This document shows positions 1 through 64,000 of a DNA stretch of 64,000 bases, in pieces. A model generated the notes under the pieces. The model was not told the origin of the DNA. It made no database searches and saw only the letters and a program-made list of their open reading frames with translations. The translations under genes were made by a program, and so were the position numbers. The DNA is from Patescibacteria group bacterium. Its GTDB lineage: Bacteria > Patescibacteriota > Kazan-3B-28 > UBA10110. Positions within the stretch are counted from its first letter, which is position 1. The number at the start of each line of letters is the position of its first letter. The stretch covers positions 122,670-186,669 of the forward strand of contig JBAZXK010000001.1 in the NCBI GenBank assembly GCA_041659905.1, in the 5' to 3' direction.

Positions 1-1978
1 TAAGCTAGTATCAAAATTTAAACCGGCAGGAGATCAACCGACAGCCATAAAACAACTGGTGGAGGGTTTGCGTAAAGGTTATCAACATCAAACTTTACTC
101 GGGGTGACTGGTTCGGGTAAAACTTTCACAATGGCCAAAGTAGTGGAAGAAATTCAGAGGCCTACTTTAGTGATCGCTCATAATAAAACTTTAGCTGCCC
201 AACTTGCGGCAGAATTTAAAGATTTATTTCCCAATAATGCCGTGCATTATTTTGTGTCTTATTACGATTATTATCAGCCGGAAGCTTATATCCCGAGAAC
301 TGATACCTACATTGCCAAGGACGCATCCATCAATGAAGAAATTGATAAATTACGCCATGCGGCCACTCAATCGTTACTCACCCGTTCGGATGTGCTAATT
401 GTGGCTTCCGTTTCCTGTATTTATGGGTTAGGCTCGCCGGAAGATTATCGGAGCATTGCTATAGAAATCCGGACTAATAAAAAATATATTCGCGAAGCCC
501 TGTTGCGTAAATTAGTGGATAGCCAATATAAACGCAATGATGTTAATTTTGTGCGGGGAACTTTCCGCATTCAAGGAGAAGTGTTGGAAGTTTTCCCGGC
601 TTATAGTGATACGGCCTATCGCATAGAATTTTTGGGCGATACGGTGGAAAAAATTAAGCAGGTAGATTATTTAACCGGCGAAATTTTGGCTAATTTGGAT
701 GTGCTAGAAATTTATCCAGCAAAACACTTTGTGATGCCCCAGGAACGAATTGATCACGCTATTATCCAAATTGAAGAGGAATTGCAGGAGCGGCTCCAGG
801 AACTAAAATCAGCCGATAAATTAGTGGAAGCTCAGCGCTTAGAACAGCGGACTCGTTATGATATTGAAATGCTCCGGGAAGTCGGGTATGTTTCTGGTAT
901 TGAAAATTATTCCCGGTATTTAGCAGGCAGAACGGCTGACGAAATGCCGTCTACTCTGTTGGATTATTTCCCGAAAGATTTCTTGATGTTTATCGATGAG
1001 TCGCATATGACTATTCCCCAGATCCGCGGAATGTACGAAGGCGATCATTCGCGCAAGATGACTCTAATTGAACACGGTTTCCGCCTACCTAGTGCTTACG
1101 ATAATCGTCCCCTCCGCTTCCCCGAGTTTAGTCAGCATATTAACCAAGTAGTGTATGTTTCAGCTACCCCAAATGAATATGAATTAGAATTAAGCCGGCA
1201 AGTAGTGGAACAGGTCGTGCGTCCAACCGGTTTAATTGATCCCGAGGTAGAAGTAAGGCCAATCACTGGCCAAATCGACAATCTGATGCAAGAAATTGGC
1301 CAAGTAGTTGCCAAGGGTTACCGAGTGTTAGTAACCACCCTTACTAAAAAAATGGCGGAAGATTTAACCGATTTTTTGAACGAACAGGGGATCAAAGTCC
1401 AGTATTTACATTCCGATGTGGACACTTTTGATCGCATCGAAATTTTACGGGATCTGCGTTTAGGCAAGTTTGACGTGATCGTCGGTATCAACCTGCTTCG
1501 TGAAGGATTAGATTTGCCGGAGGTGGCGCTGGTCGCTATTCTAGATGCCGATAAAGAAGGATTTTTGCGATCCCGCACCTCGCTGATCCAAACCTTCGGT
1601 CGAGCTTCTCGGAATGTGGAAGGTCGAGTGATTATGTATGCCGATCGGATCACCGGCTCCATGCAAGCGGCAATGGAAGAAGCTGCCCGCCGGCGCGAAA
1701 AACAAATTGCCTACAATCAAGAACATCATATTACCCCTACTTCAATTGTGCGCAAGATTGTCAGTATTGCTTCGGAAGCAGAAACTGAAGCAGCCAAGCA
1801 TGAAGCTGAAGAAAAACGTAAACTAACCAAATTTGCCAAAACTGCTCACAGTGGAGAGATTGAACTGCTAATTGCCGATTTGGAGAATCGGATGGATTTG
1901 GCTTCCAAAAATTTGGATTTTGAAACTGCCATTGAACTTCGCGATGAAATCGATTTTCTCAAAAATCAGATAAAATAA
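1..1978 (+). CDS. uvrB: Excinuclease ABC subunit B (UvrB), 5'-truncated by the window edge
   Basis: Translation upstream of the listed GTG start, in frame from nt 2, reads [23 protein letters not shown], matching the UvrB N-terminus. Walker [11 protein letters not shown], a helicase core, and a C-terminal UvrB/UvrC interaction motif ([10 protein letters not shown]) are present. Confidence 0.93.
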
Positions 1979-2019
1979 AACAGCTTATTAACGAGCTGTT
2001 GTAACTTAACATCCAGGAG

Positions 2020-2205
2020 GTGAAAGAAGTGACAACAGAAGAGCGCATCCAGACATTGGCCGATATGCAGAAAACGGCTGAAAAGGTGAAAGGATGGCCA
2101 TTATGGCGTCAAGCCGTGCTTGGCACTAAGCACTTTACAGACGCAGAACTTAAGGCCTACAAGGCGGGCAAATCCTATGTTGATAGCGAGGACCCTCGCT
2201 CTTAA
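2020..2205 (+). CDS. small hypothetical protein (61 aa; the true start may be GTG at 2029)
   Basis: AGGAGG SD at 2014-2019; ORF followed by a hairpin terminator. Confidence 0.45.
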   Translation: MKEVTTEERIQTLADMQKTAEKVKGWPLWRQAVLGTKHFTDAELKAYKAGKSYVDSEDPRS

Positions 2206-2220
2206 CTTCTAAAACCAACT

Positions 2221-2245
2221 AAACCACCCTAAGGGTGGTTTTTAC
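2221..2245. terminator. bidirectional rho-independent terminator between convergent genes
   Basis: aaaccaccctaagggtggttttt: 6-bp GC stem, 3-nt loop, T-run. The reverse complement also has an A/T run. Confidence 0.7.
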
Positions 2246-3384
2246 TTGCTGGATCGGCCGCCCATCAGGGGCCATTCTTCGAGAATGACAAAAAACACAG
2301 AAGCGACTGGCACGGCCAGAAGCATACCTAAGATGCCCATCAGTTTGGCTCCAATCAGAATGATAATAATGATACTGATAGGGTTTAAACCGACGGTGTG
2401 CTGCATCACCTTAGGCACGAGCAGCTTGTTTTCCAATTCTTGCACTAAAATATAAAAAATAGTTACCATCAAGGCAGTTGTCGGCGAAATAGTGAAGGCG
2501 ATCAAAATGGCCGGCACTGCTGAAATAATCGGTCCGATAATGGGGATAATCTCTAATATTCCCGCCAAAATAGCTAAAGTCAGGGCATAAGGTATATTCA
2601 TCAACCAGAGGCCGACATAAACCAACAGCCCGACGATAATGCCCAAAATGATTTGGCCGCGGAGCCAGCCGCCCAATTTTACGCCAATTTTATGGGCAAT
2701 AGTGATTAAACGAGCTTTTTGTTTAATAGGGAACAAGGAAATAAAAAATTTCTTGATCCCATCTTCATCCAAAACTAGATAAAGAGTTAAAATAAACATC
2801 ACTGCCAATGCCGCCGCTCCGTTGAAGAAGCCGATAGTAGTATTAAAGATGTTTTGCAAAAATCCGCCCAAAAAATTAGATAATGAGTTGAGAGTTTCTT
2901 GGGAAGCATTGAGCCAAGCGTCGTTGCCGAGGTTTTTGAGGCTAGTGATCAAATTGCCGAAAGTCTTGAGATAGTCAGGCAACATAGCGGCCAATTGTTG
3001 GATCTGAATGATCAGTGGCGGCACAATGAAATAAACCACTGCGCTAATGAGAGCCAAGATAAATAAATAAACCATAATCACAGCGATAACTCGCGGACAC
3101 TTACGACGGCATAATTTGTCTATCACCGGAGAAAGGGCCGCTGCGATAATAACCGACACAAAAATAATAGCGATAATGTCGCGCACAAAATACAAAAACC
3201 ACAGCGCCAATAAAACCAGAATAACTTTAAAAATGGAGCCAGTTGATATATCTAGAATAGTTTTTTGATTCATTGTTGTTATAGTGGAAGTAGAGTAAAG
3301 CGAACATGATGCTATCGCCCACATTATACATAATATTGATAAAAAATCATTGGAATTTTTAGAAATTAGTTTATCTGATCCCAT
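2242..3384 (-). CDS. AI-2E family transporter-like (UPF0118/PerM) multi-pass membrane protein
   Basis: 380 aa with about 8 predicted TM helices. Composition and length are typical of the AI-2E/YhhT family. Confidence 0.6.
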   Translation of the reverse strand: MGSDKLISKNSNDFLSILCIMWAIASCSLYSTSTITTMNQKTILDISTGSIFKVILVLLALWFLYFVRDIIAIIFVSVIIAAALSPVIDKLCRRKCPRVIAVIMVYLFILALISAVVYFIVPPLIIQIQQLAAMLPDYLKTFGNLITSLKNLGNDAWLNASQETLNSLSNFLGGFLQNIFNTTIGFFNGAAALAVMFILTLYLVLDEDGIKKFFISLFPIKQKARLITIAHKIGVKLGGWLRGQIILGIIVGLLVYVGLWLMNIPYALTLAILAGILEIIPIIGPIISAVPAILIAFTISPTTALMVTIFYILVQELENKLLVPKVMQHTVGLNPISIIIIILIGAKLMGILGMLLAVPVASVFFVILEEWPLMGGRSSK

Positions 3385-4219
3385 TTATCCTGAATTACTA
3401 AAGCAGATTTTTGATCCTCCGGAGCGATTGTGGGTGTGGGGCAATCCAGAAATTTTAAATAATCCGGCCATAGCCATTGTGGGTTCACGTAAACCGAGCG
3501 ATTATGGTGTCCGGGCAGCTGGGTGGTTAGCCCGGGGATTAAGTCCTCATGCCTATATTATTTCCGGTCTGGCTTATGGCGTTGATACGGTGGCCCTGAC
3601 GGAGGCGGCCGATCCAGGCAAAGCCATAGCGGTGATCGGTTCCGGACTAGACAGAGATAGTTTTTATCCGGCCAGTAATTGGCAATTAGCCCAGCGGATC
3701 GTTGAGCATGGCGGAGCCATTATTTCAGAATATCCCATCGGCACGCCTCCCCTGAAACATCACTTTCCGGCTAGAAATCGGATTATCGCTGGACTGGCGT
3801 TAGGCGTGGTAGCAGTAGAAGCTGGTGAGAAAAGCGGAGCCCTGATCACTACCGATCTGGCTTTGCAATTCAATCGCGATGTGTTTGCTATAGCCGGGAG
3901 CGTCTTTGCTCCACAAGCAGTGGGTACTAATAAGTTAATTAAAGACGGTGCTCAAATTATTACCCAGGTCAGCGATGTGCTAACTAGTTTGGGTATCTCT
4001 GCTGCAGATCTTCCTATCCAGCCAAGGCTGGATTTATCAACTGTCGAACAAACCATCATTAATATATTGGCTACTCAAGCAGAGGGGCTATCAGTGAATG
4101 AGTTAACTAGCCGGGTTCAGCTTGACACCCAGAAAGTCAGTAGTACACTGACGATGATGGAAATTAAAGGAGTGGTGAAGAATCTGGGGGCCGGCAAATT
4201 TACCTGCCTGGTAAGTTAG
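3350..4219 (+). CDS. dprA: DNA processing protein DprA (Smf)
   Basis: IAIVGSRKPS..YG, GLAYGVDT, AVIGSGLD, FPARNRIIAGL, EAGEKSGALITT: Rossmann-like DprA core motifs. Confidence 0.88.
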   Translation: MEFLEISLSDPIYPELLKQIFDPPERLWVWGNPEILNNPAIAIVGSRKPSDYGVRAAGWLARGLSPHAYIISGLAYGVDTVALTEAADPGKAIAVIGSGLDRDSFYPASNWQLAQRIVEHGGAIISEYPIGTPPLKHHFPARNRIIAGLALGVVAVEAGEKSGALITTDLALQFNRDVFAIAGSVFAPQAVGTNKLIKDGAQIITQVSDVLTSLGISAADLPIQPRLDLSTVEQTIINILATQAEGLSVNELTSRVQLDTQKVSSTLTMMEIKGVVKNLGAGKFTCLVS

Positions 4220-4301
4220 TGTAAATATAATTTTGTGTTGGATAGATAAGCAGAAAGACCACTACTTGTGTTTTTAGCAAAAAGTATATATCATAAAATT
4301 A

Positions 4302-6959
4302 ATGAACAGTCAAAAAAACATCTTTTGTGATATTTCTTCTCTTTCAAATGAAAGCGATGTGGAACAATTCTTTGTCATCAGATTATTACAATATCTTGGA
4401 TATTCTGATAATCAAATAAAAACCAAAACATCGCTTGATGAATTTCTTATCGGAAAAGGGGCTAAAAACGAAAAGTATAAACCTGATTATGTTTGTTTTG
4501 TGAACAACAAACCAAAGATTGTAATAGACGCAAAATCCCCCCAAGAAAATATTAATAATTATGTTTACCAAGTATCGGGTTATGCTTTAGCCTTAAATAA
4601 AAAATTCAGAAACGAAAACCCAGTTCGGTATACAGTTTTGACTAATGGAGTGGCATTTGCCCTTTATAATTGGGATGAGGAAGAACCTATATTAATTTGT
4701 AATTTTGAAGATTTTAATGAGAATAGTGTACTCTTTAAAAAACTCATTTCCTTGTTGGATGTAAAACATGTAAAACATTTAGCTGGCAATGTAGACTTCT
4801 CGCTTCAGAATTTTTTGAGTAAACCAACTGTAGAAGAAGTAAAATCATCATTTAATAGATGTCATAATATTATTTGGAAAAAGGAAAAGATCAGTCCAAC
4901 AGATGCTTTTTATGAATTTTCTAAGATAATTTTCGTAAAGCTTAGTGAAGATGCTCGTATACACAGATTAAAGAATGAAAATAAAGAACTTCGACGGACT
5001 GATTTTAAGTTTTCAACAGACTGGCTTGAAGAGCGGGAAATTGAAACAGAAAATCCACTAAGTTCAATTTTGTTTAAAGATATTTATGACAAGCTTCAAG
5101 AGGAGATTGATAAAAATAAAAAGAAACAAATTTTCCTAGAAGGTCAAATAGAGTTAAAAGCCCCAACAATCAAAGAGGTGGTTAGAGTGTTACAAAACTA
5201 CGATCTCTATGCCATAGACGAAGACTTAAATGGCCGTATGTTTGAAACATTCTTAAACGCTACAATCAGAGGTAAGGAATTAGGTCAATACTTCACACCC
5301 AGAAAAGTCGTTAAGTTTATGACTAAGCTCGCAAATCTGAGGATTGTAAGAGAGAACGATAAAAACAAAATTGATAGAGTTCTTGACGCATGTTGTGGTA
5401 GTGGAGGTTTTCTCATTGATGCAATGGCAGACTTAACCAGTAAAGTCGAACTCAATAATAGCCTTATACCATATAAAAACGAACTTTTTACTCAAATAAA
5501 AACTGAGGCTCTTTGGGGAATAGAAGCCAATCCCAAAATTTCTAGGGTGGCCAGAATAAACATGTATGCGCATGGTGATGGTGGAAGTAGGATTTATTGT
5601 GCCGACTCATTAGATAAAAACATTTCTATCACTAAAGGCACTAATCCAATTATTAAGAAAGAATTAGAAGAACTAAAGAAACTTCTCGTGGAAGAAGGGG
5701 TTGAATTTGATGTGGTTCTTACTAATCCACCTTTTAGTATGTCTTACAGCCAAAAAGATAAGGATGAAAAAGAAGTCCTTTTACAATATGCAAATTCAGA
5801 TTATACACAAAATCTGACCTTAAAAAGTGGAACAACGGAACTAAAATCTTCAGTAAAATCGAATGTTTTATTTATTGCTAGGTACAACAGTTTATTGAGA
5901 AAAGGTGGAAAATTACTAATTATTTTGGACAACTCTGTTCTTAACAGTTATTCTCATAAAGAATACAGAGATTATATTAGGAATAATTTCATTATTAAAG
6001 CCATTTTTCAATTACCAACTCATACTTTTGTTAATCAAGAGGCGGGTGGTATCACCTCAATTCTATATCTTGAAAAGAGAATATCAGCAGTACAAGAACA
6101 GCCCCCTGTTTTTGCAAGGGAAATAGAAAATGTAGGTCACAGTACATCAGGGAAAGAATTGTCCGTAGATGATTTTGATAATGTCCTGAAGGAATATAAA
6201 AGATACGAATTAGAGGGGAAACTCTATTTTAAAGGTGAAAAACCATTGAAGGATTATGAACACGATCTACTCTTTCTGGTCCCAGCCGAAAAGATTCCAG
6301 ACAGATTAGATGTCTTTTTTCACCAACCAAGCTATCACAATCTTTTAAGTAAACTTCGCTCTTTGAGCAGTAAAGGCAAATGTGAAATAAAGACCTTGTC
6401 TGATTTTGAAAAAATACCGAACATAGACACAGAAGAAACAGATGATTCAGACGCGATATACAAATATATTGATATCAGCACCATTGATAAGGAGAGAGGT
6501 TTTATTATGGAGGATGATTGCGATGAAGGCACAAGGGAACAACTGCCTGATAGGGCTAAGCTTCTAGTTAGACAAAATGACATAATTTTTTCGAAACCAT
6601 TTAGGTCATTGAAAAAAGTAGCTATTATTCCGTTGTCGTTAGACAAACAATTAGCTAGTAGTGGCTTCTACGGCATTCGTCCTTCAAATCGCGAAGAAGC
6701 TTGTATATTATGGAGTATATTCAAATCAAACTTGATACAAGTCCAGTTGCTTCATTTATCTAGCGGTTATACTCAACGGGAATTAAACGAAGAATATTTG
6801 AAAGAGTATCTTTTAATACCAATAACAAACAAAAAAGATGAACTTGCTAGAGCTATAGAAAATAGTATTTCTGAAGCAACTGATGCTCGTCAAGAAGAAT
6901 TAAAGGCAATTAGAAATATCATCTCTGAACCAGAGAAATCAATAGAGTATATAAATTAA
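4302..6959 (+). CDS. Single-polypeptide Type IIG/IIL (MmeI-like) restriction-modification enzyme: N-terminal PD-(D/E)xK nuclease, gamma-class N6-adenine MTase, C-terminal HsdS-like target-recognition domain
   Basis: KPDYVCF...IVIDAK (PD...D-x-K), GQYFTP, motif I VLDACCGSGGFL, motif IV NPPFS. The C-terminus (AKLLVRQNDIIFSKPF...VAIIP...QLASSGFYGIRP) resembles a type I S-subunit TRD. The gene is markedly AT-richer than its flanks and has no SD. Confidence 0.75.
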   Translation: MNSQKNIFCDISSLSNESDVEQFFVIRLLQYLGYSDNQIKTKTSLDEFLIGKGAKNEKYKPDYVCFVNNKPKIVIDAKSPQENINNYVYQVSGYALALNKKFRNENPVRYTVLTNGVAFALYNWDEEEPILICNFEDFNENSVLFKKLISLLDVKHVKHLAGNVDFSLQNFLSKPTVEEVKSSFNRCHNIIWKKEKISPTDAFYEFSKIIFVKLSEDARIHRLKNENKELRRTDFKFSTDWLEEREIETENPLSSILFKDIYDKLQEEIDKNKKKQIFLEGQIELKAPTIKEVVRVLQNYDLYAIDEDLNGRMFETFLNATIRGKELGQYFTPRKVVKFMTKLANLRIVRENDKNKIDRVLDACCGSGGFLIDAMADLTSKVELNNSLIPYKNELFTQIKTEALWGIEANPKISRVARINMYAHGDGGSRIYCADSLDKNISITKGTNPIIKKELEELKKLLVEEGVEFDVVLTNPPFSMSYSQKDKDEKEVLLQYANSDYTQNLTLKSGTTELKSSVKSNVLFIARYNSLLRKGGKLLIILDNSVLNSYSHKEYRDYIRNNFIIKAIFQLPTHTFVNQEAGGITSILYLEKRISAVQEQPPVFAREIENVGHSTSGKELSVDDFDNVLKEYKRYELEGKLYFKGEKPLKDYEHDLLFLVPAEKIPDRLDVFFHQPSYHNLLSKLRSLSSKGKCEIKTLSDFEKIPNIDTEETDDSDAIYKYIDISTIDKERGFIMEDDCDEGTREQLPDRAKLLVRQNDIIFSKPFRSLKKVAIIPLSLDKQLASSGFYGIRPSNREEACILWSIFKSNLIQVQLLHLSSGYTQRELNEEYLKEYLLIPITNKKDELARAIENSISEATDARQEELKAIRNIISEPEKSIEYIN

Positions 6960-6966
6960 AATTCGT

Positions 6967-9186
6967 ATGTCTGAATCAAAAAAATTAGTAGTAGTGGAAT
7001 CGCCCACCAAGGCGCGCACTATCAGTCATATTTTAGGCAACCGCTACGTGGTAGAGGCATCGATGGGACATTTGCGCGATTTGCCTAAAGCTAAATTAGG
7101 CGTCGATGTAGAACACGATTTTTCCCCTGATTACATTATTCCTACTGCCAGCCGCAAAGTGGTAACTAAATTAAAAAATCTGTATGAACAATACCCGGAT
7201 CTTATTTTAGCAACTGACGAAGACAGGGAAGGCGAAGCGATCGGCTGGCATATCACGCAAGCTCTCGGGATTGATCCGGTAAAAGTTCCGCGAATTGCCT
7301 TCCATGAAATTACTCGGGAGGCGGTTAAAGAAGCGCTGGAACATCCGCGGCAGCTTGATTTTAATTTAGTGGATGCCCAACAGGCCCGCCGCATTTTGGA
7401 TCGATTAGTCGGTTATAAATTATCCCCACTGTTATGGAAAAAAATATTTAGGGGGTTATCGGCTGGCCGAGTGCAATCAGTCACGGTGCGGTTGATTGTC
7501 GACCGCGAACGCGAAATCCAAAAGTTTACTCCAGAAGAATATTGGAAGATCAAAGTTGTCTATCAAGCCAAGCAGGGAAAATTTACTGCCGAGTTGGCTA
7601 CCATTGGTGATCAGCCAGCAGTAGTAAATAATCAAATTACGGCCGACCAGGTTGTGGCCGATCTTAAAGCAAACCCCTCGCAAATTACTAAATTAGTTAC
7701 TGCAGATAGGCTAAGATACCCCGGAGAGCCCTTAACCACCTCTACCTTGCAGCAGCAAGCCGGAACGCGCTTTGGATTCAGTGTTAAAAAAACCATGCTC
7801 TTAGCTCAACAGCTTTATGAAGGAGTCGCTTTGGGTGAAGGCGGTCATGCTGGTTTAATTACTTATATGCGTACTGATTCGGTTAATATTTCTTCGCGAG
7901 TGATTGATGATATTCGCAGTTGGGTGGATCAACAATTCGGCCCGCAATATGTACCGACCAAAGCCTATACGTACAAAAGTAAAAGCAAAACTGCCCAAGA
8001 AGCGCACGAAGCGATCCGTCCATCGGTGCCGTCTCGGACTCCAGACAGCCTATCGCCTTTTCTATCTCCAGATCAGGCCAAGCTGTATCGTTTAATCTGG
8101 GAAAGAACCATGGCTTCCCAAATGGCCCCGGCCATTTTGAGTCAAACTGATGTGATAGTGACATCGACAGATAAAACTTTAACTGCCCAGGGAGTGCAGA
8201 TCAAATTCCCGGGATTCTTTACTGTGCTCACTAAATCGCCGGTGTCAGAAATCACCCTGCCAGCCTTAACCCAAAATGAACCAGTACAGGCCCAGGAAGT
8301 GATGTCAGAACAAAAATTCACCGAACCGCCTGAGCGGTACACCGAGCCAGCTTTAGTTAAAACCTTAGAGAAACTAGGGATTGGCCGGCCGTCCACTTAT
8401 GCACCGACATTAACGACTATTGCTACCCGGGGTTATGTTAAAAAAGAAAAACGCTATTTAATTCCCCAAGAAACTGGTTTTTTGGTGAATGATTTTTTGG
8501 CACAACATTTTCCTGATATTGTTGATGTTCATTTTACCGCCCGGATGGAAGATGATCTAGACGAAATCGCCGACGGCAAACGCAAGTGGCAAGATGTGAT
8601 CAGGGAATTTTATCAGACTTTTGCTAAAATCCTAACCGAGAAGGAAAAAACATTATCCCGGCAAAATGAAGGTGAAAAAACAGACGAGGTGTGCGAAAAA
8701 TGCGGAGGGGCGATGGTGATCAAACGGGGCAGATTTGGTAAATTCATGGCTTGCACCAACTTTCCTAAATGTAAAAACACTAAACCGCTCGATGAAAAAA
8801 GCGGCGCACCAGAGCCGGTAGAAGTCACCGACGTAAAATGCGCTAAATGCGGCAATCCGATGGTGAAGCGCAAAAGCAGATACGGAGATTTTTTGGGCTG
8901 TAGCGGGTATCCGAAATGCGATTATATCCAAAATCTCAATCCTAATAATGGCGAAGTGGGCGGGAGTTGTCCTAAATGCAGTAGCGGTAAGGTCGTAGAA
9001 CGGCGCACCAAGCGAGGAAAGGTTTTTTATGGTTGCAGCGTGTATCCGAAATGCGATTTTGCCAGTTGGGACAGGCCAGTGCCAGAGAAATGCCCAACTT
9101 GTGGCGGTTGGATGGCAGCGTCTAAGACTAAAAAGGCTCCAGTATGCCAGAGTTGTGGTTTTGTCGATAAGGAGATTAAGGCTTAA
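6967..9186 (+). CDS. topA: DNA topoisomerase I with C-terminal C4 zinc-ribbon repeats
   Basis: TOPRIM N-terminus (VVVESPTKARTI, DEDREGE), catalytic region GLITYMRTDS, and at least four CxxC...CxxC zinc ribbons at the C-terminus. Confidence 0.93.
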   Translation: MSESKKLVVVESPTKARTISHILGNRYVVEASMGHLRDLPKAKLGVDVEHDFSPDYIIPTASRKVVTKLKNLYEQYPDLILATDEDREGEAIGWHITQALGIDPVKVPRIAFHEITREAVKEALEHPRQLDFNLVDAQQARRILDRLVGYKLSPLLWKKIFRGLSAGRVQSVTVRLIVDREREIQKFTPEEYWKIKVVYQAKQGKFTAELATIGDQPAVVNNQITADQVVADLKANPSQITKLVTADRLRYPGEPLTTSTLQQQAGTRFGFSVKKTMLLAQQLYEGVALGEGGHAGLITYMRTDSVNISSRVIDDIRSWVDQQFGPQYVPTKAYTYKSKSKTAQEAHEAIRPSVPSRTPDSLSPFLSPDQAKLYRLIWERTMASQMAPAILSQTDVIVTSTDKTLTAQGVQIKFPGFFTVLTKSPVSEITLPALTQNEPVQAQEVMSEQKFTEPPERYTEPALVKTLEKLGIGRPSTYAPTLTTIATRGYVKKEKRYLIPQETGFLVNDFLAQHFPDIVDVHFTARMEDDLDEIADGKRKWQDVIREFYQTFAKILTEKEKTLSRQNEGEKTDEVCEKCGGAMVIKRGRFGKFMACTNFPKCKNTKPLDEKSGAPEPVEVTDVKCAKCGNPMVKRKSRYGDFLGCSGYPKCDYIQNLNPNNGEVGGSCPKCSSGKVVERRTKRGKVFYGCSVYPKCDFASWDRPVPEKCPTCGGWMAASKTKKAPVCQSCGFVDKEIKA

Positions 9187-9226
9187 AGTCTGGATTTTCT
9201 CTGAGTTTTAAGTTATTATACAAGCT

Positions 9227-9676
9227 ATGAAGAAGGGTAAAGATCAGTCTAACCAGGCCAATTCTTTGCCTAAAAGGCTCTTGGCTCCACCTGGGCTCAT
9301 TATGACCGGCAGTGTTTTGTTGCTAGTTTTGGCAGAAAAATATTGGTTTAGAGGAGCCTTAGCTGAAGATCTCCCTTCTGGCGATACGGCAGCCGGTTTT
9401 AACGTTTTTGCTGATCTGATTCAAGAAGCAGCAGGGCCGCTGGTGGGGGTGATCGCCGTTGCGGCGGTGGTAGCCGGAGGAATTATTTATGCTCTTTCCG
9501 GCGGGGAACCAGGGAGAGTTAAAATGGCTAAAAATGTTATTTTATCAGCTATTTACGGCCTGATACTATATATTCTTATGAAATGGTTAATGCAACTTTT
9601 AGGTACTACAGTTACTGATTATTTCTCCGATTTAACTAACATTGCTTGGGTGATGTTTGGTCCTAAGCTTGGCTAA
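9227..9676 (+). CDS. small membrane protein with signal-like N-terminus and two hydrophobic helices (VirB2/TrbC pilin-like topology)
   Basis: Basic N-terminus, then hydrophobic stretches GPLVGVIAVAAVVAGGIIYAL and VILSAIYGLILYILMKWLMQLL separated by a short polar loop. No SD. Confidence 0.45.
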   Translation: MKKGKDQSNQANSLPKRLLAPPGLIMTGSVLLLVLAEKYWFRGALAEDLPSGDTAAGFNVFADLIQEAAGPLVGVIAVAAVVAGGIIYALSGGEPGRVKMAKNVILSAIYGLILYILMKWLMQLLGTTVTDYFSDLTNIAWVMFGPKLG

Positions 9677-9678
9677 TT

Positions 9679-12528
9679 GTGGCGCTAGTGAACGAATTTA
9701 TTGAGATTAAAGGGGCTTGTGAACACAACCTCAAAGGTGTTGATGTTAAACTCCCTCGCAATCAATTTATTGTGATTACTGGATTGTCTGGTTCGGGCAA
9801 AAGCTCGTTAGCTTTTGATACTATTTATGCCGAAGGCCAGCGCCGTTATGTCGAATCGCTGTCTGCTTATGCTCGGCAGTTTTTAGGAGTAATGGAAAAG
9901 CCTAATGTAGAAAGCATTACCGGGTTGTCGCCAGCAATTTCTATCGACCAAAAATCTTCTTCTTCTAACCCTCGGTCAACCGTGGGAACGATTACAGAAA
10001 TCTATGATTATCTCCGTCTGTTGTATGCCCGGATTGGTCTACCACATTGTTATAAATGCGGCGCGGTGGTGGCCAAGCAGACGGTGGACCAAATTGTTGA
10101 TCAGATCCAAAAATTACCTGTAAGCAAATTTGCTCTTCTGGCCCCGATGGTATCTGCCAAAAAAGGCGAAGGGAAAGAAGTTTTACAAAATATTAAAAAA
10201 ACAGGATTTTTAAGGGCGAGAATTGATGGAAAAATGGTAGATTTGGATAGCAAAATCGAATTGGCTAAAACTCAAAATCATACTATTGAAGCTGTGATAG
10301 ACCGGCTAGATCTGGCCCAAATAAATAATAACTCTAATCGCAGTCGCATTACCCAATCCGTAGAAACGGCTGTTCGTTTGGGTGAGGGGACAATTATAGT
10401 TTGGGACATAGAAAAAGATAAAGAATGGTTTTTTTCTGAAAGTTTAGCTTGCCCTAAGTGCAGTGTGAGCATTCCGGAGCTCGAACCCAGAAGTTTCTCT
10501 TTCAATAATCCTAAGGGTGCTTGTCCGGCTTGCACGGGATTAGGCATTACCAAGGAGATCGATCCTGAGCTATTGATTCCGAATAAAAAATTGTCCATCA
10601 ACGAAGGAGCCATCCGGGCAGGAGGTTTTAGTATGAGCAGCGGGACAGGTTGGGTGCAAAAAATTTTGGAAGGAGTCGGGAAAAAGTATGGTTTTAAACT
10701 AGATCGGCCGGTAGAAGAATTTTCGCCCAAAGCTTGGCAAGCGCTTTTGTATGGTACTGGCGAAGAAGAAGTCGTGATACATCATCAAAGTACGCATGGG
10801 CGTCGGCTTAATGAATATGTAGTTAAATTTGAAGGAGTCATTCCTAATTTATTGCGGCGGTATAAAGAAACTGATTCCGATTTTGTGCGAGCTGAAATTG
10901 ATAAGGCCATGATTGAGCGCATTTGTTCGGTCTGTAAGGGCGGCCGCTTGCGCCCAGAATCAGTCGCGGTTACCGTCGGAGACCAATCGATTGTGCAAGT
11001 TTCGGCCATGTCGGTGGAACAGATGGTCAAGTGGTTCGATCAATTGCAATTGAATCAGCAAGAAACTTTTATTTCCCAACAGATCCTCAAAGAGTTGAAA
11101 GAGCGAGTTAGGTTTTTAGAACGAGTCGGTTTAAATTATTTGACCTTAAATCGGAGCGCGACCACTTTGTCGGGCGGAGAAGCCCAACGGATTCGTTTAG
11201 CCACCCAGATTGGTTCTGGCCTGTCGGGTGTGATCTACATTTTAGATGAACCATCAATTGGCTTGCACCAGCATGATAATAATAAATTGATCCAATCATT
11301 AAAAGGTTTACGCGATCTCGGCAATACGGTAATTGTGGTAGAACACGATGCGGAAACTATTTTAGCAGCCGATTACGTGGTGGATATGGGGCCGGGAGCG
11401 GGTGATTTTGGGGGAGAAATTATTGCCGTGGGCACGCCAGGAGAAATTAAGAAAAATCCGAAATCATTAACGGGACAATATTTGTCGGGTCGCAAGAGTA
11501 TTCCTTTACCGGCCCAGCGGCGTAAGAGTAATGGGAAAAAACTGGTGGTCCGTGGTGCCGCCGAATTCAATCTCCAAGACATTGATGTCGAATTTCCTTT
11601 GGGGTTATTAGTAGGAGTGACGGGTTTGTCAGGCTCTGGTAAATCGACTCTCGTGAATGAAATTTTGGCCAAAAAATTGACTAACGTTTTGCATGGAGCT
11701 CATCAACTACCAGGTAAACATCGGGTAGTGGAAGGGATTGATTATATAGACAAGATTATTACGATCGATCAATCGCCGATTGGCCGCAGTCCCCGCAGTA
11801 ATCCGGCGACTTATACCGGGGTATTCACGGATGTGCGCGATCTGTTTGCTAAATTACCGGAGGCCAAAATCCGCGGATATCAACAGGGTAGATTTAGTTT
11901 TAATGTCAAAGGCGGTCGCTGCGAGAATTGCGCCGGCGATGGGGTAATCAAAATTGAGATGCATTTTTTGCCCGATGTGTATGTGACTTGCGATGTCTGT
12001 AAGGGCAAACGCTACAATCATGAAGTATTGGAGATTTGTTTTAACGGAAAGAATATCTCCGAGGTATTGGAAATGACAGTGACTGAAGCGCTGGGTTTCT
12101 TTCAAAACATTCCGGCGATCAGAAATAAACTGAGTGTTCTGCAAGAAGTAGGTTTGGGTTATATCAAGTTGGGCCAACCGGCTACTCAGCTATCCGGAGG
12201 GGAGGCGCAAAGAATTAAATTAGCCGCTGAACTGTCTCGCCGCAGTACTGGAAAAACCCTCTATGTTTTGGATGAACCCACTACCGGACTGCATTTTGAT
12301 GATATTAAACGGCTGCTGGAAGTACTGAATAAATTAGTGGATAAGGGCAACACGGTTTTAGTGATCGAGCACAATATGGATGTCATTAAAACGGTCGACT
12401 GGATTATTGATTTAGGTCCCGAGGGCGGGGATAAAGGCGGCGAAGTTGTCGCCGTAGGCACTCCAGAAGATATTACTAAGGTTAAACAAAGTTACACCGG
12501 CCAGTATCTAAAAAAAGTTTTAGGTTGA
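9679..12528 (+). CDS. uvrA: Excinuclease ABC subunit A (UvrA)
   Basis: Two ABC ATPase modules (GLSGSGKSSLAF, LSGGEAQR x2, GVTGLSGSGKSTL), zinc-finger Cys pairs, and N-terminal EHNLK. Confidence 0.95.
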   Translation: MALVNEFIEIKGACEHNLKGVDVKLPRNQFIVITGLSGSGKSSLAFDTIYAEGQRRYVESLSAYARQFLGVMEKPNVESITGLSPAISIDQKSSSSNPRSTVGTITEIYDYLRLLYARIGLPHCYKCGAVVAKQTVDQIVDQIQKLPVSKFALLAPMVSAKKGEGKEVLQNIKKTGFLRARIDGKMVDLDSKIELAKTQNHTIEAVIDRLDLAQINNNSNRSRITQSVETAVRLGEGTIIVWDIEKDKEWFFSESLACPKCSVSIPELEPRSFSFNNPKGACPACTGLGITKEIDPELLIPNKKLSINEGAIRAGGFSMSSGTGWVQKILEGVGKKYGFKLDRPVEEFSPKAWQALLYGTGEEEVVIHHQSTHGRRLNEYVVKFEGVIPNLLRRYKETDSDFVRAEIDKAMIERICSVCKGGRLRPESVAVTVGDQSIVQVSAMSVEQMVKWFDQLQLNQQETFISQQILKELKERVRFLERVGLNYLTLNRSATTLSGGEAQRIRLATQIGSGLSGVIYILDEPSIGLHQHDNNKLIQSLKGLRDLGNTVIVVEHDAETILAADYVVDMGPGAGDFGGEIIAVGTPGEIKKNPKSLTGQYLSGRKSIPLPAQRRKSNGKKLVVRGAAEFNLQDIDVEFPLGLLVGVTGLSGSGKSTLVNEILAKKLTNVLHGAHQLPGKHRVVEGIDYIDKIITIDQSPIGRSPRSNPATYTGVFTDVRDLFAKLPEAKIRGYQQGRFSFNVKGGRCENCAGDGVIKIEMHFLPDVYVTCDVCKGKRYNHEVLEICFNGKNISEVLEMTVTEALGFFQNIPAIRNKLSVLQEVGLGYIKLGQPATQLSGGEAQRIKLAAELSRRSTGKTLYVLDEPTTGLHFDDIKRLLEVLNKLVDKGNTVLVIEHNMDVIKTVDWIIDLGPEGGDKGGEVVAVGTPEDITKVKQSYTGQYLKKVLG

Positions 12529-12553
12529 TGGTTGCTCAATTAGTTCTAGAAAG

Positions 12554-14494
12554 TTGGTTATGATTCAGGTACGATTTAAACCAGATTTGGGGAAGATGCC
12601 GCGGCAGCCGGGGTGCTATTTGATGTCTGACAAAACTGGCAAAGTAATTTATGTGGGCAAGGCGGTAGATCTCCGCAAACGAGTGGCGTCTTATTGGAAC
12701 AAAACTAACCAGCCGATTAAGACCAGTAAACTGTTGGAAAAAGTAGCCAAACTGAATTTTATGATCACCGATACCGAAACCGAAGCTTTGATTCTAGAAA
12801 ATCAGTTAATCAAAAAGCACATGCCCCAATTCAATATTCTACTGCGGGATGATAAAAGCTATCAGTATATTAGGATTGATCTTAATCAGCCCTATCCGGT
12901 GATTGAGGTGGTGCGCAATCCACGCACAATTAAAAAAGAGGCTCGGGTGCGCTATTTTGGGCCCTATACCAGCGGATTGGCGGTAAAATATACTTTACAG
13001 TTGATCAATAAAATTTTTCCGCTGTGTGCTAATGCGGCCATTTTAAATAAAAATGTGCCAACTTCATGTCATTCTGAGCGTAACGAAGTGAAGTCGAAGA
13101 ATCTACGAGCACCAACTTCGAGATCCCTCGACTGCGCTCGGGATGACAAAAGAAAAGGTGGGGTGAAACCCTGTTTGAATTGGCATCTGGGCAAATGTCT
13201 GGGTGTATGTGTCGGACAAAGTTCCAGTGCCGAATATCATCAAGTGGTGCATGAAGTAATCGATTTTTTGAGCGGTAAGGCCAAAGATTGGCGGAAGTAT
13301 TTGCGAGAGCGGATGGAAGCGGCTGCGGCGGGCAAACGCTTTGAAGACGCGCTGAAGCTCCGCGAACAAATTGCCGCCCTTGATATTATTGTTTCCAAGC
13401 AAAAAGTGGCCCAGCCGGATGAATTGATTAGTCAGGATATTTGGGGCTGGCTGGTAACCTCCGAACAGGCGGTGGTGACTATTTCGAAGATCAGACAAGG
13501 AAAAGTAATCGATTATCAAACATTTGTGTTGCGTTTGCCGATGGAAATCAAGTTAGACGAATTTGTCGGGGAAGCGCTCCGGTCAATTTATTCCGCCACC
13601 CTGGATAACTGGCCGAAAGAAATTTTATTGCCGCATTTGCCTAAAGATAGGGTGGCGTTAGAAAAATGGTTGAGTAATTTAGCCGGTCATACCGTCAGAA
13701 TTGCCGTGCCGCAAAAGGGGATTAAAAAACAATTATCTCTCTTGGTGCAAAAAAATGCCGTAGAACAAGCCAGCGCTAAAGTTGGCGCCAATTTGCAAAT
13801 TAAAACTGCCCTCACCCGGCTGCAAAAGTTATTGCAGATCAAACGCCTCAAGCGGATTGAAGCGTATGACATTTCTCATTTGGGCGGGACGGCCACCGTG
13901 GGTTCTATGGTAGTATTTGTGGATGGCAAACCAGCCAAAGCGCAATATCGGCGGTTTCGGATTAAAACCGTGCGTGGGATTGACGATTATGCGTCTTTGG
14001 GCGAAATGATTTATCGCCGCCTGCGTCCGCGGCGCTTAGCCGACAAACGATTTGCCGAAAATCTGCCCGATTTGATTTTGATTGATGGCGGTAAAGGGCA
14101 ATTAAACACTATCATTCGCCAAACCAATCAAATCAATTTACCTAATCTCCCTAAGATTATAAGTTTAGCTAAACGGGAAGAAGAAATTTTTGCGTCCGAT
14201 CAAGCTACGGGGATTAAATTATCTTTGAGTTCGCCGGAACTGCAACTATTACAACGAATTCGTGACGAAGCCCATCGCTTCGCGATTTCTTACCAAGCTG
14301 TGTTGCATAGCCGGGAGTTACGAGGCACCACCAAGATCCCCGGCATCGGCCCGGCCACGCAGAAAAAACTAGTCAAAGTCTTCGGAAGCTTGCGGGCCGC
14401 CCGCCAGGCCAGTCTAAGTGAGCTAGAAAAAATAGTTGGACAAAAAGCCCGCCTGATCAAAGATAATTTGTCAGATTCTGCCAGAGGTTTATGA
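12554..14494 (+). CDS. uvrC: Excinuclease ABC subunit C (UvrC) carrying an in-frame ~33-codon insertion from a palindromic repeat
   Basis: GIY-YIG (PGCYLM...GKVIYVGKA), Cys-rich region KPCLNWHLGKCLGVCV, and C-terminal RNaseH-like and HhH domains. The extra peptide SCHSERNEVKSKNLRAPTSRSLDCARDDKRKGG is encoded by repeat A1. Confidence 0.92.
   Translation: MVMIQVRFKPDLGKMPRQPGCYLMSDKTGKVIYVGKAVDLRKRVASYWNKTNQPIKTSKLLEKVAKLNFMITDTETEALILENQLIKKHMPQFNILLRDDKSYQYIRIDLNQPYPVIEVVRNPRTIKKEARVRYFGPYTSGLAVKYTLQLINKIFPLCANAAILNKNVPTSCHSERNEVKSKNLRAPTSRSLDCARDDKRKGGVKPCLNWHLGKCLGVCVGQSSSAEYHQVVHEVIDFLSGKAKDWRKYLRERMEAAAAGKRFEDALKLREQIAALDIIVSKQKVAQPDELISQDIWGWLVTSEQAVVTISKIRQGKVIDYQTFVLRLPMEIKLDEFVGEALRSIYSATLDNWPKEILLPHLPKDRVALEKWLSNLAGHTVRIAVPQKGIKKQLSLLVQKNAVEQASAKVGANLQIKTALTRLQKLLQIKRLKRIEAYDISHLGGTATVGSMVVFVDGKPAKAQYRRFRIKTVRGIDDYASLGEMIYRRLRPRRLADKRFAENLPDLILIDGGKGQLNTIIRQTNQINLPNLPKIISLAKREEEIFASDQATGIKLSLSSPELQLLQRIRDEAHRFAISYQAVLHSRELRGTTKIPGIGPATQKKLVKVFGSLRAARQASLSELEKIVGQKARLIKDNLSDSARGL
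13068..13147 (+). repeat. Family-A palindromic mini-repeat copy A1 (terminal IR gtcattctgagcg/cgctcgggatgac), inside uvrC
   Basis: 13-nt terminal inverted repeats flank a palindromic core. The core matches the reverse complement of the copy at 60465-60544 and the copy at 49478-49550. Confidence 0.8.
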
Positions 14495-14501
14495 TAAATC
14501 T

Positions 14502-14777
14502 ATGCATCAACATCAATTAAAATTAGCTGGGTTAGTAGCAGGGGTCATTGTAGTGGTAGGAGTGCTAAGCATACTAGTATTCACTCCGGACGGGATTAGT
14601 GGGATTAGCGCTGATATTGGGGAGAAACCTTCCTTAGAAGGCTATGCTTTGATTTCTAAGCCAGTTTGGGAAGATGCCGTTATTAAATTAAAAAGCTATC
14701 AAGAAGCAGATAACAACACAAGAGAACAAATAATACAAGAGGTATTACAGGTGTTAGAATCGGCCCAGGTCAATTAG
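14502..14777 (+). CDS. small membrane-anchored hypothetical protein
   Basis: N-terminal TM (LAGLVAGVIVVVGVLSILVF); followed by a terminator. Confidence 0.4.
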   Translation: MHQHQLKLAGLVAGVIVVVGVLSILVFTPDGISGISADIGEKPSLEGYALISKPVWEDAVIKLKSYQEADNNTREQIIQEVLQVLESAQVN

Positions 14778-14805
14778 TGTCAAGTTGTAGGAAATAAGCT
14801 GCTAG

Positions 14806-14835
14806 AGCCCCTTTCTGGATGGAAAGGGGATTATT
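14806..14835 (+). terminator. rho-independent terminator
   Basis: cccctttctggatggaaagggg hairpin followed by attattt. Confidence 0.65.
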
Positions 14836-14841
14836 TATATA

Positions 14842-14870
14842 TTGACATAAATTTAGTAATGTGATATAAT
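14842..14870 (+). promoter_or_regulatory. consensus sigma70-type promoter (TTGACA-17-TATAAT) upstream of the 14906 gene
   Basis: TTGACA at 14842-14847, a 17-nt spacer, and TATAAT at 14865-14870. Confidence 0.65.
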
Positions 14871-14905
14871 TTAATTAGTAAAGTCGGTATAATAAATAGT
14901 AAGAG

Positions 14906-16075
14906 ATGGACACAATTAACCCTATCCAATCAGATGCTTCAGCCCAACCCGGAGGAGACGGCTCTCTTTTAAAAAGATTTCTGTCTGAAAGCGAAACTGC
15001 CCAAATGAACATTCTCAAGCCGTTCAAACTGGTTAGTGGGGTTTTGGGTGATCTGCGCGAGCGCGAACGAGAAGTATTGGTTATGCGCTACGGTTTATCT
15101 AATAGTGAAGCCAGTAAGGAAACGCTAGAAAGTATCGGCCGGCGTTTTACTGTGACCCGGGAAAGAGTCCGCCAAATTGAACACGCTGCCTTAAAAAAGG
15201 TGAGCAAGAAATTTTCCGGATCATTGAAACCAATTATTAAAGCTATTGAGAGTTATCTTCTGGCCAATGGTAATATTGCTGAAATGGAACACTTGGCTCA
15301 ATATTTTCATTTGCAGCCAGACAATTTAGATGCTCAGCTTGATGCCAAAGCTTTACGGTTATTAATGGATGCCTATGATAAAGTAGTCCCGCTCAAAAAA
15401 CAACCTTTGTTTAAAGAAGGCTGGGTAGCCAAGACTATCACTCAAGATTTATTAGTTCAAATTGAAGCTCAGGCGCAAAAGACTTTAGAACTCTCCGGTA
15501 AAGCTATATCCGAAACAGAATTAGTGCGGCAAATCAATCAACAATTACCCAATATTGATAGCGCTTTGATCGCCGGGGTTTTCAAAGTCAGCCATAAGCT
15601 AGGCTTAGATCATCAAGGAGCTTGGGGTTTATCGGCTTGGCCGCTGGTGATGCCGCGGCGGATCCGCGATAAAGTGTTTATTGTCTTAGAAGAAGCTGGC
15701 AAACCGCTGCACTTTGAAGACATTACTCGTTTAATCCAAAAAAGATATCCATCCGAGAAAAAAGTATTGAATCGGACTGTTCATAATGAACTGATTGGCG
15801 ACGCTAGATTTGTCCTAGTAGGGCGCGGGATTTATGCCCTGAGAGTCTGGGGATATCAACCCGGAGTCGTGGCGGATGTTATCAAGCAAATATTACAAAA
15901 AGCAGGTCGGCCGCTAACGGTAGGAGAAATAGTGGCGGAAGTGCTGAAGAGCCGACAAGTGAAAAAGAATACTATTATTGCCAACTTACAGAATCACGCC
16001 TTGTTCAAAAAGGTAGCTAAATCTACTTATGTATTGTCGGGTGATCCATCTAACCCCGAACCCCATGTTAATTAA
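14906..16075 (+). CDS. sigma-70 region-4-like HTH protein with a ~280-aa uncharacterized C-terminal domain
   Basis: LREREREVLVMRYGL...ETLESIGRRFTVTRERVRQIEHAALKKV is sigma-70 region 4 with no region 2. It is coupled to the downstream VirD4-like gene by a 12-nt gap. Confidence 0.6.
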   Translation: MDTINPIQSDASAQPGGDGSLLKRFLSESETAQMNILKPFKLVSGVLGDLREREREVLVMRYGLSNSEASKETLESIGRRFTVTRERVRQIEHAALKKVSKKFSGSLKPIIKAIESYLLANGNIAEMEHLAQYFHLQPDNLDAQLDAKALRLLMDAYDKVVPLKKQPLFKEGWVAKTITQDLLVQIEAQAQKTLELSGKAISETELVRQINQQLPNIDSALIAGVFKVSHKLGLDHQGAWGLSAWPLVMPRRIRDKVFIVLEEAGKPLHFEDITRLIQKRYPSEKKVLNRTVHNELIGDARFVLVGRGIYALRVWGYQPGVVADVIKQILQKAGRPLTVGEIVAEVLKSRQVKKNTIIANLQNHALFKKVAKSTYVLSGDPSNPEPHVN

Positions 16076-16087
16076 GGAGACACACTG

Positions 16088-21644
<5,557 letters not shown>

Positions 21645-21756
21645 TCTCATCAACAATAAAATCTGTTAGAATGGGAGTGATAATAATAAAGTTGTCCCGA
21701 TGTCCCGATCCAGTAAGTATCGGGAAGCGGGACACATCTAACGATGTGGAGGGATT

Positions 21757-22527
21757 ATGGATTGGAAGAATAGAGATTACTTCAAGTGGACAATTATTGG
21801 GGCTTTGATCGTTTTCGCGCTTAGTGCCGTAGCGTATGTCTATGCTTATTCGCGGACGATGCAGCCGGCCTCGGCTTTTAGTGTGAGTGCCGAAGGCAAG
21901 GTGGTGATGGTGCCAGATACCGCTAAATTTACCTTTACGGTAGTAACACAGGGCGGTACTGACCCGGTGAAATTACAGAAAGACAACACCACTAAAGTCA
22001 ATGCCATCATCAAATATCTACAAGATCAAGGTATTGATAAAAAAGATATTAAAACAGAAGGATATTATCTAAATCCGCAATATAGCTATCCGGTATGTCG
22101 GGAAGGAGCCTGTCCTCCGCCTAAGATCAATGGTTATGAAGTCAGAAACATCACTTCTGTTAAAACTAAAGATTTAGACAAAGCCGGTGCGCTACTTTCA
22201 GGGGTGACCGAAAAAGGCGCCAACGAAGTTTCTGGTCTCGAATTAACTGTAGATGACAAAACCGCCGTCGAAAATCAAGCTCGGGAAGAGGCGATGAAAA
22301 AAGCCACCGACAAAGCTCGGTCAATGGCTAAAGCCGGTGGATTTAGATTGGGTCGCTTGCTTTCGATTGATGAATATTCTCCAGGCGGTGTAACGCCGAT
22401 GTATGGCTATGGTATGGGGGGAGGAGAAAAAACTATTTCATCCCCGACCCCAGCCGTAGATGTGAACGTGCAACCTGGTTCTCAAGAATTTATCGTGAAT
22501 GTTAATCTGAGATACGAGATCAGGTAA
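21757..22527 (+). CDS. SIMPL/DUF541-domain periplasmic protein with N-terminal TM anchor
   Basis: N-terminal TM; GYEVRNITSV...SGLELTVDD...AREEAMKKATDKAR pattern typical of SIMPL/26-kDa periplasmic immunogenic proteins. Confidence 0.65.
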   Translation: MDWKNRDYFKWTIIGALIVFALSAVAYVYAYSRTMQPASAFSVSAEGKVVMVPDTAKFTFTVVTQGGTDPVKLQKDNTTKVNAIIKYLQDQGIDKKDIKTEGYYLNPQYSYPVCREGACPPPKINGYEVRNITSVKTKDLDKAGALLSGVTEKGANEVSGLELTVDDKTAVENQAREEAMKKATDKARSMAKAGGFRLGRLLSIDEYSPGGVTPMYGYGMGGGEKTISSPTPAVDVNVQPGSQEFIVNVNLRYEIR

Positions 22528-22621
22528 CCAAGCCTCTATAAATTAGATTTACTAGTCCTAGAGTTGATTTTTTCTCTAGAGTCTGTATATTGAAATTACC
22601 AAATTTCTCAAAAAGAGAGAG

Positions 22622-23083
22622 GTGAACCTTGTGAATAAGAATAATAATTACGACGATCCAGCGACAATTGCCGCAACAGTGGCCCCATCGGTGTACCGGA
22701 TCACTACATTTCTTCAAAATCAATCGGGCTGGACTGGAATGGGTCTAGTTCTGCCAATGGAAGCTGCGGGAACATATTTTCCCATCGGTAATATCAATAC
22801 CAGTCTGGCAAGCACGCTCCATGAAGAGTTACTCTCCTATGTCCGGCTTTGCAAGCAGAATTACACTACCATTGATATGCGCAAATCTGAAAATGCCGGA
22901 GAGACTGCCTGGAAGATTATCAATGAAGTTGGTGGATTCCAGGGTATTATTATTCTGGCATTATCTAGCGTTGATGGTTCGGAGAGAGAAGAGTTCTGTC
23001 TGGCACACATTATTTCTGCTCCTGGATATGCTCAGGACTTGTGGAAAGTAGCAGAGCAAGTGTTGCTCGAAGATGGGCAGTAA
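22622..23083 (+). CDS. hypothetical protein (GTG start)
   Basis: ORF with a GAGAGAGG SD-like tract; followed by a terminator. Confidence 0.45.
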   Translation: MNLVNKNNNYDDPATIAATVAPSVYRITTFLQNQSGWTGMGLVLPMEAAGTYFPIGNINTSLASTLHEELLSYVRLCKQNYTTIDMRKSENAGETAWKIINEVGGFQGIIILALSSVDGSEREEFCLAHIISAPGYAQDLWKVAEQVLLEDGQ

Positions 23084-23120
23084 ATTAAAACACAGACTGC
23101 TAAAGCGCTTTGATCGAGGC

Positions 23121-23150
23121 CTGGGAATTACCAGGCCTTTTTTGTATCAT
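23121..23150 (+). terminator. rho-independent terminator
   Basis: aggcctgggaattaccaggcct followed by tttttg. Confidence 0.7.
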
Positions 23151-23184
23151 TGGGAGAGTCAAAACTTCAAGGTATAATAATCTT

Positions 23185-23484
23185 ATGAGTTTAGATGAAA
23201 AAGAAGTCCAGTGGGTGGCCAATTTGGCCAAACTGGAGCTGACTGACGCTGAAAGTGTGCAATATGCCGACCAACTATCAGCCATTTTGGGGTATGTGGC
23301 CGAGTTGCAGTCGGTTGACATCAGTCAAGTTGAGGCCGTCGGGCAAATCACCGGGCTGACTAACCAACTGGCTCAAGATGAAGTGAGGGAGGGTAGTATT
23401 CCGAGAGAAAAACTATTGGTGAATGCGCCAGCGCAAGAAAAAGGCTACATTAAAGTAAAAAGTATTTTTGGCAGAGCCACATAA
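23185..23484 (+). CDS. gatC: Asp/Glu-tRNA amidotransferase subunit C
   Basis: MSLDEKEVQWVANLAKLELTDAE...LSAILGYV is typical GatC. The ORF-track start at 23110 lies inside the terminator hairpin, so the ATG at 23185 is preferred. Confidence 0.85.
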   Translation: MSLDEKEVQWVANLAKLELTDAESVQYADQLSAILGYVAELQSVDISQVEAVGQITGLTNQLAQDEVREGSIPREKLLVNAPAQEKGYIKVKSIFGRAT

Positions 23485-23507
23485 AGAATTAAAAATTGTC
23501 ATCCCGG

Positions 23508-23575
23508 ACCGGATTGCCAGAGGTGAATCAGGATCCGGGATCCAGGCCTAGATTCCGGATCAAGTCCGGAATGAC
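23508..23575. repeat. Family-A-like palindromic mini-repeat copy A2 (gtcatcccggac...gtccggaatgac) in the gatC-gatA spacer
   Basis: Terminal 12-nt inverted repeats and internal ggatccggga/tccggatc palindromes. Confidence 0.7.
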
Positions 23576-23587
23576 ACAGAGTAATAT

Positions 23588-24991
23588 ATGAATATTGCGG
23601 AAGCGAAAAAAATAGATTTAACCCAGTGTTTAGCTGACATTAAATTAGCTCAAAATAAGCTAAATATTTTAATTTCTGTAGCTGATAAACCTAGTAAGCT
23701 GGACAAAGGCATTTTAAATGTACCCTGTTTAATAAAAGACAACATCACAACATTGGATTTTCCGACCACTTGTGCTTCTAAAATACTCAAGGATTTTCAT
23801 TCTCCGTATGAAGCAACTGTGATAACGAAATTGAAACAAGCCGGGGTCTGGGTAGCCGGCAAGGCAAATTTAGACGAATTTGCCATGGGTGCATCGACGG
23901 AAAATTCTGCGTTTGGTCCGACTAAGAATCCAGTGGATATAACTCGAGTGCCGGGGGGCAGTTCGGGCGGTTCTGTGGCCGCTGTGGCGGCAGGAGTGGT
24001 GCCATTTGCCCTCGGGAGCGACACAGCTGGGTCGGTACGCCAGCCAGCAGCTTTTTGCGGTGTAGTGGGCATTAAACCCACCTATGGCCGTGTTAGTCGC
24101 TATGGATTAGTGGCGATGGCGAGTTCTCTGGATCAGATCAGCCCTGTGGCTAATACAGTCGAAGACTGTGCTTTAGTTTTACAAACGATTGCCGGTAAGG
24201 ATGAACTAGATGCAACTTCTTTAGATGCCCCCGTGCCTAATTATGTACAAGAAATTAAACAGGATATTAAAGGACTCCGGATCGGCGTTCCAGCTGAATG
24301 TTTTGATACCGGCATTGATGCAAACATTTGTACGGCTGTGCAATCCGCTATCCAGCACATGAAATCTTTGGGAGCGGAAATTATTGATATTAATTTGCCT
24401 TACACCAAGCAAGCGTTAGCTACTTATTATATTATTCAACCGGCAGAAGTATCGGCTAATTTAGCGCGTTACGACGGAGTAAAATATGGATTGTCCGCGG
24501 GTGGTGATGACAAAATAGAAACCATTACTGAAATGTATCGAAAAACTCGGGCGGCGGGATTTGGCCCGGAAGTAAAGCGGAGAATTATGTTGGGCACTTA
24601 TGCCACTTCGGCCGGATTTCGCGATGCTTATTATGATCGAGCCCGCAAAGTTGCGACATTGATCAAACAAGATTTTGACGAAGCTTTCAAAAAAGTGGAT
24701 GTAATTATCACGCCAACCACCCCCACTACTGCCTTTAAATTAGGCGAAAAAGTGAACGATCCCTTGGCGATGTATATGGCGGATTTGTTAACCGTATCCG
24801 CTAATATTGTCGGCATTCCTGCCATCTCCGTTCCTTGTGGCATGATTGAGGGCTTGCCGGTGGGTTTGCAAGTTATGGGGCCTCAATTAAGCGAGAGTTT
24901 AATTATGCGAACGGCTTACGCTTTTGAGCAATCCACTCAGGATATGCCGTGGCGCCAAGAACTAATTATTAAACAACAAAGCTGGCGATGA
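23588..24991 (+). CDS. gatA: Glu-tRNA(Gln)/Asp-tRNA(Asn) amidotransferase subunit A
   Basis: Amidase signature GGSSGGS and [11 protein letters not shown]. Confidence 0.93.
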
Positions 24992-25395
24992 CAATATGGT
25001 ATTTATTGATTATCTTAGTGGTCGGTTTAGCATTGCTGTGGCTAGTTACCCGAGGATTAAAATCGCGGCGAGGGTTATCTCACCAGGATCAGGCCTTAGT
25101 AACCGCTAAATGGCGGGAGGTGGAGAAATTGATGGAACAAGGTCGCAGCAAAGAAGCTATCTTCGATGCCGATAAACTGCTAGATTTTATTTTTCGTAAG
25201 ATGAATTTTTCTGGAGAAACTTTTGCTGATCGCCTGAAAGCGGCGGAAAAATTTCTACCCAATTATCAAGATATTTGGGGAGCCCATAAATTAAGAAATA
25301 AACTCGCTCACGAAATAGATTTTCAACCTTCTCTTCACGAAGCCCAGCAAGCTATCGCTACTTTTGCGCGGGCTATCCGAAAATTAAATAGTTAG
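24988..25395 (+). CDS. membrane-anchored hypothetical protein inserted between gatA and gatB
   Basis: N-terminal TM plus a helical cytoplasmic domain. Start overlaps the gatA stop (ATGA) and the stop abuts the gatB start. Confidence 0.55.
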
Positions 25396-25397
25396 TC

Positions 25398-26789
25398 ATG
25401 GATAAATTAGTTCCTACAATTGGTCTGGAAATTCATGTGCAATTGGCGACTAAAAGCAAAATGTTTTGCCGGTGTGATAATAATGCGGAAGGCAAAGCCC
25501 CGAATACCGTGGTTTGTCCGGTGTGTATGGGGTTTCCGGGCACTCTGCCGGTAACCAATGTCGTGGCGGTGGAGTGGGGAGCGAAAGCGGCGCTCGCTTT
25601 GGGTTGCCAAATCAATGCTTTCCAACGCTTTGATCGTAAAAATTATTTCTATCCCGATTTGCCCAAGGGCTATCAAATCTCGCAATTTTTCTTCCCGGTA
25701 GGCGAGAATGGTAAAATTACTATTGATTATCTGCCGGAAACCGGCCAGGACAAGGCAGAATTTACTACGAGAATCAAACGCGTGCATTTAGAAGAAGATG
25801 CCGGCAAGTTAGTCCATGCCAAAGACAGCACCTTGGTTGATTTTAACCGCTGCGGCACGCCGCTTTTAGAAATCGTGACGGAGCCGGATATTCATAGTCC
25901 TAGGGAAGCCAAAGCCTTTATCCAGGAACTGCAAAGAATCGTGCGAGCGCTGGGAATCTCACAGGCGGATATGGAAAAAGGTCATTTGCGCGTAGATGCA
26001 AACATTTCCATGGCGCCAATTGGTAGTAAAACTTTAGGTACCCTGGTCGAATTAAAAAATATGAATTCTTTTCGTTTTGTTGAAAAAGCTCTCGACTATG
26101 AAGTGAACAGACAAACAGAAGTGATTCAAGGAGGCGGGAAAATCATTAAAGAAACGCGGGGATGGGACGAAAAGAATAACACCACTCTGGCCCAGCGCAG
26201 CAAGGAAGAATTCAACGATTATCGCTATTTCCCGGAACCGGATTTGCCTCCCATTGTGTTGATGGAGCTGGACATTAAAAAATGGCAGACTGAACTAGTT
26301 AATTTGCCGGCGGCTTTGCGCCAAGCGGCAGCAGAAAAAGGATTGTCCTATGGCAGGACAGTTGAATTGCAAGAAGCTGGCCAATTGGCGCGCTTGATCA
26401 ATTTATTACAAGTTGATGATATTAATTCCACACTAGCAGCTAATTGGATAGCCAAAACATGGACGGATGATAATCAACTGATCAATTTTTTGCAGACTAT
26501 CGAGCAACATAGTTTATCTACCGGTGAAGCCAATCAATTATACGGTTTAGCGAACAAATCCGGTCAACTTCCAGGAGAGTTAGTTGGTCAAATTGAAAAG
26601 ATTGATACCGCTACGATTGAAAAGGCGGTAGCTGAAGTGTTGGCGGTACACCCGGAGGCAGTGGTGGAATATAAAGCTGGAGAGAAAAAGGTAGTTGGGT
26701 TTTTGATGGGTCAAATTATGGCTCAATTACACGGAAAAGGTGACGCTGGGAGCATAAAATCTGTTTTAGAGGCTAAATTGACGGAATAG
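25398..26789 (+). CDS. gatB: Glu-tRNA(Gln)/Asp-tRNA(Asn) amidotransferase subunit B
   Basis: PTIGLEIHVQL, CPVCMGFPGTLP, and C-terminal GatB/YqeY domain. Confidence 0.93.
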   Translation: MDKLVPTIGLEIHVQLATKSKMFCRCDNNAEGKAPNTVVCPVCMGFPGTLPVTNVVAVEWGAKAALALGCQINAFQRFDRKNYFYPDLPKGYQISQFFFPVGENGKITIDYLPETGQDKAEFTTRIKRVHLEEDAGKLVHAKDSTLVDFNRCGTPLLEIVTEPDIHSPREAKAFIQELQRIVRALGISQADMEKGHLRVDANISMAPIGSKTLGTLVELKNMNSFRFVEKALDYEVNRQTEVIQGGGKIIKETRGWDEKNNTTLAQRSKEEFNDYRYFPEPDLPPIVLMELDIKKWQTELVNLPAALRQAAAEKGLSYGRTVELQEAGQLARLINLLQVDDINSTLAANWIAKTWTDDNQLINFLQTIEQHSLSTGEANQLYGLANKSGQLPGELVGQIEKIDTATIEKAVAEVLAVHPEAVVEYKAGEKKVVGFLMGQIMAQLHGKGDAGSIKSVLEAKLTE

Positions 26790-26835
26790 ATCATTTGTGG
26801 TATAATTAAAGGGAGTCAAAAAGGAGGGAACTTTA

Positions 26836-27240
26836 TTGGCTAATTTAGAAAAGATGGCTTCTGGAAACGAAAATCCTTACCATTCTCCGATCACTCCTGA
26901 ATTTTCTGGATCAAAAGAACCAGCGGGCAATAACGGGTTGGTTTCGGAATCACAAACAGAAATATCTCGACATGAAGCTGCCCCAATCGATATAGATGGA
27001 GAAAATGTTTTCCCGGAAGATGAAACGATCCAAGAGGGAATCCATTCAGATGACGCAGACGAACGGGAAATGGCCAAAACATTAGCCACCCGTTTTCATA
27101 AAAACAAAACCAGCCGGCTAGATTTAGATGTAGAACAATTATTTATATTGAGTGAAGCTGGTCTAATCGATATAACGCCACAGAAAATGACAGATTTGTT
27201 GACTAAACTAAAACATCAAGAAGAAGATCTGTTAAACTAA
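26836..27240 (+). CDS. acidic hypothetical protein
   Basis: ORF with AAGGAGGG SD. D/E-rich, with no recognizable motifs. Confidence 0.45.
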   Translation: MANLEKMASGNENPYHSPITPEFSGSKEPAGNNGLVSESQTEISRHEAAPIDIDGENVFPEDETIQEGIHSDDADEREMAKTLATRFHKNKTSRLDLDVEQLFILSEAGLIDITPQKMTDLLTKLKHQEEDLLN

Positions 27241-27265
27241 AAGTAGGGATTAACTAAAACAAAAA

Positions 27266-29713
27266 ATGCTCTGGGGAGTAGTTATCACCATTCTAATTTT
27301 AGCCGGACTTGCTGTAGGCGGGTATTTTTTATCGAAGAATCGTAAGCAAAGCTCTGTCCGCCAACAGGCAGCTGCCGCTCTGAAAAGAAAACTCTTTCGG
27401 ATTACTGTTCCCAAGGGCGATCCGGAAACAGACAAAGCCAAAGAACTCAAAGACCTGATCGCCCCAGTCGAGGTGTTATTGCGCAACTTGCATGCGATGC
27501 AAGAAACTTTGCGCGGCGAGTACCTTACCCTAGAAATATTAGCTACCCAAGGATTTATCTCATTCTATGCCAGCGTACCGGGCGCACTGGCATCGTTATT
27601 GGAGAGACAAATTACAGCTCAGTATTCTGAAGCCACAGTGGAAGAAGTGGACGATCCCAATATTTTCCCTAAACAATGCGCTACCGCCGCTGTGCAGCTA
27701 GCTTTGAAGAAAGACTTCGTTTTTCCTATTCGAACTTACAAAACTTTCGAGACTGATACGCTCAATGCGCTGACTAATGCTTTGAGTAAATTAAACGAGA
27801 GCGCCGAGGGGGCCGGAGTGCAGATTTTAGTTCGTCCGGTGGACGATAAATGGCAAAAGAAGGGACAATTTGTCGCTAGCCAAATGAAGGCAGGCAAATT
27901 TTCTGATGATTCGTTGGCTCAAGGCGTGCTGAAGGGGATTGGAGGATTGTTAGTGCCCGGGGCAAGTAAAACCAACGATAAATCCAAACCAGAAGAGCTT
28001 AAACCGCTGACATCGGCCCAAGAAAAAATTATTCAAACGATTGGCGAAAAAGCGGCTCAGCCAGGTTTTGAAGTAGTCATCCGGTTAGTCACAGCCGCAG
28101 CTACTCCCGAAAATGCCAAAATTAACTTAAATAATATCCTGAGTAGTTTTAGCCAATTTACTTCCGAGACCAACAGATTTACTATCGCCAAGTTGCCAGA
28201 AGAAAAAGTGATGACACAGTTTATTTTCCGGTTATTCAGTTTAGGTAAGCCGGATATTCTCAACACCGAGGAAGTGGCCTCACTCTGGCATTTGCCGACA
28301 GCCCGGCTAGAAACGCCAAATATCCGCTGGATGCGCGCCAAGAAACTACCGCCGCCCAGTAACTTACCAAAAGAGGGGATTACCTTAGGAAAAAGCGTCT
28401 ATCGGGGAGTAGAAGCGATCATTAAAATGGAAGATGATGATCGGCGCCGGCATATCTATTGCATTGGTAAAACCGGGACGGGGAAAACTACTTGGATGCA
28501 GAATTTAGCTTACCAAGATATTATGGCCGGCAAGGGCGTCTGTGTCGTAGATCCGCATGGCGATATGGCTGATTGGTTGCTGGCGCGTATTCCGAAAGAA
28601 CGTGTGGATGACGTGATCTTGTTTTATCCTCCTGATCTTGATCGTCCCATGGGACTCAATATGTTAGAAGCCAAAACTTCTGCGCAAAAACAGGAAGTCG
28701 TTGCCCAATTGATTGCTATTTTCTATAAATTATTCGATCCTACTGGCAGCAATCAAATCATCGGCCCGATGTTCGAGCATTACATGCGTAATGCCATGCT
28801 CGCTCTCTTGGCGGATGACGAAAACGGAACTACTCTCGTAGAAATCCCGCGCATGTTCACAGACACCGAATTTCGCAATCAAAAGCTGGCTAAAGTGACA
28901 GATCCGGTGGTTAAACAATTCTGGTTGCAAGAATATGCCCAATCGCAACGCGGTCAGCAGTCGGCGGATATGTTGAGCTATGTGGTTAGCAAAATCGGCC
29001 GGTTTATCAGTAACGATATGATGCGGAATATTGTCGGGCAGACTAAGTCGGCCTTTGATCTGCGCGATATTATGGATAATAAGAAAATTCTGCTAATCAA
29101 TTTGGCCAAAGGCCTGACGGGAGATATCAACAGCAACCTGCTCGGATTTATTTTGGTGTCTAAGATTCAGATGGCCGCTTTATCACGGGCAGATATTCCG
29201 GAAAGTGAGCGCCAAGATTTTTATTTGTATATTGATGAGTTCCAAAATGTAACCACGGATTCAATTTCCATTATCTTATCAGAAGCCCGCAAATATCATT
29301 TAAATTTAATCGTCGCGCATCAGTTTGTGGCACAGTTGGATGAAAAGATCCGTGAGGCGGTTTTGGGAAATGTGGGGACTATGGTAAGCTTTACTATTGG
29401 CGCTACGGATGTGGAGGTGGTCGGCAAGCAATTTGCCCCGGAAGTGAGCGCCAATGACCTGATTAACATCGAAAATCGCAACGCCTATATTAAATTATTG
29501 ATTGATGGGGCAGTCAGCAAGCCATTTAACTTAACTGCGCTGCCGCCGATGGGGGAGGCCAGACCAAAAGTGGCGCAAGCCCTGAAGAATTTGTCCCGCT
29601 TGAAATATGGCCGGGATCGGAGAATAGTAGAGACAGAAATTATCCGGCGTAATCAGCTTCCGCCCAAATCAGCTAATCCACCTAAAACAGGGGATAAACC
29701 TACTTCTGTCTAA
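27266..29713 (+). CDS. membrane-anchored VirD4/TraG/TrwB-like ATPase, paralog 2
   Basis: N-terminal TM; Walker A CIGKTGTGKT, DPHGD, LYIDEFQNV. Same architecture as the CDS at 16088-18979. Confidence 0.7.
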   Translation: MLWGVVITILILAGLAVGGYFLSKNRKQSSVRQQAAAALKRKLFRITVPKGDPETDKAKELKDLIAPVEVLLRNLHAMQETLRGEYLTLEILATQGFISFYASVPGALASLLERQITAQYSEATVEEVDDPNIFPKQCATAAVQLALKKDFVFPIRTYKTFETDTLNALTNALSKLNESAEGAGVQILVRPVDDKWQKKGQFVASQMKAGKFSDDSLAQGVLKGIGGLLVPGASKTNDKSKPEELKPLTSAQEKIIQTIGEKAAQPGFEVVIRLVTAAATPENAKINLNNILSSFSQFTSETNRFTIAKLPEEKVMTQFIFRLFSLGKPDILNTEEVASLWHLPTARLETPNIRWMRAKKLPPPSNLPKEGITLGKSVYRGVEAIIKMEDDDRRRHIYCIGKTGTGKTTWMQNLAYQDIMAGKGVCVVDPHGDMADWLLARIPKERVDDVILFYPPDLDRPMGLNMLEAKTSAQKQEVVAQLIAIFYKLFDPTGSNQIIGPMFEHYMRNAMLALLADDENGTTLVEIPRMFTDTEFRNQKLAKVTDPVVKQFWLQEYAQSQRGQQSADMLSYVVSKIGRFISNDMMRNIVGQTKSAFDLRDIMDNKKILLINLAKGLTGDINSNLLGFILVSKIQMAALSRADIPESERQDFYLYIDEFQNVTTDSISIILSEARKYHLNLIVAHQFVAQLDEKIREAVLGNVGTMVSFTIGATDVEVVGKQFAPEVSANDLINIENRNAYIKLLIDGAVSKPFNLTALPPMGEARPKVAQALKNLSRLKYGRDRRIVETEIIRRNQLPPKSANPPKTGDKPTSV

Positions 29714-29790
29714 GTAAAAATATTGCCAAAAATCACCTAAGGGTGTATAATTATATAGTCTGAGAGCATAAAAATAAACATTTTAAAGAT

Positions 29791-30324
29791 ATGACTGCCA
29801 ACAAACAGCTCGAAAAACTGAGGGGACTCGTAGAAACAGCTTCGGCTAATATTGCCGCCGCAAAACAGATTTTAGCAGATTTATTAGGAACTTCGGTTTC
29901 GGAATTGGATTATCAAAATAAGGCTGGCGGTTTGAATACGGACGGCAAAGTGATCGAGGGCGTCTTTGACGGCCAGTATATGATCGATAAAGAAGGCAAG
30001 AAGTACCCAGTGCCGGCTAACTATGCTAGCAAGTCTAAATTAGTGGCTGGAGACGTGCTGAAGCTAACTATTGCAGACGATGGTTCGTTTATTTATAAAC
30101 AAATCGGGCCAATAGCCCGCAAGAAGATTATCGGCACTTTACTGCATGAAAATGATGAATACAAAGTGGTCGCGGGCGGAAAATCGTACAAGGTGCTCTT
30201 AGCTTCGGTCACTTACTTTAAATTGAATCCGGGAGATGAATTAACGATTTTAGTGCCCGAAAAAGATGATACAGAATGGGCGGCGATCGAAAGTGCCATT
30301 ATCGAACCGACTAAAACCGCCTAA
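29791..30324 (+). CDS. hypothetical protein
   Basis: 177-aa ORF downstream of VirD4-like paralog 2; followed by a structured noncoding region. Confidence 0.45.
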   Translation: MTANKQLEKLRGLVETASANIAAAKQILADLLGTSVSELDYQNKAGGLNTDGKVIEGVFDGQYMIDKEGKKYPVPANYASKSKLVAGDVLKLTIADDGSFIYKQIGPIARKKIIGTLLHENDEYKVVAGGKSYKVLLASVTYFKLNPGDELTILVPEKDDTEWAAIESAIIEPTKTA

Positions 30325-30623
30325 GCCCGTAATAGATATCAAATAGACCTAATGTCGCACAAGATACATTGTGCGACATGTTAGATTCATTCCCCCTTTC
30401 TTTATTTTGGGTAAGTAGATTATGATGTGATTGAATAAATCGATGGGACTTAGCAGCCTGATCGGAATAGCGAAATCCGATCAGGCGCGCCCTTCGCCCT
30501 TGAACCTTGTACGCGGTTTGGCAGTACAAATAAAAACTTAGCCTCGGTAGGGAGAAGGGAGGCCCTGTATCCCCCCTTACTCCCTCCGAGGTGCCCCTAA
30601 CTAAACAAAGCCACCCCCACCCA

Positions 30624-30665
30624 AATAATGGGGCCCTGTCGCATCCTTTGCGACAGGGTGTTTTT
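30624..30665 (+). terminator. rho-independent terminator ending a structured GC-rich noncoding region
   Basis: ggggccctgtcgcatcctttgcgacagggtgttttt. Confidence 0.6.
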
Positions 30666-30734
30666 AAAATCAAAACTTGACGGTATACATCATGTATATT
30701 ACTGTTAAAAAATTTTAGATAACCGGAAAACGGA

Positions 30735-31502
30735 TTACCAATTAAAGTCAGGTTGTTCTAAAGGATTTTGGTTGTCGGTATAAAATTGGTTGGCGGGAGC
30801 CGCCGGAATAATCACATTCCCCCATTCCGTGTCAAAAAGTGGAACGGGATTTATGGCAGTGCGACTATCCTGCTTCGACTCGGAAGCGAGGCGAGCTTTT
30901 TTAATTAAATCTACTTGAAAATGCAAATGCGGATTGACTGTACCAGTTTTGCCTAAATGGCCGAGTAGATCCCCTACTTTAACCTGTTGGTTTTTCTTCA
31001 CGGAAATATTTTGCAGATGACCGTAAGTAATCTGGTAACCATCACCAGAATCGATAATTACAGTATTTCCAATTTTTTTACCGGCGAAAATGACTTTTCC
31101 GGTAGAAGCAGAAACCACTTCTATCCCCTCTCTCCCGGCAAAATCAATCCCATTATGGCGGTCGCCCCATTCGGGATATTTCACATTGTAAGGCTGTTTA
31201 ATGGCCTCTAACGCCCCGAACCAGCCATAAACGAACCAAGTATCGGTTTCGGGATTTCCAGCTACAAATTGGCTATTCTGAATGCCGAATTTAATTTCGC
31301 TTATGCCTGCAGTCCAAACTATTCCAGGGGTCTGATCATCTACACTACTCCAACGAGAAGCTGTGTTAAAAGGCAAGGATAGTTCCAGTAGAGGTAATTC
31401 TGTTATTGCATTAATTTGGCTGGCCTGGGAAGGTAAAACAAAATTGGGCCAGAAAACTATGCCCAAAGCTAGCCAAAATGTAACTAACAGCCGTTTATTC
31501 AT
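30735..31502 (-). CDS. M23 family (LytM-type) metallopeptidase, secreted
   Basis: Signal peptide; HNGIDFAG (HxxxD) and HLHFQV (HxH) motifs. Confidence 0.85.
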   Translation of the reverse strand: MNKRLLVTFWLALGIVFWPNFVLPSQASQINAITELPLLELSLPFNTASRWSSVDDQTPGIVWTAGISEIKFGIQNSQFVAGNPETDTWFVYGWFGALEAIKQPYNVKYPEWGDRHNGIDFAGREGIEVVSASTGKVIFAGKKIGNTVIIDSGDGYQITYGHLQNISVKKNQQVKVGDLLGHLGKTGTVNPHLHFQVDLIKKARLASESKQDSRTAINPVPLFDTEWGNVIIPAAPANQFYTDNQNPLEQPDFNW

Positions 31503-31520
31503 AAGAAGCTACCTTATCAG

Positions 31521-31539
31521 AAAACCAGCTCCCAGTCAA
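31521..31539 (-). promoter_or_regulatory. conserved promoter module TTGACT-GGGAGCnGGTTTT (copy 1 of 3) upstream of the M23 peptidase
   Basis: Minus strand reads TTGACTGGGAGCTGGTTTT. The same 18-19-mer lies upstream of the two paralogs at 47561-47578 and 48575-48592. Confidence 0.55.
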
Positions 31540-31627
31540 TGAAAATATTGATATTTCCGCCAAATTGTTTTATTATCTGTTTATCACTGATTCTTGACAG
31601 CAAAATTTTTTGAAGGAGTGTGACGAA

Positions 31628-31780
31628 ATGTTCACGCAAAATAATCCTGACCAATTCGAACCTGGCAGGCCAAAAGGTCACAAAAACTTGTCACCCTGCC
31701 GCTCGTCCGGCTGTATGACCGATATTCTTGGGATATTTGTGCTTTTACTGCTAATACTAGCAGCGATACTGCTGGGATGA
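31628..31780 (+). CDS. small protein (50 aa) with C-terminal TM helix; first of a three-gene small-protein operon
   Basis: AAGGAG SD 8 nt upstream. Translation: MFTQNNPDQFEPGRPKGHKNLSPCRSSGCMTDILGIFVLLLLILAAILLG. Not in the supplied ORF track because it is under 60 aa. Confidence 0.5.
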   Translation: MFTQNNPDQFEPGRPKGHKNLSPCRSSGCMTDILGIFVLLLLILAAILLG

Positions 31781-31794
31781 AAAGGAGACGGTGA

Positions 31795-31995
31795 ATGGAC
31801 ATTGTTCATATTGGTATTATTGCCGCGATGGCGATCGTGATCATCTGGGGGTTCGGTTGGTATTTGCTTATAAAAGCAAAACAGCGGAAATCAATCAAGG
31901 ACGCCAACGCGAGGCAGTGCAAATACAAAATCAACCCCGAACCTGGAGCCAAGCCTCCCGAACCTTTTCCTAAACAAATCCGCCAGAAGGAGTGA
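31795..31995 (+). CDS. small membrane protein (66 aa, N-terminal TM)
   Basis: AAAGGAGA SD; hydrophobic N-terminus HIGIIAAMAIVIIWGFGWYLLI followed by a basic tail. Confidence 0.5.
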   Translation: MDIVHIGIIAAMAIVIIWGFGWYLLIKAKQRKSIKDANARQCKYKINPEPGAKPPEPFPKQIRQKE

Positions 31996-32002
31996 TGATT
32001 TT

Positions 32003-32239
32003 ATGTCGCAAGATCAAAACGCGAATGCGACCAAAAAACAACACATTGAGGTTTTTCATGGTGACCATGTGGAAAGCGAAGCCAATCACTGGATAAAAAA
32101 TAATCCACAATGGTTTGCTAAGGATATTAGCCTGAGCCATACAGTTAGCTCCACCATGGAGACGACAGACTTGAACGTTCCCTATACTGTAGTAGAATCT
32201 AGTCCCGTATTGGCTATTCTATTTGAGTCTGTCGAATAG
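32003..32239 (+). CDS. small soluble hypothetical protein (78 aa)
   Basis: AAGGAG SD; followed by the terminator at 32274-32299. Confidence 0.5.
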   Translation: MSQDQNANATKKQHIEVFHGDHVESEANHWIKNNPQWFAKDISLSHTVSSTMETTDLNVPYTVVESSPVLAILFESVE

Positions 32240-32273
32240 AAAGCAATGTCCCAAAAACGCTTATTTTCTTTCC

Positions 32274-32299
32274 AGGCCCACACTATGTGGGCTTTTTAT
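32274..32299 (+). terminator. rho-independent terminator
   Basis: ggcccacactatgtgggc followed by tttttatttt. Confidence 0.65.
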
Positions 32300-35200
32300 T
32301 TTAACAACTGAATAACTTTTTTTAAGGAAGATAACCAGTGTTCGCCTAAAGCCGATAAAGGAATTTTGATAGTTTTTTCGGTTATTTTCCCATTCAAATT
32401 ACTAATAGCGTTCAGAATGTTGCTGTCTTTCACTACCGTATTTAAAATGACACTGATAATCTGTTCGGGGGTTCGTCTAATCCCCGCTTCGTTGCGCGAT
32501 AACATCGAGACAACTTTTTGGGTTTCTAATGCCGTGATTTTCAAATCGATCAATTCGAACAGATTCAACACTTCTTTTGGCAGTTTGCCGAATTTGACTT
32601 CTAACTCTGCGGCGGCGTCTTTTAATTCGTTGATCGTTTCGACTAAAGCCAATTGTTGATAGGTTTTGATCCGCTGAGCCTCATTGTCGATATAGGTAGC
32701 CGGGAGATAGGCCGAAATGGGCAAATCTACTGTGATGGTATCTACTCGCGGTTTGTAGCCGGTTTTTAATTCTTCAATCGCTCGGTTAAGGAGTTTAGTG
32801 TACATCGTTAACCCAATGGCGCTGATATGGCCATGCTGTTTTTTCGACAGCACTCCGCCAGCTCCCCGGATCTGCAAATCCCGGAGGGCTATCTGATACC
32901 CGCTCCCTAGTTCTGTGTGTCCTGCAATGGTTCTAAGCCGTTCCAGGGCCTTTCCGGCCAGCTTCCCGGGATGGTAATAGAAATAGGCGTGAGCCTGAAC
33001 TTTACCGCGCCCGATCCGGCCGCGCAGCTGGTGCAATTGAGATAGGCCGAAATGGCTAGAATTATCTACGATCAATGTATTTACATTCGGATTATCTAGC
33101 CCGTTTTCGATAATAGTGCTGGCCACTAAAACATCATATTTGCCGGCGCTAAAATCTTCCATAATTTTTGCGAGTAGGCGTTCCGGCATTTGTCCATGGG
33201 CATATACAAACCGCACTTCCGGCAAAACTTCCTCAAGTTTATTAGTCATTGAGGCGATGGTTGCCACGCGGTTATGCACAAAATAAATCTGTCCGCCGCG
33301 TTTAATTTCCTGTAAAACCGCATCCTTCACCGCATCCATATCAAAAGGCGCCACCGTAGTTTGAATAGGCAGGCGATTAACCGGCGGAGTGTCGATCGTA
33401 CTAATATCGCGGATGCCGGATAGGGCCAAGTTAAGCGTGCGCGGAATCGGGGTAGCCGTCATACTTAAAACATCCACTTCCGCTCGCATCATTTTTAACT
33501 TTTCTTTATGGCGGACACCAAAGCGCTGTTCCTCGTCGACAATAATCAATCCTAGGTTGGCAAATTTAACATCTTTTGAAAGCAACCGATGGGTGCCGAT
33601 CACAATATCGATTTCGCGAGTCTTTAATCCTACTAAGACGCGTTTTTGTTCAGTTTGTGAGCGGAAACGGCTCAGCGCAGCAATGTTAACGCCAAAAGGC
33701 GCTAATCGTTCCGTAAATGTTTTTAAATGCTGTTCTACTAAAATGGTAGTAGGAGCCAAGAAGGCCACTTGGAATCCGGAAGTAACTGCTTTAAAGGCGG
33801 CCCGGATAGCTACTTCCGTTTTACCAAAGCCCACATCGGCTACCAGTAACCGGTCCATCGGTTTAGACTGTTCCATATCACCCAAAATTTCTTGGATAAC
33901 TTGTTCTTGGTCGGGGGTTTCTTGATAAGAAAAAGAATCGGATAAAGCCTTTTCCCAAAACTCCGGACTGTCGAAAGAAATCCCCTCTTTCAGCGCCCGT
34001 TTGGCGTACAAATCTAGTAGTTCTTTCGCAAACTCTTGGGATTCTTTGCGGATCTGGCTGACTAAGCGTTTCCAACTTTGCGAATTCAGTTTGGATAAAG
34101 TCGGTTTTTCGCCGGCCGGTGAAATATACTTACTGATCTTATCGATCTGATCCATCGGGGCATAGATTTTATCTGCCCCCGCATATTTAATGATTAAATA
34201 TTCTCGGGCGACGCCGTTTACCGTCATTGTCGAGATATCAATGAGCTTACCGATACCATAATCGACATGCACTACGTAATCGCCTTTTTCAATTTGGGCT
34301 AAAAAGGCCAGCTGTCGTTTTTTTGGTGTCGGTTTGGTAGTAGCAGATTTTTCCACAATCGGAGAAAAAATTTCTTTATCAGTCAATAAGATAGTTTTTA
34401 AAGACGGACTCATAAATCCGTCGACATGCAAAGCCGGGGTGATGATTACCGACTGATCAGAAATTTCGCGATCAAATTTAATATCATTATCAGTTAGGGC
34501 GGGTAAGATCTGAGCTTCTTTGTTGGTGGTAAGAATAATTTGCCAACCCTCGTCGGTATATTTAGTTACCTCATGAATTAGTCGGTTTAAATCATTGGCG
34601 AATAAGGGGGCTTCAGTTAGATCAAACCGGACTGAGTTTTTTTCGTCAGCGGCTATATTAACAAGATGCCAGGCCGCCAAACCCTCGAGTTGTTTACTGA
34701 TAGTGGTTAAAATACCGTTGTCGCGTTGACTGTCATTGCTTTGGTAAAGCTCATATAATAATTGGAATAACTCGTCAGCTTGATCGAAAACTAAAATATA
34801 ATCTGTCGAATGAGCTTCGATCACATCCAGTAAATAATTGCTCATCTTTTCATTTTTCAATGAGGATACGGTAATTTCGGTGCGGGCCGATCCAGTTTTG
34901 TTATTTACTGGGTCAAAATCGACGATACTGGTGATAGTATCTCCGGAAAATTCTAAGCGCACCGGGGAAGCAAAGTTAACCGGATAAATATCTAAAATTC
35001 CACCCCGCATGGCAATTTCTCCCGCCTGAAAAACTTTTTGCTGGCGATCGTAACCGGCAGCAATGAGGGCAGCTAGGATTTCTTCTGGGTTTTTATTTTG
35101 ATTAATTTCGAGAGTGAGAATCTGTGCCGGATTAGTCAGAGGTTCGATCAGCGCCTGCACGGAGAAGATGAACAAACCGGGTTCGCCATTTTTTAAGGCA

Positions 35201-35613
35201 TGGGCGGTCAGGGTGCGATTTTGAAAATTATGAATATATTGTTGACGATTGATTTGTTCTGATTTTAGATCCGGATAACCATAAACGGGACGATCGGTTA
35301 ATTGTTGGAGCCCTCGTTCGATGGCGATCTGATCGCTCTCATTTTTGACAATGTAGATAACTTTTTTTGGACAATCGGTCAGAGTGCGCGACAACAAAAA
35401 CAACTTCCCTAAATTAGTCAGGCCAGTGATATAAACTTTGTCTTTGCGCGAACGGCTAATTAAGGATTTGTACGCTTCTAGACTACTGAATTTTTGGGCG
35501 AGAGCAGAGAGAATCGGATCCACTTCCTTATTGACCTTTATGTTATTATATGGTATAATTAAGAGATAGTTCTTTGAATTTTTTGCTGTGGTATAATTAT
35601 CTGTTTGTTCCAA
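32296..35613 (-). CDS. mfd: Transcription-repair coupling factor Mfd (true start is possibly the GTG near 35521)
   Basis: UvrB-homology N-terminus, CarD-like domain, and DEAD-box helicase motifs (GFGKTEVA, DEEQRFG). Alignment logic suggests about 30 N-terminal residues of the listed ORF are non-coding. Confidence 0.9.
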   Translation of the reverse strand: MEQTDNYTTAKNSKNYLLIIPYNNIKVNKEVDPILSALAQKFSSLEAYKSLISRSRKDKVYITGLTNLGKLFLLSRTLTDCPKKVIYIVKNESDQIAIERGLQQLTDRPVYGYPDLKSEQINRQQYIHNFQNRTLTAHALKNGEPGLFIFSVQALIEPLTNPAQILTLEINQNKNPEEILAALIAAGYDRQQKVFQAGEIAMRGGILDIYPVNFASPVRLEFSGDTITSIVDFDPVNNKTGSARTEITVSSLKNEKMSNYLLDVIEAHSTDYILVFDQADELFQLLYELYQSNDSQRDNGILTTISKQLEGLAAWHLVNIAADEKNSVRFDLTEAPLFANDLNRLIHEVTKYTDEGWQIILTTNKEAQILPALTDNDIKFDREISDQSVIITPALHVDGFMSPSLKTILLTDKEIFSPIVEKSATTKPTPKKRQLAFLAQIEKGDYVVHVDYGIGKLIDISTMTVNGVAREYLIIKYAGADKIYAPMDQIDKISKYISPAGEKPTLSKLNSQSWKRLVSQIRKESQEFAKELLDLYAKRALKEGISFDSPEFWEKALSDSFSYQETPDQEQVIQEILGDMEQSKPMDRLLVADVGFGKTEVAIRAAFKAVTSGFQVAFLAPTTILVEQHLKTFTERLAPFGVNIAALSRFRSQTEQKRVLVGLKTREIDIVIGTHRLLSKDVKFANLGLIIVDEEQRFGVRHKEKLKMMRAEVDVLSMTATPIPRTLNLALSGIRDISTIDTPPVNRLPIQTTVAPFDMDAVKDAVLQEIKRGGQIYFVHNRVATIASMTNKLEEVLPEVRFVYAHGQMPERLLAKIMEDFSAGKYDVLVASTIIENGLDNPNVNTLIVDNSSHFGLSQLHQLRGRIGRGKVQAHAYFYYHPGKLAGKALERLRTIAGHTELGSGYQIALRDLQIRGAGGVLSKKQHGHISAIGLTMYTKLLNRAIEELKTGYKPRVDTITVDLPISAYLPATYIDNEAQRIKTYQQLALVETINELKDAAAELEVKFGKLPKEVLNLFELIDLKITALETQKVVSMLSRNEAGIRRTPEQIISVILNTVVKDSNILNAISNLNGKITEKTIKIPLSALGEHWLSSLKKVIQLLK

Positions 35614-35876
35614 ATGAGCAGCAGATATAGAAGTTGGCAGAATCTTGCTTGCGACTTTTTCTCACCCTACCCTCCTTGGGTGGATCGTCGCAGGCAGGAT
35701 TCTCCCGGCTTCTTTCGTGGCGCCCCAACCCAAATATTTTTTTTGGGGTTTGGCAAAAAGCTTTACAGCTCGGCACCATGGATACTTGGGGGGAAAGGAG
35801 TTAGGAGGGCGCTAGTCGTCCCTCTTAGCTTACAAAGTATTCCTTGCTTTGTAATCCTGGCCTCGTCCAGGATCTT

Positions 35877-36446
35877 TTAATAATTTAGAAAATTTTTATT
35901 AATAATTTCGATGGCTGCTGGGATGGCAACTTTTATTTGTTTTAATTGCTCAGCTGTGAATTTCCCTAGCACATGTGCGCTGGTCAAACTCCGCTCTAAA
36001 CTAGCTGCACGTGCAGCGCTAGTTCCAGCGGCTGCCCTAGCTCTTATCGGAAATCCAATACCGATCTTAAGGCGGGCAATTTGATCGGTTTTTAAATTAT
36101 CTATAACTGATTGCAGGCCGCGATGTCCCCCGCTGCTTCCCTCGGCTCTATAGCGCAACTTGCCGGCTTCCATATCCAGGTCATCCATAATTACTAATAT
36201 GTTCTCTGGAGGAATGCCGTGCTTTCGAGAAACAGCTTGCACAACTGTGCCGGAGTTATTCATAAAAGTTTGGGGTTTAAGTAATTCCCAATCAGCGGAT
36301 TTAGTAAAAAGAGCATTATATTTTTTGCTGGTTTTGAATTCTAGTCCCAGTTCTTTCGCCAATGCATCCGCTACCATAAATCCAATATTATGGCGAGTTT
36401 TGGCGTATTGGTTCCCTGGATTACCTAATCCGACTATCAGTTTCAC
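35877..36446 (-). CDS. pth: Peptidyl-tRNA hydrolase
   Basis: LIVGLGNPGNQYAKTRHNIGF N-terminus. Confidence 0.9.
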   Translation of the reverse strand: MKLIVGLGNPGNQYAKTRHNIGFMVADALAKELGLEFKTSKKYNALFTKSADWELLKPQTFMNNSGTVVQAVSRKHGIPPENILVIMDDLDMEAGKLRYRAEGSSGGHRGLQSVIDNLKTDQIARLKIGIGFPIRARAAAGTSAARAASLERSLTSAHVLGKFTAEQLKQIKVAIPAAIEIINKNFLNY

Positions 36447-36655
36447 TTTTCGTCTTGAGCTTCTTTGAGTTTTTTATATTCTTCGCTGATTCTTAAACTA
36501 TCTTGAGCACTTTTTTCCCTTGCTTCGCGTTGACCGCTAGCATTAGTTTTGTCATACGTATCCTGATTTTCTCGTACACGATTGGTACGAGCCGTTGATT
36601 CTACTTTGCGTCCGTGGGGAACAGGAAAAAGACCCCTCTCTATGCGCATTTCCAT
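36443..36655 (-). CDS. small basic hypothetical protein, translationally coupled to pth
   Basis: Stop overlaps the pth start. Confidence 0.35.
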   Translation of the reverse strand: MEMRIERGLFPVPHGRKVESTARTNRVRENQDTYDKTNASGQREAREKSAQDSLRISEEYKKLKEAQDEK

Positions 36656-36672
36656 TTGAAGAGAATAACCAA

Positions 36673-36921
36673 TTAGGCTTTATAAACTTCAGTGCCTTCC
36701 TTAGTGGGCTGGTCAGCTTTGATGCCTACTATATCACCTTTATTGGCTGAGTCAACCGGAGCCTTTTCAATCTGGATAGAATTGATAGTTTGGGTGGTTT
36801 CATCGCCACCTTTAACAAACTTAACGGCATCGCCCACTTTAAGCGTGTCCCGTAATTCAATTATCGCTACTCCGATCTTGTCGTAGTAGTGAGTGACGGT
36901 ACCAATCAATTGGTTAGCCAT
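36673..36921 (-). CDS. small beta-barrel protein resembling EF-Tu domain 2 (translation-factor-like)
   Basis: GGAGGAGG SD 5 nt before ATG at 36921. Translation: GTVTHYYDKIGVAIIEL...GDAVKFVKGGDETTQTINSIQIEKAPVDSANKGDIVGI. Confidence 0.45.
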   Translation of the reverse strand: MANQLIGTVTHYYDKIGVAIIELRDTLKVGDAVKFVKGGDETTQTINSIQIEKAPVDSANKGDIVGIKADQPTKEGTEVYKA

Positions 36922-36981
36922 TTTACCTCCTCCCATGGGTTAGGATATGACGAATATATTATAGCACAGGCTTGAGGTTGA

Positions 36982-38343
36982 TTATGCCATATCTGATGTG
37001 GAGGATTTGATGATTTCCCAGCGGATAGGAGCGCCGGTCATGGGATATTTAATGCGCAGCTTCTTTCCAAGATAGCGCAAATAAGAGAAATGTAATTCTT
37101 CGGGGTAGTTTACTTTTAATTTAATGGTAGGCGGATTTACAGCGATCTGACTAGAAAAGTAAATTTTTGGCGGTTTGCGCCGACCTTTTGGTGGGTTAGC
37201 CGCATAAGCGTCGCTGATAATATTATTCAAAGTTTTACTGGGAATTCTAGTATTTAAAGATTCCCAGACTTGCATAATGGCGCCGATAACTTTATCGGTC
37301 CGTTGGCCAGTGAGGGCGGAAATATATACACGCGGCATCCAGGTAAGAAAATTAAATTTATCGTCCAGATAAACATCAAATTCGGCAGTTACTCGGGGGT
37401 TCTTTTCGATCGCATCCCATTTGTTAACTACCAGAATGACGCCTTTCTTTTCTTCTTCAATAATCTGAGCGACATGAAGATCTTGCGCTAGTACTCCTTC
37501 GGCAGCATCGATAACTAACAAAACTAGATCAGCAGCTTGAACCGCTTTAATCACCAATAAAGAGCTGAATTTTTCGATGCCCCGATCAATTTTACCGCGC
37601 CGCCGCAGTCCGGCGGTATCGGTCAGTTCTAGGTCGATTTTTCCCGTGTCCACCACTGTTCTTACAATATCTCGGGTAGTGCCGGGCAGGTCGCTGACAA
37701 GAGCTAACCGTTTCTTGGCTAACTGATTGATTAAAGTAGATTTGCCTGTATTCGGCCGTCCCACGATCGCCACCTTCACTGTCGGCGTAGCCATAGTATT
37801 CCGAGCGGATGGCGATATTTTTGGTTTAGGCAACTTGGTTAATTGGGCAACCACCAAATCCAGAGTGTCTCCGACGCCTTTGCCAGAAATGGCTGAGATC
37901 AGAATAGGTTCACCCAACCCGAGTTTGTAAAATTCATGCAGGGCATTGTCATATTTATTCCCTTCAGCTTTATTGACGACTAGCACTACGGGTTTGCTCA
38001 ATTTACGAATCAATTCAGCGGCTTTCAAATCTTCAGTTTGTTGGCCAGTCTGAGCGTCAACCATAAAAATAATTAAATCAGCCCCTTCTAGGGCAACTTT
38101 AGTTTGCAGAAAAATATCTTTTTCTAATTCCGATTTGGCGTCCAGCTCAACACCGGCGGTATCGGCAATAATAAAAGTCATTCCATTCCAAGTAGTGTTT
38201 TCGTAGAGAACATCGCGCGTGGTGCCGGGGATGTCGCTTAAAATCGCCCGATTTTGTCCGATAATTTTATTAAACAAAGTGGACTTGCCCACATTCGGCC
38301 GTCCCACGATCGCCACCACATAATTTGATGTAATATTATTCAC
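36982..38343 (-). CDS. der: Ribosome-associated GTPase Der/EngA (tandem GTPase domains + KH-like)
   Basis: GRPNVGKSTLFN and GRPNTGKSTLIN G1 motifs, DTAG x2, NKxD. Confidence 0.92.
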   Translation of the reverse strand: MNNITSNYVVAIVGRPNVGKSTLFNKIIGQNRAILSDIPGTTRDVLYENTTWNGMTFIIADTAGVELDAKSELEKDIFLQTKVALEGADLIIFMVDAQTGQQTEDLKAAELIRKLSKPVVLVVNKAEGNKYDNALHEFYKLGLGEPILISAISGKGVGDTLDLVVAQLTKLPKPKISPSARNTMATPTVKVAIVGRPNTGKSTLINQLAKKRLALVSDLPGTTRDIVRTVVDTGKIDLELTDTAGLRRRGKIDRGIEKFSSLLVIKAVQAADLVLLVIDAAEGVLAQDLHVAQIIEEEKKGVILVVNKWDAIEKNPRVTAEFDVYLDDKFNFLTWMPRVYISALTGQRTDKVIGAIMQVWESLNTRIPSKTLNNIISDAYAANPPKGRRKPPKIYFSSQIAVNPPTIKLKVNYPEELHFSYLRYLGKKLRIKYPMTGAPIRWEIIKSSTSDMA

Positions 38344-38377
38344 TAGATTTATTTTAACTTATTTAACTGCGATGCCC

Positions 38378-38602
38378 TCACTTGCGTGAGGGCCGATTGT
38401 TGTCAGTTCTCTGTTCGAGCAGATTCATGCCTGTGACCAGACATATAATTGCTATGGTCCATGCCGCATAGTAACTAACCCACGGCCTTACTGAGCTAGC
38501 AGGATCCCAGATGAATTCTCCTACTATCATCACGCCAAGACCTAGAATAATGCCGCATACAATCAGGAAATATCCGATAACTGAAACTGAACGTTTTTTC
38601 AT
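38378..38602 (-). CDS. small membrane protein (2 TM)
   Basis: 74-aa ORF with two predicted TM helices (VSVIGYFLIVCGIILGLGVMIVGEFI; AAWTIAIICLVTGMNLL). Confidence 0.4.
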   Translation of the reverse strand: MKKRSVSVIGYFLIVCGIILGLGVMIVGEFIWDPASSVRPWVSYYAAWTIAIICLVTGMNLLEQRTDNNRPSRK

Positions 38603-38669
38603 AAGGTGCGCACTCCTGTGTCAGAATAATCCCAATCTATCAGAATACTAGCTCCTGTAAAGAGTTTTC

Positions 38670-38720
38670 CATCCCCCTAAATGCTAGACGCTATCCCCAG
38701 ATGCTACCCTACAGGGGTTC
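38670..38720. repeat. Family-B tail-type GC-rich element (copy B4)
   Basis: ccccctaaatgctagacgctatccccagatgctaccc, compare 44274-44320 ccccttaaatactagatgttaacccctagatgctgtg. Confidence 0.55.
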
Positions 38721-39629
38721 GATCCAGTTGTAGGCTTTTAAAGCCCAGTCTAGTAAATTCTTTCCTTCGGTAAATCTATCTGGACTATTTAGAAGTACAA
38801 CGATAACAGTCTGATTGCTCTCTCCCTTGGCAGCGACGACCAGCGATTCGCCAGCGTTATCGGTGGTGCCGGTTTTTACTCCGATGATATTCATATACTG
38901 TCCGACTAATTTATTGGTGTTAGTTAAATTATGTTGCAATTTTCCATAAATATCGGTAACGGTAGTTTTTTTAACCGCTACAATATCGCGAAAAGTTTCA
39001 TTACTGAGGGCGATACCGGTTAATCTAGCCAGATCCCGAGCGCAAGAATAATGATCTGGTTCATCAGCTCCCCAGGTGTTAGTAAAATGAGTACCGGTTA
39101 ATTTTAACGAAGCTGCCAGCGCGTTCATAGCGACAACAAACTGTTCTTCACTGCCGAAAGTTCCTTCCGCTAAAGCGTAGGCGGCGTCGTTAGCTGACTC
39201 GATTAAAGCGCCTCGCAAGAGATTATCTATGCTCATTTTTTCCCCGACTACTAAATACATCCGCGAGCCGCTGACCTCGTTAGCCGCTTCTGATACGGTG
39301 TAGACTTCATCCAAATTTGATTTACTGTTTAATACCACTAATGCAGTCATTATTTTAGTGATACTCGCAATCGCCATTTGTTTATCGGGATCTTTGGCGT
39401 AAAGAATCTTACCGGTATCTAGATCCATTAGGACAGCGGAAGTAGAATCGATCACCGGATCGGGGTAAAGGACATCCCGGACCGGTTCCGTATGTAAAAA
39501 TTGAGCCGCTAGAGTATGTAAAGAATACGCTTGCGGATCCGTCAGAATCCCCCAAAGATTGTCTTTCATCACGGCAGTGGAGCCAGTGAGGTAATTCAAG
39601 ATAACTAATAATATGGCAACTGTTTTCAT
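38709..39629 (-). CDS. dacA: D-alanyl-D-alanine carboxypeptidase (PBP5/DacA-type serine peptidase), secreted
   Basis: SITKIMTA (SxxK) after a signal peptide MKTVAILLV. The track start at 39701 is extended into repeat B1. The ATG at 39629 is preceded by AAGGGGAGGA supplied by that repeat. Confidence 0.8.
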   Translation of the reverse strand: MKTVAILLVILNYLTGSTAVMKDNLWGILTDPQAYSLHTLAAQFLHTEPVRDVLYPDPVIDSTSAVLMDLDTGKILYAKDPDKQMAIASITKIMTALVVLNSKSNLDEVYTVSEAANEVSGSRMYLVVGEKMSIDNLLRGALIESANDAAYALAEGTFGSEEQFVVAMNALAASLKLTGTHFTNTWGADEPDHYSCARDLARLTGIALSNETFRDIVAVKKTTVTDIYGKLQHNLTNTNKLVGQYMNIIGVKTGTTDNAGESLVVAAKGESNQTVIVVLLNSPDRFTEGKNLLDWALKAYNWIEPL

Positions 39630-39637
39630 ATTTATGG

Positions 39638-39725
39638 TTCCTCCCCTTACGGAGGGGAGGTTAGGTGGGGAGTGTTTATCTAAACTCCCACCTCCCCTCA
39701 CCCCTCCTCGGGCAGGAGGGGAAGA
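39638..39725. repeat. Family-B GC-rich triple-hairpin element (copy B1) in the dacA-aspS spacer, donating the dacA SD
   Basis: cctccccttacggaggggagg, ggtggggagtgtttatctaaactcccacc, and cccctcctcgggcaggagggg. Shares GGAGGTTAGG(A/T)GGGGAG with B2 and B3. Confidence 0.8.
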
Positions 39726-39734
39726 TCATAGCGG

Positions 39735-41111
39735 TTACTTAATAACTTTTAAGCCTAATTCTTTTAATGTAGCAGCGTCAACTTCGCGCGGGGCGTCCAT
39801 CATCGGATCGCGGGCTTTGTCAGTTTTGGGGAAAGCGATCACTTCTCTAATATTCGGTTCGTTAGCTAAAATCATCACCAAGCGATCAATGCCGGGGGCG
39901 ATCCCTCCATGAGGCGGAGCGCCGTATTTAAAAGCCTCCAACATATGGCCGAATTTAGATTGAATTTCTTCCTCGGATAATCCTAAAATCGAAAATACTT
40001 TGGTAAGAGTTTTGGGATCGTGGATTCTAATACTGCCAGAGGCAATTTCGAATCCGTTTAAGACAAAATCATAAGAACAACTGATCACTTTTTCCGGCTC
40101 GCTGTCCAAAAGGTCTTCCTGTCCTTCTTTAAAAGCAGTGAAAGGATGGTGGGAAGAATCTAACTTGCCGGTTTTAGTGTTTTTCTCAAAGAGAGGAAAA
40201 TCTATAATCCAGGCAAACGCTAATTCATCGGGATCGTTTTTGTCTTTGCGTAAATCCGGCTTATCGGTTTTGTATTTTTTCATCGCCTCAGCGTAAGTTA
40301 ATCTAGGCCAGGGCGTTTTAGTAATTTCTTTTTCCGGAACCACTTTTTCGATCAGGCCGGTAAATAATTCTTCGGTTAACTTTAAGATGTCCTCTTCTTC
40401 GACAAACGACATCTCTAAATCTAATTGGGTGAACTCAGGCTGGCGGTCGCCGCGGTTGTCTTCGTCCCGCATGCACTTGGCAATTTGGTAATATTTATCC
40501 AGCCCGGCTACCATCAAAAGCTGCTTGTATTGCTGGGGGCTTTGTGGGAGAGCGTAGAACTTGCCAGGATAGATTCTAGAGGGCACCAGATAGTCCCTAG
40601 CCCCTTCTGGTGTGGCCGAAGTGATGATGGGAGTTTCTATTTCGGTAAATCCACGTTCATTAAGAAAAGTGCGCATATAAGTAATAACCTGATGGCGCAA
40701 AAGAAGGTTATTTTTCATCCGTTCGTGACGCAAATCCAAATAACGGTATTTCAGGCGGAGCTCTTCGTCAGTCACTTTTTCTTGATCGATTTCGAAGGGC
40801 GGCATTTCCGCCGCGTTGATGATTTGTAAGTCGTCTGCCTGTACTTCAATTTCGCCGGTTTCTAGTTTGGGATTACGATATTTTTCTCCCCGTTTGACCA
40901 CTTTGCCGGTAATAGCTATCACAAATTCTGGTTTGATGTCTTTAACTAAGTTGGCTTTATTCTCATCAAAAACTACCTGGATGAGGCCAGTCACATCCCG
41001 GAGGTCCATAAACACAATTTGGCCCATGTTGCGGATGCTATGGACCCAACCTTTGAGTGTGATAACTTCCCCAGTGTGTTTTAATGCTTCCTTGGCTAAA
41101 ACTCGTTCCAT
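39735..41111 (-). CDS. aspS: Class II aminoacyl-tRNA ligase of the short archaeal/eukaryal AspRS/AsnRS type; likely non-discriminating aspartate--tRNA ligase, given the GatCAB operon
   Basis: 458 aa, N-terminal OB fold, class II motifs (FRNPKLETGEIE; GGIAPGIDRLVMIL motif 3). Lacks the bacterial GAD insertion. Confidence 0.75.
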   Translation of the reverse strand: MERVLAKEALKHTGEVITLKGWVHSIRNMGQIVFMDLRDVTGLIQVVFDENKANLVKDIKPEFVIAITGKVVKRGEKYRNPKLETGEIEVQADDLQIINAAEMPPFEIDQEKVTDEELRLKYRYLDLRHERMKNNLLLRHQVITYMRTFLNERGFTEIETPIITSATPEGARDYLVPSRIYPGKFYALPQSPQQYKQLLMVAGLDKYYQIAKCMRDEDNRGDRQPEFTQLDLEMSFVEEEDILKLTEELFTGLIEKVVPEKEITKTPWPRLTYAEAMKKYKTDKPDLRKDKNDPDELAFAWIIDFPLFEKNTKTGKLDSSHHPFTAFKEGQEDLLDSEPEKVISCSYDFVLNGFEIASGSIRIHDPKTLTKVFSILGLSEEEIQSKFGHMLEAFKYGAPPHGGIAPGIDRLVMILANEPNIREVIAFPKTDKARDPMMDAPREVDAATLKELGLKVIK

Positions 41112-41216
41112 ACCGATTATTTTTACTTTTTAATCATAACATATACAAAGCTACCCATATCTGTTAGGATAATTTATCACGATGCTATTCTTCACCAAGA
41201 AGGAGGTGAATGTACT

Positions 41217-41603
41217 TTGGTAAAAACATATCCTATTCCAGGCTTTATGATCGGAATAGTGAATGCTCCCCTGGGCGAGATAAATAATCTCTATCCAGCC
41301 TTGCGGCAAAGGATCAGATTAACTGAAAATTTCTGTGACCCAGATTTGCCAGACGAAGTCCAAACAGCTCTGCGAGGAATGGAAGTAAGCGGTGTCTTCT
41401 TTGGCGAATCTCTCATGGAAGAGGTTGCGGAAGTAGCTGAATTTCCGGGAGTAGTAGCCACAGTATATGCCACAGAGGTCCAAGAGAATCTGGCAACAGT
41501 CGGTAAAACTCGGGAAGCCACCATGCTTGGCGAGAAAATCCAAACCCCGGTAGACATGCTTCTGCTCACATCGGAAATGTTCGAGCTCATTTATCCGTCG
41601 TGA
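41217..41603 (+). CDS. hypothetical protein (TTG start)
   Basis: AGGAGG SD 10 nt upstream. Confidence 0.4.
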   Translation: MVKTYPIPGFMIGIVNAPLGEINNLYPALRQRIRLTENFCDPDLPDEVQTALRGMEVSGVFFGESLMEEVAEVAEFPGVVATVYATEVQENLATVGKTREATMLGEKIQTPVDMLLLTSEMFELIYPS

Positions 41604-41679
41604 AAAACCGTATCCCTTGTTCTTACCTTGCATTAACAGAAAACGCCCCATCCCGGGGCGTTGCCTTAAGTTTTATAAG

Positions 41680-41967
41680 TTACTTGCCGATGAACATGCG
41701 GGAGAGTGAATTAAAGATGTTTTGTAGCACCGGAAGAATGCCAGGAAACACTACTACCAACAGAATCAGCCATAACCAGTTGCGTTTGATGAGATTCCAC
41801 ATAAATCCAGCGACAGCAAAAAAGATGATCGCCGAAACAACCCACTGATACTGCACCGGGAATACCGAAATAAATTGATTATAGATGGTAAAAATCCGCT
41901 CAAAGATCCCGGCAGTAGCTTCTTCGGTAACTTTATTGGCTATAACATTGACAATTTCGTTTTCCAT
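41680..41967 (-). CDS. small membrane hypothetical protein
   Basis: 95-aa ORF with a long hydrophobic C-terminal region (VVSAIIFFAVAGFMWNLI...WLWLILLVVVFPGILPVL). Confidence 0.4.
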   Translation of the reverse strand: MENEIVNVIANKVTEEATAGIFERIFTIYNQFISVFPVQYQWVVSAIIFFAVAGFMWNLIKRNWLWLILLVVVFPGILPVLQNIFNSLSRMFIGK

Positions 41968-42082
41968 ATTAAAAAGTTAGCACTAACACTTTCATTTAAC
42001 CAGAAAACTTAAATAATTAAAACATACCCGCCGGTTAGGGCGGGTAAAATTGATTTCAGCCAAGCAATGTTTTTGTTTACAT

Positions 42083-43138
42083 CTAACTTTTATGATTATT
42101 CATAGTGACTTCAACTTGGTCAACGTCAGCTTTTTTGAGCAGCTCTAGTGCTGCTTCAAGTTCACAATCATTGTTTGGAAGATGGGCAGTTAAATCTAGA
42201 TCAATCTGCCACCCATGTGTATAGGGACCCCAGATATAGCAGAAAGTTATATGACTTTCCAGAGACTGATTATTTCTAATTAAGGGGATATAACCAGTCA
42301 TAAGCTTTTTGAGGTATTTAAAACCGAAATCGTCTTTTGGTAGTCCTTCTGGATTATTTACACTAACCTCATAGCTTGAAGCTAGTTTCTTGAGAAGTCT
42401 AAACAATTTGTCCTGACAAACCATCGAGTTAAAGGCACCAGTACTTCTCTCGGTCGCTCTTAGATGGACAACACCGAAATACTCCTTAAGAACTATGACC
42501 GCTTTTAAGGGCAAAGACACTTTTAGGCTATCTCTAATAACCGCCAAAGGCAGATTATTTTGGGCTGCCCAGTAATTCCAGGCTTCGGCAACCAAGAATA
42601 TATCCTTTGAACTGATAGAATAATAAACTTGGGTGTTTCCCCATTCGTTAGTGTCAAGCTGGATTGGCGAGGAAGTAGAATCAAACCCCTTTTGTTTGCA
42701 GATTTTTTCCAGATATTCAACAGTAGTTGGGATATTAACTCTACAGATTTTTTTGTAAGGACTGACCCAAATTGTCAGGTAACCCCTAAAATTAGCTTTT
42801 TCCACATCCCGTAAAAAATATTTTATTGGGAGAGGATATTTGCGCTTGCTCACATATTGGAATTCATGTTTCCGATTCCATGGTTTCCGGCGGCTCCAAG
42901 TTTTTCCGATATAAACAGTGGGTTTAAAGATTGCCCCACAGGGGGAGGAGGGTATTTCTATCCAATATGTTACTCTGCCGTTGTCTAATCGAGCGCTCAA
43001 GCCGAACCAACGGGCGTAGTGCCCATAATCATAGGTCATGCGGTAGCGGGTGGCGATCATTTGCCAATCACTAGAGTTGGCTTCAATTGTCAAAACCTGC
43101 TTCCGATAGGGACGTGGATGATAAGGTTTAGTAGGCAT
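42083..43138 (-). CDS. hypothetical protein (351 aa, Trp/Tyr-rich, no recognizable motifs)
   Basis: Long ORF with a coherent frame. Confidence 0.5.
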   Translation of the reverse strand: MPTKPYHPRPYRKQVLTIEANSSDWQMIATRYRMTYDYGHYARWFGLSARLDNGRVTYWIEIPSSPCGAIFKPTVYIGKTWSRRKPWNRKHEFQYVSKRKYPLPIKYFLRDVEKANFRGYLTIWVSPYKKICRVNIPTTVEYLEKICKQKGFDSTSSPIQLDTNEWGNTQVYYSISSKDIFLVAEAWNYWAAQNNLPLAVIRDSLKVSLPLKAVIVLKEYFGVVHLRATERSTGAFNSMVCQDKLFRLLKKLASSYEVSVNNPEGLPKDDFGFKYLKKLMTGYIPLIRNNQSLESHITFCYIWGPYTHGWQIDLDLTAHLPNNDCELEAALELLKKADVDQVEVTMNNHKS

Positions 43139-43215
43139 TTAGCCAACTCCTTTATGTTTTTGTAATATGTCAAAACAGCAATGACAGTTTAGGGTATCAA
43201 AAGCGAGCAGCTGGG

Positions 43216-44184
43216 TCAATTTTTGGATTCTTGGCCGAGTCCGTAAATTATCCAATATAGCAACATAATAGCTGCCAGAGTTTTAGCTAATTGATTGGAA
43301 CCGGGTAATTCTAGGGTAGAATATTTTAATTTAGTGGCGACGATCTTCTCTTCTAATTTAATCAGGCTATGTTGAATAAAATCAGGTTCGGTAGTGTCTT
43401 CAAAAAGCAGTACAAAATATTTTGTCGATGTTTTTGGCGGAAATCCCTGCACGTCATTTCCCATTGCCTCAGCTATAGTGCCTGTAAAGCAAGGCATAGT
43501 CGCAAAAATGTTCAACAAGGATTTAAAAAGATGAGCCAAGCCAATATATGTATTAGAACTGTAAATTAGCAAATGGGTATCCGCTACTAGATCGGCCACT
43601 TTATGACCCAATTTCGGCAGATACATATTTTCGATTTCAGTAACCGCTGCCAATATGTTTTGCCGAGCTTTGGACGATAATACTCCGGCGTTAATAAGAA
43701 TCTGGACAAGAACAGCTAACATTATGCCCCCGTTCATTTTTCCGTTGGTCGGAGCGCGTAATTCGGAGATAGTTTTATCAATGAGAACGAATGGCAAGTT
43801 GTGTTCGCGAGCAAACACCTCTAATTCGCCGCCAGTGGTGATGGCCACCACCTGAGCATGAGCCGCAGAGGCCATTTTGGTGGCCGATAAGACCTCTGGC
43901 CGTTTACCGCAGAGCGATATGGCTATCACCAAGGTTTTAGGGGTAATTCTAGCAGGTAAACCATAACCCGTGTGAATACGAATAGGAACGGTAGTATCAT
44001 TTTCGAACAGATTCTTGACAATTTCGGCTGTGGCAGCATTGTAGCTAAAAGCCGTGATAATAATCTGATCAATATTCTTATCTTTAGATAATTGAATAGA
44101 TTCAGCCATCCGAAATCCCCGCTCGAATTGCTGCGGGTATTTTTTAATTAGATCGTAGATATCCGATTGATTCCAGATTTTCAT
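43216..44184 (-). CDS. SIS-domain bifunctional phosphoglucose/phosphomannose isomerase (archaeal-type PGI/PMI)
   Basis: SIS fold features: LVIAISLCGKRPEV, VVAITTGGEL. Length is about 320 aa. Confidence 0.65.
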   Translation of the reverse strand: MKIWNQSDIYDLIKKYPQQFERGFRMAESIQLSKDKNIDQIIITAFSYNAATAEIVKNLFENDTTVPIRIHTGYGLPARITPKTLVIAISLCGKRPEVLSATKMASAAHAQVVAITTGGELEVFAREHNLPFVLIDKTISELRAPTNGKMNGGIMLAVLVQILINAGVLSSKARQNILAAVTEIENMYLPKLGHKVADLVADTHLLIYSSNTYIGLAHLFKSLLNIFATMPCFTGTIAEAMGNDVQGFPPKTSTKYFVLLFEDTTEPDFIQHSLIKLEEKIVATKLKYSTLELPGSNQLAKTLAAIMLLYWIIYGLGQESKN

Positions 44185-44211
44185 TTAGTTAAAGCGTTTG
44201 AAAGTGATAGA

Positions 44212-44320
44212 TTCCTCCCCTTACGGAGGGCCTGCCTGCCGGTAGGCAGGGAGGTTAGGAGGGGAGTTAACACTAAACCCCTACCCCTTAAATACTAGAT
44301 GTTAACCCCTAGATGCTGTG
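44212..44320. repeat. Family-B GC-rich composite element (copy B2: head + tail modules)
   Basis: cctccccttacggagggcctgcctgccggtaggcagggaggttaggaggggag, followed by the tail module shared with B4. Confidence 0.75.
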
Positions 44321-44324
44321 CGGT

Positions 44325-45188
44325 TTACTTGGCTAAAGCGCGGAGTAATCTAATGTCTTGAATGTCCAGTCTGGGATCCCCCGTCCGGGGAGTTTCCAGA
44401 ATCAGTGGACGTTCCCTGATGATTGGATTAGTCAGTAAGGCCCTAATTCCTTCTTCGCCGATAAACCCTTTGCCGATATTCTCGTGCCGGTCTTTTTTAG
44501 AGCCCAGATCAAACATGGCGTCGTTCATATGGATAAAGGCAAGATGTTCAAGACCTATTAGTTTATCAAATTTATCGAGCATCTGGGAAACATCTTTGGG
44601 AGTACGCAAATCTATCCCGGAAACAAACATGTGACAGGTATCTAAGCAGAATCCAAATCTTTTTTTAGTTTTTAAGCCTTTCCAGATAGCTCCTAGCTCT
44701 TCGATAGTATCCCCGATCTTATTCCCCGCCCCGGCATCACTCTCAATAATCAGCCGAACCGGCCATTTTTCATCAGTTAATTCAGCTAAACGATTAAGAG
44801 TGGCAACAGCGTTTTTGATACCCGGCTTATCCCCGTCTTGATTACTGCCGCAGTGAAAATTATAACCGTCGGCACCGATTTGATAAGCGATCTTAGCCTC
44901 TTCTTTGAGTTTTTTGAGGCTGAGATTGCGCAAAACATCTCGGTTGCTGGCCGGGTTGGGTAAATACGCGGCATGGACTAAAACTTTCTCTACGCCCGAG
45001 CGATGCCAGGCCGTCCTGAAATCGGCTGCCTCCTGATCGGTGATTTCCGGTGTTTCCCATCTTTGGGGTGGGCCTACGAAAATTTGAATAACATCGCAAT
45101 CTAATAATTCAGCTTCTGCAAATGCGCCAGGCAGCCCGCCGGCGATAGACACCTGGTAACCAGCTTTGATTTTATTCCCCATTGTCAT
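44325..45188 (-). CDS. nfo: Endonuclease IV (AP endonuclease family 2)
   Basis: Metal-binding motifs HAAYLPN, HCGS, ESDAG, LDTCHMF, HMND. Confidence 0.9.
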   Translation of the reverse strand: MTMGNKIKAGYQVSIAGGLPGAFAEAELLDCDVIQIFVGPPQRWETPEITDQEAADFRTAWHRSGVEKVLVHAAYLPNPASNRDVLRNLSLKKLKEEAKIAYQIGADGYNFHCGSNQDGDKPGIKNAVATLNRLAELTDEKWPVRLIIESDAGAGNKIGDTIEELGAIWKGLKTKKRFGFCLDTCHMFVSGIDLRTPKDVSQMLDKFDKLIGLEHLAFIHMNDAMFDLGSKKDRHENIGKGFIGEEGIRALLTNPIIRERPLILETPRTGDPRLDIQDIRLLRALAK

Positions 45189-45441
45189 TAGTTAAAGGAG
45201 ACACTATTTCTACTTCTTTTTCTATGTGCTCTTTAATAGAATTCACAGGATCTTTTTTCTTATCTAATCCTATACCGGGTATTATTGCTGGCAATTGCCA
45301 TATATTCGGGTCACTCTCTACTTCGGTTTTTATGGAACCATCCGAAGCTATCTCGCATCGGCCCGGTTTTCCTGTGACCCATACGCAATCATCGCTTGGG
45401 TTGTTCTGATCGGGCTGGTGTGGTGGCCCTTCCATGTTCAT
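45172..45441 (-). CDS. small hypothetical protein overlapping the nfo start
   Basis: Stop overlaps the nfo start by 17 nt. Confidence 0.35.
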   Translation of the reverse strand: MNMEGPPHQPDQNNPSDDCVWVTGKPGRCEIASDGSIKTEVESDPNIWQLPAIIPGIGLDKKKDPVNSIKEHIEKEVEIVSPLTNDNGE

Positions 45442-45499
45442 ACCTTTAGTTTACCAAAATAAATCGGGCCGATATTGTATTATATAAACGCATCCTAAT

Positions 45500-45574
45500 G
45501 GCGCTATCGTCTAGTGGTTAGGACGCCAGGTTCTCATCCTGGTAACCGGAGTTCGAATCTCCGTGGCGCTACCA
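45500..45574 (+). tRNA. tRNA-Glu (anticodon CUC)
   Basis: Cloverleaf: acceptor GGCGCTA/TGGCGCT, anticodon stem CCAGG/CCTGG with loop TTCTCAT, T-arm CGGAG-TTCGAAT-CTCCG, encoded CCA. Confidence 0.85.
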
Positions 45575-45610
45575 CTCCTATCTTAATTATAAGAAACTAG
45601 CCGTAAATCA

Positions 45611-45643
45611 AAACCGCCTCTTTGTGAAGCGGTTTTGATTTTA
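45611..45643. terminator. bidirectional hairpin terminator
   Basis: aaaaccgcctctttgtgaagcggttttgatttt. Confidence 0.65.
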
Positions 45644-45657
45644 TATCGAAATCGGAG

Positions 45658-45855
45658 TTACTTCTTCTTTAGGATTGGCAAACCAGTACGAGAGCTCTCT
45701 ACTACTTTATAAAGAGCGGGAACTTCATTTTGGGCACCAACGCCAGCAACTTTTGCAAAGTAATAAATCATCTGTTTGCGTCCACCTTTAAGGGTGACGT
45801 TCTTGCCGTGCAAGAAATAGGTTTTGCCCTTACTGTTGCGATAGCTAAAAGACAT
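45658..45855 (-). CDS. small conserved hypothetical protein (65 aa)
   Basis: SFSYRNSKGKTYFLHGK..GGRK.IYYFAK pattern resembles a widespread small protein family of unknown function. Confidence 0.45.
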   Translation of the reverse strand: MSFSYRNSKGKTYFLHGKNVTLKGGRKQMIYYFAKVAGVGAQNEVPALYKVVESSRTGLPILKKK

Positions 45856-45948
45856 ACGACCTCCTGATTAACCAATATATTACTACTTAAATTGTAACAC
45901 CTTAGCCCTCCTATGTGTAGGAGAAAGTTTTCCCCATTGTCAAAGGGA

Positions 45949-46458
45949 CTATAAAGTAGCTTCTCCGGGCTGCCAATCAGCTGGGCACATTTTCCCAGTC
46001 TGGAGAGCGGCCAAAACTCGTAACAACTCTTGAGTGCTGCGGCCGACATTCTCACTTATGGTCATGCTATATCTGATATTACCTTCAGGATCGATAACAA
46101 CCGTACCGCGCAGAGCAGTTCCCTCACTTTCTATAAGAAGGTTGTAATCTCGGCTAGTCCGTTTATGGAAATCACTCAAAAGGACAATATCCAGCCCGCC
46201 CAATTCTTCCGCCCATTTCTGATGGGCATATACACTATCCACACTGATTCCCAGCACGACACTGTTAACTTTCTTAAAATCGTCAGCCTGACTGTTTAAG
46301 CTAGTAATCTCGGTGGGACAGACATAAGTAAAATCGCCGGGATAGAAAAATAGCACTATCCACTTACCCTTGAACTCTTTTAGACTGTAATCTTTAACTT
46401 TGTTTTTGAAATATCCCTTAAGGATAAAATCGGGCGCCTTGTCTCCTATTTGTAACAT
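45949..46458 (-). CDS. Peroxiredoxin (AhpC/TSA family)
   Basis: DFTYVCPTEI peroxidatic Cys motif and C-terminal CPADWQPGE. Confidence 0.88.
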   Translation of the reverse strand: MLQIGDKAPDFILKGYFKNKVKDYSLKEFKGKWIVLFFYPGDFTYVCPTEITSLNSQADDFKKVNSVVLGISVDSVYAHQKWAEELGGLDIVLLSDFHKRTSRDYNLLIESEGTALRGTVVIDPEGNIRYSMTISENVGRSTQELLRVLAALQTGKMCPADWQPGEATL

Positions 46459-46601
46459 GTCTCACCTCTAGATTAACCTATTAATTATCTGCGATAGTCC
46501 TCCATAGCTCGCAGAGCGAAGGACGGAACTCTATATCATAGTATCAGGTCAGGTTTTGTCAAAACTAAAAACTCGCCCTAGGTAGGGCGAGCAACTATGA
46601 A

Positions 46602-47498
46602 TCAATCAACTAGCCGTAGATCTGGCCAGCCGGCCTGCCAGTCGGTTCTTAATTCTGCAGTAAGATATCTTTCGGCCTCAAAAATCGATGGCTCTGCATT
46701 GTTTGCAAAGTATTCTGTCAAAATTACATCTACATCACTGAAGAAGTGATCTCTTTGCCTAGCGGGAAGTTCTTTTGTGTTATGGCAGTATTGTCTCCAT
46801 GCCCTATCATCATAGAGTCGGTCCAACGGCAGCCACTGCCACATCTGTCGGTTAAAGGGTAGCAACTGAAGATCTTTAGTAAGTTCTGCAGAAGAAGGAA
46901 CAATAAAATTGTCGCTCACTTCCAAAGATCCCAAGGGACTGCCCAAGACATGGTAAATTATACCGGTTATCATTACATTTTTTGTATAATCACTATATCC
47001 TGCTGGCAATTCCTCAAAAGTGGGGTAATAATTAAGCAAATCCTTGTCACTGATCGCTGTATTAACTACACAATGGGGCACTGTGGCATTAGGGATTACT
47101 ACCATGCGAAAATCCGCATATTGCAACGCAGGAAATGATACACCGTTATGATTGGAATTGCGAACAAATAACTCAGGATTTCCGTTGAGTTTGGTGTAAT
47201 ATCTCTGAGTTGGAGGCTTGATTGCCCCTGACTCCAACGAGATAACACTAAGTGCGCTAACTAGGATTAAACATATCAATAATACAGTGCTGTCGCGGAA
47301 CAAAACCCAAGCAAGCTCTAACAGAAGATACGGACGATCTTCTCTGTCGGTTGTACCAAGAGAATTAACAGCGCCAGAAATCCGGCGGATTTCGTTGGGG
47401 AGTATGCGGCGCGCTATGACAATCGTAATAATAACGACCGTAATAGCACCCAGCCACGATAATACCCAGTAACTCCAAAATAGGACATCGCTATTCAT
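46602..47498 (-). CDS. membrane-anchored hypothetical protein, paralog 1 of tandem pair
   Basis: N-terminal TM helices. Shares WQWLPLDRLYDDRAWRQY / FQWLPWERFRDNQQWYAKE and other blocks with the CDS at 47741-48490. Confidence 0.6.
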   Translation of the reverse strand: MNSDVLFWSYWVLSWLGAITVVIITIVIARRILPNEIRRISGAVNSLGTTDREDRPYLLLELAWVLFRDSTVLLICLILVSALSVISLESGAIKPPTQRYYTKLNGNPELFVRNSNHNGVSFPALQYADFRMVVIPNATVPHCVVNTAISDKDLLNYYPTFEELPAGYSDYTKNVMITGIIYHVLGSPLGSLEVSDNFIVPSSAELTKDLQLLPFNRQMWQWLPLDRLYDDRAWRQYCHNTKELPARQRDHFFSDVDVILTEYFANNAEPSIFEAERYLTAELRTDWQAGWPDLRLVD

Positions 47499-47513
47499 AG
47501 CGTGCCTCCTTAA

Positions 47514-47578
47514 TTTTCAATAGTGTCAGGCGCATTTACCTGTAGGGTCAGAATAGCAGAAAAACCGCTCCCAGTCAA
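47514..47578 (-). promoter_or_regulatory. conserved promoter (TTGACT-GGGAGCGGTTTT..TATTCT) plus conserved 5'-UTR hairpin for paralog 1
   Basis: Minus strand: TTGACTgggagcggtttttctgcTATTCT, then cugcaggNaaaugcgccugacacuauugaaaauu, about 90% identical to the copy at 48524-48592. Confidence 0.6.
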
Positions 47579-47740
47579 GGTTTTGTATATATTACGTTGT
47601 TTCAGGCTAGATCTGAGATCTTAAATTTCTATATTGGAGGGGCACCACTCAGCCAGTTGATAGAACACCTCAATCCCAATTAAAAACCCGCCCGTTAAGG
47701 CGAGGTTTTCTTCTATACTGCTAGTAGTGATGTGCAAATA

Positions 47741-48490
47741 TTACCAGTTATTGCTCTTACTCACGAGCGTAAAATCTGGCATATACCAATCGTGCCTCAA
47801 GCTTGTTATGATAGCCTGCTTGGCGGCTTCAGTGGTGGGTTGGGTAATTGTTGTGCCAAGATAATCTTGGAATGCCACTGTTGCTTGATTGAAGAACATA
47901 TTTTCTTGAATAACCACGAGGTCATTGTTGTGTTCTTCCTTGGCGTACCATTGTTGATTATCTCGAAATCGTTCCCAAGGCAACCACTGAAAACCACTGC
48001 GCTGGTGTTCCTCTAAAGCAAGAGAAACAAAGGAGTCATCTCCTTCAAGGAGTCGCTGGGAAAATGGTTTGAAAGTAACTATTATCTCGGCATAGTAAGG
48101 ATCTTCTGATGTCCCTTCGAGGAGAAATCTGCGAGTCACTTCAACCGTGGCATAGCGCTTAATGTAATGGTCCGGCTCTATGGGGTTAGATATCATTACC
48201 CCTTGGCTGTTCCTTTGATAAACATAACCGAGTACCGTTGATGTGTCAGCAATAGATAGAGGAGCTGCTGAAGATAAGGGTAGCCCGATAATAGGGATGG
48301 CCTTAGTAGAATTATCAGGTTGGAACAAAGAAAGTGAACCACCGAACAGTAGTGCATATCCCCATAATCCAGTCAGTGCAAACATTAGGCCTCGCCAACC
48401 CCGATCGCGCATTACCACACCAATAATAATGAATACCACTGGCATTATCCATAGGATGTAGAAAAAACTAAATTCTATGTTTTCGAGCAT
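47741..48490 (-). CDS. membrane-anchored hypothetical protein, paralog 2 of tandem pair
   Basis: Same architecture as the CDS at 46602-47498, with an AAGGAG SD. Confidence 0.6.
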   Translation of the reverse strand: MLENIEFSFFYILWIMPVVFIIIGVVMRDRGWRGLMFALTGLWGYALLFGGSLSLFQPDNSTKAIPIIGLPLSSAAPLSIADTSTVLGYVYQRNSQGVMISNPIEPDHYIKRYATVEVTRRFLLEGTSEDPYYAEIIVTFKPFSQRLLEGDDSFVSLALEEHQRSGFQWLPWERFRDNQQWYAKEEHNNDLVVIQENMFFNQATVAFQDYLGTTITQPTTEAAKQAIITSLRHDWYMPDFTLVSKSNNW

Positions 48491-48523
48491 GAATTGACTC
48501 CTTGCGTTTTATGCCCGCTGGGC

Positions 48524-48592
48524 AAAATTTTCAATAGTGTCAGGCGCATTTGCCTGCAGAGTTAGAATAGTATAAAACCCGCTCCCAGTCAA
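48524..48592 (-). promoter_or_regulatory. conserved promoter module plus 5'-UTR hairpin for paralog 2
   Basis: Minus strand: TTGACTgggagcgggttttatacTATTCT...gcaggcaaatgcgcctgacactattgaaaatt. Confidence 0.6.
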
Positions 48593-48709
48593 TATTTTAA
48601 TGTAACTTCTCCTTCCAGGCCAGAGGCGATTTTGCTCGGAGGGTAATATTATTCTTCGCCTGCCCGTGCCGGACTTGAGCGGCCAGGGAGTGAAATCGAG
48701 AAGTACTTT

Positions 48710-49462
48710 TTAGAGCTTATTTATTGGTAAAACAACCTCACGGATTTTGATTTTGGTGGGGAGAGCGGAAGTGGGGTTAAATTTTAAGAGTTGGTTAATA
48801 GTCAGGGGTATAGAAACCAGGCCAGTAGCCGGGTGTACGGAATAGGGGCTTCGGATCATCCCGTTTTTATGAATAATTTGTTCATCGAGTAAGATTGACT
48901 TGGCGGTAGTTTTGTCGGTGGAGCTGGTGGTAATAATCGGATTTTTCTTTAGAATAATTTTATAAAATTCGCCAGCATGTTTTGTTTGTAAGATTGTTTC
49001 CAATTCTGCTGCAAATTGTCTAATCTGTTTCCTGAATTTCAGCCAGTCCGGCTTCACATCACCTAGGCTCCACATAAAGTGAAATCCCCGATTACCGGAG
49101 AACTTCAGTAGATATTCAATGCCCTTTTTATCCAATAATTTCGCCATTTCGTAAGCGGCCAATTTAACCAAATCAAACATTTTATCTGTGCGCGCATCCA
49201 AATCCATCACAAACCAAACATCTTTTTCTCCTAATAGATGCGGATGGAATGAATAAGTGTGTAATTTCGCCCAAGCGATAATGTCTTTCGGACTATTTAG
49301 AGTAATCCAGCCGGATTTATCCGGTAGACCTTTGGCGCCATGCCGGCGATATAAAATATTCTTGTCAAAAACCTGTTGGACAGCGATTTTTCGATTCCGC
49401 AAAAATGGCCATGCTGCTGGCACCGCTTTTCCCCAATAATCTACTAACCAAGGTATCGGCAT
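48710..49462 (-). CDS. LigD-type primase-polymerase domain protein (AEP family, NHEJ polymerase)
   Basis: VWFVMDLDA (DxD) and FSGNRGFHF (SGxRGxH) motifs. The track start at 49552 (TTG) lies inside repeat A3; the ATG at 49462 (MPIPWLV) is preferred. Confidence 0.7.
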   Translation of the reverse strand: MPIPWLVDYWGKAVPAAWPFLRNRKIAVQQVFDKNILYRRHGAKGLPDKSGWITLNSPKDIIAWAKLHTYSFHPHLLGEKDVWFVMDLDARTDKMFDLVKLAAYEMAKLLDKKGIEYLLKFSGNRGFHFMWSLGDVKPDWLKFRKQIRQFAAELETILQTKHAGEFYKIILKKNPIITTSSTDKTTAKSILLDEQIIHKNGMIRSPYSVHPATGLVSIPLTINQLLKFNPTSALPTKIKIREVVLPINKL

Positions 49463-49477
49463 AACTCTTCTCTTTTT

Positions 49478-49550
49478 GTCATCCTGAGCGGAACAACAGT
49501 GGAGTCGAAGGATCTCCTCCACTAGATTCCTCGACCTCGCTCGGAATGAC
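49478..49550 (+). repeat. Family-A palindromic mini-repeat copy A3 between the ligase and polymerase genes
   Basis: gtcatcctgagcg...cgctcggaatgac termini; core gtggagtcgaaggatct...agattcctcgac. Confidence 0.8.
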
Positions 49551-49561
49551 AATAATAGATA

Positions 49562-50593
49562 TCAGTTCTCTTTAATAACTAATCTAGATGGTTTATCCAC
49601 TCGCAATCCCATATATACCGGTTGGCGCAGGATATTGTCTTTAGTCCATTCGCCAAAGGCAAATTCCCCCACCAGCCGCGGTTTGAGCCAGATAACAGTT
49701 TCATTTCTGGTTACCATACTCCCTCCCCTCCTAACCTCCTCGCCTAGCCGGCGAGGCTGGCCCTCTGCAGGGGAGGATTTTTTGGAGATGTCGACAAATG
49801 GAGATTTGGTGGATTTAAGTTTTAAGAATTTCTGCTTGAGCTCGCCACGCTCTGTATCAGTAAAACCAGTGCCGACTTTTCCGGCATAAACTAACTTCTT
49901 ACCCCGGTAATAACCCACCAAAACCGCTCCGAAAGTAGTTTTAGTCTTACCCTGACCGGGAGTGTAGGCCCCGATGACAAATTCCTGTTGGTTGTGGGTT
50001 TTGATCTTCACCCAATCACCGCTCCGCCTACCTTCTTGGTAGCGACTATCTATTCTTTTACCGATAATGCCCTCCCAGTGTTTTTGCTTAGCTTTTTTAA
50101 AAAGAGAGATGCCGTCGCTAGATAATGGTGCTAAATAATATAAAACCCCGAGTATGTAGGGTGGGTGAGGCTTGAATAGTAATCTAAGCTTTTCTTTACG
50201 CTCCAGCAGAGATTTAGTTTCCCAATTCTTGCCGTCATAATTTAGCAAATCAAAGGCCAAGTAGGCTGCCGGAACCCTTTTAGTCAGCTTGGCAATTTCA
50301 TGAGGATCGGTTTGACCAATGCGCGGCTGCAGAGCCTGAAAGCTACTAATACCTTTGCGAAAAGCGGTGATCTCACCATCTAGCACCAACTGTTTGGGAG
50401 ATAATTTCTTAATGGCTGCAACAATTTCCGGAAATTGTTTTGCCTTGTCTTTATTGTTTCGCGTCAGCAGTCTAACTTTTTCTCCGGTTTTAATTGCAAT
50501 AATCCGCATCCCGTCAATTTTATGCTCAAAAACCCACTCCTTGCTCTTGAAGGGTTTATCAACCAACCGGCAAAGCATCGGAGCGTATTTCAT
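49562..50593 (-). CDS. ATP-dependent DNA ligase (LigD/LigC-like ligase domain) carrying an in-frame family-B repeat insertion near the C-terminus
   Basis: Adenylation motif EHKIDGMR, OB-fold tail ...WLKPRLVGEFAFGEWT..LRQPVYMGLRVDK. The peptide SPAEGQPRRLGEEVRRGGS is encoded by repeat B3. Confidence 0.85.
   Translation of the reverse strand: MKYAPMLCRLVDKPFKSKEWVFEHKIDGMRIIAIKTGEKVRLLTRNNKDKAKQFPEIVAAIKKLSPKQLVLDGEITAFRKGISSFQALQPRIGQTDPHEIAKLTKRVPAAYLAFDLLNYDGKNWETKSLLERKEKLRLLFKPHPPYILGVLYYLAPLSSDGISLFKKAKQKHWEGIIGKRIDSRYQEGRRSGDWVKIKTHNQQEFVIGAYTPGQGKTKTTFGAVLVGYYRGKKLVYAGKVGTGFTDTERGELKQKFLKLKSTKSPFVDISKKSSPAEGQPRRLGEEVRRGGSMVTRNETVIWLKPRLVGEFAFGEWTKDNILRQPVYMGLRVDKPSRLVIKEN
49719..49785 (-). 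repeat. Family-B GC-rich element copy B3 inside the ATP-dependent ligase ORF
   Basis: The reverse complement reads cctcccctgcagagggccagcctcgccggctaggcgaggaggttaggaggggaggg. Compare B2 gagggcc-[hairpin]-aggttaggaggggag. Confidence 0.75.
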
Positions 50594-50649
50594 ATCTTCG
50601 CACCTTCATTATACAGAATACAGACAAAACAAAGCGAGAAGAATTACGT

Positions 50650-50676
50650 AATTAAATATATATTTAAATAAATACT
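50650..50676. repeat. degenerate copy of the AT-palindrome (taaatatatatttaaataaatactt) upstream of the ligase promoter
   Basis: Similar to the perfect 24-nt palindromes at 53116-53139 and 59021-59044. Confidence 0.45.
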
Positions 50677-50706
50677 TAGCTTTACACTAAAAAAGCCAGC
50701 GGCAGG

Positions 50707-52323
50707 TTAGTCTTTCGGAAGAGTGCCGGTGCAGGTAATGTCAGCACCTGGCAAATCTTCTTTTAGCTGGTCGCAATCCTCCGTAGTTACTCCCCGTCCA
50801 GACAGTTTTAATGTGGATAGTTGTTTCAAATTAAATAATGGGGAAATATCTAACGCTGGCAATAAACTGCTGGTTCCTGACGGTAAACGCAAACAGCCAG
50901 GGCCGGACTCTCTCAGGTCAACCGCTTTTAATTTAGCGGAATAAAGAAAAGATCGGATAGAGGTGAGGGGTGATCCCCGGAATGAAACGGTATTCATCTG
51001 CGGGAAAGGCAAATCTTTAACTTCTAACTGGTCGTTCATATTAGGAGCTAGGCTGGCAGTAAAATCCAGACCCACGGGGCTCTTTAAGCAATCAGCGAAC
51101 AAATATCGCAGTTTCTTAAACCAGAGCGTCGCTGAAATAGAATCGAGATCATTGCCACTGACATCTAGCCACAACAGGTTGTGCAGATTCTCGACTACAT
51201 CCAATTCAGTGGCATTGGTAGATGACATCGACAAAATCTGGATATTTTCCAGCGGTTTTAGGGCAGAAAAATCAACGTGTCCAAAATTATCCACGGCTTG
51301 CACATTGCCGATAGTCAGAATGCGCAACTTGCTTAGCGCTGATATGGGAAATAAGTTAACTTTCGGGGTAAATGTATAAATTAGTTTTTGACTCACTTCA
51401 AACCCGGCCGCAGCGCTATCGGCATACGGCATCCACGAGTAGCTGCCATACCCCCCGACATTGCCGCCCTGATTTATGCTGGAGCCTTGGGCGCTCACAG
51501 AAGGGATTTGCAGCGCTTCCAGGCAAGTCAGATTTTTGATAGCAGCGAGAGCGCTATAATTGTTGTCGCGAAAATCTCCGGGAATTTTTACCCTGGATTG
51601 TTCCTTTACTCTATAAGAATTTTTATTTACAAAAACCGGTAATATCGATGGGCCACTGTAATTTTTAAGAGAGAGATCTCCTGCTTTGGGAAGTAAATTA
51701 CCTAGATCTGTTCCAGGCCCGAATGGCAAAAAGGTCTGCGGATATTCGGACACCTCAGCCGGGATATAAAATATTTCCGAAACCGTATCGCCAGAAGAAC
51801 TCCTAGCTCCCGATGTTAGTTTAATAGTGTCATTAGGATAATATTCGCCGTAACCTTTGTTATCGGGCAATTCATAGAAAGCTCGGCAGGCCGGATAATA
51901 TACCCTTTCCGTGGACGAAGTTTCCGTGATCTCGCCGGTTATGGGATCAGTAATTTTTTTGGTATGAGTTTCTTCTTTCCAATAAGATTTCTTTTTGCAA
52001 TTCTCCCACCACACCGCTGCCGAAAACTTTATTTTACTGGGGCCGTCTAGACCGATTAATCTCTTACTAAACAGGCCGTCTTCTTTAAATTGCCCCGACA
52101 AATCCGTGAGTTCCGTGCTCATTTCGTGATGAAGCAGAGGATTGTATTTAACGTATTCGGTAGCGTAATCCGAATTAGAGCATAATAATTTTTTGTTTTC
52201 GGCTAAGCGTTGATAAAGCCAGGAATTTAAAATCTTTTCCTGCGTGATCGGCGGTTTAATGGAACAACCCGATAAAATAATCAGGAAAGTTACTGTCACT
52301 ACGGCTGGCCACCACTTCTTCAC
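50707..52323 (-). CDS. leucine-rich-repeat lipoprotein (secreted/surface)
   Basis: Signal peptide with lipobox LSGCS. LRR consensus LxxLxxLxLxxN repeated (LENIQILSMSS, LHNLLWLDVSGNDL, LKQLSTLKLSG). Confidence 0.7.
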   Translation of the reverse strand: MKKWWPAVVTVTFLIILSGCSIKPPITQEKILNSWLYQRLAENKKLLCSNSDYATEYVKYNPLLHHEMSTELTDLSGQFKEDGLFSKRLIGLDGPSKIKFSAAVWWENCKKKSYWKEETHTKKITDPITGEITETSSTERVYYPACRAFYELPDNKGYGEYYPNDTIKLTSGARSSSGDTVSEIFYIPAEVSEYPQTFLPFGPGTDLGNLLPKAGDLSLKNYSGPSILPVFVNKNSYRVKEQSRVKIPGDFRDNNYSALAAIKNLTCLEALQIPSVSAQGSSINQGGNVGGYGSYSWMPYADSAAAGFEVSQKLIYTFTPKVNLFPISALSKLRILTIGNVQAVDNFGHVDFSALKPLENIQILSMSSTNATELDVVENLHNLLWLDVSGNDLDSISATLWFKKLRYLFADCLKSPVGLDFTASLAPNMNDQLEVKDLPFPQMNTVSFRGSPLTSIRSFLYSAKLKAVDLRESGPGCLRLPSGTSSLLPALDISPLFNLKQLSTLKLSGRGVTTEDCDQLKEDLPGADITCTGTLPKD

Positions 52324-52355
52324 CGTTTTATTATACAGATTAAACCCGCGCTCTT

Positions 52356-52967
52356 CTACTGGGCAGCGCCGGCGCCAATTCGAATTGAAGCAGTGGCTGC
52401 CTCAAGAGTGCGGGCCAATTTATCTACAATAGGGTTGTTCAATCGGGAGCGCAAAATAGCCAGCACTTTTTGGCAAAACCAGAATCGTTCCTGCGGTGTC
52501 ACGCTAGGATTAAGTTTATACCACAAGGATTCGCCCTCTTCCAAATAAGAGGTGGTGATAGATTGGATAAAATGAATTTTATCGGCTGCGCAAATCATTA
52601 AAGCCTCCGGGCTAGCAACGGTCAATTGATCGAGATATTTTAATTTGCGCTCTCGCCAGGTTAATTTAAAATTCGACCGCCGGTGGGCGGTCTCTAATAC
52701 GCTTACTTCCTGGACAATTTGGCAGATGAGTTGGCTAAAGTCGCGGCAAATATCGGCTTGGCTGTAAACAGCTGGGTCCACATCTTCTAAAACATCGTGC
52801 AGTAATCCGGCCACAATAGTATTTTCGTCATCAGTATAGCGTGATAATAAAATGGCCACCGCATAAGGGTGGACCACATAAGGAAACTGCTCGGCTTTTC
52901 GGGATTCACCTTGGTGAATCTCATTTATTTTAGTGATAGCTTTTTGGACTAATGGAGTGATTTTCAT
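52356..52967 (-). CDS. HD-domain phosphohydrolase
   Basis: HD motif: VVHPYAVAILL...AGLLHDVLED. Confidence 0.75.
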   Translation of the reverse strand: MKITPLVQKAITKINEIHQGESRKAEQFPYVVHPYAVAILLSRYTDDENTIVAGLLHDVLEDVDPAVYSQADICRDFSQLICQIVQEVSVLETAHRRSNFKLTWRERKLKYLDQLTVASPEALMICAADKIHFIQSITTSYLEEGESLWYKLNPSVTPQERFWFCQKVLAILRSRLNNPIVDKLARTLEAATASIRIGAGAAQ

Positions 52968-53115
52968 AAAATCACATGTTTATTGCCCGCATTGTACTGC
53001 TACCACAATAGAATACAAGGGAAACCGTCCGGAAAGGCTATCTAACTCCTCATCCGGTACTTTTTACCACCATTTTCAACGGCTCAACCTATTGAGCCGT
53101 TCAGTTGTTCAAAAG

Positions 53116-53139
53116 AAGTATATATTTAAATATATACTT
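53116..53139. promoter_or_regulatory. perfect 24-nt AT palindrome AAGTATATATTTAAATATATACTT (copy 1) next to a minus-strand terminator hairpin (53157-53179)
   Basis: Exact copy at 59021-59044 with about 57 nt of identical flank. The hairpin stem shows compensatory changes between the copies. Confidence 0.6.
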
Positions 53140-53156
53140 CGGTATGTAATTAAAAA

Positions 53157-53179
53157 GCAAGGCCGTGGTGGTCTTGCTT
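53157..53179 (-). terminator. rho-independent terminator (minus strand) of the upstream small-ORF/lipoprotein transcript
   Basis: Minus strand: gcaagaccaccacggccttgc followed by ttttt. Confidence 0.6.
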
Positions 53180-53210
53180 GTGGTTCAATCTCAAAGGTTT
53201 AGAGACAATG

Positions 53211-53375
53211 GCTAGGGATCTGCCTCGCCAGCGGCTGTGCTGGTTTGAATAGATACGGGCGGATCATGTCTTACTAAACAAGTGGGTGGAAAGAATATCC
53301 CTATCACAGTGATAACTGCCAGCACAACAATGATAATTAGGGACCCCCATTCGCCCCAAAAACGCTTAAATAACA
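53211..53375 (-). CDS. small membrane peptide (54 aa)
   Basis: Strong SD AAAGGAGGAA 8 nt upstream. Translation: MLFKRFWGEWGSLIIIVVLAVITVIGIFF.... Not in the ORF track because it is under 60 aa. Confidence 0.5.
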
Positions 53376-53457
53376 TTTTAAAGTTCCTCCTTTGCTAGGA
53401 TACTTAAAGCATAGCAAAAAAAATGCCTAAAACAATCTAGGAGCTACTTTTAAGAAG

Positions 53458-53862
53458 TTACTTGGATGGCTTGCATTCAGCGCAACAATCCGGGATCATG
53501 GCTTCCGGGAAACCTTCATCTTGCATTTTTGAACAAGGAATTTCTCCATTCCCGTCCAAGACAATTCTCCAGCCAGCAGCTTCTTTAACGGCAAACCAGT
53601 AACCGCCGCCGGAACCGTTCTCATCCTGATACATCACTCCGCCCCGCGCATGATCACCGGTATTTTGCAATACGGTAATAACAGTTTTATCTGCCGGCCA
53701 GTTGGCTTTAGTCGCCAGGGCTTGTTTGATGGCGTCTAGATCCATCTGGCTAGTAGTATTGCCGATCCCATTCATGGACTGGTCTTTTGGTTTAACGGCG
53801 CACCCAGACAGAGCCAGTAGGCCTATAGTTACAATCAATAGAGGCAATGCGTATTTATTCAT
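53458..53862 (-). CDS. lipoprotein, hypothetical
   Basis: Signal peptide with lipobox LSGCA. Confidence 0.55.
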   Translation of the reverse strand: MNKYALPLLIVTIGLLALSGCAVKPKDQSMNGIGNTTSQMDLDAIKQALATKANWPADKTVITVLQNTGDHARGGVMYQDENGSGGGYWFAVKEAAGWRIVLDGNGEIPCSKMQDEGFPEAMIPDCCAECKPSK

Positions 53863-53871
53863 ATTGTTACT

Positions 53872-54405
53872 TTATATACCTAATTTGACTTTTTGTAATA
53901 TGGAACTTTCATTGTAATCGGTTCTCTCAAAAACAACGGCTTGTGCTTTTATCTTGGTTATGAGTTCGTCCAAGGCCACCCACTCAACCGTGCTTTTAGC
54001 ATTTTCCCACTGTAATTTTTCGTCTTTGATTTGAGGGTTCTCAATATTACCTTCATATTTACAGAGGAAATAGACTGTGGTCTTTTCGATATCCGCCTTC
54101 TCCCAATTGGTAAAGTTGCTGACGATGGAACCGAGATAACTTTCGATCTTTACTTTTACGCCGAATTCTTCTGCTAACCCTATGGTAACCATTTCCTCAA
54201 GAGATTTATCAGGCTCGACGGTCTGACGCATCAGCGAATAAATATCCAGTGAGCCGCGGACTCCTGAAAAATGATGGCACAATACCTGATTTTTATCATT
54301 CATTACGACCGCCCCTACCGAAAGCTGGAACGGCTGAGATGCTTCGCCTATAAAATAATGGTGTATCTTTTGCATGGCATCATTATAAAAGATTAGCGGT
54401 TTCAA
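53872..54405 (-). CDS. NUDIX-fold-like protein with degenerate Nudix box
   Basis: GAVVMNDKNQVL... and ...IGLAEEFGV resemble the Nudix box (RE replaced by IG). Confidence 0.35.
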   Translation of the reverse strand: MKPLIFYNDAMQKIHHYFIGEASQPFQLSVGAVVMNDKNQVLCHHFSGVRGSLDIYSLMRQTVEPDKSLEEMVTIGLAEEFGVKVKIESYLGSIVSNFTNWEKADIEKTTVYFLCKYEGNIENPQIKDEKLQWENAKSTVEWVALDELITKIKAQAVVFERTDYNESSILQKVKLGI

Positions 54406-54472
54406 AGCCAGAAGACAGTTTGAAGTATAAAAAAACCGCCGGAATGGCGGTTATGAATTCGAGAGGCTAAAA

Positions 54473-55030
54473 TCACTCTTCTGTTTTGAGCGTTAAACTT
54501 TCTGGGTTTATCGGGTCTTCTATGTCAAACCCCTTCTCTCTTAAAAATTTCTCCGCATGTCCAATCTGCTCAAACTCTCTTTCGGTAAAATCTAATTCAT
54601 CTTTTCTGCGCCATAACATTTTGTAAATATCATGCAATAAACCCGTTCTCTTCTTGCCCACACCCTGCATAACAACCCCATCTCTTATCTTCAGTCCTTT
54701 TCGCACCAGCATTTGCCGTTGTTTTTCTTCTTTCATCCACCTGTCGATTCTTAGAACCTGTCTTTGTTTAGATTTTTTTGCTTTCTCGGCCCGAAATTTC
54801 CACTCTTGATATTTAGTACCACTCCTTTTATTGCCAAAGCTATCGGTCTTATCTGGATTTGAAATGTCTAGAGTGATTACTCCGATGTCATAGGTCAATC
54901 TATCTCTTTGTAAGAGCGCATTGTCGAGATCGGAAGGCGGGAAAGTTGGTATAAAATTAGCTGACATATCATCGGGATCATTGGTTACAGCCGCATTTGA
55001 ACTGCTGTACACTTTTTTTGGTGCACCCAT
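54473..55030 (-). CDS. basic hypothetical protein
   Basis: 185-aa Lys/Arg-rich ORF (…KAKKSKQRQVLRIDRWMKEEKQRQ…) with no recognizable motifs. Confidence 0.4.
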   Translation of the reverse strand: MGAPKKVYSSSNAAVTNDPDDMSANFIPTFPPSDLDNALLQRDRLTYDIGVITLDISNPDKTDSFGNKRSGTKYQEWKFRAEKAKKSKQRQVLRIDRWMKEEKQRQMLVRKGLKIRDGVVMQGVGKKRTGLLHDIYKMLWRRKDELDFTEREFEQIGHAEKFLREKGFDIEDPINPESLTLKTEE

Positions 55031-55215
55031 TAGTTTGATCTCTCCTTTATTTCAAGATTACGAGAATACTCAAGAATACTACAAACCTATAAGTTTTCAT
55101 ATACTTTCTGACAACAATCTAAATCCAAAACTGGCTTAATATACCTAGTGCCAATGTTCTCTTAGAACTTTATTGTAGAACTCAAAGACAAACAAGCCGA
55201 CGATCATTATAAACC

Positions 55216-57081
55216 TTAACTCTTGCCCATGAACCCGCCCGACTGATGGTTCCACAGGGCTGAATATAAGCCTTCCTCTTTCATTAGTTGCTCATGAGTT
55301 CCATCTTGAGAAATCTTTCCCTTGTCTAAAACGACTATTCGATCTAAATGCCTAATTGTCGACAATCGGTGAGCAATAACAATGACTGTCTTCCCTTTCA
55401 TCAACTCCTTCAATCCATCTTGAATATATTTCTCCGATTCGGAGTCAAGCGAGCTAGTTGCTTCATCCAGCACCAAGATAGGCGCTTTTTTTAAGATGGC
55501 TCGAGCGATGGCAATCCGTTGCCGCTGACCGCCGCTCAGCTTGATGCCTCGTTCACCCACCAGAGTATTGTATCCGTTTGGCAGGGTAACAATAAACTCA
55601 TGCGCCCGCGCCAATTTAGCTGCTTTCATCACTTCTGCCTTAGTCGCCTTGTCATTACTGTAAGCAATGTTTTCCATCAGCGACCGATGAAACAGCATTG
55701 GTTCTTGTGGGACATAAGCAATAGCCCTGCGCAATGATTCTTGTGTCACCTGACTAATGTCTTGCCCGTCAATCTTGATTGCACCAGATTGTAAATTCAC
55801 AAATCGTAACAACAACTTGGTAATCGTCGTTTTGCCGCTACCGCTCGGCCCAATCAGCCCCACTTTTTGCTTACCAAGCACATCCAAACTAAAATCTTTC
55901 AGGAACAATTTTTTCTTCTCTGAGTCATCGGTATACCGAAAGTTGGCCGACTCGAAGCTAATCTTGGCGTCCTCTAACCTCAAAGCACGCGCATTTGGCA
56001 CATCTTCGACTGTTGGAGGATGCAAGAACATTTGGGTAAACTCGGCCGCCTCACCCAAAGAAGATTCGATATGGCGATAAATCCGATTAATCTCCCAAAA
56101 GACTCTCGTCACCTGCATATAATAAGAAAATACCACCACAATCGTTCCGGCCTGCAGTGATAGTTTATGCACAAAATAGATCGCCAAAACTAAACCCAGT
56201 ACATTAGTCACAACGTAGATAGGTGATAATATCAAATCTATTTTTAGATTATGGTGATCCGCCGCCCGCTTAAACTTAGCCGCAAAATCATCGGCATACT
56301 TGCCGAAAGTCGTGGACTCCCGTTTCTCCTTGGCAAACGACTTAATCCCCAGTATGTTAGTCATTGCGTCAGACAGTCGGCCAGCCATCTTACTGCTAGC
56401 TTCGTGGCGTAATGCCACTAACCGAGCCCGATGCCGAATCTTTGGAATACTGATAGTCAGCGTTATTAGTAGCGCGAAGATCAACGCCAACGGAATCCAG
56501 GGAGAATACCCCCACATCACCACTATCGCAAATATCATCGGGATAAAACTTGTCCCGATATTCATTGACAATGTGTCGGTAAAAATTTCGAAATTCCTGG
56601 CGTAAGCTAAGCTTTTTTTGGTTAACGAGCCAACAAAGTTGTCAGTATAAAATTCATAATCTCGATTGACCAGTTTGCGAAAAGCCTCTCGGCTCAGTGT
56701 GTTTAACCCTTTTGCCTCAACGGCAATTAGAGAATACACCCCAATCCTCCAGAGCATTTCACCTAACATCCACAAGCCGCCAAATAATATAACCAGGTTC
56801 AAAACCGCCCCCAGAGAAATCTCATTCTGCTGGACTAAAATGTTGATGATGCGGCCAATAATAAGCGGCGGAATAAAGAATACAAAAATATTCCCTATGG
56901 CTGGCGCAAACAAAGCCACTACCGTGTGCCACGGATGCTGTTTATATTGACGCCCATAGTCATTTAGCACCTGACGTACCGCTGCAGTTGAAACTACCTC
57001 TTTATCCATAGCTAACATTAACCCCCCGCTGATTTTATTCGATCCTTCAATTATAATATCTCGACTGATTATATCCAGCAT
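55216..57081 (-). CDS. ABC transporter, fused permease/ATPase (type I exporter, MsbA-like)
   Basis: Six TM helices, then Walker A GPSGSGKTT, signature LSGGQRQRIAIARA, and Walker B LVLDEATSSLD. Confidence 0.9.
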   Translation of the reverse strand: MLDIISRDIIIEGSNKISGGLMLAMDKEVVSTAAVRQVLNDYGRQYKQHPWHTVVALFAPAIGNIFVFFIPPLIIGRIINILVQQNEISLGAVLNLVILFGGLWMLGEMLWRIGVYSLIAVEAKGLNTLSREAFRKLVNRDYEFYTDNFVGSLTKKSLAYARNFEIFTDTLSMNIGTSFIPMIFAIVVMWGYSPWIPLALIFALLITLTISIPKIRHRARLVALRHEASSKMAGRLSDAMTNILGIKSFAKEKRESTTFGKYADDFAAKFKRAADHHNLKIDLILSPIYVVTNVLGLVLAIYFVHKLSLQAGTIVVVFSYYMQVTRVFWEINRIYRHIESSLGEAAEFTQMFLHPPTVEDVPNARALRLEDAKISFESANFRYTDDSEKKKLFLKDFSLDVLGKQKVGLIGPSGSGKTTITKLLLRFVNLQSGAIKIDGQDISQVTQESLRRAIAYVPQEPMLFHRSLMENIAYSNDKATKAEVMKAAKLARAHEFIVTLPNGYNTLVGERGIKLSGGQRQRIAIARAILKKAPILVLDEATSSLDSESEKYIQDGLKELMKGKTVIVIAHRLSTIRHLDRIVVLDKGKISQDGTHEQLMKEEGLYSALWNHQSGGFMGKS

Positions 57082-57242
57082 GATTATTTATCAGATCTAG
57101 TTGAGTGGGCTAGTTATTTAACTCAGACGCCTTCTGGCTGACCTTCTCGAGCTAGAACTTTTAGAAGAGCAAGCCCAGATTGACCATTCGCATTCTAGCG
57201 TATACTATTGTGTATAAATCCAGACACAGAGAGGAACTTGAC

Positions 57243-58304
57243 ATGAAAGCTAGAAAGCAAATCCAAATTAGTGGTATCGGCACTATTATTTCTCCGCCTT
57301 TTTGGGTAAATCCTGATTTCAGGAACATAACCTACACGGGGGGAGAAAAGTGTCTGTACAATCACACAGTCCCTTGCAATGAAGGGATGGTCTTCGACCA
57401 ATCCGATCGCGTTGTGCGCATAAGCTACGACGGCGAGATTCAACCGCTCTGCGAAAGACCCAACTTCGACGGAGTTTATGGTTCAGGTTGGGCCACGACG
57501 AATATCAATGCGGTAATCATTAACCACAAAGATAACTTCAGTCTTGTCTCGTTCGATGGGACGACAAAGCCTCTCTACAGCAGCTCGGGTAGATTAAGAT
57601 TTTCTCCCCTGCGCGCCTGTAGTAAAGGGCCTATCTTTCACTTTTTCTCTTGCCCCGAAAAAGAGAAAAACGATGAAAGATGGGAGTTTGTATTTGTTTC
57701 CTTCGAGGGTGAAAGCAATACGCTCTATGAAGGTCCGAGATGTTTCAGTAATGTGGTTGACCAGGGATTACTGATATGTACTGAGAGCAACCCTTACCAA
57801 AACTCCGGCTCTGTCCTACTGATCGAACCAGATGGAACGCAACGAGAAATTTTTAAACCCCCGGTTGGAGAAAACTGGTTAGCCCCTTCCTATGGTTTCA
57901 GCTGGAGCGGCATTCATGCTGTTTATAACAATCACTACCATCTTATCCCATTCGACGGCAGGAAACCCGCCTCTTACTCTGGGCGTTACCAGTCTTTTGG
58001 GGGATGCCCAAAAGGACTCGTTGTGTTTCTCCCTAATCGACTACTGGTTGTTCCTTTTGAAGAAGATCAGCCCCGACCTGTCTGGCAATTTGACAGCCCA
58101 GGGGAAGCACTTGGAAGTTGTAATGCAGGAATATTCATCCAGCAGGAAGACGATATCCTTCTTGCACCATACGACTTATCGACACCAAAGACTATCGTCA
58201 AGGGTCTGCCAAACAAGGATGCCATACATTTGGATATCAGACCAACATACAAAGGACTGCTTATTATGCACGGAGTCAGTTCAACTATGATCGAGGTCAA
58301 ATAG
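57243..58304 (+). CDS. repeat-containing hypothetical protein (seven or more ~45-aa repeats with the FDG...LY motif; possible beta-propeller)
   Basis: Recurring RISYDGEIQPL, LVSFDGTTKPLY, FVSFEGESNTLY, LIEPDGTQREIF, LIPFDGRKPASY. GAGAGGA SD before ATG 57243. GC-richer than the flanks. Confidence 0.5.
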   Translation: MKARKQIQISGIGTIISPPFWVNPDFRNITYTGGEKCLYNHTVPCNEGMVFDQSDRVVRISYDGEIQPLCERPNFDGVYGSGWATTNINAVIINHKDNFSLVSFDGTTKPLYSSSGRLRFSPLRACSKGPIFHFFSCPEKEKNDERWEFVFVSFEGESNTLYEGPRCFSNVVDQGLLICTESNPYQNSGSVLLIEPDGTQREIFKPPVGENWLAPSYGFSWSGIHAVYNNHYHLIPFDGRKPASYSGRYQSFGGCPKGLVVFLPNRLLVVPFEEDQPRPVWQFDSPGEALGSCNAGIFIQQEDDILLAPYDLSTPKTIVKGLPNKDAIHLDIRPTYKGLLIMHGVSSTMIEVK

Positions 58305-58333
58305 ATCTTGGTTGTCACCTTATTCGAAAACTA

Positions 58334-58366
58334 GATACCCCGTCTATACGCCGGGGTATTTAAATA
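58334..58366. terminator. bidirectional terminator between convergent genes
   Basis: ataccccgtctatacgccggggtattt. Confidence 0.6.
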
Positions 58367-58409
58367 TCTCATCTGGCTGGCCTCCTCGAGCGCTAATATT
58401 CGGACATAC

Positions 58410-58946
58410 TTATGCTTCTGCAACCTTGTTTGCGAGATTCTCTACCACCTCTACATTTGGCAAATGTTTGAGAAAAGCGGTAGAAACTCGCAATTTTGAT
58501 ATTTGTTTTCCACCGCCGACAATGATGGTTTCTTTTTCCATCAGACGACTGTCGATTAGGATCTTCCACGATTCCGGAAGACCGACAGGCGTAATGCTGC
58601 CATACTCCATACCAGTTTCCTGAATTACCTCTTCAAGAGGAGCCATGGAAACCGTTTTTGCGTCCAGCAGTTCACAGACCAGACCATTGAGATCGGCGCG
58701 ATAACCGACTGGAACCAGAACAGCGGCCGTCGTTATTGTTTCTCCGCGCTTTCCTCGTACAACGATGCAGTTCGCCCCATCTTCTAAGCTCACATCATAG
58801 TGATCAGCCAGCGCCACCCCATTCATGTATTGCGGGTCAATCTGCCCAACCAAGACACCAGGAGAATCTGCCGCAGCTCTATATACCGATTCGCTAACGA
58901 GTTCGGAGTGATCTTTGATGGGCTGGAAATCTAAATGTTCTTTCAT
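58410..58946 (-). CDS. YbaK/ProX-like aminoacyl-tRNA deacylase domain protein
   Basis: Length and pattern (…AAVLVPVGYRADLNGL…IVGGG…) fit the YbaK/ProRS-associated domain. Confidence 0.55.
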   Translation of the reverse strand: MKEHLDFQPIKDHSELVSESVYRAAADSPGVLVGQIDPQYMNGVALADHYDVSLEDGANCIVVRGKRGETITTAAVLVPVGYRADLNGLVCELLDAKTVSMAPLEEVIQETGMEYGSITPVGLPESWKILIDSRLMEKETIIVGGGKQISKLRVSTAFLKHLPNVEVVENLANKVAEA

Positions 58947-59020
58947 GTTTCAATTATATCGCTTACAGCGATCTCACTAAGCGATACGAGTTTTATTGAA
59001 CTTCTTTAGGACCCAAAAAG

Positions 59021-59044
59021 AAGTATATATTTAAATATATACTT
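59021..59044. promoter_or_regulatory. perfect 24-nt AT palindrome AAGTATATATTTAAATATATACTT (copy 2) next to the terminator hairpin 59061-59080
   Basis: Identical to 53116-53139. The hairpin caagactgtgcagtcttg preserves its stem through compensatory substitutions. Confidence 0.6.
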
Positions 59045-59217
59045 AGGTATGTAATTAAAAAGCAAGACTGTGCAGTCTTGATAGTATACCAAAAAACACC
59101 CTCTAATGGGGTGTTTGTTTGATATAGTCCCGCAGGGCGGGCATCAGTAAGTCAAGTTAAGAGAAGGTGCTAAAAGGTTCGAAAACTTTGTGATTTTATT
59201 ATACTTCCACTCTGTAC

Positions 59218-59427
59218 TCAAAGAAAGCTATTCACGGCAATAAGTATAAGCCCGATGAGAAGTAGCACCAGCGCAGCAAGTATTATCATACAATTTCTAC
59301 CCACAATATTGTTATAGTCCCAGCGATCTTTTTCAATTCTCGCGTTAACTATAACAAATGTGGCAGCGCACATTCCCACCGCCGTAACAAAACCTATAAC
59401 GGCTAGGACAATACCGATTATTAACAT
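59218..59427 (-). CDS. small membrane protein (2 TM)
   Basis: AAGGAG SD. Confidence 0.45.
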   Translation of the reverse strand: MLIIGIVLAVIGFVTAVGMCAATFVIVNARIEKDRWDYNNIVGRNCMIILAALVLLLIGLILIAVNSFL

Positions 59428-59557
59428 CTGTTAGCTCCTTATCAAAGGGCACCTAGGCCCCGTGGAATGGTTTGATTATATTCTAATATCAAAATCTCCG
59501 CAACCGAAGCGGATAAATGTATTGGCTGGGGAGGTAGGGCTTCTGTTCTCTGACACA

Positions 59558-59839
59558 CTAAAACGGCCTGGAAATCTTCGCCTCGTCTACTTTGACCTTG
59601 TGGGAAGTGACCAGAGCCTCCAAGTGCTCTCGAAACGCCTGCATGGATATGTTGCCCTGGCATGCGTTTGAGAGTGCCAAAAAGCCCTCATCCTTCGTCA
59701 GACTTAAGCCGAGAGCCAGCACACCCATGTTGAATCCAAGCTGAACCTTCAACTCTTCTGATAAATCATCCCATTTCTCCACCTGCGTGAAGCGGAGCAC
59801 CTGCTCACACGCGTGGGTAACGAACTCCTCATGTGTCAT
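59558..59839 (-). CDS. hypothetical protein (93 aa)
   Basis: AAGGAG SD 6 nt upstream. Confidence 0.45.
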   Translation of the reverse strand: MTHEEFVTHACEQVLRFTQVEKWDDLSEELKVQLGFNMGVLALGLSLTKDEGFLALSNACQGNISMQAFREHLEALVTSHKVKVDEAKISRPF

Positions 59840-59924
59840 CTGTATCTCCTTAATGCTCTTCGCGGGATTATAACTATAGTTTCTATCTAACTTAGCTTAT
59901 CGTGCGGGATAACCTACCACGAAT

Positions 59925-59998
59925 TGGCTGGGACGGTAGGGGTCGAACCTACGATCACGGGGCCAGAACCCGTTGCCTTACCACTTGGCTACGTCCCA
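59925..59998 (-). tRNA. tRNA-Gln (anticodon CUG) with U1:A72 and G73
   Basis: Minus strand: TGGGACG...anticodon stem ACGGG/CCCGT, loop TTCTGGC, T-arm GTAGG-TTCGACC-CCTAC, CGTCCCA-G-CCA. U1-A72 and G73 are GlnRS identity features. Confidence 0.85.
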
Positions 59999-60113
59999 TT
60001 AAATCGCTACGCGATTAATTTATCCAATGTCACCAATGTAACACCAATTACCAATGAATCTGGCCAGGGGCTACGTCCCATTGATGTTTTAGGGGATTCT
60101 TCCGAACTTTATC

Positions 60114-60428
60114 TTATTTAGCGAAACTCACCACCACTATGGCCGCTATTATAGCCAACCAGGCTACTGTCAGCAAGAGTAAGGTAATAGCCTTACTCCA
60201 ATCCTTTTTATTGAGCGCGAGATATAATGGGTAACCCAATACGGATCCAGCTGATAGCACGGCTACGATCATAAAAATGAGCGGCATGGCCAGCATACCC
60301 ATAAAATCAGGTGCTTCACCAAACCAAGCCTCGCCGTGTGTCATCAATTGTGCCCACAACCATACCACTACAAATGCCGCGACGGCCTGCGCCAAACTGA
60401 ACCAGACTAACTCTTTGATGTGCTTCAT
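60114..60428 (-). CDS. small membrane protein (3 TM); track start extended into repeat A4
   Basis: ATG at 60428 (MKHIKELVWFSLAQAV). The upstream part of the track ORF is a translation of the repeat. Confidence 0.5.
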   Translation of the reverse strand: MKHIKELVWFSLAQAVAAFVVVWLWAQLMTHGEAWFGEAPDFMGMLAMPLIFMIVAVLSAGSVLGYPLYLALNKKDWSKAITLLLLTVAWLAIIAAIVVVSFAK

Positions 60429-60464
60429 TTGATTGATGTTAATGATATTTGTTACATTATCCCT

Positions 60465-60544
60465 GTCATCCCGACCATAGTGGAGGGATCTCGGCGCTTG
60501 TGTCTCGAGATTCTTCGACTCCACTTCGTTCCGCTCAGAATGAC
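60465..60544 (-). repeat. Family-A palindromic mini-repeat copy A4
   Basis: The reverse-complement core aacgaagtggagtcgaagaatct...cgagatccctcc matches the A1 core almost base for base. Right terminus is cgctcagaatgac. Confidence 0.8.
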
Positions 60545-60554
60545 AGATGTAGGG

Positions 60555-61682
60555 TTATTTGTTGACTAGTTGTTTGTAGAGTTTTTCGGTTTCATGCACC
60601 ATGGTAGTAACGGTGAATTTATGCAGAGTTTCATCCCCGCCCACCGTCAACTTTTTTTGTAATTTCTTGTCATTTAATAACTTCATAATCGTTACTGCTA
60701 ACTTCTTCGAGTCGCCAGGAGTGACCAAAATGCCATTCCGATTATGCGTGATGATTTCTTGGATGCCACCGACTTTGGTGGCAATGACTGGGATATGCGC
60801 TTTCATCGCCTCTAAAATCGAGATACCGAAAGCTTCCGACTTAGAGCACAGCACAAAAACTGTGAAGGTTTTTAAGATTGCTTCAATCCGCGGTAAGGCG
60901 CCAGTGAAAATAACTGCCGATTCTACTCTGAGCTTTTTAGCCAGGGTCTGCAGCCAATTTTGCAACGGACCGGCTCCCACAATCACCAGTTTGGCAGTGG
61001 GGATTTTTTTAAGAATATAGGGCATAATGCGCAGTAGGGTGGCGGTATCTTTTTGAATATTTAAACTGCCGATAGTGCCAATCACGACATCTTTTTTACA
61101 TAAATTATACTTTTCTAACAACTTACATTCATCGTCCGCTCGACCATCATTGATAATGGCGATACCGTTATAAATCACTTTGATTTTATTTGGCTTAGTA
61201 ATATTGGTGGCAATCAAAAAATCTGCTACTGCCTGAGAAACAGCGATAGTCATATCTGTCCATCTATCCAACATCCTGAGTGAACGAATATGCGCCCAAT
61301 GCAAGAGCGGATTGTCTAATTTAAAATCTTCTGTCCAGGTATGTTCGGTATAAACCACCTTAATAGGAAGATCGCGCACCGCCAACCGCGCCAGTAACCC
61401 TGCCCGCTGTCCATGAGCGTGCAAAATATCCGGGTCATACTTAGTTAACAGTTTTCTGATGGCACTCACCGCTGCCATATCTGAGCGGGATCGCATCGGA
61501 ACAAGAAAGGTATTGATATGCAGCCGGTTTAACTCATCAGCTAAAGGTCCTTGCGGCAAGATCACTGACACGCTAAATTCTTTGGGATCCAAATTGCCAA
61601 CCAGTGATAATAAATGCCGCGGGGCGCCAGTAATGGCACTTTCAGCAATGACATAAATGATACTAATCTTTTTTTTAGCCAT
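60555..61682 (-). CDS. Glycosyltransferase family 4 (GT4, RfaG-like)
   Basis: EAFGISILEAMKAHIPVIATKVGGIQEII..NGILV, the E-x7-E GT4 signature. Confidence 0.85.
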   Translation of the reverse strand: MAKKKISIIYVIAESAITGAPRHLLSLVGNLDPKEFSVSVILPQGPLADELNRLHINTFLVPMRSRSDMAAVSAIRKLLTKYDPDILHAHGQRAGLLARLAVRDLPIKVVYTEHTWTEDFKLDNPLLHWAHIRSLRMLDRWTDMTIAVSQAVADFLIATNITKPNKIKVIYNGIAIINDGRADDECKLLEKYNLCKKDVVIGTIGSLNIQKDTATLLRIMPYILKKIPTAKLVIVGAGPLQNWLQTLAKKLRVESAVIFTGALPRIEAILKTFTVFVLCSKSEAFGISILEAMKAHIPVIATKVGGIQEIITHNRNGILVTPGDSKKLAVTIMKLLNDKKLQKKLTVGGDETLHKFTVTTMVHETEKLYKQLVNK

Positions 61683-62985
61683 TGAGTTTAGTGATTGCTG
61701 TTTCTAAACGCTTTAAAGATTCTACTTTGCCTAATGTGGCCAATAATTCTACCGGGCTGGGGCTGCCGGCTAGTCCCGACAAGGCTACTCTTAAGGGCCA
61801 AAATAAGTCTCCTTTTAAAATCCCCTCCGCTGCTATTGTAGCATCTAGAATTTGTTGAAGCTTGTTGATTTCCCAAGACGATTTGCCTGTGGCTGCCAAG
61901 ACTTTATAGGCAATTTGCAATCCTTGGCCAGTGAGAGCCGGGGTGCTTTTGCTAAAAACCAGCAAATTTTTATCATACGCGGGAGTTTGATAAAAATAAT
62001 CTGTTAAATCCGGCAGTTCTGCTAAGAATTGCACTCGTTCTTGCAATAAATGCAGTACTTTTTTGTGGAAAGTAGGCGTACCCGTAAAAGGAATGAATTT
62101 TTTGGCTAATCGGTAATATTCATCAAAAGGCAGCTCTGCTAAGTAGTGGTGGTTAATGTGGTTGAGGTATTTTAAATCAAAAACGGCACCGGCTTTTTGC
62201 ACTCGGGACAGATCGAAAGCCTGAGTAAGCTCATCTAAGTTAAAAAATTCTCTGGCGCCCGGATCGGACCAGCCCAACTGAGCCAAGAAATTAATCAGAG
62301 TGATCGGCAAATAGCCTTTAGTGATATAATCGGCAAAATTCGTATCCCCCGAACGCTTACTCATCTTGGTCCGATCAGGATTGAGGATCATCGGCAAATG
62401 AGCATATTTGGGTATGTCCGCCCCGAAAGCCTGAAACAATAAAATATGTTTGGGCGTATTAGACAGATGATCTTCACCCCTAATCACATGGCTGATCTGC
62501 ATCTGCCAATCGTCAATGACATTCACAAAATGAAACACAAAATCTCCATTGCTTTTAGCGATGACAAAATCGTCAAAACTATTCGCCTCGAATTCAACTT
62601 TTCCTCTAATTAAATCGTCTACGATAATTTGTCCGCTGGTGGGAGTGCGGAAGTAATAAGCCCCATCTTTGAGGTAGGCTTTATCTTCTTTGATCAGTTG
62701 CTTTAAATATTTTTTATAGAAAGAATTTCTCTTTGACTGTTTATATTCTTCGTCCCAATGCAAGCCGACCCATTTGAGTCCGGCCTTAATGTCTTTTTCA
62801 AAAATTGTTTGGCTGCGCTCTTTATCGGTATCTTCGATGCGTAAGATTACGGTTCCATTATGTTTTTTGGCAAACAGATAATTAAATAAGGCCGTGCGTA
62901 CACTGCCGATATGCAACGCCCCGGTCGGGCTAGGCGCAAACCTCACCCTGACGGCCTTCTGATTGCCAACACTTATATCCTCCAT
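61675..62985 (-). CDS. gltX: Glutamate--tRNA ligase (short form; likely non-discriminating given GatCAB)
   Basis: HIGH motif (PSPTGALHIGSVRTA) and KMSKRS motif. Confidence 0.85.
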   Translation of the reverse strand: MEDISVGNQKAVRVRFAPSPTGALHIGSVRTALFNYLFAKKHNGTVILRIEDTDKERSQTIFEKDIKAGLKWVGLHWDEEYKQSKRNSFYKKYLKQLIKEDKAYLKDGAYYFRTPTSGQIIVDDLIRGKVEFEANSFDDFVIAKSNGDFVFHFVNVIDDWQMQISHVIRGEDHLSNTPKHILLFQAFGADIPKYAHLPMILNPDRTKMSKRSGDTNFADYITKGYLPITLINFLAQLGWSDPGAREFFNLDELTQAFDLSRVQKAGAVFDLKYLNHINHHYLAELPFDEYYRLAKKFIPFTGTPTFHKKVLHLLQERVQFLAELPDLTDYFYQTPAYDKNLLVFSKSTPALTGQGLQIAYKVLAATGKSSWEINKLQQILDATIAAEGILKGDLFWPLRVALSGLAGSPSPVELLATLGKVESLKRLETAITKLNG

Positions 62986-63044
62986 GCTTCTATTGTAACA
63001 AAAACCAGAGCATGATGATGCCCCACTTTAAAATACTGCTTTAA

Positions 63045-63920
63045 TTATTTGTTGAGTTGTGCTAACTTAAATTTCACAACTTTTTTCATAAAATCCAGAG
63101 TGGCGATTTTGATCCTGGTTCGGCGCCACGGTTGCGTCAAATATCGCCAAAACCACTCTAATCCCCTCTTTTGCAACCAAAGCGGAGCCCGTTTGGCTGG
63201 TTTAGCCTCCCCTGCCGGCGCATTAATGGCGATTCCTCCGGCGATAAAATCTAAGGCTCCACCGATACCGATAGCTATTGTGTCGGTAAATTCCCCTGCG
63301 TGATTTTTTATCCACTGGAGTTGCTTGGGAGCAGTCAAAGCCAAAAAGATAAATTTTGGTTGAGCCGATTTGATCTGATGAATCACCTGCTCTTCGCTGT
63401 CATAAGGCGGACCTGCCATCACTCCGGCAATCTGCAAATTAGGATAGAGCCACTGCAAACATTTAGCAGCTTCATTACCGACACCGGGAGCTCCTCCCAC
63501 TAAAAATATTTTCCAATTCCGTTCTGCTGCCAATTTACTTATTTCCCACACCATATCGGCTCCTGTCACGCGCTCGGGAATGATATCGGTCAATGCGGCC
63601 GGTTTAATGATTATATTTATCCCTGAACAGAGCCATTGCCAATAGGCCTGCACGAGAGCCAATGGGCGCCACTTACTCAAAGGCAAGGCCAGATACTTAG
63701 CCGCCCAGAGTACGCCCACGCCATCCGGCAGAGCTAAATCGGCGGCATTAACCACATCGCGAAAATCGGTATCTGTTTGCGATTGCATCACAAATTCCGG
63801 ATTCGGCGTCACAATATAATGACTCCGGCCATCATTAGCCAGCTGTACAATATAATCCAACGCTTCCACGGCAGTGAAAGTATCTATTTTGATACCCAAA
63901 ATGTCTATAATTTTCCGCAT
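63045..63920 (-). CDS. WecB/TagA/CpsF-family (GT26) glycosyltransferase
   Basis: ILGIKIDTFT..EAL..I.......YIVTPNPEFV...ADLALPDGVGVLWAAK is the family signature. Confidence 0.7.
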   Translation of the reverse strand: MRKIIDILGIKIDTFTAVEALDYIVQLANDGRSHYIVTPNPEFVMQSQTDTDFRDVVNAADLALPDGVGVLWAAKYLALPLSKWRPLALVQAYWQWLCSGINIIIKPAALTDIIPERVTGADMVWEISKLAAERNWKIFLVGGAPGVGNEAAKCLQWLYPNLQIAGVMAGPPYDSEEQVIHQIKSAQPKFIFLALTAPKQLQWIKNHAGEFTDTIAIGIGGALDFIAGGIAINAPAGEAKPAKRAPLWLQKRGLEWFWRYLTQPWRRTRIKIATLDFMKKVVKFKLAQLNK

Positions 63921-64000
63921 GCCTTCAGTTCTTCTTTGATTAATTTTATCATTCCGGCTTTAAATTTGTCTTTGCTAAATTTTTGGGCCTGTGCCGAAAT
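63905..64000 (-). CDS. 3' end of an unidentified gene running off the window; overlaps the start of the GT26 gene
   Basis: Open frame ...KFKAGMIKLIKEELKACGKL* with no stop until 63905. Confidence 0.35.
   Translation of the reverse strand: MSAQAQKFSKDKFKAGMIKLIKEELKACGKL

What the first reader, a model, noticed from the sequence alone, without database searches (positions are those of the whole stretch)
4302..6959. AT-rich MmeI-like single-chain Type IIG/IIL restriction-modification gene wedged into the conserved dprA-topA pair
dprA (smf) and topA are adjacent in many bacteria. Here an 885-aa ORF with a lower GC content and no SD lies between them. It combines a PD-(D/E)xK nuclease N-terminus (KPDYVCF...IVIDAK), a gamma-class adenine MTase (QYFTP; DACCGSGGFL; NPPFS) and a C-terminal HsdS-like TRD. 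This is the MmeI-family architecture, which modifies one strand and cuts at a distance. It is likely a horizontally acquired defence island of one gene.
Basis: partly seen in the sequence, partly recalled or inferred. Interest (0 to 1): 0.55.

Follow-up and report, generated by a model that had tools for sequence, protein, structure and literature searches.

The report
Inserted single-gene restriction-modification enzyme, BsaXI-related

Summary
The 885-aa ORF at 4302-6959 is real and intact. It is much more AT-rich than the other 46 ORFs of the window (GC 0.33, z -4.6; GC3 0.27, z -4.0). It has three parts: an N-terminal HSDR_N PD-(D/E)xK nuclease, a gamma-class N6-adenine methyltransferase, and one C-terminal HsdS-type recognition domain ending in a 40-residue helix. 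The nuclease residues (D62, D/E76, K78) are conserved in all 51 aligned family members.

Nine related Patescibacteria contigs keep uvrB-AI2E-dprA-topA-uvrA, with dprA 5-120 bp from topA and no such gene. This is therefore a 2.74-kb lineage-specific insertion at the dprA stop codon.

It is not an MmeI-family enzyme. The two Pfam MmeI models that hit stay below threshold and the other three do not hit. MmeI is missed by a family-profile search of PDB, and its recognition-domain fold does not match. The closest relative is the RM subunit of the Type IIB enzyme BsaXI (profile E 4e-50), plus Type I S subunits. Some family members carry a separate S subunit with two recognition domains.

The most likely mechanism is therefore a HaeIV-like homodimer on a symmetric bipartite site. 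This is inferred, not shown. It is a new member of a known kind, of modest interest.

The parts
3350..4219 (+). dprA, the upstream native gene. Its stop codon TAG (4217-4219) is formed at the left insertion junction.
   Evidence: Pfam DNA_processg_A E 9e-67 plus DprA_WH. Homology to relatives runs up to ...GGTAAGTTA|G.
4219..6958 (+). Inserted foreign segment of about 2.74 kb (82-bp leader plus the RM gene), absent from all relatives.
   Evidence: In L003, L004, L005, L006, L009 and L092-L095, dprA and topA are 5-120 bp apart with no RM homolog. GC 0.33 against 0.44 in the flanks.
4212..4218 (.). Left copy (TAAGTTA) of a possible imperfect 7-bp target duplication.
   Evidence: Both window junctions align to the same columns of the relatives' ...TAAGTTAAA... 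sequence. The match is 6 of 7 in AT-rich DNA, so it is only suggestive.
6952..6958 (.). Right copy (TAAATTA) of the possible target duplication. The RM stop codon TAA (6957-6959) sits where relatives have the dprA stop.
   Evidence: The RM C-terminus is 3 residues (YIN) longer than in homologs.
4220..4301 (+). AT-rich 82-bp leader upstream of the RM gene, with no ORF and no SD. It presumably carries the gene's own promoter (inferred).
   Evidence: Sequence. The only strong promoter-like site nearby is at 4122-4149, inside dprA; counts are 20 found against 12.8 +/- 3.3 in shuffles, only weakly above them.
4302..6959 (+). 885-aa single-chain R-M-S restriction-modification gene.
   Evidence: An identical protein occurs in two other assemblies. 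AF2 model: pLDDT 87.9, pTM 0.73.
4302..4751 (+). Nuclease domain (aa 1-150), PD-(D/E)xK of the HSDR_N type. Catalytic residues are D62 (nt 4485-4487), D76 and K78 (nt 4527-4535). E17/E21 and Q90xxxY94 are also conserved.
   Evidence: HSDR_N 30.6 bits and HSDR_N_2 26.8 bits, both above cut-off. E17, E21, P61, D62, A77, K78 and Y94 are in 51/51 sequences; D/E76 in 51/51.
4752..5201 (+). Helical connector (aa 151-300) between nuclease and methyltransferase.
   Evidence: AF2 helices H168-297. This stretch aligns with the BsaXI RM connector.
5202..6221 (+). Gamma-class N6-adenine methyltransferase domain (aa 301-640). Motif X GQYFTPR (nt 5286-5303), motif I DACCGSGGF (nt 5385-5411), motif IV NPPF (nt 5724-5735).
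   Evidence: N6_Mtase E 3.6e-33. The motifs are invariant in 51/51 sequences. The order X-I-IV followed by the TRD defines the gamma class.
6222..6833 (+). Linker plus a single HsdS-type target recognition domain (aa 641-844).
   Evidence: phmmer to HsdS 5ybb_D/3okg E 1e-9; profile E 1.4e-24. Domain model pLDDT 91.8, Foldseek to HsdS E 5.8e-11 and to the BsaXI S subunit E 1.3e-6. NCBIfam MAD5 S subunit and PADLOC Specificity_I also hit.
6834..6953 (+). C-terminal 40-residue amphipathic helix (aa 845-884). It is the counterpart of an HsdS conserved-region (CR) dimerisation helix.
   Evidence: AF2 H845-884 and H205-242 of the domain model. It aligns to TRD1+CR1 of 5ybb_D and to the TRD2-CR2 unit of the two-TRD S protein of L084.
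6967..9186 (+). topA, the downstream native gene. Its start is 7 nt after the RM stop, so it is probably now co-transcribed with the RM gene (inferred).
   Evidence: Toprim, Topoisom_bac and Zn_ribbon_Top1 hits. No terminator-like site on the + strand between the genes.

Best explanation
The gene encodes a self-contained restriction-modification enzyme in one polypeptide. It has a Type-I-style PD-(D/E)xK nuclease, a helical connector, an HsdM-like gamma-class N6-adenine methyltransferase and one HsdS-type recognition unit (TRD plus CR helix). It belongs to the BcgI/BsaXI-related lineage (Type IIB within Type IIG/IIC), not to the MmeI lineage.

Proposed mechanism (inferred):
1. Two chains pair through their C-terminal CR helices, as half-size S subunits do. 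This gives an (R-M-TRD)2 particle equivalent to (RM)2S.
2. The particle reads a symmetric bipartite site, two inverted 3-4 bp half-sites separated by a fixed spacer.
3. It methylates one adenine in each half-site, so both strands are marked and no second methyltransferase is needed.
4. On unmethylated DNA it cuts at fixed distances on both sides, as proposed for HaeIV (2 R~gammaM~[GAY]; GAY N5 RTC).

The gene arrived by horizontal transfer as a 2.74-kb segment inserted at the dprA stop codon. It now sits inside the dprA-topA transcription unit.

Shown here: domain identity, conservation of catalytic residues, family relationship, and the insertion. Inferred: dimerisation, site symmetry, two-sided cleavage, and co-transcription.
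For: Domains and motifs. Catalytic residues of both enzymes are invariant in 51 homologs of 41-66% identity.

Nearest relatives:
- RM.BsaXI by phmmer (E 1.3e-22).
- RM.BsaXI by family profile across residues 16-597 (E 3.9e-50).
- RM.BsaXI by Foldseek on a model of pLDDT 87.9 (E 1.3e-19).

The TRD-CR unit matches Type I and BsaXI S subunits.

Three independent family members (L084/L085, L097, L098) have an RM of 630-657 aa, 52% identical to residues 5-649 here. Each is followed by a separate 468-474-aa S protein. That S protein has two TRDs in L084 and L097; for L098 only the second TRD and a Methylase_S hit were seen. This is the BcgI/BsaXI (RM)2S layout (PMC11997821; PMC3874165), which implies one RM per TRD.

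Half-size S subunits with a single TRD dimerise and read symmetric sites, for example EcoR124I-delta50 and EcoDXXI-deltaC. HaeIV is listed as 2 R~gammaM~[GAY] (PMC3874165).

The gene is solitary in every context examined.

Insertion. Composition. The family is always AT-richer than its flanks, in 9 of 9 loci. It is often next to one IS4-type transposase family or on plasmids or virus-like elements.
Against: - There is no direct evidence for dimerisation, site symmetry or cleavage geometry. There is no methylome, and no multimer model could be run.
- BpuSI also has a truncated-HsdS-like TRD yet reads a contiguous asymmetric site rather than a bipartite one (PMC3185434). It is rank 4 in the whole-chain fold search.
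- The CR helix is the least conserved segment (28% mean identity).
- The TRD is about as conserved as the nuclease (47% against 51%). This is unusual for a specificity module, although the homologs were selected by total score.
- The 657 + 240 aa 'split' form in L083 looks like a simple frameshift of a fused gene, so it says nothing about stoichiometry.
- No HaeIV sequence was available for a direct comparison.
Confidence: 0.6

Rival explanations
1. Monomeric Type IIG enzyme behaving like MmeI or BpuSI. One chain reads a contiguous asymmetric site, methylates one strand only, and cuts once at a fixed distance downstream after two bound molecules interact.
For: The domain order R-M-TRD is the same. 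The gene is solitary, as MmeI is (PMC2582602). BpuSI, which reads a contiguous asymmetric site, has an HsdS-like TRD and is rank 4 in the whole-chain fold search (E 3.5e-17). Weak sub-threshold MmeI_N and MmeI_Mtase hits exist.
Against: The MmeI models are all below cut-off or absent. MmeI and BpuSI are not found by the family profile even at E <= 10, while BsaXI scores 3.9e-50. The TRD fold matches MmeI only at E 3.9. A full CR helix is retained. Sister clades use two-TRD S subunits. BpuSI needs two extra methyltransferases, and none are present here.
Confidence: 0.25
2. Effectively an orphan or regulatory DNA methyltransferase. The N-terminal nuclease-like domain would be vestigial or used only for DNA binding. 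This fits the public annotation 'N-6 DNA methylase'.
For: Public names are 'N-6 DNA methylase' and 'type I restriction enzyme M protein'. The HSDR_N scores are modest (30.6 and 26.8 bits).
Against: E17, E21, P61, D62, D/E76, A77, K78 and Y94 are conserved in 51/51 homologs down to 41% identity. That argues for a selected catalytic site. The whole nuclease-connector-MTase stretch aligns to the active enzyme BsaXI. The behaviour (AT-rich, mobile, IS- and plasmid-linked) is typical of selfish RM genes.
Confidence: 0.08
3. A component of a larger multi-gene system, either a Type I system lacking its HsdR or the methylation-associated defence system MADS (MAD2 + MAD5 fused). Partners would be encoded elsewhere.
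For: The best NCBIfam hits are MAD2 (E 7e-53) and the MAD5 S subunit (E 2e-8). PADLOC mad2 hits at E 1e-35, and many Type I MTase models also hit.
Against: The scores are far below the equivalog cut-offs (179.9 against 720; 33.6 against 400). No other mad genes, hsdR or helicase lie next to it here or in 10 other contexts. It carries its own nuclease.
Confidence: 0.04
4. An ancestral resident gene that was lost from the relatives, rather than gained here.
For: Only nine relatives could be examined. The closest has 80% TopA identity and its upstream region is cut off (L007).
Against: All nine relatives with both genes (TopA identity 58-77%) have a tight dprA-topA junction. So do distant phyla. 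GC and GC3 are 4 sd below the native genes. The nearest homologs with a source name are from Woesearchaeota archaea. The RM stop codon occupies the ancestral dprA stop position.
Confidence: 0.03

Closest known systems
HaeIV (Haemophilus aegyptius), a single-polypeptide Type IIB/IIG enzyme listed as 2 R~gammaM~[GAY], GAY N5 RTC (PMC3874165)
   Same: One chain carries the nuclease, a gamma-class MTase and a single TRD. No companion methyltransferase is listed for it in PMC3874165. A homodimer on a symmetric bipartite site is proposed for HaeIV, and that is the behaviour inferred here.
   Different: The site, spacing and cleavage geometry of the window enzyme are unknown.
BsaXI (Type IIB; cryo-EM 8w0p/8w2p; (RM)2S; PMC11997821)
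   Same: It is the closest solved relative. Nuclease, helical connector and MTase align end to end (profile E 3.9e-50; Foldseek E 1.3e-19). The BsaXI S subunit matches the TRD-CR unit (E 1.3e-6). Sister clades of this family keep the RM + two-TRD S layout.
   Different: Here one TRD-CR is fused to the RM chain instead of being in a separate two-TRD S subunit. Identity is only about 20%. The BsaXI-specific 'paddle' was not examined.
AloI/PpiI/TstI/CjeI single-chain Type IIB enzymes (R~gammaM~TRD1~TRD2)
   Same: They are single-chain RMS enzymes with HsdS-type recognition modules (PMC3874165; PMC11997821).
   Different: Those are ~1250 aa with two TRD-CR units. This protein is 885 aa with one.
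MmeI (Type IIL; 5hr4) and its family
   Same: The domain order is nuclease, gamma-class MTase, C-terminal TRD. The gene is solitary and the size is similar.
   Different: The MmeI Pfam models fail. There is no profile hit to 5hr4. The TRD fold does not match (E 3.9). The MTase is of the HsdM type (GQYFTPR) rather than the MmeI/Eco57I type (GAHYTS). The nuclease is PD-X13-DAK with QxxxY, against D70-X9-EMK in MmeI.
BpuSI (Type IIG; 3s1s)
   Same: It is a single chain with a PD-ExK nuclease, helical connector, gamma-class MTase and a truncated-HsdS-like TRD. It gives a whole-chain Foldseek hit at E 3.5e-17.
   Different: BpuSI's TRD is interrupted by an extra domain and it has two companion methyltransferases. 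The family profile does not find it, and the TRD match is weak (E 3.6e-3).
Type I R-M systems and half-S ('Type 1 1/2') methyltransferases
   Same: It shares the HsdM-like MTase, the HsdS-like TRD-CR, and the HSDR_N nuclease with a QxxxY motif. The principle that single-TRD S proteins dimerise to read symmetric sites comes from these systems (PMC3874165).
   Different: There is no HsdR motor or ATPase, so no translocation is expected. All functions are in one chain.

Membership tests
Type IIG/IIC (combined restriction-and-modification polypeptide) | PD-(D/E)xK nuclease domain fused N-terminally to the methyltransferase, with catalytic residues intact | tested here: met
   HSDR_N and HSDR_N_2 are above cut-off. 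D62, D/E76 and K78 are in 51/51 sequences.
Type IIG/IIC (combined restriction-and-modification polypeptide) | Gamma-class N6-adenine MTase (motif order X, I, IV, then TRD) | tested here: met
   N6_Mtase E 3.6e-33. GQYFTPR at 328-334, DACCGSGGF at 362-370, NPPF at 475-478, TRD at 694-842.
Type IIG/IIC (combined restriction-and-modification polypeptide) | Cleavage at a fixed distance from the recognition site | not testable with these tools
   Needs biochemistry.
MmeI family (Type IIL) | Matches to the MmeI-specific Pfam domains (MmeI_N, MmeI_hel, MmeI_Mtase, MmeI_TRD, MmeI_C) at the gathering threshold | tested here: not met
   MmeI_N 20.8 bits and MmeI_Mtase 23.7 bits, against a cut-off of 27. 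The other three models give no hit.
MmeI family (Type IIL) | Sequence or structure relationship to MmeI (5hr4), including its TRD | tested here: not met
   5hr4 is not found by phmmer or by the family profile at E <= 10. It is not in the top 50 whole-chain Foldseek hits. The TRD-only Foldseek match has E 3.9, probability 0.16.
MmeI family (Type IIL) | Solitary gene with no second methyltransferase | tested here: met
   There are no MTase neighbours here or in relatives. This feature is also expected for a HaeIV-like dimer, so it does not discriminate.
MmeI family (Type IIL) | Methylation of only one strand of an asymmetric site | not testable with these tools
   Needs a methylome.
Type IIB, BcgI/BsaXI/HaeIV-like | RM moiety homologous to a BcgI/BsaXI-type RM subunit | tested here: met
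   RM.BsaXI: phmmer E 1.3e-22; profile E 3.9e-50 over 16-597; Foldseek E 1.3e-19.
Type IIB, BcgI/BsaXI/HaeIV-like | HsdS-type TRD followed by a CR helix | tested here: met
   The family's separate S subunits carry two such units in L084 and L097.
Type IIB, BcgI/BsaXI/HaeIV-like | One RM per TRD in a two-TRD particle (here: a homodimer) | not testable with these tools
   Inferred from RM + two-TRD S relatives and from half-S precedent (PMC3874165). No multimer modelling was available.
Type IIB, BcgI/BsaXI/HaeIV-like | Double-strand cuts on both sides of a bipartite site | not testable with these tools
   Needs biochemistry.
Type I R-M | HsdR with a SF2 ATPase/translocase motor | tested here: not met
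   There is no helicase or ATPase domain in the protein, and no hsdR nearby.
MADS (methylation-associated defence system) | MAD2 and MAD5 equivalog scores, and the accompanying mad genes | tested here: not met
   179.9 bits against a cut-off of 720, and 33.6 against 400. The neighbours are dprA and topA.

The most novel reading that the evidence does not exclude
This would be the first recognised representative of a large, uncharacterised clade of compact R-M-halfS enzymes. More than 100 members score E <= 1e-198, and all are annotated only as 'N-6 DNA methylase'. The clade would circulate between ultra-small CPR bacteria and DPANN archaea (63-65% identity to Woesearchaeota proteins), travelling with one co-diverging IS4-type transposase. 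In this genome, insertion into the dprA-topA unit would couple expression of a restriction enzyme to the DNA-uptake and DNA-processing operon of an organism that depends on imported DNA.
Probability: 0.1. Interest if true: 0.5.

Novelty: new member of a known kind. Interest (0 to 1): 0.27.

Why it matters
It corrects a family assignment. The gene is annotated publicly as a plain methyltransferase and was read by the first stage as MmeI-like. It is in fact a complete BsaXI/HaeIV-type restriction-modification enzyme, so a bipartite symmetric methylation motif should be expected in this MAG's methylome.

It also gives a clean, base-level example of a single RM gene inserting at a stop codon inside a conserved operon of a streamlined Patescibacteria genome, with nine empty-site relatives.

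The family shows three forms side by side: fused half-S, frameshift-split, and separate two-TRD S. This illustrates the modular evolution proposed for Type I, IIB and IIG enzymes. None of it is surprising to a specialist in restriction-modification.

Tried and rejected
- **Terminal inverted repeats.** I searched around the insertion and around the Tnp-RM-S units of L084, L097 and L098. Only AT-rich noise appeared and no convincing ends.
- **18-nt imperfect repeat.** The repeat at 4283-4300 and 6946-6963 (15 of 18), which precedes both the RM and topA start codons, is not shared with the upstream regions of homologs. I treat it as the host spacer plus chance, not as a defined element end.
- **Promoter and terminator scan.** Promoter-like sites were 20 against 12.8 +/- 3.3 in shuffles, only weakly above them. 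Terminator-like sites were at the level of shuffles.
- **Small ORFs upstream of homologs.** A weak HTH protein in L088 and a weak zinc-ribbon protein in L089 are not conserved and are absent here. No controller protein can be claimed.
- **MADS membership.** Rejected on score cut-offs and gene context.
- **The listing of cluster members.** This added no organism names.
- **Rfam and tRNA scans.** Nothing was found near the locus, so this is not a tRNA-targeted island.
- **The 657 + 240 aa pair in L083.** I considered it as a natural RM + half-S system of the BplI A1B1 type. The two ORFs abut at the equivalent of residue 645 of a fused gene, so a frameshift is the simpler reading.
- **P0035.** It looked like a TRD-less form but is an N-terminally truncated copy.
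Full report
**Observation**

The window contains an 885-aa ORF with an ATG start at 4302-6959 on the + strand. It lies between dprA (3350-4219; DNA_processg_A E 9e-67) and topA (6967-9186; Toprim, Topoisom_bac and three zinc ribbons).

GC falls from 0.44-0.51 in the flanks to 0.30-0.37 across the ORF. I compared it with 46 other ORFs of the window:

| Measure | This gene | Other ORFs | z |
|---|---|---|---|
| GC | 0.330 | 0.439 +/- 0.023 | -4.6 |
| GC3 | 0.271 | 0.430 +/- 0.040 | -4.0 |

It is the lowest of all ORFs. Its synonymous-codon divergence is about 2 sd above the mean but not outside the native range.

The absence of a Shine-Dalgarno sequence is real but uninformative. Only 11 of 47 ORFs here have one, and neither dprA nor topA does.

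**What the protein is**

Pfam finds N6_Mtase (E 3.6e-33, residues 307-636). It also finds HSDR_N and HSDR_N_2 above their cut-offs (residues 17-128) and the related Eco57I methylase model.

- **Nuclease motif.** It reads E17..E21..P61-D62..D76-A-K78..Q90xxxY94. All of E17, E21, P61, D62, A77, K78 and Y94 are invariant in 51 homologs of 41-66% identity. Position 76 is D in 49 sequences and E in 2.
- **Methyltransferase motifs.** GQYFTPR, DACCGSGGF and NPPF are invariant. They occur in the order X, I, IV with the recognition domain last, which defines the gamma class.
- **C-terminal region.** The last 245 residues match Type I specificity subunits by sequence (5ybb_D/3okg E 1e-9; profile E 1.4e-24). 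They also hit the NCBIfam MAD5 S-subunit and PADLOC Specificity_I models.
- **Full-length model.** AlphaFold2 gives a confident model (pLDDT 87.9, pTM 0.73). It ends in a 40-residue helix, residues 845-884.
- **C-terminal model.** A separate model of the last 245 residues (pLDDT 91.8) was searched against PDB:

| PDB target | E-value |
|---|---|
| Type I HsdS (5ybb_D) | 5.8e-11 |
| BsaXI S subunit | 1.3e-6 |
| PacII, MjaXIP, EcoKI and M. genitalium S subunits | 6e-6 to 5e-4 |
| BpuSI | 3.6e-3 |
| MmeI | 3.9 (probability 0.16) |

**Which family**

The MmeI assignment fails.
- MmeI_N (20.8 bits) and MmeI_Mtase (23.7 bits) are below their cut-off of 27. MmeI_hel, MmeI_TRD and MmeI_C do not hit at all.
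- A profile of the family finds RM.BsaXI, a Type IIB enzyme, at E 3.9e-50. The alignment runs from the nuclease through the connector to the end of the methyltransferase (profile 16-597 against chain 47-629).
- After BsaXI the profile finds HsdS and a series of HsdM proteins. It does not find MmeI or BpuSI even at E <= 10.
- Whole-chain Foldseek ranks the three BsaXI entries first (E 1e-19 to 8e-18), followed by BpuSI, a Type I MTase and DrdV. MmeI is not in the top 50.
- Motif X is GQYFTPR, as in HsdM. MmeI has GAHYTS, and its nuclease motif is D70-X9-E80MK82 (PMC2582602).
- MADS is also excluded. MAD2 scores 179.9 bits against a cut-off of 720, and no other mad genes are present.

**Family anatomy**

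The family is large. All of the best 120 database hits have E <= 1e-198. Most members are 870-900 aa and carry the same fused layout.

A clade about 52% identical over residues 5-649 has a different layout. It pairs an RM protein of 630-657 aa with a separate, overlapping downstream gene of 468-474 aa (L084/L085, L097, L098).
- In L084, the second half of this protein is 35% identical to the C-terminal unit here.
- In L084, both halves match S-subunit TRDs in PDB.
- In L097, both TRDs match the C-terminal unit here by tblastn. In L098, only the second TRD matched, plus a Methylase_S hit.

That is the BcgI/BsaXI arrangement. BsaXI was shown by cryo-EM to be (RM)2S (PMC11997821).

One locus, L083, has 657 + 240 aa ORFs that abut at the equivalent of residue 645. 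The 240-aa part is 61% identical to the C-terminus here. This looks like a frameshifted fused gene.

**Mechanism**

In this lineage one RM moiety serves one TRD, and two TRD-CR units are held together by their CR helices. A chain with a single TRD-CR is therefore expected to homodimerise.

This is what truncated half-S subunits of Type I enzymes do, producing symmetric sites. Examples are EcoR124I-delta50 (GAA N7 TTC) and EcoDXXI-deltaC (TCA N8 TGA). It is also what was proposed for HaeIV, the one characterised single-chain enzyme listed as 2 R~gammaM~[GAY], which cuts on both sides of GAY N5 RTC (PMC3874165).

A dimer would methylate both strands. That explains why the gene is solitary in every context examined.

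This mechanism is inferred. BpuSI shows that an HsdS-like TRD can also serve an enzyme that reads a contiguous asymmetric site. The CR helix here is poorly conserved (28% mean identity). No multimer model or methylome could be obtained. I put the HaeIV-like model at about 0.55-0.6 and the monomeric MmeI/BpuSI-like behaviour at about 0.25.

**Insertion**

A TopA scan of 185,579 species genomes returned 80 loci. dprA lies within 8 kb upstream of topA in 51 of them, and none carries a homolog of this gene.

The five nearest Patescibacteria loci with both genes are L003, L004, L005, L006 and L009 (TopA identity 58-76%). Four metagenome contigs (L092-L095, DprA identity 60-72%) add to these. All keep the uvrB, AI-2E transporter, dprA, topA, uvrA order as far as their contigs reach, with dprA and topA 5-120 bp apart.

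Aligning the junctions shows where homology breaks:
- Homology to dprA ends at ...GGTAAGTTA|G (position 4218).
- Homology resumes at TAAATTA|AAATTCGT-ATG (position 6958).

The insert is thus about 2,740 bp: an 82-bp leader plus the ORF. The dprA stop became TAG. The RM gene ends on the TAA that occupies the ancestral dprA stop position, three codons later than its homologs end.

TAAGTTA and TAAATTA may be an imperfect 7-bp target duplication, but in such AT-rich DNA this is only suggestive.

There are 7 nt between the RM stop and the topA start, and no terminator-like site on that strand. topA is therefore probably now transcribed through the RM gene (inference).

**Mobility of the family**
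- Named close homologs (63-65% identity) are from Woesearchaeota archaea, and a more distant one is from Nitrospirota.
- Full-length homologs of 34-35% identity sit alone on mobilizable actinobacterial plasmids.
- In all nine loci examined the gene is AT-richer than its flanks, by 3-19 points.
- In six of ten contexts it is adjacent to one family of IS4-type DDE transposases (46-65% pairwise identity). In L084 the transposase gene overlaps the RM start by 17 nt.
- In L087 a homolog is wedged into a purine-biosynthesis cluster, much as this one is wedged into dprA-topA.
- No transposase is present in this window.

RM genes inserting into genomes with or without short duplications, and linked to insertion sequences, are a documented phenomenon (PMC2853133).

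**Verdict**

The horizontal-acquisition claim and the generic Type IIG architecture are supported. The MmeI/Type IIL assignment and its predicted one-strand behaviour are not supported.

The gene is a new member of a known kind: a BsaXI-related, HaeIV-like single-chain R-M-halfS enzyme. Interest is modest. Its value lies in correcting the annotation, in a very clean empty-site comparison in a CPR genome, and in a family that shows fused and split S arrangements and apparent bacteria-archaea exchange.

Noticed in passing
L083:4370-5626, L084:4767-6017, L088:3190-3801, L089:3376-4629, L097:1564-2823, L098:638-1870: One family of IS4-type DDE_Tnp_1 transposases (46-65% pairwise identity) lies next to the RM homolog in 6 of 10 contexts examined. 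This holds for both the fused and the RM + two-TRD-S forms. In L084 the transposase gene overlaps the RM start by 17 nt. The two genes seem to travel and diverge together, but no terminal inverted repeats were found.
   Followed up: partly
L001, L083, L084, L086-L091 (RM gene against flanks): The RM homolog is lower in GC than its flanking DNA in all 9 loci, by 3 to 19 points. This includes high-GC actinobacterial plasmids (0.59 against 0.64-0.66).
   Followed up: partly
L087:5001-7637: A 63%-identical homolog sits alone inside a purine-biosynthesis cluster (adenylosuccinate lyase, AIR synthase, IMPDH, adenylosuccinate synthetase | RM | AICARFT/IMPCHase). Gene GC is 0.376 against 0.564 in the flanks. 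This is a second case of the gene wedged into a conserved cluster.
   Followed up: no
L084:7961-9370, L097:4737-6143, L098:3806-5230: Separate S subunits of 468-474 aa overlap the 3' end of a 630-657-aa RM gene. Two TRDs were confirmed in L084 and L097. Each unit sits in a virus- or plasmid-like context (Prim-Pol/D5 primase, Holliday-junction resolvase, integrase fragments).
   Followed up: partly
window 4283-4300 and 6946-6963: An imperfect 18-nt direct repeat (AGTATATAtcaTAAAATT / AGTATATAaatTAAAATT, 15 of 18) ends 1-3 nt before the start codons of the RM gene and of topA respectively. It is not present upstream of homologs. It may be chance or a duplicated host spacer.
   Followed up: partly
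window 4312-4318: An A7 tract lies in codons 4-6 of the RM gene, and a C6 tract at 4537-4542. These are short homopolymers that could in principle allow slipped-strand switching. There is no evidence of length variation; the copies in L001 and L002 encode the identical protein.
   Followed up: no
window 59-20982 and 32296-35613: The neighbourhood is unusually rich in DNA-repair and DNA-processing genes: uvrB, dprA, topA, uvrA, uvrC (12554-14494), NAD-dependent ligase (19006-20982) and mfd/TRCF (32296-35613, minus strand).
   Followed up: partly
window 9227-9676, 16088-18979, 27266-29713: A T4SS-pilin-like small protein lies directly after topA. Two VirD4/TraG-type coupling-ATPase-like proteins (963 and 815 aa) lie further on. 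The pilin gene is weakly conserved in L007 (48% identity), and no match to it was found in the other close relatives.
   Followed up: no
window 14906-16075: A 389-aa protein combines a sigma-70 region 4 domain with HARE-HTH domains.
   Followed up: no
window 20979-21644 and 26836-27240: These are the two other ORFs with low GC3. One is a HAD-family hydrolase (GC 0.363, GC3 0.320) whose start overlaps the ligase stop. The other is a 134-aa ORF with no Pfam match (GC3 0.304).
   Followed up: no
L099:98-4012: An N-terminally truncated copy of the RM gene, lacking the nuclease domain, is followed directly by a 645-aa large serine recombinase.
   Followed up: partly
L090:6698-7219 and L091:6689-7162: On both actinobacterial plasmids the RM homolog is followed within 20 bp by a small hypothetical gene (173 and 157 aa). 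Whether the two are homologous was not checked.
   Followed up: no
L088:4783-4998 and L089:4807-5004: Small ORFs abut or overlap the start of the RM homolog. One is a weak winged-HTH match and the other a weak zinc-ribbon match. They are possible controller proteins, but they are not conserved and are absent from the window.
   Followed up: partly

Follow-up and report, generated by a model that had tools for sequence, protein, structure and literature searches.

The closest described relatives of the elements reported here are found in the CGTC/TGTC-tagged REP superfamily, which includes Neisseria dRS3 and the Rickettsia elements RPE-4 and RPE-6 (CGTC-4 and CGTC-1, respectively) (Di Nocera, De Gregorio and Rocco 2013, BMC Genomics 14:522; PMC3733652). 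Units of this superfamily have no associated transposase and occur mostly as inverted dimers with their tags facing outward; the published survey recorded them in five phyla, mostly in Alphaproteobacteria (PMC3733652). In-frame copies have already been reported in uvrA, uvrB and uvrC, including a dimer in the uvrC of Xanthobacter. Such in-frame dimers encode 20 to 30 amino acids and are over-represented in genes for excinucleases and other repair functions (PMC3733652). Three other systems invite comparison: the REPINs with their RAYTs (Bertels and Rainey 2011; Nunvar 2010), the Rickettsia palindromic elements (Ogata 2000), and the class 3 TnpA-Y1 loci of Acidobacteria and Planctomycetes (Quentin 2018).

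The stretch of DNA analysed here, a 64-kb window, carries four palindromic elements of about 80 nt, A1 to A4, one within uvrC and three in short intergenic spacers. A first-pass annotation had described them as elements bounded by terminal inverted repeats around a palindromic core. All four copies exist, but each is better described as a dimer of two self-contained, tagged hairpins. We consider it probable that A1 to A4 are dimers of two inverted REP-type units and belong to the CGTC/TGTC-tagged superfamily or to a close variant of it. In the proposed layout, an unpaired 5′ tag (T/C)GTC would be followed by a 5-bp clamp, ATYCY/RGRAT, enclosing a purine-rich interior, GAGCG..(A/G)(G/T)CGA, possibly with a small apical hairpin, and a short tail would close the unit.

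Element extents are counted with the conserved flanking T and A. A1 (13067–13148, plus strand) lies in frame in uvrC and consists of two TGTC-tagged units in inverted orientation. Its long arm (13067–13104, plus strand) has the tag TGTC, the clamp ATTCT...AGAAT, the interior GAGCGTA-ACGAAGT-GAAGTCGA and the tail CT, the same architecture as in long arms from other organisms. The central spacer (13105–13120, plus strand) reads ACGAGCACCAACTTCG, and the short arm (13121–13148, minus strand) is composed of TGTC, ATCCC, GAGCGCAGTCGA, GGGAT and CT. The 8-mer CCAACTTC precedes the element at 13058–13065 and recurs inside the central spacer at 13112–13119. A2 (23497–23576, plus strand), in the gatC–gatA spacer, is a dimer of canonical CGTC-type units. 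Its left arm (23497–23544) has the 8-bp stem ATCCCGGA/TCCGGGAT, a long loop and the tail CCA, and its right arm (23549–23576) the 8-bp stem ATTCCGGA/TCCGGAAT and a 5-nt loop. The start originally assigned to this copy, 23508, was about 10 nt off. Because A2 has only the tag and first stem bases (GTCATYCCGGAC) in common with the others and differs from them in its interior, it is placed in a different sub-family.

A3 (49477–49551, plus strand; long arm 49477–49515, short arm 49524–49551) lies between a LigD-type ligase gene and a downstream gene labelled at first pass as a putative primase-polymerase, both on the minus strand, 10 nt past the stop codon of the one and 15 nt ahead of the start codon of the other. 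A4 (60464–60545, minus strand, that is, in reverse orientation; long arm 60508–60545, short arm 60464–60491) lies between a glycosyltransferase gene and a gene whose small product (104 aa) is hydrophobic, again both on the minus strand. A1, A3 and A4 are clear homologues, with the reversed A4 82% complementary to A1 over 82 nt. The placement of A2, A3 and A4 in spacers of co-directional genes was correctly described; they fill nearly the whole gap and start 10 to 13 nt past the upstream stop codon.

All eight arm ends in the window carry TGTC, and all stems begin with A-T and then T-A. The termini motif has 13 matches in the window against 4.7 expected, and its eight exact matches are the eight ends of A1 to A4. 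The terminal inverted repeats noted earlier are imperfect, with 11 of 13 positions matching in A1, A2 and A3 and 9 of 13 in A4. The two arms of A1, A3 and A4 are of unlike clamp type, and each arm is self-complementary. A covariance model built solely from arms of other phyla, with no window sequence in it, recovered seven of the eight window arms (E from 9e-8 to 6e-3) and found nothing significant in the 64 kb beyond the arms of A1 to A4; the eighth arm, A2 left, scored E=2.4. The best match in the window was the A1 short arm (13119–13149, 37 bits, E=8.9e-8), and the A1 long arm was matched at 13066–13106 (E=1.3e-5). Each copy folds into a long hairpin (RNA –27 to –36 kcal/mol, z –2.0 to –5.2). 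Rfam returned two tRNAs and no family for the elements when the whole window was searched at gathering thresholds, and nothing below E=0.5 around A1 with permissive E-values. We considered whether the CUGA...CGAAG interior might be hammerhead-like or a k-turn and rejected this, as the core positions misfit and no Rfam model matches.

The internal organisation of the arms was apparent from dimers of other phyla. In 108 such dimers, the two variable clamp pairs were Watson-Crick within the arm in 421 of 432 cases, and in dimers with unlike termini the inner bases followed their own arm in 74 of 78 cases. A formal covariation count gave CG 78 and UA 41 for pair 8–24, and UA 84 and CG 38 for pair 10–22, while pair 7–25 was UA in all 122 arms and pair 6–26 was AU in 95 of 122. 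Overall, 96.6% of cells were paired, a value equalled in none of 500 shuffles. Single arms of the A1/A3/A4 type form weak DNA hairpins by nearest-neighbour calculation (–0.8 to –4.8 kcal/mol, no better than shuffles), and the whole-element hairpin is far more stable; the case for pairing within arms is therefore made by covariation alone.

The recurrence of the termini motif elsewhere, on which the first-pass annotation had made its proposal depend, was found to be wide, and the family is pan-bacterial, not specific to CPR. The unit GTCATYCYGAGCG-N-AGCGARGRATC was found in at least 120 GTDB species genomes and in at least 12 phyla, the latter counted among 80 of these matches, and the long-arm variant was found on at least 119 contigs from metagenomes. 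Among 248 ends taken from other genomes, T stood 5′ of GTCAT in 78% and C in 14%. Canonical CGTC-1 units are also present in loci that carry GAGCG-type units. In-frame copies in MnmE and in a glycosyltransferase are read in the same frame (CHPERNEVESKDL). No matches to the element were obtained by blastn in plasmid and phage collections, and a viral collection of 2.9 million contigs gave only 19 matching stretches. Written as a DNA oligonucleotide, a candidate unit hairpin is d(TGTCATCCTGAGCGAAGCGAAGGATCT).

Compared to the published CGTC superfamily, the elements share the unpaired 5′ tag (CGTC, often TGTC, or CCTC), the stem starting with A-T and T-A, the inverted dimers with tags outward, the lack of an associated transposase in the loci searched and the position just downstream of ORFs between co-directional genes. 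A2 has the published geometry (8–9 bp stem, 4–5 nt loop) in its right arm and the stem with a longer loop in its left arm, and another CPR genome (L268) has a canonical CGTC-1 unit within the reading frame of a LigA-like gene. The units also agree in total length, which is 21 nt in the canonical arm. The 3′ tail is CCA, the CGTC consensus, in the A2 left arm and CT(C/A) in the other arms. Unlike the published units, however, the A1/A3/A4 arms have a 5-bp clamp with a purine-rich GAGCG...CGA interior instead of an 8–9 bp stem; the clamp is followed by tandem G.A and then by 1–2 bp or a separate apical mini-hairpin. This GAGCG variant, present in at least 12 phyla versus five in the published survey, is not spelled out in the searchable literature text.

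Likeness to the other systems is partial. As in REPINs, a larger hairpin arises from two inverted hairpins with a spacer, the target is not duplicated, and the unit is a tag plus hairpin of the kind bound by Y1 HUH nucleases; the tag, however, is TGTC/CGTC and not GTAG/GTGG, and the sequence is conserved across phyla, in contrast to species-specific REPINs. Rickettsia palindromic elements are similarly tolerated in frame as surface loops of conserved proteins and absent from orthologues, although the long arm here is of another sequence family and the host belongs to a free-standing CPR lineage, not to an intracellular alphaproteobacterium. The analogy drawn earlier to these elements is apt, as RPE-4 and RPE-6 fall in the same superfamily; at the peptide level, the solo unit of L268, rather than A1, encodes DSRLRGND against the published R. 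conorii DSRFRGND. The parallel with Correia elements does not hold: compared to these and other DDE-type MITEs, the present elements make no target-site duplication and no parent IS was seen in 262 loci. The class 3 TnpA-Y1 loci have hairpins in high copy number (about 600 in Solibacter) whose 5′ foot is CnGA; this foot can be likened, by description only, to the C-Y-G-A just ahead of the GCGNAGC core here; the unit is commonest in the same phyla, Acidobacteria and Planctomycetes.

The uvrC ORF (12554–14494, plus strand) spans 646 aa mechanically and 644 aa in public calls, which begin at residue 3. It is uninterrupted, contains the peptide SCHSERNEVKSKNLRAPTSRSLDCARDDKRKGG, and retains intact GIY-YIG, UvrC_M and RNase H-like domains. 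A1 encodes approximately residues 172–198 (CHSERNEVKSKNLRAPTSRSLDCARDD) of a segment delimited by ortholog comparison, N167–V204 (38 aa; 13052–13165, plus strand), which stands where empty-site orthologues have four residues (ATKS or NNQQ). The in-frame, lineage-specific character of this copy, as claimed at first pass, is borne out by six orthologous UvrC proteins lacking the segment (P0006, P0008, P0010–P0013). The estimate of about 33 added codons was close to the net gain of 34 (57 versus 23 residues from FP..C to PCLNWH), but only about 27 of them come from the 82-nt A1, and about 7 (some 20 nt) are not element-derived. There is one orthologous filled site, in a relative at 76% identity (L001) that has the same insertion. 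The site is an insertion hotspot at which relatives carry other repeats.

The insert lies, as first proposed, between conserved cysteines, namely Cys158 and Cys207 of a four-Cys module (13025–13210, plus strand; C158 at 13025–13027, C207 at 13172–13174, C215 at 13196–13198, C219 at 13208–13210). The Cys2-x7-Cys3-x3-Cys4 spacing is retained and the Cys1–Cys2 gap is widened to 48 residues; C207, C215 and C219 are invariant, and C158 is at least 90% conserved. In the AlphaFold model (mean pLDDT 83), values below 50 occur in this region only at residues 172–201. The N167–V204 segment is predicted to be disordered, and A1 would give the protein a floppy loop of some 30 aa on its surface. Solved UvrC structures comprise the GIY-YIG domain only, with none covering the Cys module. 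The Cys1–Cys2 loop can be regarded as highly permissive.

Between the window and L001, a single orthologous pair, A1 is identical at 75 of 82 positions (91.5%), compared to 73–79% in flanking uvrC. At third codon positions, A1 differs at 2 of 27 sites and the gene at 47% (P about 1e-5). Two of the differences together make up a compensatory change, C-G to T-A, in the clamp of the short arm, and the CCAACTTC direct repeat is also kept in L001. Since this identity persists although flanking synonymous sites are merely 53% identical between the two lineages, A1 appears from the alignment to be constrained at the nucleotide level.

An enzyme able to mobilise the units was sought with phmmer (E. 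coli RayT as query), a motif regex and an HMM made from 16 published RAYT/TIRYT sequences, in every ORF of the window and of 1.9 Mb of element-bearing loci. This material yielded no mobilising enzyme; the one Y1/RAYT-like ORF in it lies in Hymenobacter (L055), with a top-scoring dimer just upstream. That association was rejected because four orthologous loci have no units beside the gene. Likewise, no RAYT gene flanked by these units (a REPtron) was found in the window or the sampled loci, and no class 3 TnpA-Y1 gene among the latter.

How, then, should the elements be explained? A classical MITE, derived from an IS by deletion and moved by a DDE transposase that recognises 13-nt terminal inverted repeats, would account for the imperfect inverted ends with TG...CA terminal dinucleotides, the 75–82 nt size and the dispersed copies. 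Against this, direct flank matches stayed at control level for k=1–8 and three boundary offsets in 124 copies, indicating no target-site duplications, and the flanks of 122 metagenome long arms held neither a target-site duplication nor any general repeat. Furthermore, the arms vary as internally complementary units and not as paired ends, many metagenome units have no canonical partner inside 110 nt, no transposase-like ORF in the 262 loci is flanked by paired solo arms, and the near-identity of 26-nt units across at least 12 phyla is not what is seen in lineage-restricted MITEs; we regard a MITE as quite improbable. Selection of the hairpin as an RNA or DNA signal (an mRNA stabiliser, processing site, attenuator between cistrons or protein-binding DNA hairpin), with the uvrC copy an exaptation and not a parasite, gains from the strong RNA hairpins, from the start of three of the four copies just past a stop codon within co-directional pairs, as in published REP placement, and from the conservation of A1 far above synonymous expectation with its compensatory change. 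Inconsistent orientation to transcription (two copies long-arm-first, one short-arm-first), close relatives without the element at the same sites and the lack of an Rfam match nevertheless leave it doubtful. It is compatible with, and not exclusive of, a selfish origin.

A wider version, in which the unit is a pan-bacterial single-stranded-DNA signal read by machinery conserved across phyla and the copies in repair genes are functional hairpins instead of parasites, would fit the near-identity of the unit across phyla, the apparent purifying selection on nucleotides even within a coding region, and the recurrence in or beside DNA-repair genes (uvrC and the LigD operon here; uvrC and the LigA-like gene in the other CPR genome). 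We think it unlikely; if true, the hairpins might be, for example, damage-responsive or replication-responsive regulators. The two copies of CCAACTTC, which flank the long arm 54 nt apart and in frame, are conserved in L001 and have a stable hairpin between them, raise the question of whether the insert is missing from mature UvrC, either as an excised intervening sequence or through translational bypass between the repeats. Yet the frame is open throughout with no stop after the putative take-off site, intron or ribozyme matches are absent, the repeat is missing from other copies, and in-frame copies elsewhere, those in MnmE and the glycosyltransferase, are read in the same frame, all of which makes this very improbable. 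Nothing specific favours an assembly or binning artefact, whose likelihood is negligible: for both A3 and A4, independent ENA and Logan assemblies gave an identical sequence, UvrC is present in NCBI, JGI and Logan sources, and the orthologous insertion occurs in a different genome.

Returning to inverted REP-type dimers as the preferred explanation, we infer that the units move as hairpins of single-stranded DNA, mobilised in trans by an enzyme whose gene does not lie beside them. Transposition would proceed without target duplication; an HUH/Y1-type nuclease is the obvious candidate, although none was found in the material searched. In uvrC, one dimer is shown to have entered the Cys1–Cys2 loop before the lineages of the window organism and of L001 diverged, and the insertion, A1 plus some 20 nt of other origin, persisted only because it keeps the frame and introduces no stop codon. 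Resident hairpins may then be kept by selection or by self-correction at the nucleotide level, and stem-loops in transcripts could protect or process the upstream cistron.

These observations have consequences for annotation, in that the units give spurious N-terminal extensions and small spurious ORFs and inflate protein length variation in metagenomes. The earlier warning that A3 and A4 mislead ORF callers is supported by the mechanical ORFs, which run into the element at both sites; among public calls, one of 136 aa at A4 (L248) is extended, whereas another of 104 aa at A4 (L247) and the ENA call at A3 are not. In-frame REP dimers in excinuclease genes have been published (PMC3733652); what is apparently unreported is just the CPR setting, for which the first-pass annotation knew of no equivalent, and in our literature searches the literal element sequence gave nothing relevant and no CPR report of a REP or MITE was found. 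The GAGCG-type unit, whose transposase is still missing, would widen the phylum range of the CGTC/TGTC-tagged superfamily well beyond that in the published survey. An intragenic repeat conserved far above the synonymous rate in a clean orthologous pair makes the question of parasite or signal testable. Streamlined CPR genomes, it would appear, also carry REP-type selfish hairpins, which are tolerated even within core repair proteins.

Direct reading of the loci confirmed the four palindromic copies claimed by the first-pass annotation. With the conserved flanking T and A included, they extend over 13067–13148 in uvrC (A1), 23497–23576, where A2 fills the gatC–gatA spacer, 49477–49551 in the spacer 3′ of the LigD-type ligase gene (A3), and 60464–60545 between a glycosyltransferase gene and a gene for a small hydrophobic protein (A4). 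The start first given for A2 (23508) was 10 nt off. The termini motif GTCATYCYGRNC has 13 matches in the window against 4.7 expected, and its eight exact matches are both ends of each of the four elements. A1, A3, and reversed A4 align end to end (A4 is 82% reverse-complementary to A1 across 82 nt), and A2 is similar at the ends only. RNA folding of each copy, which had been proposed as a check, gave a long hairpin in all four (−27 to −36 kcal/mol, z −2.0 to −5.2). An Rfam search found no family at the elements, its sole matches being two unrelated tRNAs. The elements are not artefacts, as independent assemblies match the window at 100% identity.

The anatomy first proposed for these elements, terminal inverted repeats around a palindromic core, was not upheld: each is a dimer of TGTC-tagged REP-type hairpins and not a MITE. 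Copies from other genomes share a common unit (YTGTC, ATYCY, GAGCG-N-AGCGA, RGRAT, CT) on both sides of a variable centre. Within each arm ATYCY and RGRAT covary, 421 of 432 pairs being Watson–Crick. In copies with unlike ends, the inner bases match their own arm in 74 of 78 cases. Among 122 distinct arms, the two variable pairs are CG 78/UA 41 and UA 84/CG 38, a result that no shuffle or slid register comes near. The window copies follow the same within-arm pattern, as in A1 (TTCT/AGAA left, CCC/GGG right). Because of this covariation, the evolving unit, judged by sequence comparison, is the arm and not the pair of ends. Furthermore, no target-site duplications were found.

A covariance model built from foreign arms only, with no window sequence, picked out both arms of A1, A3, and A4 but only the right one of A2 (E 9e-8 to 6e-3), and had no other significant hit in the window. 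At 2270–2291 (minus strand), the 3′ end of the ORF 2242–3384, TGTCATTCTCGAAGAATGG may be a degenerate solo unit; the model scores it weakly (E about 1). In A1, A3, and A4, the long arm has ACGAAGT as a small hairpin at its apex, flanked by the conserved GAGCGGA and GGAGTCGA, and in other organisms this apical hairpin varies with compensating changes. The nearest-neighbour DNA energies of the A1, A3, and A4 arms are weak, which counts against stable arm hairpins; the GCGAAGC core is known to form a DNA mini-hairpin of unusual stability, which nearest-neighbour models undervalue.

CGTC-tagged REPs bear the tag CGTC, often TGTC, and are mostly dimers, with a stem of 8–9 bp starting with A-T then T-A, a loop of 4–5 nt, and a tail CCA (Di Nocera et al. 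2013, PMC3733652). They include Neisseria dRS3 and Rickettsia RPE-4/6, have no known dedicated transposase, and lie directly downstream of ORFs, between co-directional genes; their in-frame intragenic copies are concentrated in replication and repair genes, and a CGTC-3 dimer is found in the Xanthobacter excinuclease C subunit (PMC3733652 and its supplement). A2 fits this published definition closely. A1, A3, and A4 resemble these REPs in tag, A-T start, dimer layout, placement, and lack of a transposase, but differ in stem and loop geometry. Some loci contain canonical CGTC-1 units together with GAGCG-type ones. In another CPR genome (L268), uvrC has a CGTC-tagged dimer, in frame, within the part for the GIY-YIG domain (10171–10292), and a LigA-like gene has a canonical CGTC-1 unit, CCGTCATTCCCGCGAAGGCGGGAATCT, which is solo and likewise in frame (18344–18372; peptide DSRLRGND). 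In metagenomes, in-frame copies occur in MnmE and a glycosyltransferase in the same reading frame. Collectively, A1–A4 are a member or variant sub-family of the known CGTC/TGTC-tagged REP kind, and in-frame REP copies in excinuclease genes are already published. No paper that we found connects such elements with CPR, in agreement with the earlier statement that no equivalent report was known for CPR-like genomes, and none spells out the GAGCG-type unit.

A protein search across 5.8 billion sequences returned the window UvrC, whose annotation is Patescibacteria UvrC, together with graded relatives, which were compared by alignment and at the DNA level. The A1-bearing ORF runs uninterrupted for 646 codons with the insert between Cys158 and Cys207, so the copy is in frame between conserved Cys residues as had been described. 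Six orthologues (P0006, 82% identical; P0008, 76%; and P0010–P0013) have an empty site, LNK-xxxx-KPC. The window protein has 38 residues where these have 4, a net gain of 34 codons, close to the 33 attributed to the repeat; only 82 nt of the insert are the element, however, and the remainder (NVPTS, KRKGGV) is of other origin. KRKGGV resembles remnants of a different repeat at the same site in P0002–P0005 and P0007, whose inserts belong to the second repeat family of the window (CCTCCCC-TTAC-GGAGGGG). P0009 (76% identity) shares both the element and its position, and in addition has a nested 30-nt hairpin and extra sequence. At its DNA locus (L001), this hairpin, CCCGCCGTCGCCAAGGCTTTGGCGGGCAGG, interrupts the short arm at ATCCT^GAGCG (295–324), the element is followed by the extra sequence, and the UvrC loop exceeds that of empty-site orthologues by 60 residues. 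Since relatives carry different inserts, or none, at the same site, the Cys158–Cys207 stretch is, as the aligned proteins read, an insertion hotspot. Cys207, Cys215, and Cys219 are invariant, with spacing x7 and x3, and the four Cys residues, including Cys158, are presumably counterparts of the ligands that hold the [4Fe-4S] cluster in E. coli UvrC. In an AlphaFold model (117 sequences), pLDDT averages 83 and falls below 50 exactly at residues 172–201; solved structures cover the GIY-YIG domain only and not the Cys module.

The 8-mer CCAACTTC stands immediately 5′ of A1 (13058–13065) and again in its central spacer (13112–13119), 54 nt apart and in frame, and both are retained in L001; no such flanking repeat was found at 122 metagenome long arms. 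CPR UvrC proteins (P0007, P0010, P0016, P0019, P0021) have repeat-derived inserts at three further sites, within the GIY-YIG domain after GVYLMY, after DQPI (PPGQRPSWAGG), and after WLS.. (NPTPPL...GKGRS..NPLLSKEGxGVV).

Conservation was tested on a single orthologous pair, the window uvrC and L001. The elements are identical at 75 of 82 positions, compared to 73–79% in the flanking gene and 53% at its third codon positions; the element differs at just 2 of its 27 third positions (P about 1e-5), and no other 82-nt window in uvrC exceeds its identity. None of the seven differences breaks a stem, and two of them together replace C-G by T-A in the clamp of the short arm, a compensatory change. 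In this pair, the identity relative to third positions and the compensatory change point to constraint on nucleotide sequence or structure.

A3 starts 10 nt past the ligase stop codon and ends 15 nt ahead of the likely ATG of the downstream minus-strand gene, a primase-polymerase in the first-pass annotation. The claim that A3 and A4 mislead ORF callers held in part. ORFs taken mechanically run into both, and the A4 neighbour is extended in one public assembly (136 aa) but not in another (104 aa); the public call for the A3 neighbour is correct, without extension.

Other repeats were also noted. The second family (CCTCCCC-TTAC-GGAGGGG-AGGTTAGG..., multi-hairpin) lies at 49716–49760, 39640–39725, and 44210–44290. 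The first of these copies is in frame in the LigD-type ligase (minus-strand ORF 49562–50593) as RRLGEEVRRGGS, exactly where this protein has ~21 residues more than the M. tuberculosis LigD ligase domain (1vs0). Three places (53116–53140, 59020–59044, and 50642–50677) have a perfect, AT-rich palindrome of 25 nt, AAGTATATATTTAAATATATACTTC, as part of a 57-nt repeat, two copies being 95% identical. Two consecutive minus-strand genes have a 73-nt direct repeat (88% identity; 47512–47584 and 48526–48598, also 31515–31539) just upstream.

The terminal repeats recur well beyond the window. A scan of GTDB with one genome per species, for two termini 40–70 nt apart, found at least 120 matching stretches, with an estimated chance expectation below 1. 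The first 80 matches listed cover at least 12 phyla; those listed include Acidobacteriota, Verrucomicrobiota, Planctomycetota, Bacteroidota, Gemmatimonadota, Chloroflexota, Nitrospirota, Alpha- and Gammaproteobacteria, Firmicutes, Armatimonadota, Saccharimonadales, and Desulfobacterota (two MAGs, Desulfatirhabdium and Desulfovibrio). At least 119 metagenome contigs have the long arm, which often lacks a canonical partner within 110 nt. In many contigs (L137, L142, L149, L159, L170, L180, L183; L133, L146, L179) it is fused to other recurrent modules, AGGGCAAGTCTTCC...CCCCTAAAACCCC or TTTTGCCGGCACTTCCGG...GGCCGCCATATATGGCGGCC, which suggests larger composite repeats. Blastn against plasmid and phage collections gave no match to the elements, and viral contigs gave 19 matches only. 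One IMG/VR contig labelled viral (L256; 14 kb examined, ~58–61% GC) has 15 arms, about 7 dimers, crowding the spacers between plus-strand genes, and some are exact window-type long arms.

Hairpin-unit anatomy, lack of duplications, placement, and in-frame tolerance are demonstrated for the elements; the units may spread in the form of single-stranded hairpins, by way of a nuclease acting in trans. Three methods were used to look for Y1/RAYT genes in the window and in element-bearing loci totalling 1.9 Mb; together they found one gene only, in Hymenobacter (L055), with a dimer directly upstream. Its link to the units was dropped because orthologues occur in four other genomes without them. This RayT-like gene (L055 3692–4255; L269–L272) is on one contig in most Hymenobacter genomes and adjoins the same large helicase gene in L055, L269, and L271; the units occur there only in H. 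metallilatus, as a single dimer inserted into the spacer. Class 3 TnpA-Y1 proteins of Acidobacteria and Planctomycetes are described with high-copy hairpins with a CnGA foot (Quentin 2018), which the present unit, with CYGA before its GCGNAGC core, may resemble.

The CPR host is new, as are the exact place of the hotspot within the Cys loop of UvrC, the wide distribution of the GAGCG-type unit, and the finding that an intragenic copy is strongly conserved.

Follow-up and report, generated by a model that had tools for sequence, protein, structure and literature searches.

To our knowledge, almost nothing is known about transcriptional regulation in the candidate phyla radiation, whose bacteria have tiny genomes that encode few recognisable regulators and have very rarely been cultured. 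The closest described counterparts of the promoter element considered here come from other bacteria. The extended -10 SigA promoters of Gram-positive bacteria combine TTGACx, a 17-nt spacer with a T-rich tract, a TG dinucleotide, and TAnnnT. WalR binds a directly repeated sequence, TGTWAH-N5-TGTWAH, which occurs at variable positions, and MerR operators are dyad-symmetric and lie in over-long spacers of 19-20 nt. The promoters described below resemble the extended -10 SigA promoters in all of the listed features, but differ from them in an invariant GGGAGC that follows the -35 hexamer and is found only in a subset of promoters. We know of no GGGAGC-type block in a described SigA or sigma-70 consensus, and the searchable literature yielded no description of either a GGGAGC spacer box or promoter classes in Patescibacteria. 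Every sequence-level feature by which the extended -10 SigA family is recognised was found in the box promoter, which is predicted to work like a member of that family.

The window, i.e., the whole 64,000-nt stretch of DNA that was analysed, contains three such promoters (Table 1). On the plus strand, the pattern AAAACCNGCTCCCAGTCAA / AAAACCnGCTCCCAGTCAA matches at 31521-31539 and 48574-48592 with no mismatch and at 47560-47578 with one mismatch, the last of these being the 18-mer placed at 47561-47578 in the original prediction. On the minus strand, TTGACTGGGAGCnGnTTTT has three copies in the window, and none of 100 dinucleotide-preserving shuffles gave any match, which bears out the earlier claim of a repeated 19-mer upstream of three minus-strand genes. 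Exact matches in the window to the 12-mer TTGACTGGGAGC and to the 13-mer GGGAGCNGNTTTT / GGGAGCnGnTTTT are likewise restricted to the three sites. Each of the three sites falls between genes, has the same orientation as the gene downstream of it, and consists of the -35 hexamer TTGACT, a 17-nt spacer, and a -10 hexamer, which is TAAGGT for the M23 peptidase gene and TATTCT for both genes of a paralogous pair. The minus strand reads TTGACT-GGGAGCTGGTTTTCTGA-TAAGGT at the M23 site and, at the paralogue sites, TTGACT-GGGAGCGGTTTTTCTGC-TATTCT and TTGACT-GGGAGCGGGTTTTATAC-TATTCT (second and third in the list of the three sites, respectively). The earlier description of a promoter module made up of a -35, a conserved spacer, and a -10 therefore stands, and the three sites are almost certainly sigma-70/SigA-type promoters. 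As the 19-mer sits upstream of the -10, it would act as DNA and not as an RNA switch. The end of the -10 precedes the start codon by 8 nt for M23, 51 nt for paralogue 1 (46602-47498), and 73 nt for paralogue 2 (47741-48490), and the start of TTGACT precedes it by 37, 80, and 102 nt, respectively. The position of about 35 nt upstream of each gene that had been proposed is thus accurate for M23 but not for the two paralogues.

Table 1. Positions of the box promoters, their genes and leaders, and neighbouring features in the window.
Feature	Position	Strand	Description
Sigma-region-4/HARE-HTH protein, 389 aa	14906-16075		Based on SigA/RpoD structure alignment and HARE-HTH matches
M23 family peptidase	30735..31502	-	N-terminal signal peptide; Pfam PF01551, E = 5e-26
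M23 -10 to ATG gap	31510-31503	-	8 nt; ATG at 31502
M23 promoter	31511..31539	-	-35 TTGACT 31539-31534; box GGGAGCTGGTTTT 31533-31521; CTGA after the box (extended -10 TG); -10 TAAGGT 31516-31511
AhpC promoter, ordinary, box-free	46562-46535		TTGACA-16-TATGAT; follows the paralogue 1 terminator
Terminator-like hairpin after paralogue 1	46571..46592	-	
Paralogue 1, 298 aa	46602..47498	-	N-terminal transmembrane helices, conserved C-terminal domain
Paralogue 1 5' UTR	47499..47549	-	Hairpin CAGGT-AAATGC-GCCTG 47542-47527, then single-stranded conserved ACACTATTGAAAATT, then Shine-Dalgarno AAGGAGG
Paralogue 1 promoter	47550..47578	-	-35 TTGACT 47578-47573; box GGGAGCGGTTTTT; extended -10 TGC; -10 TATTCT 47555-47550
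Terminator-like hairpin and T run after paralogue 2	47687..47704	-	
Paralogue 2, membrane protein, 249 aa	47741..48490	-	28% identity with paralogue 1 across the C-terminal 107 residues
Paralogue 2 5' UTR	48491..48563	-	Hairpin CAGGC-AAATGC-GCCTG 48556-48541, then ACACTATTGAAAATT tract
Paralogue 2 second small hairpin	48523-48513	-	GCCC-AGC-GGGC, then Shine-Dalgarno AAGGAG
Paralogue 2 promoter	48564..48592	-	-35 TTGACT 48592-48587; box GGGAGCGGGTTTT; -10 TATTCT 48569-48564

The box has the consensus GGGAGC-nGn-TTTT and occupies a fixed register in the spacer, where it adjoins the -35 hexamer; in more distant orthologues it takes the form rGrAGC followed by a T-rich tract. The -35 hexamer of the orthologues is either TTGACT or TTGACC. 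It is asymmetric and not palindromic, it always lies in one register beside the -35, and the spacer that contains it is 17 nt long, sometimes 16 nt. The sequence GGGAGCnGnTTT almost never occurs in 530 kb without a preceding TTGAC, and because it is nearly always found behind TTGAC, the box and the -35 can be regarded as a single composite element. Among 30 promoter-type sites, at positions that had not been fixed by the search, the TG of an extended -10 is prominent (T in 24 and G in 25), and there is a weak preference for A/T just upstream of the -35. Of the 30 sites, 19 have an A 9 nt past the -10, the expected position of the start site, and the TG is preceded by a T-rich tract. The enrichment of TG together with this A, both at unfixed positions, points to bona fide SigA-type promoters.

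Several observations bear on whether the box is general to promoters in this DNA. When TTGAC-N18-TAnnnT sites are scored for how closely their spacer resembles the box, the values fall into two groups, 0-8 in 63 sites and 9-11 in 36 sites, although this was computed on the window together with fetched loci that had been chosen by the motif, so that the upper mode is ascertained. The same DNA contains 25 TG-extended promoter-like sites without a trace of GGGAGC, and no box precedes either of the two tRNA genes in the window. These box-free promoter-like sites and tRNA upstream regions indicate that the box promoters form a subclass. An analysis of 6-mers upstream of the -35 showed enrichment only of GTCAAG, which is a mark of divergent -35 hexamers placed back to back, and of a G-rich module confined to a single group of homologous loci. 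Two loci (L008 and L087) have a second copy of CTGGGAGCG, located 21-22 nt upstream of the box.

The distribution of the motif was determined by scanning a 596-Gb collection, in which each of 185,579 species is represented by one genome, for exact matches to TTGACTGGGAGCnGnTTTT, and the exact-match requirement makes the resulting gene set an ascertained sample, which includes orthologous, non-independent loci. The scan returned 108 loci, against approximately 70 chance matches that our own arithmetic from the size of the collection gives for 17 specified bases. In metagenome-assembled genomes (MAGs) of Patescibacteria type there are 35 copies; in 25 of them TAnnnT follows at a distance of exactly 17 nt, and in several more the distance is 16 or 18 nt. 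The 74 copies in other phyla include none with TAnnnT 17 nt downstream and are mostly located within coding sequences, amongst which a case encoding IDWEQIF is recurrent. A scan of viral contigs gave one match, inside a coding sequence (KIDWEQLF) and without a -10 hexamer. The carriers within Patescibacteria include members of candidate division Kazan (QMNG01, META01, and METE01), several Saccharibacteria, a 560-kb chromosome (OY968788.1), and JAQUNP01, JAZDHT01, JAZDLM01, and DQGN01. None of the 35 exact matches precedes an rRNA, tRNA, or ribosomal-protein gene. A search for the motif in the rest of the genome had been suggested as a check in the original prediction. The copies in the Patescibacteria MAGs establish the predicted box promoters as a subclass conserved across Patescibacteria, including Kazan, Saccharibacteria, and unclassified Patescibacteria.

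The genes preceded by the box encode M23 peptidases, L,D-transpeptidases (YkuD domain), an M16 peptidase, a ClpP-like protein, and many uncharacterised proteins; a signal peptide or transmembrane segment is present in many of the products. The box is found in front of M23 genes in the window, in L095, and in L110-L126. Six genes of the L,D-transpeptidase family from six genomes (L002, L100, L006, L084, L007, and L062) all have the exact motif, and their proteins are mostly 36-50% identical (range 26-74%); five are full-length, and L062 is a 179-aa ORF that matches the N-terminal part. An N-terminal hydrophobic segment is present in 16 of 35 downstream proteins as compared with 52 of 224 background ORFs (Fisher p = 0.006), in a crude test that covered the first 70 residues, used ORFs of the same DNA as background, and included partly orthologous loci. 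The proteins of L062 and L007 are signal-peptide-like, yet they fall below the threshold for a hydrophobic segment. In L008, L088, L009, L016, L017, L023, and L087, the box promoter lies inside a longer homologous module, and in the L008 group this module precedes cytosolic uncharacterised proteins with leaders of 54-106 nt. No transcription factor was found amongst the downstream genes, and a Pfam search of the small ones for HTH domains was empty. Roughly one in two downstream genes encodes a cytosolic or uncharacterised protein, and the term ‘envelope regulon’ therefore describes a tendency and not a rule. The small envelope-remodelling regulon that had been proposed is accordingly retained in one respect, as the targets lean to envelope and cell-wall remodelling, but it is not private to one genome and instead belongs to a lineage-wide promoter subclass.

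The M23 peptidase gene allows the promoter to be followed without selection for the motif. A protein-based metagenome search with M23 yielded about 28 orthologous loci, and the footprint was taken from 11 orthologues with 46-75% protein identity that were picked independently of the motif. In these 11 orthologues, the stretch from TTGAC to ATG is conserved, while the sequence upstream of -36 is unalignable. The box drifts with distance from GGGAGC to GGGAGA, GGGAAT, AGGAGC, GAGAGC, TAGAGC, or CAGACC, and in distant orthologues the T-rich tract decays to merely A/T-rich sequence. The comparison of orthologous upstream regions that the original prediction had called for thus turned out in its favour, with the M23 promoter kept down to 46% protein identity. 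The 8-9 nt between the -10 and the ATG are also kept in 10 of the 11 orthologues, down to the same 46% identity, and the A of the M23 ATG falls 9 nt past the -10, where box promoters are enriched in A. The conserved length of this gap suggests that the M23 mRNA is leaderless and may start at the AUG or 1 nt before it. The AAGG within TAAGGT, 9 nt upstream of the start codon, is also readable as a Shine-Dalgarno-like sequence.

The two paralogues are each followed by a terminator-like hairpin, which suggests that they are separate transcription units. The Pfam search found no family for either of them, and an AlphaFold2 model of paralogue 1, based on seven aligned sequences, reached a pLDDT of 53 and was not usable. 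Paralogue 2 is identical to a hypothetical protein of a ‘Patescibacteria group bacterium’ MAG. A word-indexed homologue search with the paralogues returned only the query itself and a local phmmer search of the 108 motif loci returned none, while an exhaustive profile search identified five real relatives (P0003-P0007). A further weak match, P0008, was rejected as an unrelated repeat protein. Judged by its N-terminus (MNSDVLFW), paralogue 1 is the orthologue of P0003. At L157, L158, and L161, only one copy of the gene precedes AhpC, and the pair in the window is therefore likely to be a lineage-specific tandem duplication.

The paralogous proteins are about 24-28% identical (28% over the last 107 residues), whereas the DNA from the -35 through the end of the shared UTR block is 89% identical (58/65). 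The global nucleotide identities of the coding sequences were discarded, as they were inflated by free end gaps. Members of the paralogue family from different genomes are 23-37% identical, compared with 75-91% for the AhpC proteins encoded next to them in the same genomes, and on this comparison the family is hypervariable. The stronger conservation of the non-coding region than of the proteins, which had been taken as a sign of a cis-regulatory element, is thus genuine within this genome but is largely explained by the hypervariability of the family. Six other loci of the paralogue family were compared. The promoter starts with TTGACTGGAAGCGGATTTT in L157, with TTGACTAGAAGCGGTTTTTT in L158/L159 (the same gene, P0004; 16-nt spacer), with TTGACCAGAAGCTGATATTTT in L160, and with TTGACCGGAAGCCGATTTATGT in L161 (16-nt spacer), all of which keep TTGACy and rGrAGC; L162 has an ordinary TTGACA promoter and no box. 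As the box is conserved in orthologous as well as unrelated promoters, the earlier claim that it is a cis-element under selection and not a leftover of duplication is upheld, and we consider the box very likely to be a selected cis-element. The hypervariable membrane-protein locus itself may take part in host or phage interactions.

The leaders of the two paralogues share the stretch CAGGyAAATGCGCCTGACACTATTGAAAATT with a single mismatch, and the hairpins within them fold at -6 and -8.9 kcal/mol. The shared UTR block and its caggc-aaatgc-gcctg hairpin, both pointed out in the original prediction, are therefore real, and the hairpin folds as described. The hairpin begins about 8 nt past the -10 in both paralogues, L157, L160, and L161, and its start lies 7-13 nt past the -10 across all 7 family members; L158 and L162 have unrelated hairpins of 9 bp (11 nt past the -10) and 7 bp (8 nt past the -10), respectively. 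In the alignment of five hairpin sequences, all 25 cells pair and 2 of the 5 pairs are compensatory, with double changes from G-C to A-U in L160 and from C-G to U-A in L161 and to U-G in paralogue 1. With so small an alignment, however, the same score is reached by 42 of 500 column shuffles, so the covariation that had been sought is present but is matched by a share of the shuffles. The 15-nt tract ACACTATTGAAAATT that follows the stem is conserved only amongst the closest members (the paralogues and L157), and no conservation of the post-stem sequence was seen in L160, L161, L158, or L162. The stem is most likely a 5'-terminal stabilising or protective stem-loop, as the position of a 5-bp stem about 8 nt past the -10 fits this role better than that of a ligand sensor.

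The resemblance between the paralogue leaders could in principle have arisen in two other ways. If the shared UTR were an RNA switch, it would respond to a ligand or protein and act on translation or termination, and the conservation of the hairpin and the 15-nt tract between the paralogues and L157, as well as the second hairpin before the Shine-Dalgarno sequence of paralogue 2, would be in keeping with such a role. This is improbable, however, given that the conserved structure is a single stem of 5-6 bp, that the sequence after the stem varies in L160, L161, L158, and L162, that shuffled sequences fold as well as the full UTRs (z = +0.33 and -0.97), and that no mutually exclusive alternative pairing with the Shine-Dalgarno sequence was found. 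Rfam matches reaching the gathering score in the window were two tRNAs only, and the 7 related loci gave tRNAs only. The RNA switch offered in the original prediction was consequently set aside, given the lack of an Rfam match, the location of the 19-mer upstream of the -10, and the small size of the stem near the 5' end. Alternatively, the similarity could be a by-product of recent duplication or gene conversion in this genome, with both the spacer and the UTR being functionless. The paralogues are indeed a tandem duplication of a gene that is single-copy in L157, L158, and L161, and with such fast evolution of the family, low protein identity does not prove that the duplication is old. We nevertheless regard this explanation as very improbable, as the same box is present at the unrelated M23 promoter 16 kb away and recurs in about 17 further genomes, at orthologous as well as non-orthologous promoters, and the hairpin has compensatory changes.

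What reads the box is a separate matter, for which three explanations were weighed. It is plausible, although we hold this tentatively, that the box marks a regulon read by a dedicated factor, which is favoured because tRNA upstream regions and other promoter-like sites are free of the box, the targets are biased, and there are extra upstream copies of the core. The main rival is that the box is a basal element contacted by the Patescibacteria holoenzyme, i.e., an extended -35/spacer contact that sets promoter strength or the response to supercoiling and defines no regulon. Such a contact would account for the fusion of the box in a fixed register to TTGACy, the spacer of 17 nt (sometimes 16 nt), the near absence of the box on its own, the lack of dyad symmetry, and the lack of a transcription factor amongst the downstream genes; a non-palindromic box in a single register agrees equally well with a direct contact by RNA polymerase or sigma and with an operator. 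The basal element is nonetheless rather unlikely, as a basal element would sit poorly with the box-free tRNA upstream regions and the many TG-extended promoter-like sites that lack it, and with the absence of exact matches (0 of 35) before rRNA, tRNA, and ribosomal-protein genes; the second CTGGGAGCG upstream of the box in L008 and L087 is also easier to reconcile with a DNA-binding factor. An alternative sigma-70-family factor, whose -35 recognition would reach into GGGAGC, might be expected from a distinct promoter subclass with functionally biased genes, which is the typical signature of a sigma regulon. However, a -35 of TTGACT and an extended -10 of TGnTAnnnT are of the primary sigma type, the sites have no likeness to the ECF, sigma-28, or sigma-54 consensus (by inspection against the established consensus), and the window contains no sigma gene but only a region-4 protein without region 2; an alternative sigma factor is therefore quite improbable.

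Other known sites and activities were dropped in the course of the comparison. An ECF sigma promoter was rejected since the sites have TTGACT / TAnnnT and not GGAAC / CGTC, the established consensus, and sigma-54 was rejected since, on inspection, the sites have TGG and TTT but lack the GC expected in the -12 element. The CtsR site is a direct GGTCAAA repeat, whereas the copies here are inverted on inspection. The sites of WalR, CodY, and MraZ were likewise discarded by inspection against the established consensus. Methylation of the box as a target of the Eco57I/MmeI-like enzyme encoded in the window would not explain its phylum-wide conservation.

The overall explanation that we consider probable is a conserved SigA-type promoter subclass with a recognition box in its spacer. 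The underlying object would be an ordinary promoter type, of which we infer the mechanism. The box would act as a recognition element at a fixed position, whose reader would be the holoenzyme or a trans-acting factor specific to the lineage, and its reading would couple the expression of the downstream genes into a co-regulated set. The paralogue pair may have arisen by tandem duplication of a fast-evolving gene along with its promoter and leader, and each paralogue would be transcribed alone, from its own promoter to its own terminator. Each of the two transcripts would open with a conserved 5-bp stem-loop that most likely protects the 5' end of the mRNA, followed by a conserved single-stranded tract.

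A candidate reader is encoded in the window itself. Residues 30-100 of the 14906-16075 protein align with region 4 of SigA/RpoD structures, and its recognition helix reads VTRERVRQIE as compared with VTRERIRQIE in SigA. Two HARE-HTH matches follow region 4, and there is no region 2. In principle, the helix could be placed on the -35 hexamer and the HARE-HTH domains on the adjacent GGGAGC. More than 7,900 homologues occur in Patescibacteria-type sequences, including the box-carrying genomes, and with such a wide spread of the protein in the phylum, finding it together with the box carries no information. The idea that TTGACy-GGGAGC is the operator of a Patescibacteria-specific regulator of peptidoglycan remodelling and surface proteins, with this protein as the candidate, is thus speculative and more likely wrong than right by a wide measure. 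If it were true, the protein would mimic or assist sigma region 4 at one defined subclass of promoters. The box predicts a co-regulated gene set, and a box promoter could serve as a probe for pulling down the protein that reads it. Box promoters may also provide native parts for the genetic systems that are now available for Saccharibacteria.

Amongst described regulons, those of WalR/YycF in Firmicutes and MtrA in Actinobacteria are similar in that one cis-motif links envelope genes with those of peptidoglycan remodelling, M23/LytM-type peptidases amongst them. In contrast to the WalR site, the box is without a repeat and has a fixed register inside the spacer. The spacer operators of MerR-type regulators resemble the box in location, as in both cases the conserved element is part of the spacer and any factor bound to it would sit on the face that RNA polymerase binds, but the box is asymmetric and its spacer has the optimal length of 17 nt. 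With regard to the transcripts, the M23 gap of 8-9 nt between the -10 and the ATG is comparable to the leaderless mRNAs of Actinobacteria, Deinococcus, and archaea. The other genes of the box promoter class differ from these in having leaders of 24-106 nt with a Shine-Dalgarno sequence, and the M23 start is deduced from the sequence. The paralogue leaders, finally, recall the 5' stem-loops of ompA, ermC, and aprE, as a short stem is located near their predicted 5' end and its presence and position are kept while its sequence varies; the putative protective stem of the paralogue family differs in being only 5-6 bp in most members.

Homologous promoter modules, extending over approximately 100 nt around each motif, were observed at seven loci of the motif scan (L008, L088, L009, L016, L017, L023, and L087), and the module is multi-copy in Kazan-type genomes. 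Each module is ordered as TTTGCTCAATGGG ... GGGAG..GAAAAC, followed by the box promoter (TTGACT, a 17-nt spacer with the GGGAGC box, and TAnnnT) and a structured leader of 54–106 nt. L008 and L087 have an additional direct copy of CTGGGAGCG located 21–22 nt upstream of the box. The genes downstream of these modules encode uncharacterised proteins without signal peptides. Several box promoters also carry back-to-back divergent -35 hexamers (GTCAAG, about 10 nt, TTGACT). In the window, a plus-strand TTGATA-17-TATTAT (31548–31576) is located 8 nt from the -35 hexamer of the M23 peptidase gene and is directed toward two small ORFs (31795–31995 and 32003–32239).

Features of the window and related loci (window positions unless a locus is named)
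Feature	Position	Strand	Remark
Eco57I/MmeI-like restriction-modification fusion	4302–6959	+	among uvr genes
T4SS-type pilin gene	9227–9676	+	among uvr genes
Sigma-region-4/HARE-HTH protein gene	14906–16075	+	389 aa
TraG/VirD4-like ATPase genes (two)	16088–18979; 27266–29713	+	among uvr genes
Divergent -35 pairs	31534–31576; also L103, L043, L013, L084, L038
Conserved block (~90 nt)	~48625–48730; L157 663–801		upstream of paralogue-2 promoter / L157 orthologue
LigD PrimPol gene	48710–49552	-
LigD ATP-ligase gene	49562–50593	-

The sigma-region-4/HARE-HTH protein may bind -35 hexamers. The recognition helix VTRERVRQIE lies in its N-terminal part, which is alignable to primary sigma factors in their region 4; two HARE-HTH matches come after this part, and region 2 is absent. 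More than 7,900 homologues occur among Patescibacteria-type sequences, and one of the TraG/VirD4-like ATPase genes (16088–18979) lies immediately downstream.

The two tandem membrane-protein paralogues (46602–48490, minus strand) and their relatives at L157, L158, and L160–L162 form a hypervariable family with 23–37% identity between genomes; the adjoining AhpC has 75–91% identity between those same genomes, which suggests a surface protein under diversifying selection. The AlphaFold2 model of paralogue 1 was poor (pLDDT 53). AhpC is located downstream of the family gene in all four loci reaching that far, and the gene ahead of this slot encodes either LigD PrimPol or an LRR protein. The conserved block upstream of the paralogue-2 promoter has a counterpart ahead of the orthologous gene in L157, with 92% identity excepting indels of 30, 13, and 3 nt, and could be a small RNA or other regulatory element. 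The upstream gene differs between the two genomes; in the window it is the LigD PrimPol ORF, whose stop codon falls within the block.

LigD is encoded here by two separate genes, PrimPol and ATP-ligase, and the split pair is a module for non-homologous end joining. A Ku gene was not noticed near the pair, and the corresponding slot in L157 and L158 is without the LigD module. Further genes of DNA repair are found on the plus strand at 1–30000, where the nucleotide-excision-repair genes uvrB, uvrA, and uvrC are interspersed with the pilin, ATPase, and restriction-modification genes as well as with dprA and topoisomerase I. This combination of repair with DNA-uptake or transfer functions is unusual.

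Follow-up and report, generated by a model that had tools for sequence, protein, structure and literature searches.

The window, the whole stretch of 64,000 nucleotides that was analysed, carries two neighbouring genes on its (-) strand. One encodes an ATP-dependent DNA ligase of the LigD ligase-domain type (49562..50593; 343 aa; GenBank MFA5967069.1) and the other a stand-alone AEP primase-polymerase with the NHEJ (Prim-PolD/Prim-PolC) fold (48710..49462; 250 aa; GenBank MFA5967068.1). Both genes are already named by the automatic GenBank annotation, the ligase as an NHEJ ligase. They are co-oriented, and neither a T-run terminator nor a terminator-like site was found in the 99-nt spacer between them (49463..49561, (-) strand), so the two are probably co-transcribed. 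The NAD-dependent housekeeping ligase LigA is encoded in the same window (19006..20982, (+) strand; Pfam DNA_ligase_aden, 2.9e-84, with OB, zinc-finger, HhH and BRCT domains). The ATP-dependent ligase is therefore a second ligation system, as an earlier sequence-only reading of this DNA had stated.

The ligase

The 343-aa protein is, by its domain matches, a two-domain ATP-dependent ligase of the LigD ligase-domain type. It consists of nucleotidyltransferase and OB domains without an N-terminal DNA-binding domain, the nucleotidyltransferase beginning at residue 5 (Pfam DNA_ligase_A_M, PF01068, 3.7e-33, residues 5-198; DNA_ligase_A_C, PF04679, 1.7e-22, residues 218-334). The type was assigned from curated HMM scores, with LigC and LigB models included in the comparison. 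The protein passed TIGR02779, the curated NCBI equivalog-domain model of the NHEJ ligase domain (263.1 bits; cut-off 227.75), and fell below the LigC model NF006078/PRK08224 (148.6 vs a cut-off of 296) and the PRK07636 model (140.6 vs 337). The closest solved structure was the M. tuberculosis LigD ligase domain (1vs0, E = 3e-40), and the top plasmid matches all carried a LigD or NHEJ ligase annotation. The KxDG motif and OB fold that had been read from the sequence are both present, the motif as K25-I-D27-G28. In an alignment with 12 relatives, K25, D27, G28, F114/D115, E174/G175 and K196/K198 were invariant, and motifs III, IV and V were unchanged.

A 25-aa insertion, S270-V294 (SKKSSPAEGQPRRLGEEVRRGGSMV; 49712..49786, (-) strand), lies in frame in a variable loop of the OB domain and was missing from 12/12 aligned relatives, one of them 79% identical. 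At the DNA level it is palindromic and rich in GC (hairpin -37.6 kcal/mol, z = -2.5), with a TRF row inside it at 49722-49746. The protein sequence including the insertion was recorded identically by NCBI, JGI/IMG and ENA, and an ENA assembly contig encodes an exact match. A second palindromic mini-element, of ~78 nt, fills most of the ligase-polymerase spacer (49474-49551; termini TGTCATTCCGAGCG...CGCTCAGGATGACA; fold z = -4.4). Exact and 3-mismatch searches returned one element per site; related copies of the spacer element, at 13067-13151 and about 60490-60560, were found in the window only by sensitive blastn. The polymerase gene holds no palindromic element or insertion. The description of both genes as riddled with mini-repeats was thus overstated, and what stands is a single palindrome between the genes and a single in-frame insertion within the ligase.

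The primase-polymerase

The AEP gene starts at the ATG at 49462, which is the start in all relatives, and the relatives have in-frame stops directly upstream of it. A TTG-extended ORF of 280 aa was rejected because the extension enters a non-conserved palindrome. The motifs VMDLDA (D87, D89) and FSGNRGFHF (S122, G123, G126, H128), already recognised in the earlier reading, were invariant in 26 family members, as were D193, R204, S205 and H210 in the same catalytic core (DxD, SGxxGxH and motif III); the basic residues R24, R40 and H41 were also invariant. Assignment as a LigD-type polymerase held for one profile and failed for another. The protein scored 57.3 bits against Pfam LigD_Prim-Pol (PF21686; gathering score 27.4) and 42.2 bits against NCBIfam TIGR02778 ligD_pol, for which the cut-off is 214.7. 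When the family profile was compared with PDB sequences, PriS (3e-7) was matched better than LigD pol (0.004). In sequence, eukaryotic PriS is about as near as LigD PolDom, and motif III of the family is PriS-like.

The AlphaFold model (pLDDT 95) was searched with Foldseek. Prim-PolC was the best match (6sa1, E = 5e-15, TM 0.76), followed by the Methanocella NHEJ polymerase (5dmu, E = 2e-14), the LigD PolDoms (1e-12 to 1e-11) and PriS (about 5e-8). Identity to the comparison polymerases was 15-21%, a level at which a tree would be unreliable. Taken together, sequence and predicted structure indicate a primase-polymerase with intact catalytic motifs, but not a standard LigD PolDom.

The protein is also the shortest NHEJ-clade polymerase among those compared (~250 aa). 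In Prim-PolC the 5'-phosphate is bound by a pocket formed by N20, K23, Y25 and K35, short gaps are recognised by the C-terminal Loop 3 (residues 313-333), and the pocket segment is described as conserved in such polymerases (PMC7442782). The AEP begins at the 'DLxxYY' helix, after the N-terminal segment that forms this pocket in LigD PolDom and Prim-PolC. Genuine LigDs carry '(V/L)THP(D/E)R(V/I)...TK' in the ~20 residues ahead of the helix; this segment is missing here, and Ile3 stands at the position equivalent to the pocket Lys. At the other end the protein stops before Loop 3, an absence read from alignment offsets without superposition: profile positions 178-241 correspond to residues 213-277 of Prim-PolC, after which only about 10 residues of the protein remain. 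The Foldseek alignment covers only 0.58 of the Prim-PolC target. Between the conserved motifs RRH and HTYSFH the AEP has far fewer residues than LigD PolDoms have. As judged from these alignments, the AEP is a trimmed enzyme that lacks both the N-terminal 5'-phosphate-pocket segment and Loop 3. Its family is tiny, and the named members are all Patescibacteria.

Gene neighbourhood and linkage in relatives

Upstream of the ligase lies a gene for a lipobox protein (50707-52323, (-) strand), and two paralogous membrane-protein genes (46602..48490, (-) strand) lie between the polymerase and a peroxiredoxin gene. The membrane proteins match each other at E about 1e-6, a 73-nt upstream region is duplicated with them, and each gene has its own promoter-like site and terminator-like hairpin. 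These flanks agree with the earlier description except that the leucine-rich-repeat matches of the lipobox protein are weak and under the Pfam cut-off. In the closest relatives the site of the membrane-protein genes is empty; ligase, polymerase and peroxiredoxin genes follow one another in L006, L007 and L035 with nothing between the last two. The membrane-gene pair is thus an insertion that has loosened the module in the window.

An endonuclease IV gene (nfo; 44325..45188, (-) strand; TIGR00587, 239.7 bits vs a cut-off of 129.65), the product of which is the proposed end-cleaning partner, lies 3.5 kb downstream of the polymerase gene on the same strand. Five genes and an opposite-strand tRNA lie between them, and the arrangement is not operonic. 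A gene for the LigD-type 3'-phosphoesterase (PE) was not found in the 64-kb window by tblastn and phmmer with the PE of a relative, so that the LigD activity set is represented there by ligase and polymerase, with PE present in several relatives. The non-operonic nfo and the lack of a PE gene in the 64 kb are counterpoints to a role in gap repair.

Ligase and AEP genes adjoin each other in the window and in 12 related loci; within the clade at >= 60% identity they were adjacent in 13/14 loci in which the sequence upstream of the polymerase gene was visible. In locus L039 the order is ligase, polymerase, nfo, in overlapping ORFs (142-1089, 1089-1805 and 1792-2670), with ligase and polymerase overlapping by 1 nt. 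In L046 it is ligase, polymerase, PE, nfo (7557-8504, 8506-9252, 9338-9874 and 9926-10771), and in L027 the same with one further gene between PE and nfo. The nfo gene is thus directly operonic with the ligase and polymerase genes, with or without PE, in these three loci. In the window, L002, L006, L007 and L035 it is less than 5 kb away from the polymerase gene, and the intervening genes vary. In L024 a 3-methyladenine glycosylase (MPG) gene stands immediately upstream of a polymerase gene that is followed, after one further gene, by PE. PE adjoins the module as a separate gene in L002, L024, L027, L037, L038, L041, L042 and L046. The AEP profile also brought up more distant relatives in which the polymerase is joined to ligase and PE domains in a single protein, and three domain orders occur among them. 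Relatives that add PE as a separate gene, and distant ones that fuse all three modules, bear out the likeness of the pair to a split LigD. An apparent fusion of polymerase and PE in L008 was not counted, the PE match being partial (52/107 profile positions) and followed by methyltransferase-like sequence.

AEP homologues of <= 57% identity have no ligase beside them, which is a further counterpoint to gap repair. One lies directly after dnaG-rpoD, and others lie beside LigT-NYN-RNHCP-RtcB genes in an RNA-repair-like cluster. Such homologues would be expected if the two genes were no functional pair for chromosome repair, the AEP acting as a primase, repriming or translesion enzyme and the ligase processing host-derived incoming DNA, or both being mobile cargo. 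The window carries TraG/TrwB-like genes, and one distant fused relative sits in a phage-like contig with inteins, as this explanation would also have it. It is nevertheless very improbable in view of the adjacency of the two genes, the 1-nt overlap of their ORFs in one locus, the fusion proteins that join both activities, and the housekeeping genes that neighbour the pair in conserved synteny. A phage or mobile origin was rejected: no relatives were found in IMG/VR, the pair is not flanked by an integrase gene or any other gene of a mobile element, and the one phage-like relative is distant and fused.

Search for Ku

A Ku HMM was built from six annotated Ku proteins, each of which, when left out, was recovered at 223-326 bits. 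Searched over the 64-kb window and 41 related loci (~540 kb in total), it gave no match better than E = 0.3. The earlier statement that no Ku-like gene lies within 5 kb of the pair was borne out by this search and by the ORFs in 43.2-57.1 kb, all of which were covered by Pfam scan or by annotation through locus L001. Ku was never present in the precomputed Pfam lists of neighbour genes, and it adjoined the module in 0 of about 25 informative loci. Two small ORFs (154 and 128 aa) between ligase and polymerase in L002 were considered as a divergent or split Ku and rejected, having no family match; they recur only in L003 and L036, both with the same sequence as L002. A 388-aa ORF in L027 was rejected as Ku on account of a signal-peptide-like N-terminus and lack of conservation. 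The absence of Ku holds locally, for the 64-kb window and the related loci examined.

The main rival explanation is classical two-component NHEJ in a split, 'non-conventional' form, in which a Ku encoded elsewhere in the genome would bring the unfused ligase and polymerase, joined by PE in relatives, to double-strand breaks. It would account for the match of the ligase to the NHEJ equivalog and its GenBank name, the match of the polymerase to Pfam LigD_Prim-Pol and the linkage of PE in relatives, and split LigD modules that work with Ku are known (Methanocella, 5dmu; PMC7719229). The portion of this genome examined is 64 kb, which also leaves room for it. We nevertheless regard it as unlikely. 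No Ku stands beside the module in about 25 informative loci or was found in the ~540 kb scanned, the recurrent operon partner is Nfo rather than Ku, and the AEP lacks the pocket segment that is described as conserved in such polymerases (PMC7442782). NHEJ also goes with large genomes (PMC7719229).

A small gene near the module was considered as a source of a Ku substitute. It encodes s65, a conserved basic all-beta protein of 65 aa (45658..45855, (-) strand). The gene recurs in at least 7 lineages, up to ~4 kb from the module but not in a fixed position. The protein matched no family in Pfam or NCBIfam. Its AlphaFold model (pLDDT 92) had no significant PDB fold match, the best being Pf3 SSB (E = 0.76), and the protein occurs more widely than the AEP does (212 vs 44 matches). 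On these grounds s65 was set aside as a substitute for Ku, though it is kept as a lead.

The recurrence of s65 near the module also bears on double-strand-break joining independent of Ku, in which the AEP would align and extend microhomologies and the ligase would seal, without an end-binding ring and perhaps with the help of a small partner such as s65. The PriS-like motif III of the family is consistent with such a role. An archaeal replicative PriS-type primase is reported to mediate double-strand-break repair (PMC12019639), and end joining in E. coli can be mediated by a ligase alone (PMC6525309). This explanation is held to be decidedly improbable. Base or single-strand lesions are the likelier targets of a module linked to Nfo and MPG, and the short RRH-HTYSFH stretch, if it corresponds to the synapsis Loop 1 (a putative assignment), would make end bridging harder. 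The wide distribution of s65 and its want of a significant fold match likewise speak against it.

Comparison with known systems

Mycobacterial LigC/Prim-PolC binds EndoIV, MPG and FPG, not Ku, and EndoIV is its best gap-processing partner (PMC5663958). The pair resembles this system (PMC5663958, PMC7442782) in that a stand-alone AEP shares an operon with an ATP-dependent ligase that is likewise stand-alone, in that Prim-PolC is the top structural match of the AEP model, and in its independence of Ku, which for the Lig-Pol pair is read from gene context alone. Both are also tied to endonuclease IV and to glycosylases, MPG and FPG for the mycobacterial complex, and nfo and MPG here, by gene neighbourhood only. 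The pair differs from it in having a ligase of LigD-domain rather than LigC type and, in relatives, an added LigD-type PE gene. The AEP is ~100 aa shorter than Prim-PolC, with neither Loop 3 at its C-terminus nor the 5'-phosphate pocket at its N-terminus, and is only about 21% identical to it. That the ligase is not of the LigC type, and that PE is a classical NHEJ accessory, are counterpoints to gap repair.

With bacterial LigD (M. tuberculosis, P. aeruginosa), which acts with Ku, the pair shares the ligase-domain family, the AEP fold and, in relatives, the PE module. Unlike in bacterial LigD, each domain has a gene of its own, the loci examined yielded no Ku, the operon partner is Nfo, and the AEP is far under the ligD_pol cut-off and lacks the THPDR...TK pocket segment. 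Stand-alone LigD modules are also found in the NHEJ set of Methanocella paludicola, with separate Lig, Pol, PE and Ku genes (5dmu). There, Ku and end joining are involved (as cited in PMC7719229), whereas here Ku was not found in the loci examined and the context is one of excision repair; the Methanocella polymerase, moreover, has about 34 more N-terminal residues than the AEP. LigD without detectable Ku is common in the survey of bacterial NHEJ, and the loci examined here resemble such 'LigD only' genomes in having a LigD-type ligase without detectable Ku (PMC7719229). In the same survey, 90% of LigD-only genomes are without POL and PE domains; unlike most of these, the present lineage keeps POL, and often PE, coupled to nfo (PMC7719229). 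Patescibacteria are not mentioned in the available text of the survey (PMC7719229), and among the papers searched none ties Patescibacteria to ATP-dependent ligases and repair.

Proposed role

The sequence-only reading had offered double-strand-break repair, gap repair or a role in DNA uptake. Among these, gap or excision repair is favoured by gene context, relatives having nfo in one operon with the pair; no finding speaks for a part in DNA uptake. As an observation the earlier reading was confirmed, and as an interpretation it was partly supported. On sequence and gene context, the chance is somewhat better than even that the pair forms the core of a repair module which works without Ku, has so far been seen in Patescibacteria alone and fills gaps in excision or single-strand-break repair.

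In this scheme a damaged base, an abasic site or a blocked single-strand break would be incised, and the 3' end would be cleaned by endonuclease IV, with the LigD-type 3'-phosphoesterase in addition where a PE gene exists. The 250-aa AEP would then fill a gap of one to a few nucleotides, probably with ribonucleotides by analogy with its characterised relatives, and the LigD-type ATP-dependent ligase, to judge by its domains, would seal the nick. The substrate would be gaps and not double-strand ends, and Nfo may cooperate physically with the pair. The scheme resembles the mycobacterial LigC/Prim-PolC excision-repair complex, but its parts would be a LigD-type ligase and an AEP in trimmed form. 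That the AEP lacks both the 5'-phosphate pocket and Loop 3, the gap-recognition devices of Prim-PolC, speaks against the scheme.

A bolder extension of the gap-repair scheme, to which we give little credence, is a minimal, hitherto undescribed Patescibacteria repair machine. It would combine a LigD-type ligase, endonuclease IV, in some cases PE, and a trimmed AEP able to recognise its substrate without pocket or Loop 3, and would do the main patch-filling in these reduced genomes. Such a machine might lay RNA patches, replace other repair polymerases and use s65 as a DNA-binding accessory instead of Ku.

The role of LigD modules without Ku in the common 'LigD-only' genomes is described as an open question in PMC7719229. 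The present lineage is a clear natural example, its very small genomes carrying a compact and conserved Lig-Pol-(PE)-Nfo operon without Ku. The annotation 'non-homologous end-joining DNA ligase' for such ligases probably exceeds what is known. An AEP without the pocket segment and the Loop 3 extension is a useful test of which substrate-recognition features are essential, and the module argues that the LigD toolkit can serve excision or single-strand-break repair beyond the actinobacterial LigC system.

Ligase and polymerase

The window belongs to a metagenome-assembled genome of the Patescibacteria (CPR). Both genes of the pair were already annotated automatically in GenBank, where identical proteins, the 343-aa ligase MFA5967069.1 and the 250-aa polymerase MFA5967068.1, are encoded on one 343,940-bp contig; a literature search found no paper on this ligase-polymerase (Lig-Pol) module in Patescibacteria. 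The upstream gene (LIG, 49562-50593, minus strand) encodes an ATP-dependent ligase, as the sequence-only reading had proposed. Pfam matched the nucleotidyltransferase domain (PF01068, 3.7e-33) and the OB domain (PF04679, 1.7e-22), and TIGR02779, the curated NCBIfam model of the LigD ligase domain, scored 263.1 bits against a cut-off of 227.75; the LigC-like and LigB-like NCBIfam models scored far under theirs. Of solved structures, the LigD ligase domain of M. tuberculosis was the closest (1vs0, E = 3e-40), and the most similar plasmid genes were all annotated as LigD or NHEJ ligase. K25, the motif I lysine (KIDG), and the remaining catalytic motifs were invariant in an alignment with relatives.

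The downstream gene (POL, 48710-49462, minus strand) encodes a 250-aa archaeo-eukaryotic primase-polymerase (AEP). The motifs quoted for it earlier (D87, D89; S122, G123, G126, H128) are real and family-invariant, as are D193 and R204-S205...H210. Its description as a LigD-type polymerase held in part: Pfam LigD_Prim-Pol was passed (57.3 bits, threshold 27.4), but the NCBI ligD_pol equivalog was missed widely (42.2 versus 214.7 bits) and the pocket segment is absent. Aligned with genuine LigD proteins, the AEP starts right at the 'DLxxYY' helix. Missing ahead of it is the '(V/L)THP(D/E)R(V/I)...TK' segment, which in LigD holds the 5'-phosphate pocket (residues as given in PMC7442782); the position equivalent to the pocket Lys is Ile3, and relatives carry in-frame stop codons right upstream of the Met. 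The C-terminus falls short of Prim-PolC Loop 3 (residues 313-333, PMC7442782), and the RRH-to-HTYSFH stretch is much shorter than in LigD polymerase domains. Against PDB sequences, the family profile scored better on eukaryotic PriS, in its motif III region (3e-7), than on any LigD polymerase (0.004). An AlphaFold model (26 family members as input, pLDDT 95) was nearest in fold to M. smegmatis Prim-PolC (E = 5e-15, TM 0.76), followed by the stand-alone Methanocella NHEJ polymerase (2e-14) and then by the LigD polymerase domains of Pseudomonas and Mycobacterium (1e-12 to 1e-11), with PriS clearly more distant (about 5e-8). The AEP is an atypical, cut-down representative of the NHEJ AEP fold.

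The AEP family is very small and confined to Patescibacteria: a search of 5.8 billion proteins yielded 44 clusters, one of 1.84 billion yielded 32 representatives at E <= 1e-30, and 185,579 species genomes contained 12 loci, with titles all Patescibacteria, Kazan, Dojkabacteria or 'Saccharibacteria'. No relatives were found in IMG/VR. Among the next-closest relatives of the profile are fusions of AEP, ligase and LigD-type 3'-phosphoesterase (PE) domains in three orders (Lig-Pol-PE, Pol-Lig and Pol-Lig-PE-KTSC), which tie the AEP independently to ligation and 3'-end healing. An 867-aa Pol-Lig-PE-KTSC protein (L032:8001-10604) lies in a phage-like contig with single-strand gene orientation throughout, many small unknown ORFs and inteins in two large proteins.

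Gene neighbourhood

Among loci of the clade with at least 60% AEP identity that show upstream sequence, LIG adjoins the AEP gene in 13 of 14. The exception, L024, reads 3-methyladenine glycosylase-POL-x-PE. Endonuclease IV (NFO) is the recurrent operon partner of the module, the glycosylase occurring in one lineage. The ORFs overlap in L039 (LIG-POL-NFO; 142-1089, 1089-1805, 1792-2670); L046 reads LIG-POL-PE-NFO (7557-8504, 8506-9252, 9338-9874, 9926-10771), L027 LIG-POL-PE-x-NFO, L037 LIG-POL-PE and L002 LIG-x-x-POL-PE-s65...NFO. The closest relatives (L006, L007, L035) share the order LIG-POL-PRX-s65-NFO, PRX being a peroxiredoxin gene. The window keeps this order, but two tandem, divergent membrane-protein paralogues (46602-47498 and 47741-48490, minus strand), missing at this site in those relatives, are inserted between POL and PRX, so that nfo (44325-45188; TIGR00587, 239.7 against a cut-off of 129.65) now lies 3.5 kb downstream of POL. 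Each paralogue has its own promoter-like site and terminator-like hairpin, and a 73-nt region is duplicated upstream of them (47512-47584 and 48526-48598; 88% identical, TTGACT-17-TATTCT). No PE gene was found in the 64-kb window.

The s65 gene (45658-45855, minus strand) encodes a family-less, basic, all-beta 65-aa protein, whose 212 clusters span Patescibacteria as well as some other phyla at 58-92% identity. The gene lies within about 4 kb of the module in at least seven lineages, on varying sides. A fold search gave no significant match; as the weakest of hints, it may point to small ssDNA-binding proteins.

AEP homologues at or below 57% identity stand alone. One (44% identical, L004:7129-10720) directly follows dnaG-rpoD on the same strand after a 48-nt gap, as if a member of the macromolecular-synthesis operon. 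In the Dojkabacteria-type loci L025:5054-10789 and L026:7274-10750 a solitary homologue sits in a conserved cluster with a LigT-like 2H phosphoesterase, an NYN nuclease, an RNHCP protein and an HTH regulator, plus RtcB in L025; these clusters hold no DNA ligase, and the neighbours are of RNA-repair type. For the module itself, with LIG and POL so regularly adjoined, an unrelated role or carriage as mobile-element cargo seems very improbable.

Palindromic elements

The genes had been described as riddled with mini-repeats, which was overstated: there is one element in the spacer and one in-frame insertion in the ligase, and POL has none. The 99-nt LIG-POL spacer is essentially a single palindromic element (49474-49551; fold z = -4.4), with relatives at 13067-13151, in frame within uvrC (12554-14494, plus strand), and at about 60490-60560. 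This dispersed mini-element spans about 80-90 nt, with termini TGTCATTC[CT]GAGCG...CGCTCAG[AG]ATGACA. The uvrC copy adds about 30 aa (SCHSERNEVKSKNLRAPTSRSLDCARDDKRKGG) right before the conserved Cys cluster without a stop, a pattern reminiscent of Rickettsia palindromic elements. The 25-aa ligase insertion (49712-49786) is encoded by a GC-rich palindrome of a second kind, 17-nt pieces of which recur at 44250-44266 and 39656-39672. It sits in an OB-domain loop of variable length, and no aligned relative has it. Strong LIG-POL spacer hairpins of unrelated sequence occur in three relatives (L006:3290-3435, z = -2.6; L007:3405-3553, z = -5.5; L027:9911-10000, z = -2.9). Either the junction is a preferred landing site of such elements or a hairpin there is selected.

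Other genes in the window

The NAD-dependent LigA reported besides the ATP-dependent enzyme is present (19006-20982), along with uvrB (59-1978), topA (6967-9186), uvrA (9679-12528), uvrC and mfd (32296-35613), DNA-repair and topology genes crowded in one 35-kb stretch. Two large proteins (16088-18979 and 27266-29713, plus strand) have weak TraG/TraD and TrwB coupling-protein matches, which suggest a putative type IV secretion or DNA-transfer apparatus amid the repair genes. The gene at 4302-6959 (plus strand), in a low-GC patch (GC 0.33 in 4001-6000), encodes an 885-aa protein of the N6-adenine methylase or Eco57I-like restriction-modification kind and may be a defence gene gained by horizontal transfer.

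Ku and the function of the module

Six annotated Ku proteins from plasmids were used to build a Ku HMM, which recovered each left-out member at 223-326 bits. Applied to the window and 41 related loci (about 540 kb), it gave no E better than 0.3, and Ku never appeared in the precomputed Pfam lists of neighbouring genes. The sequence-only reading, confirmed as an observation, was right that Ku is absent locally. A classical split NHEJ system with Ku encoded far away would suit the LigD-type ligase and is unlikely given this lack across loci; end joining independent of Ku appears less likely still beside the recurrent endonuclease IV.

In mycobacteria, the LigC/Prim-PolC excision-repair complex binds EndoIV, MPG and FPG as partners and does not bind Ku, fills 1-3-nt gaps with ribonucleotides before sealing, and has EndoIV as its best 3'-end processor (PMC5663958). 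Endonuclease IV and a glycosylase are likewise associates here, as gene neighbours. Unlike that complex, the module has a LigD-type ligase, and its AEP has neither gap-recognition device of Prim-PolC (5'-phosphate pocket, Loop 3); it is not a LigC/Prim-PolC orthologue. 'LigD only' genomes are common, and 90% of them lack POL and PE (PMC7719229), unlike the present lineage, which retains POL and often PE. The sequence-only reading of double-strand-break or gap repair kept its gene identities and narrowed to gap or excision repair with Nfo. Because its operon partners match the binding partners of LigC/Prim-PolC, the module probably, at somewhat better than even chances, serves Ku-independent excision or single-strand-break gap repair.
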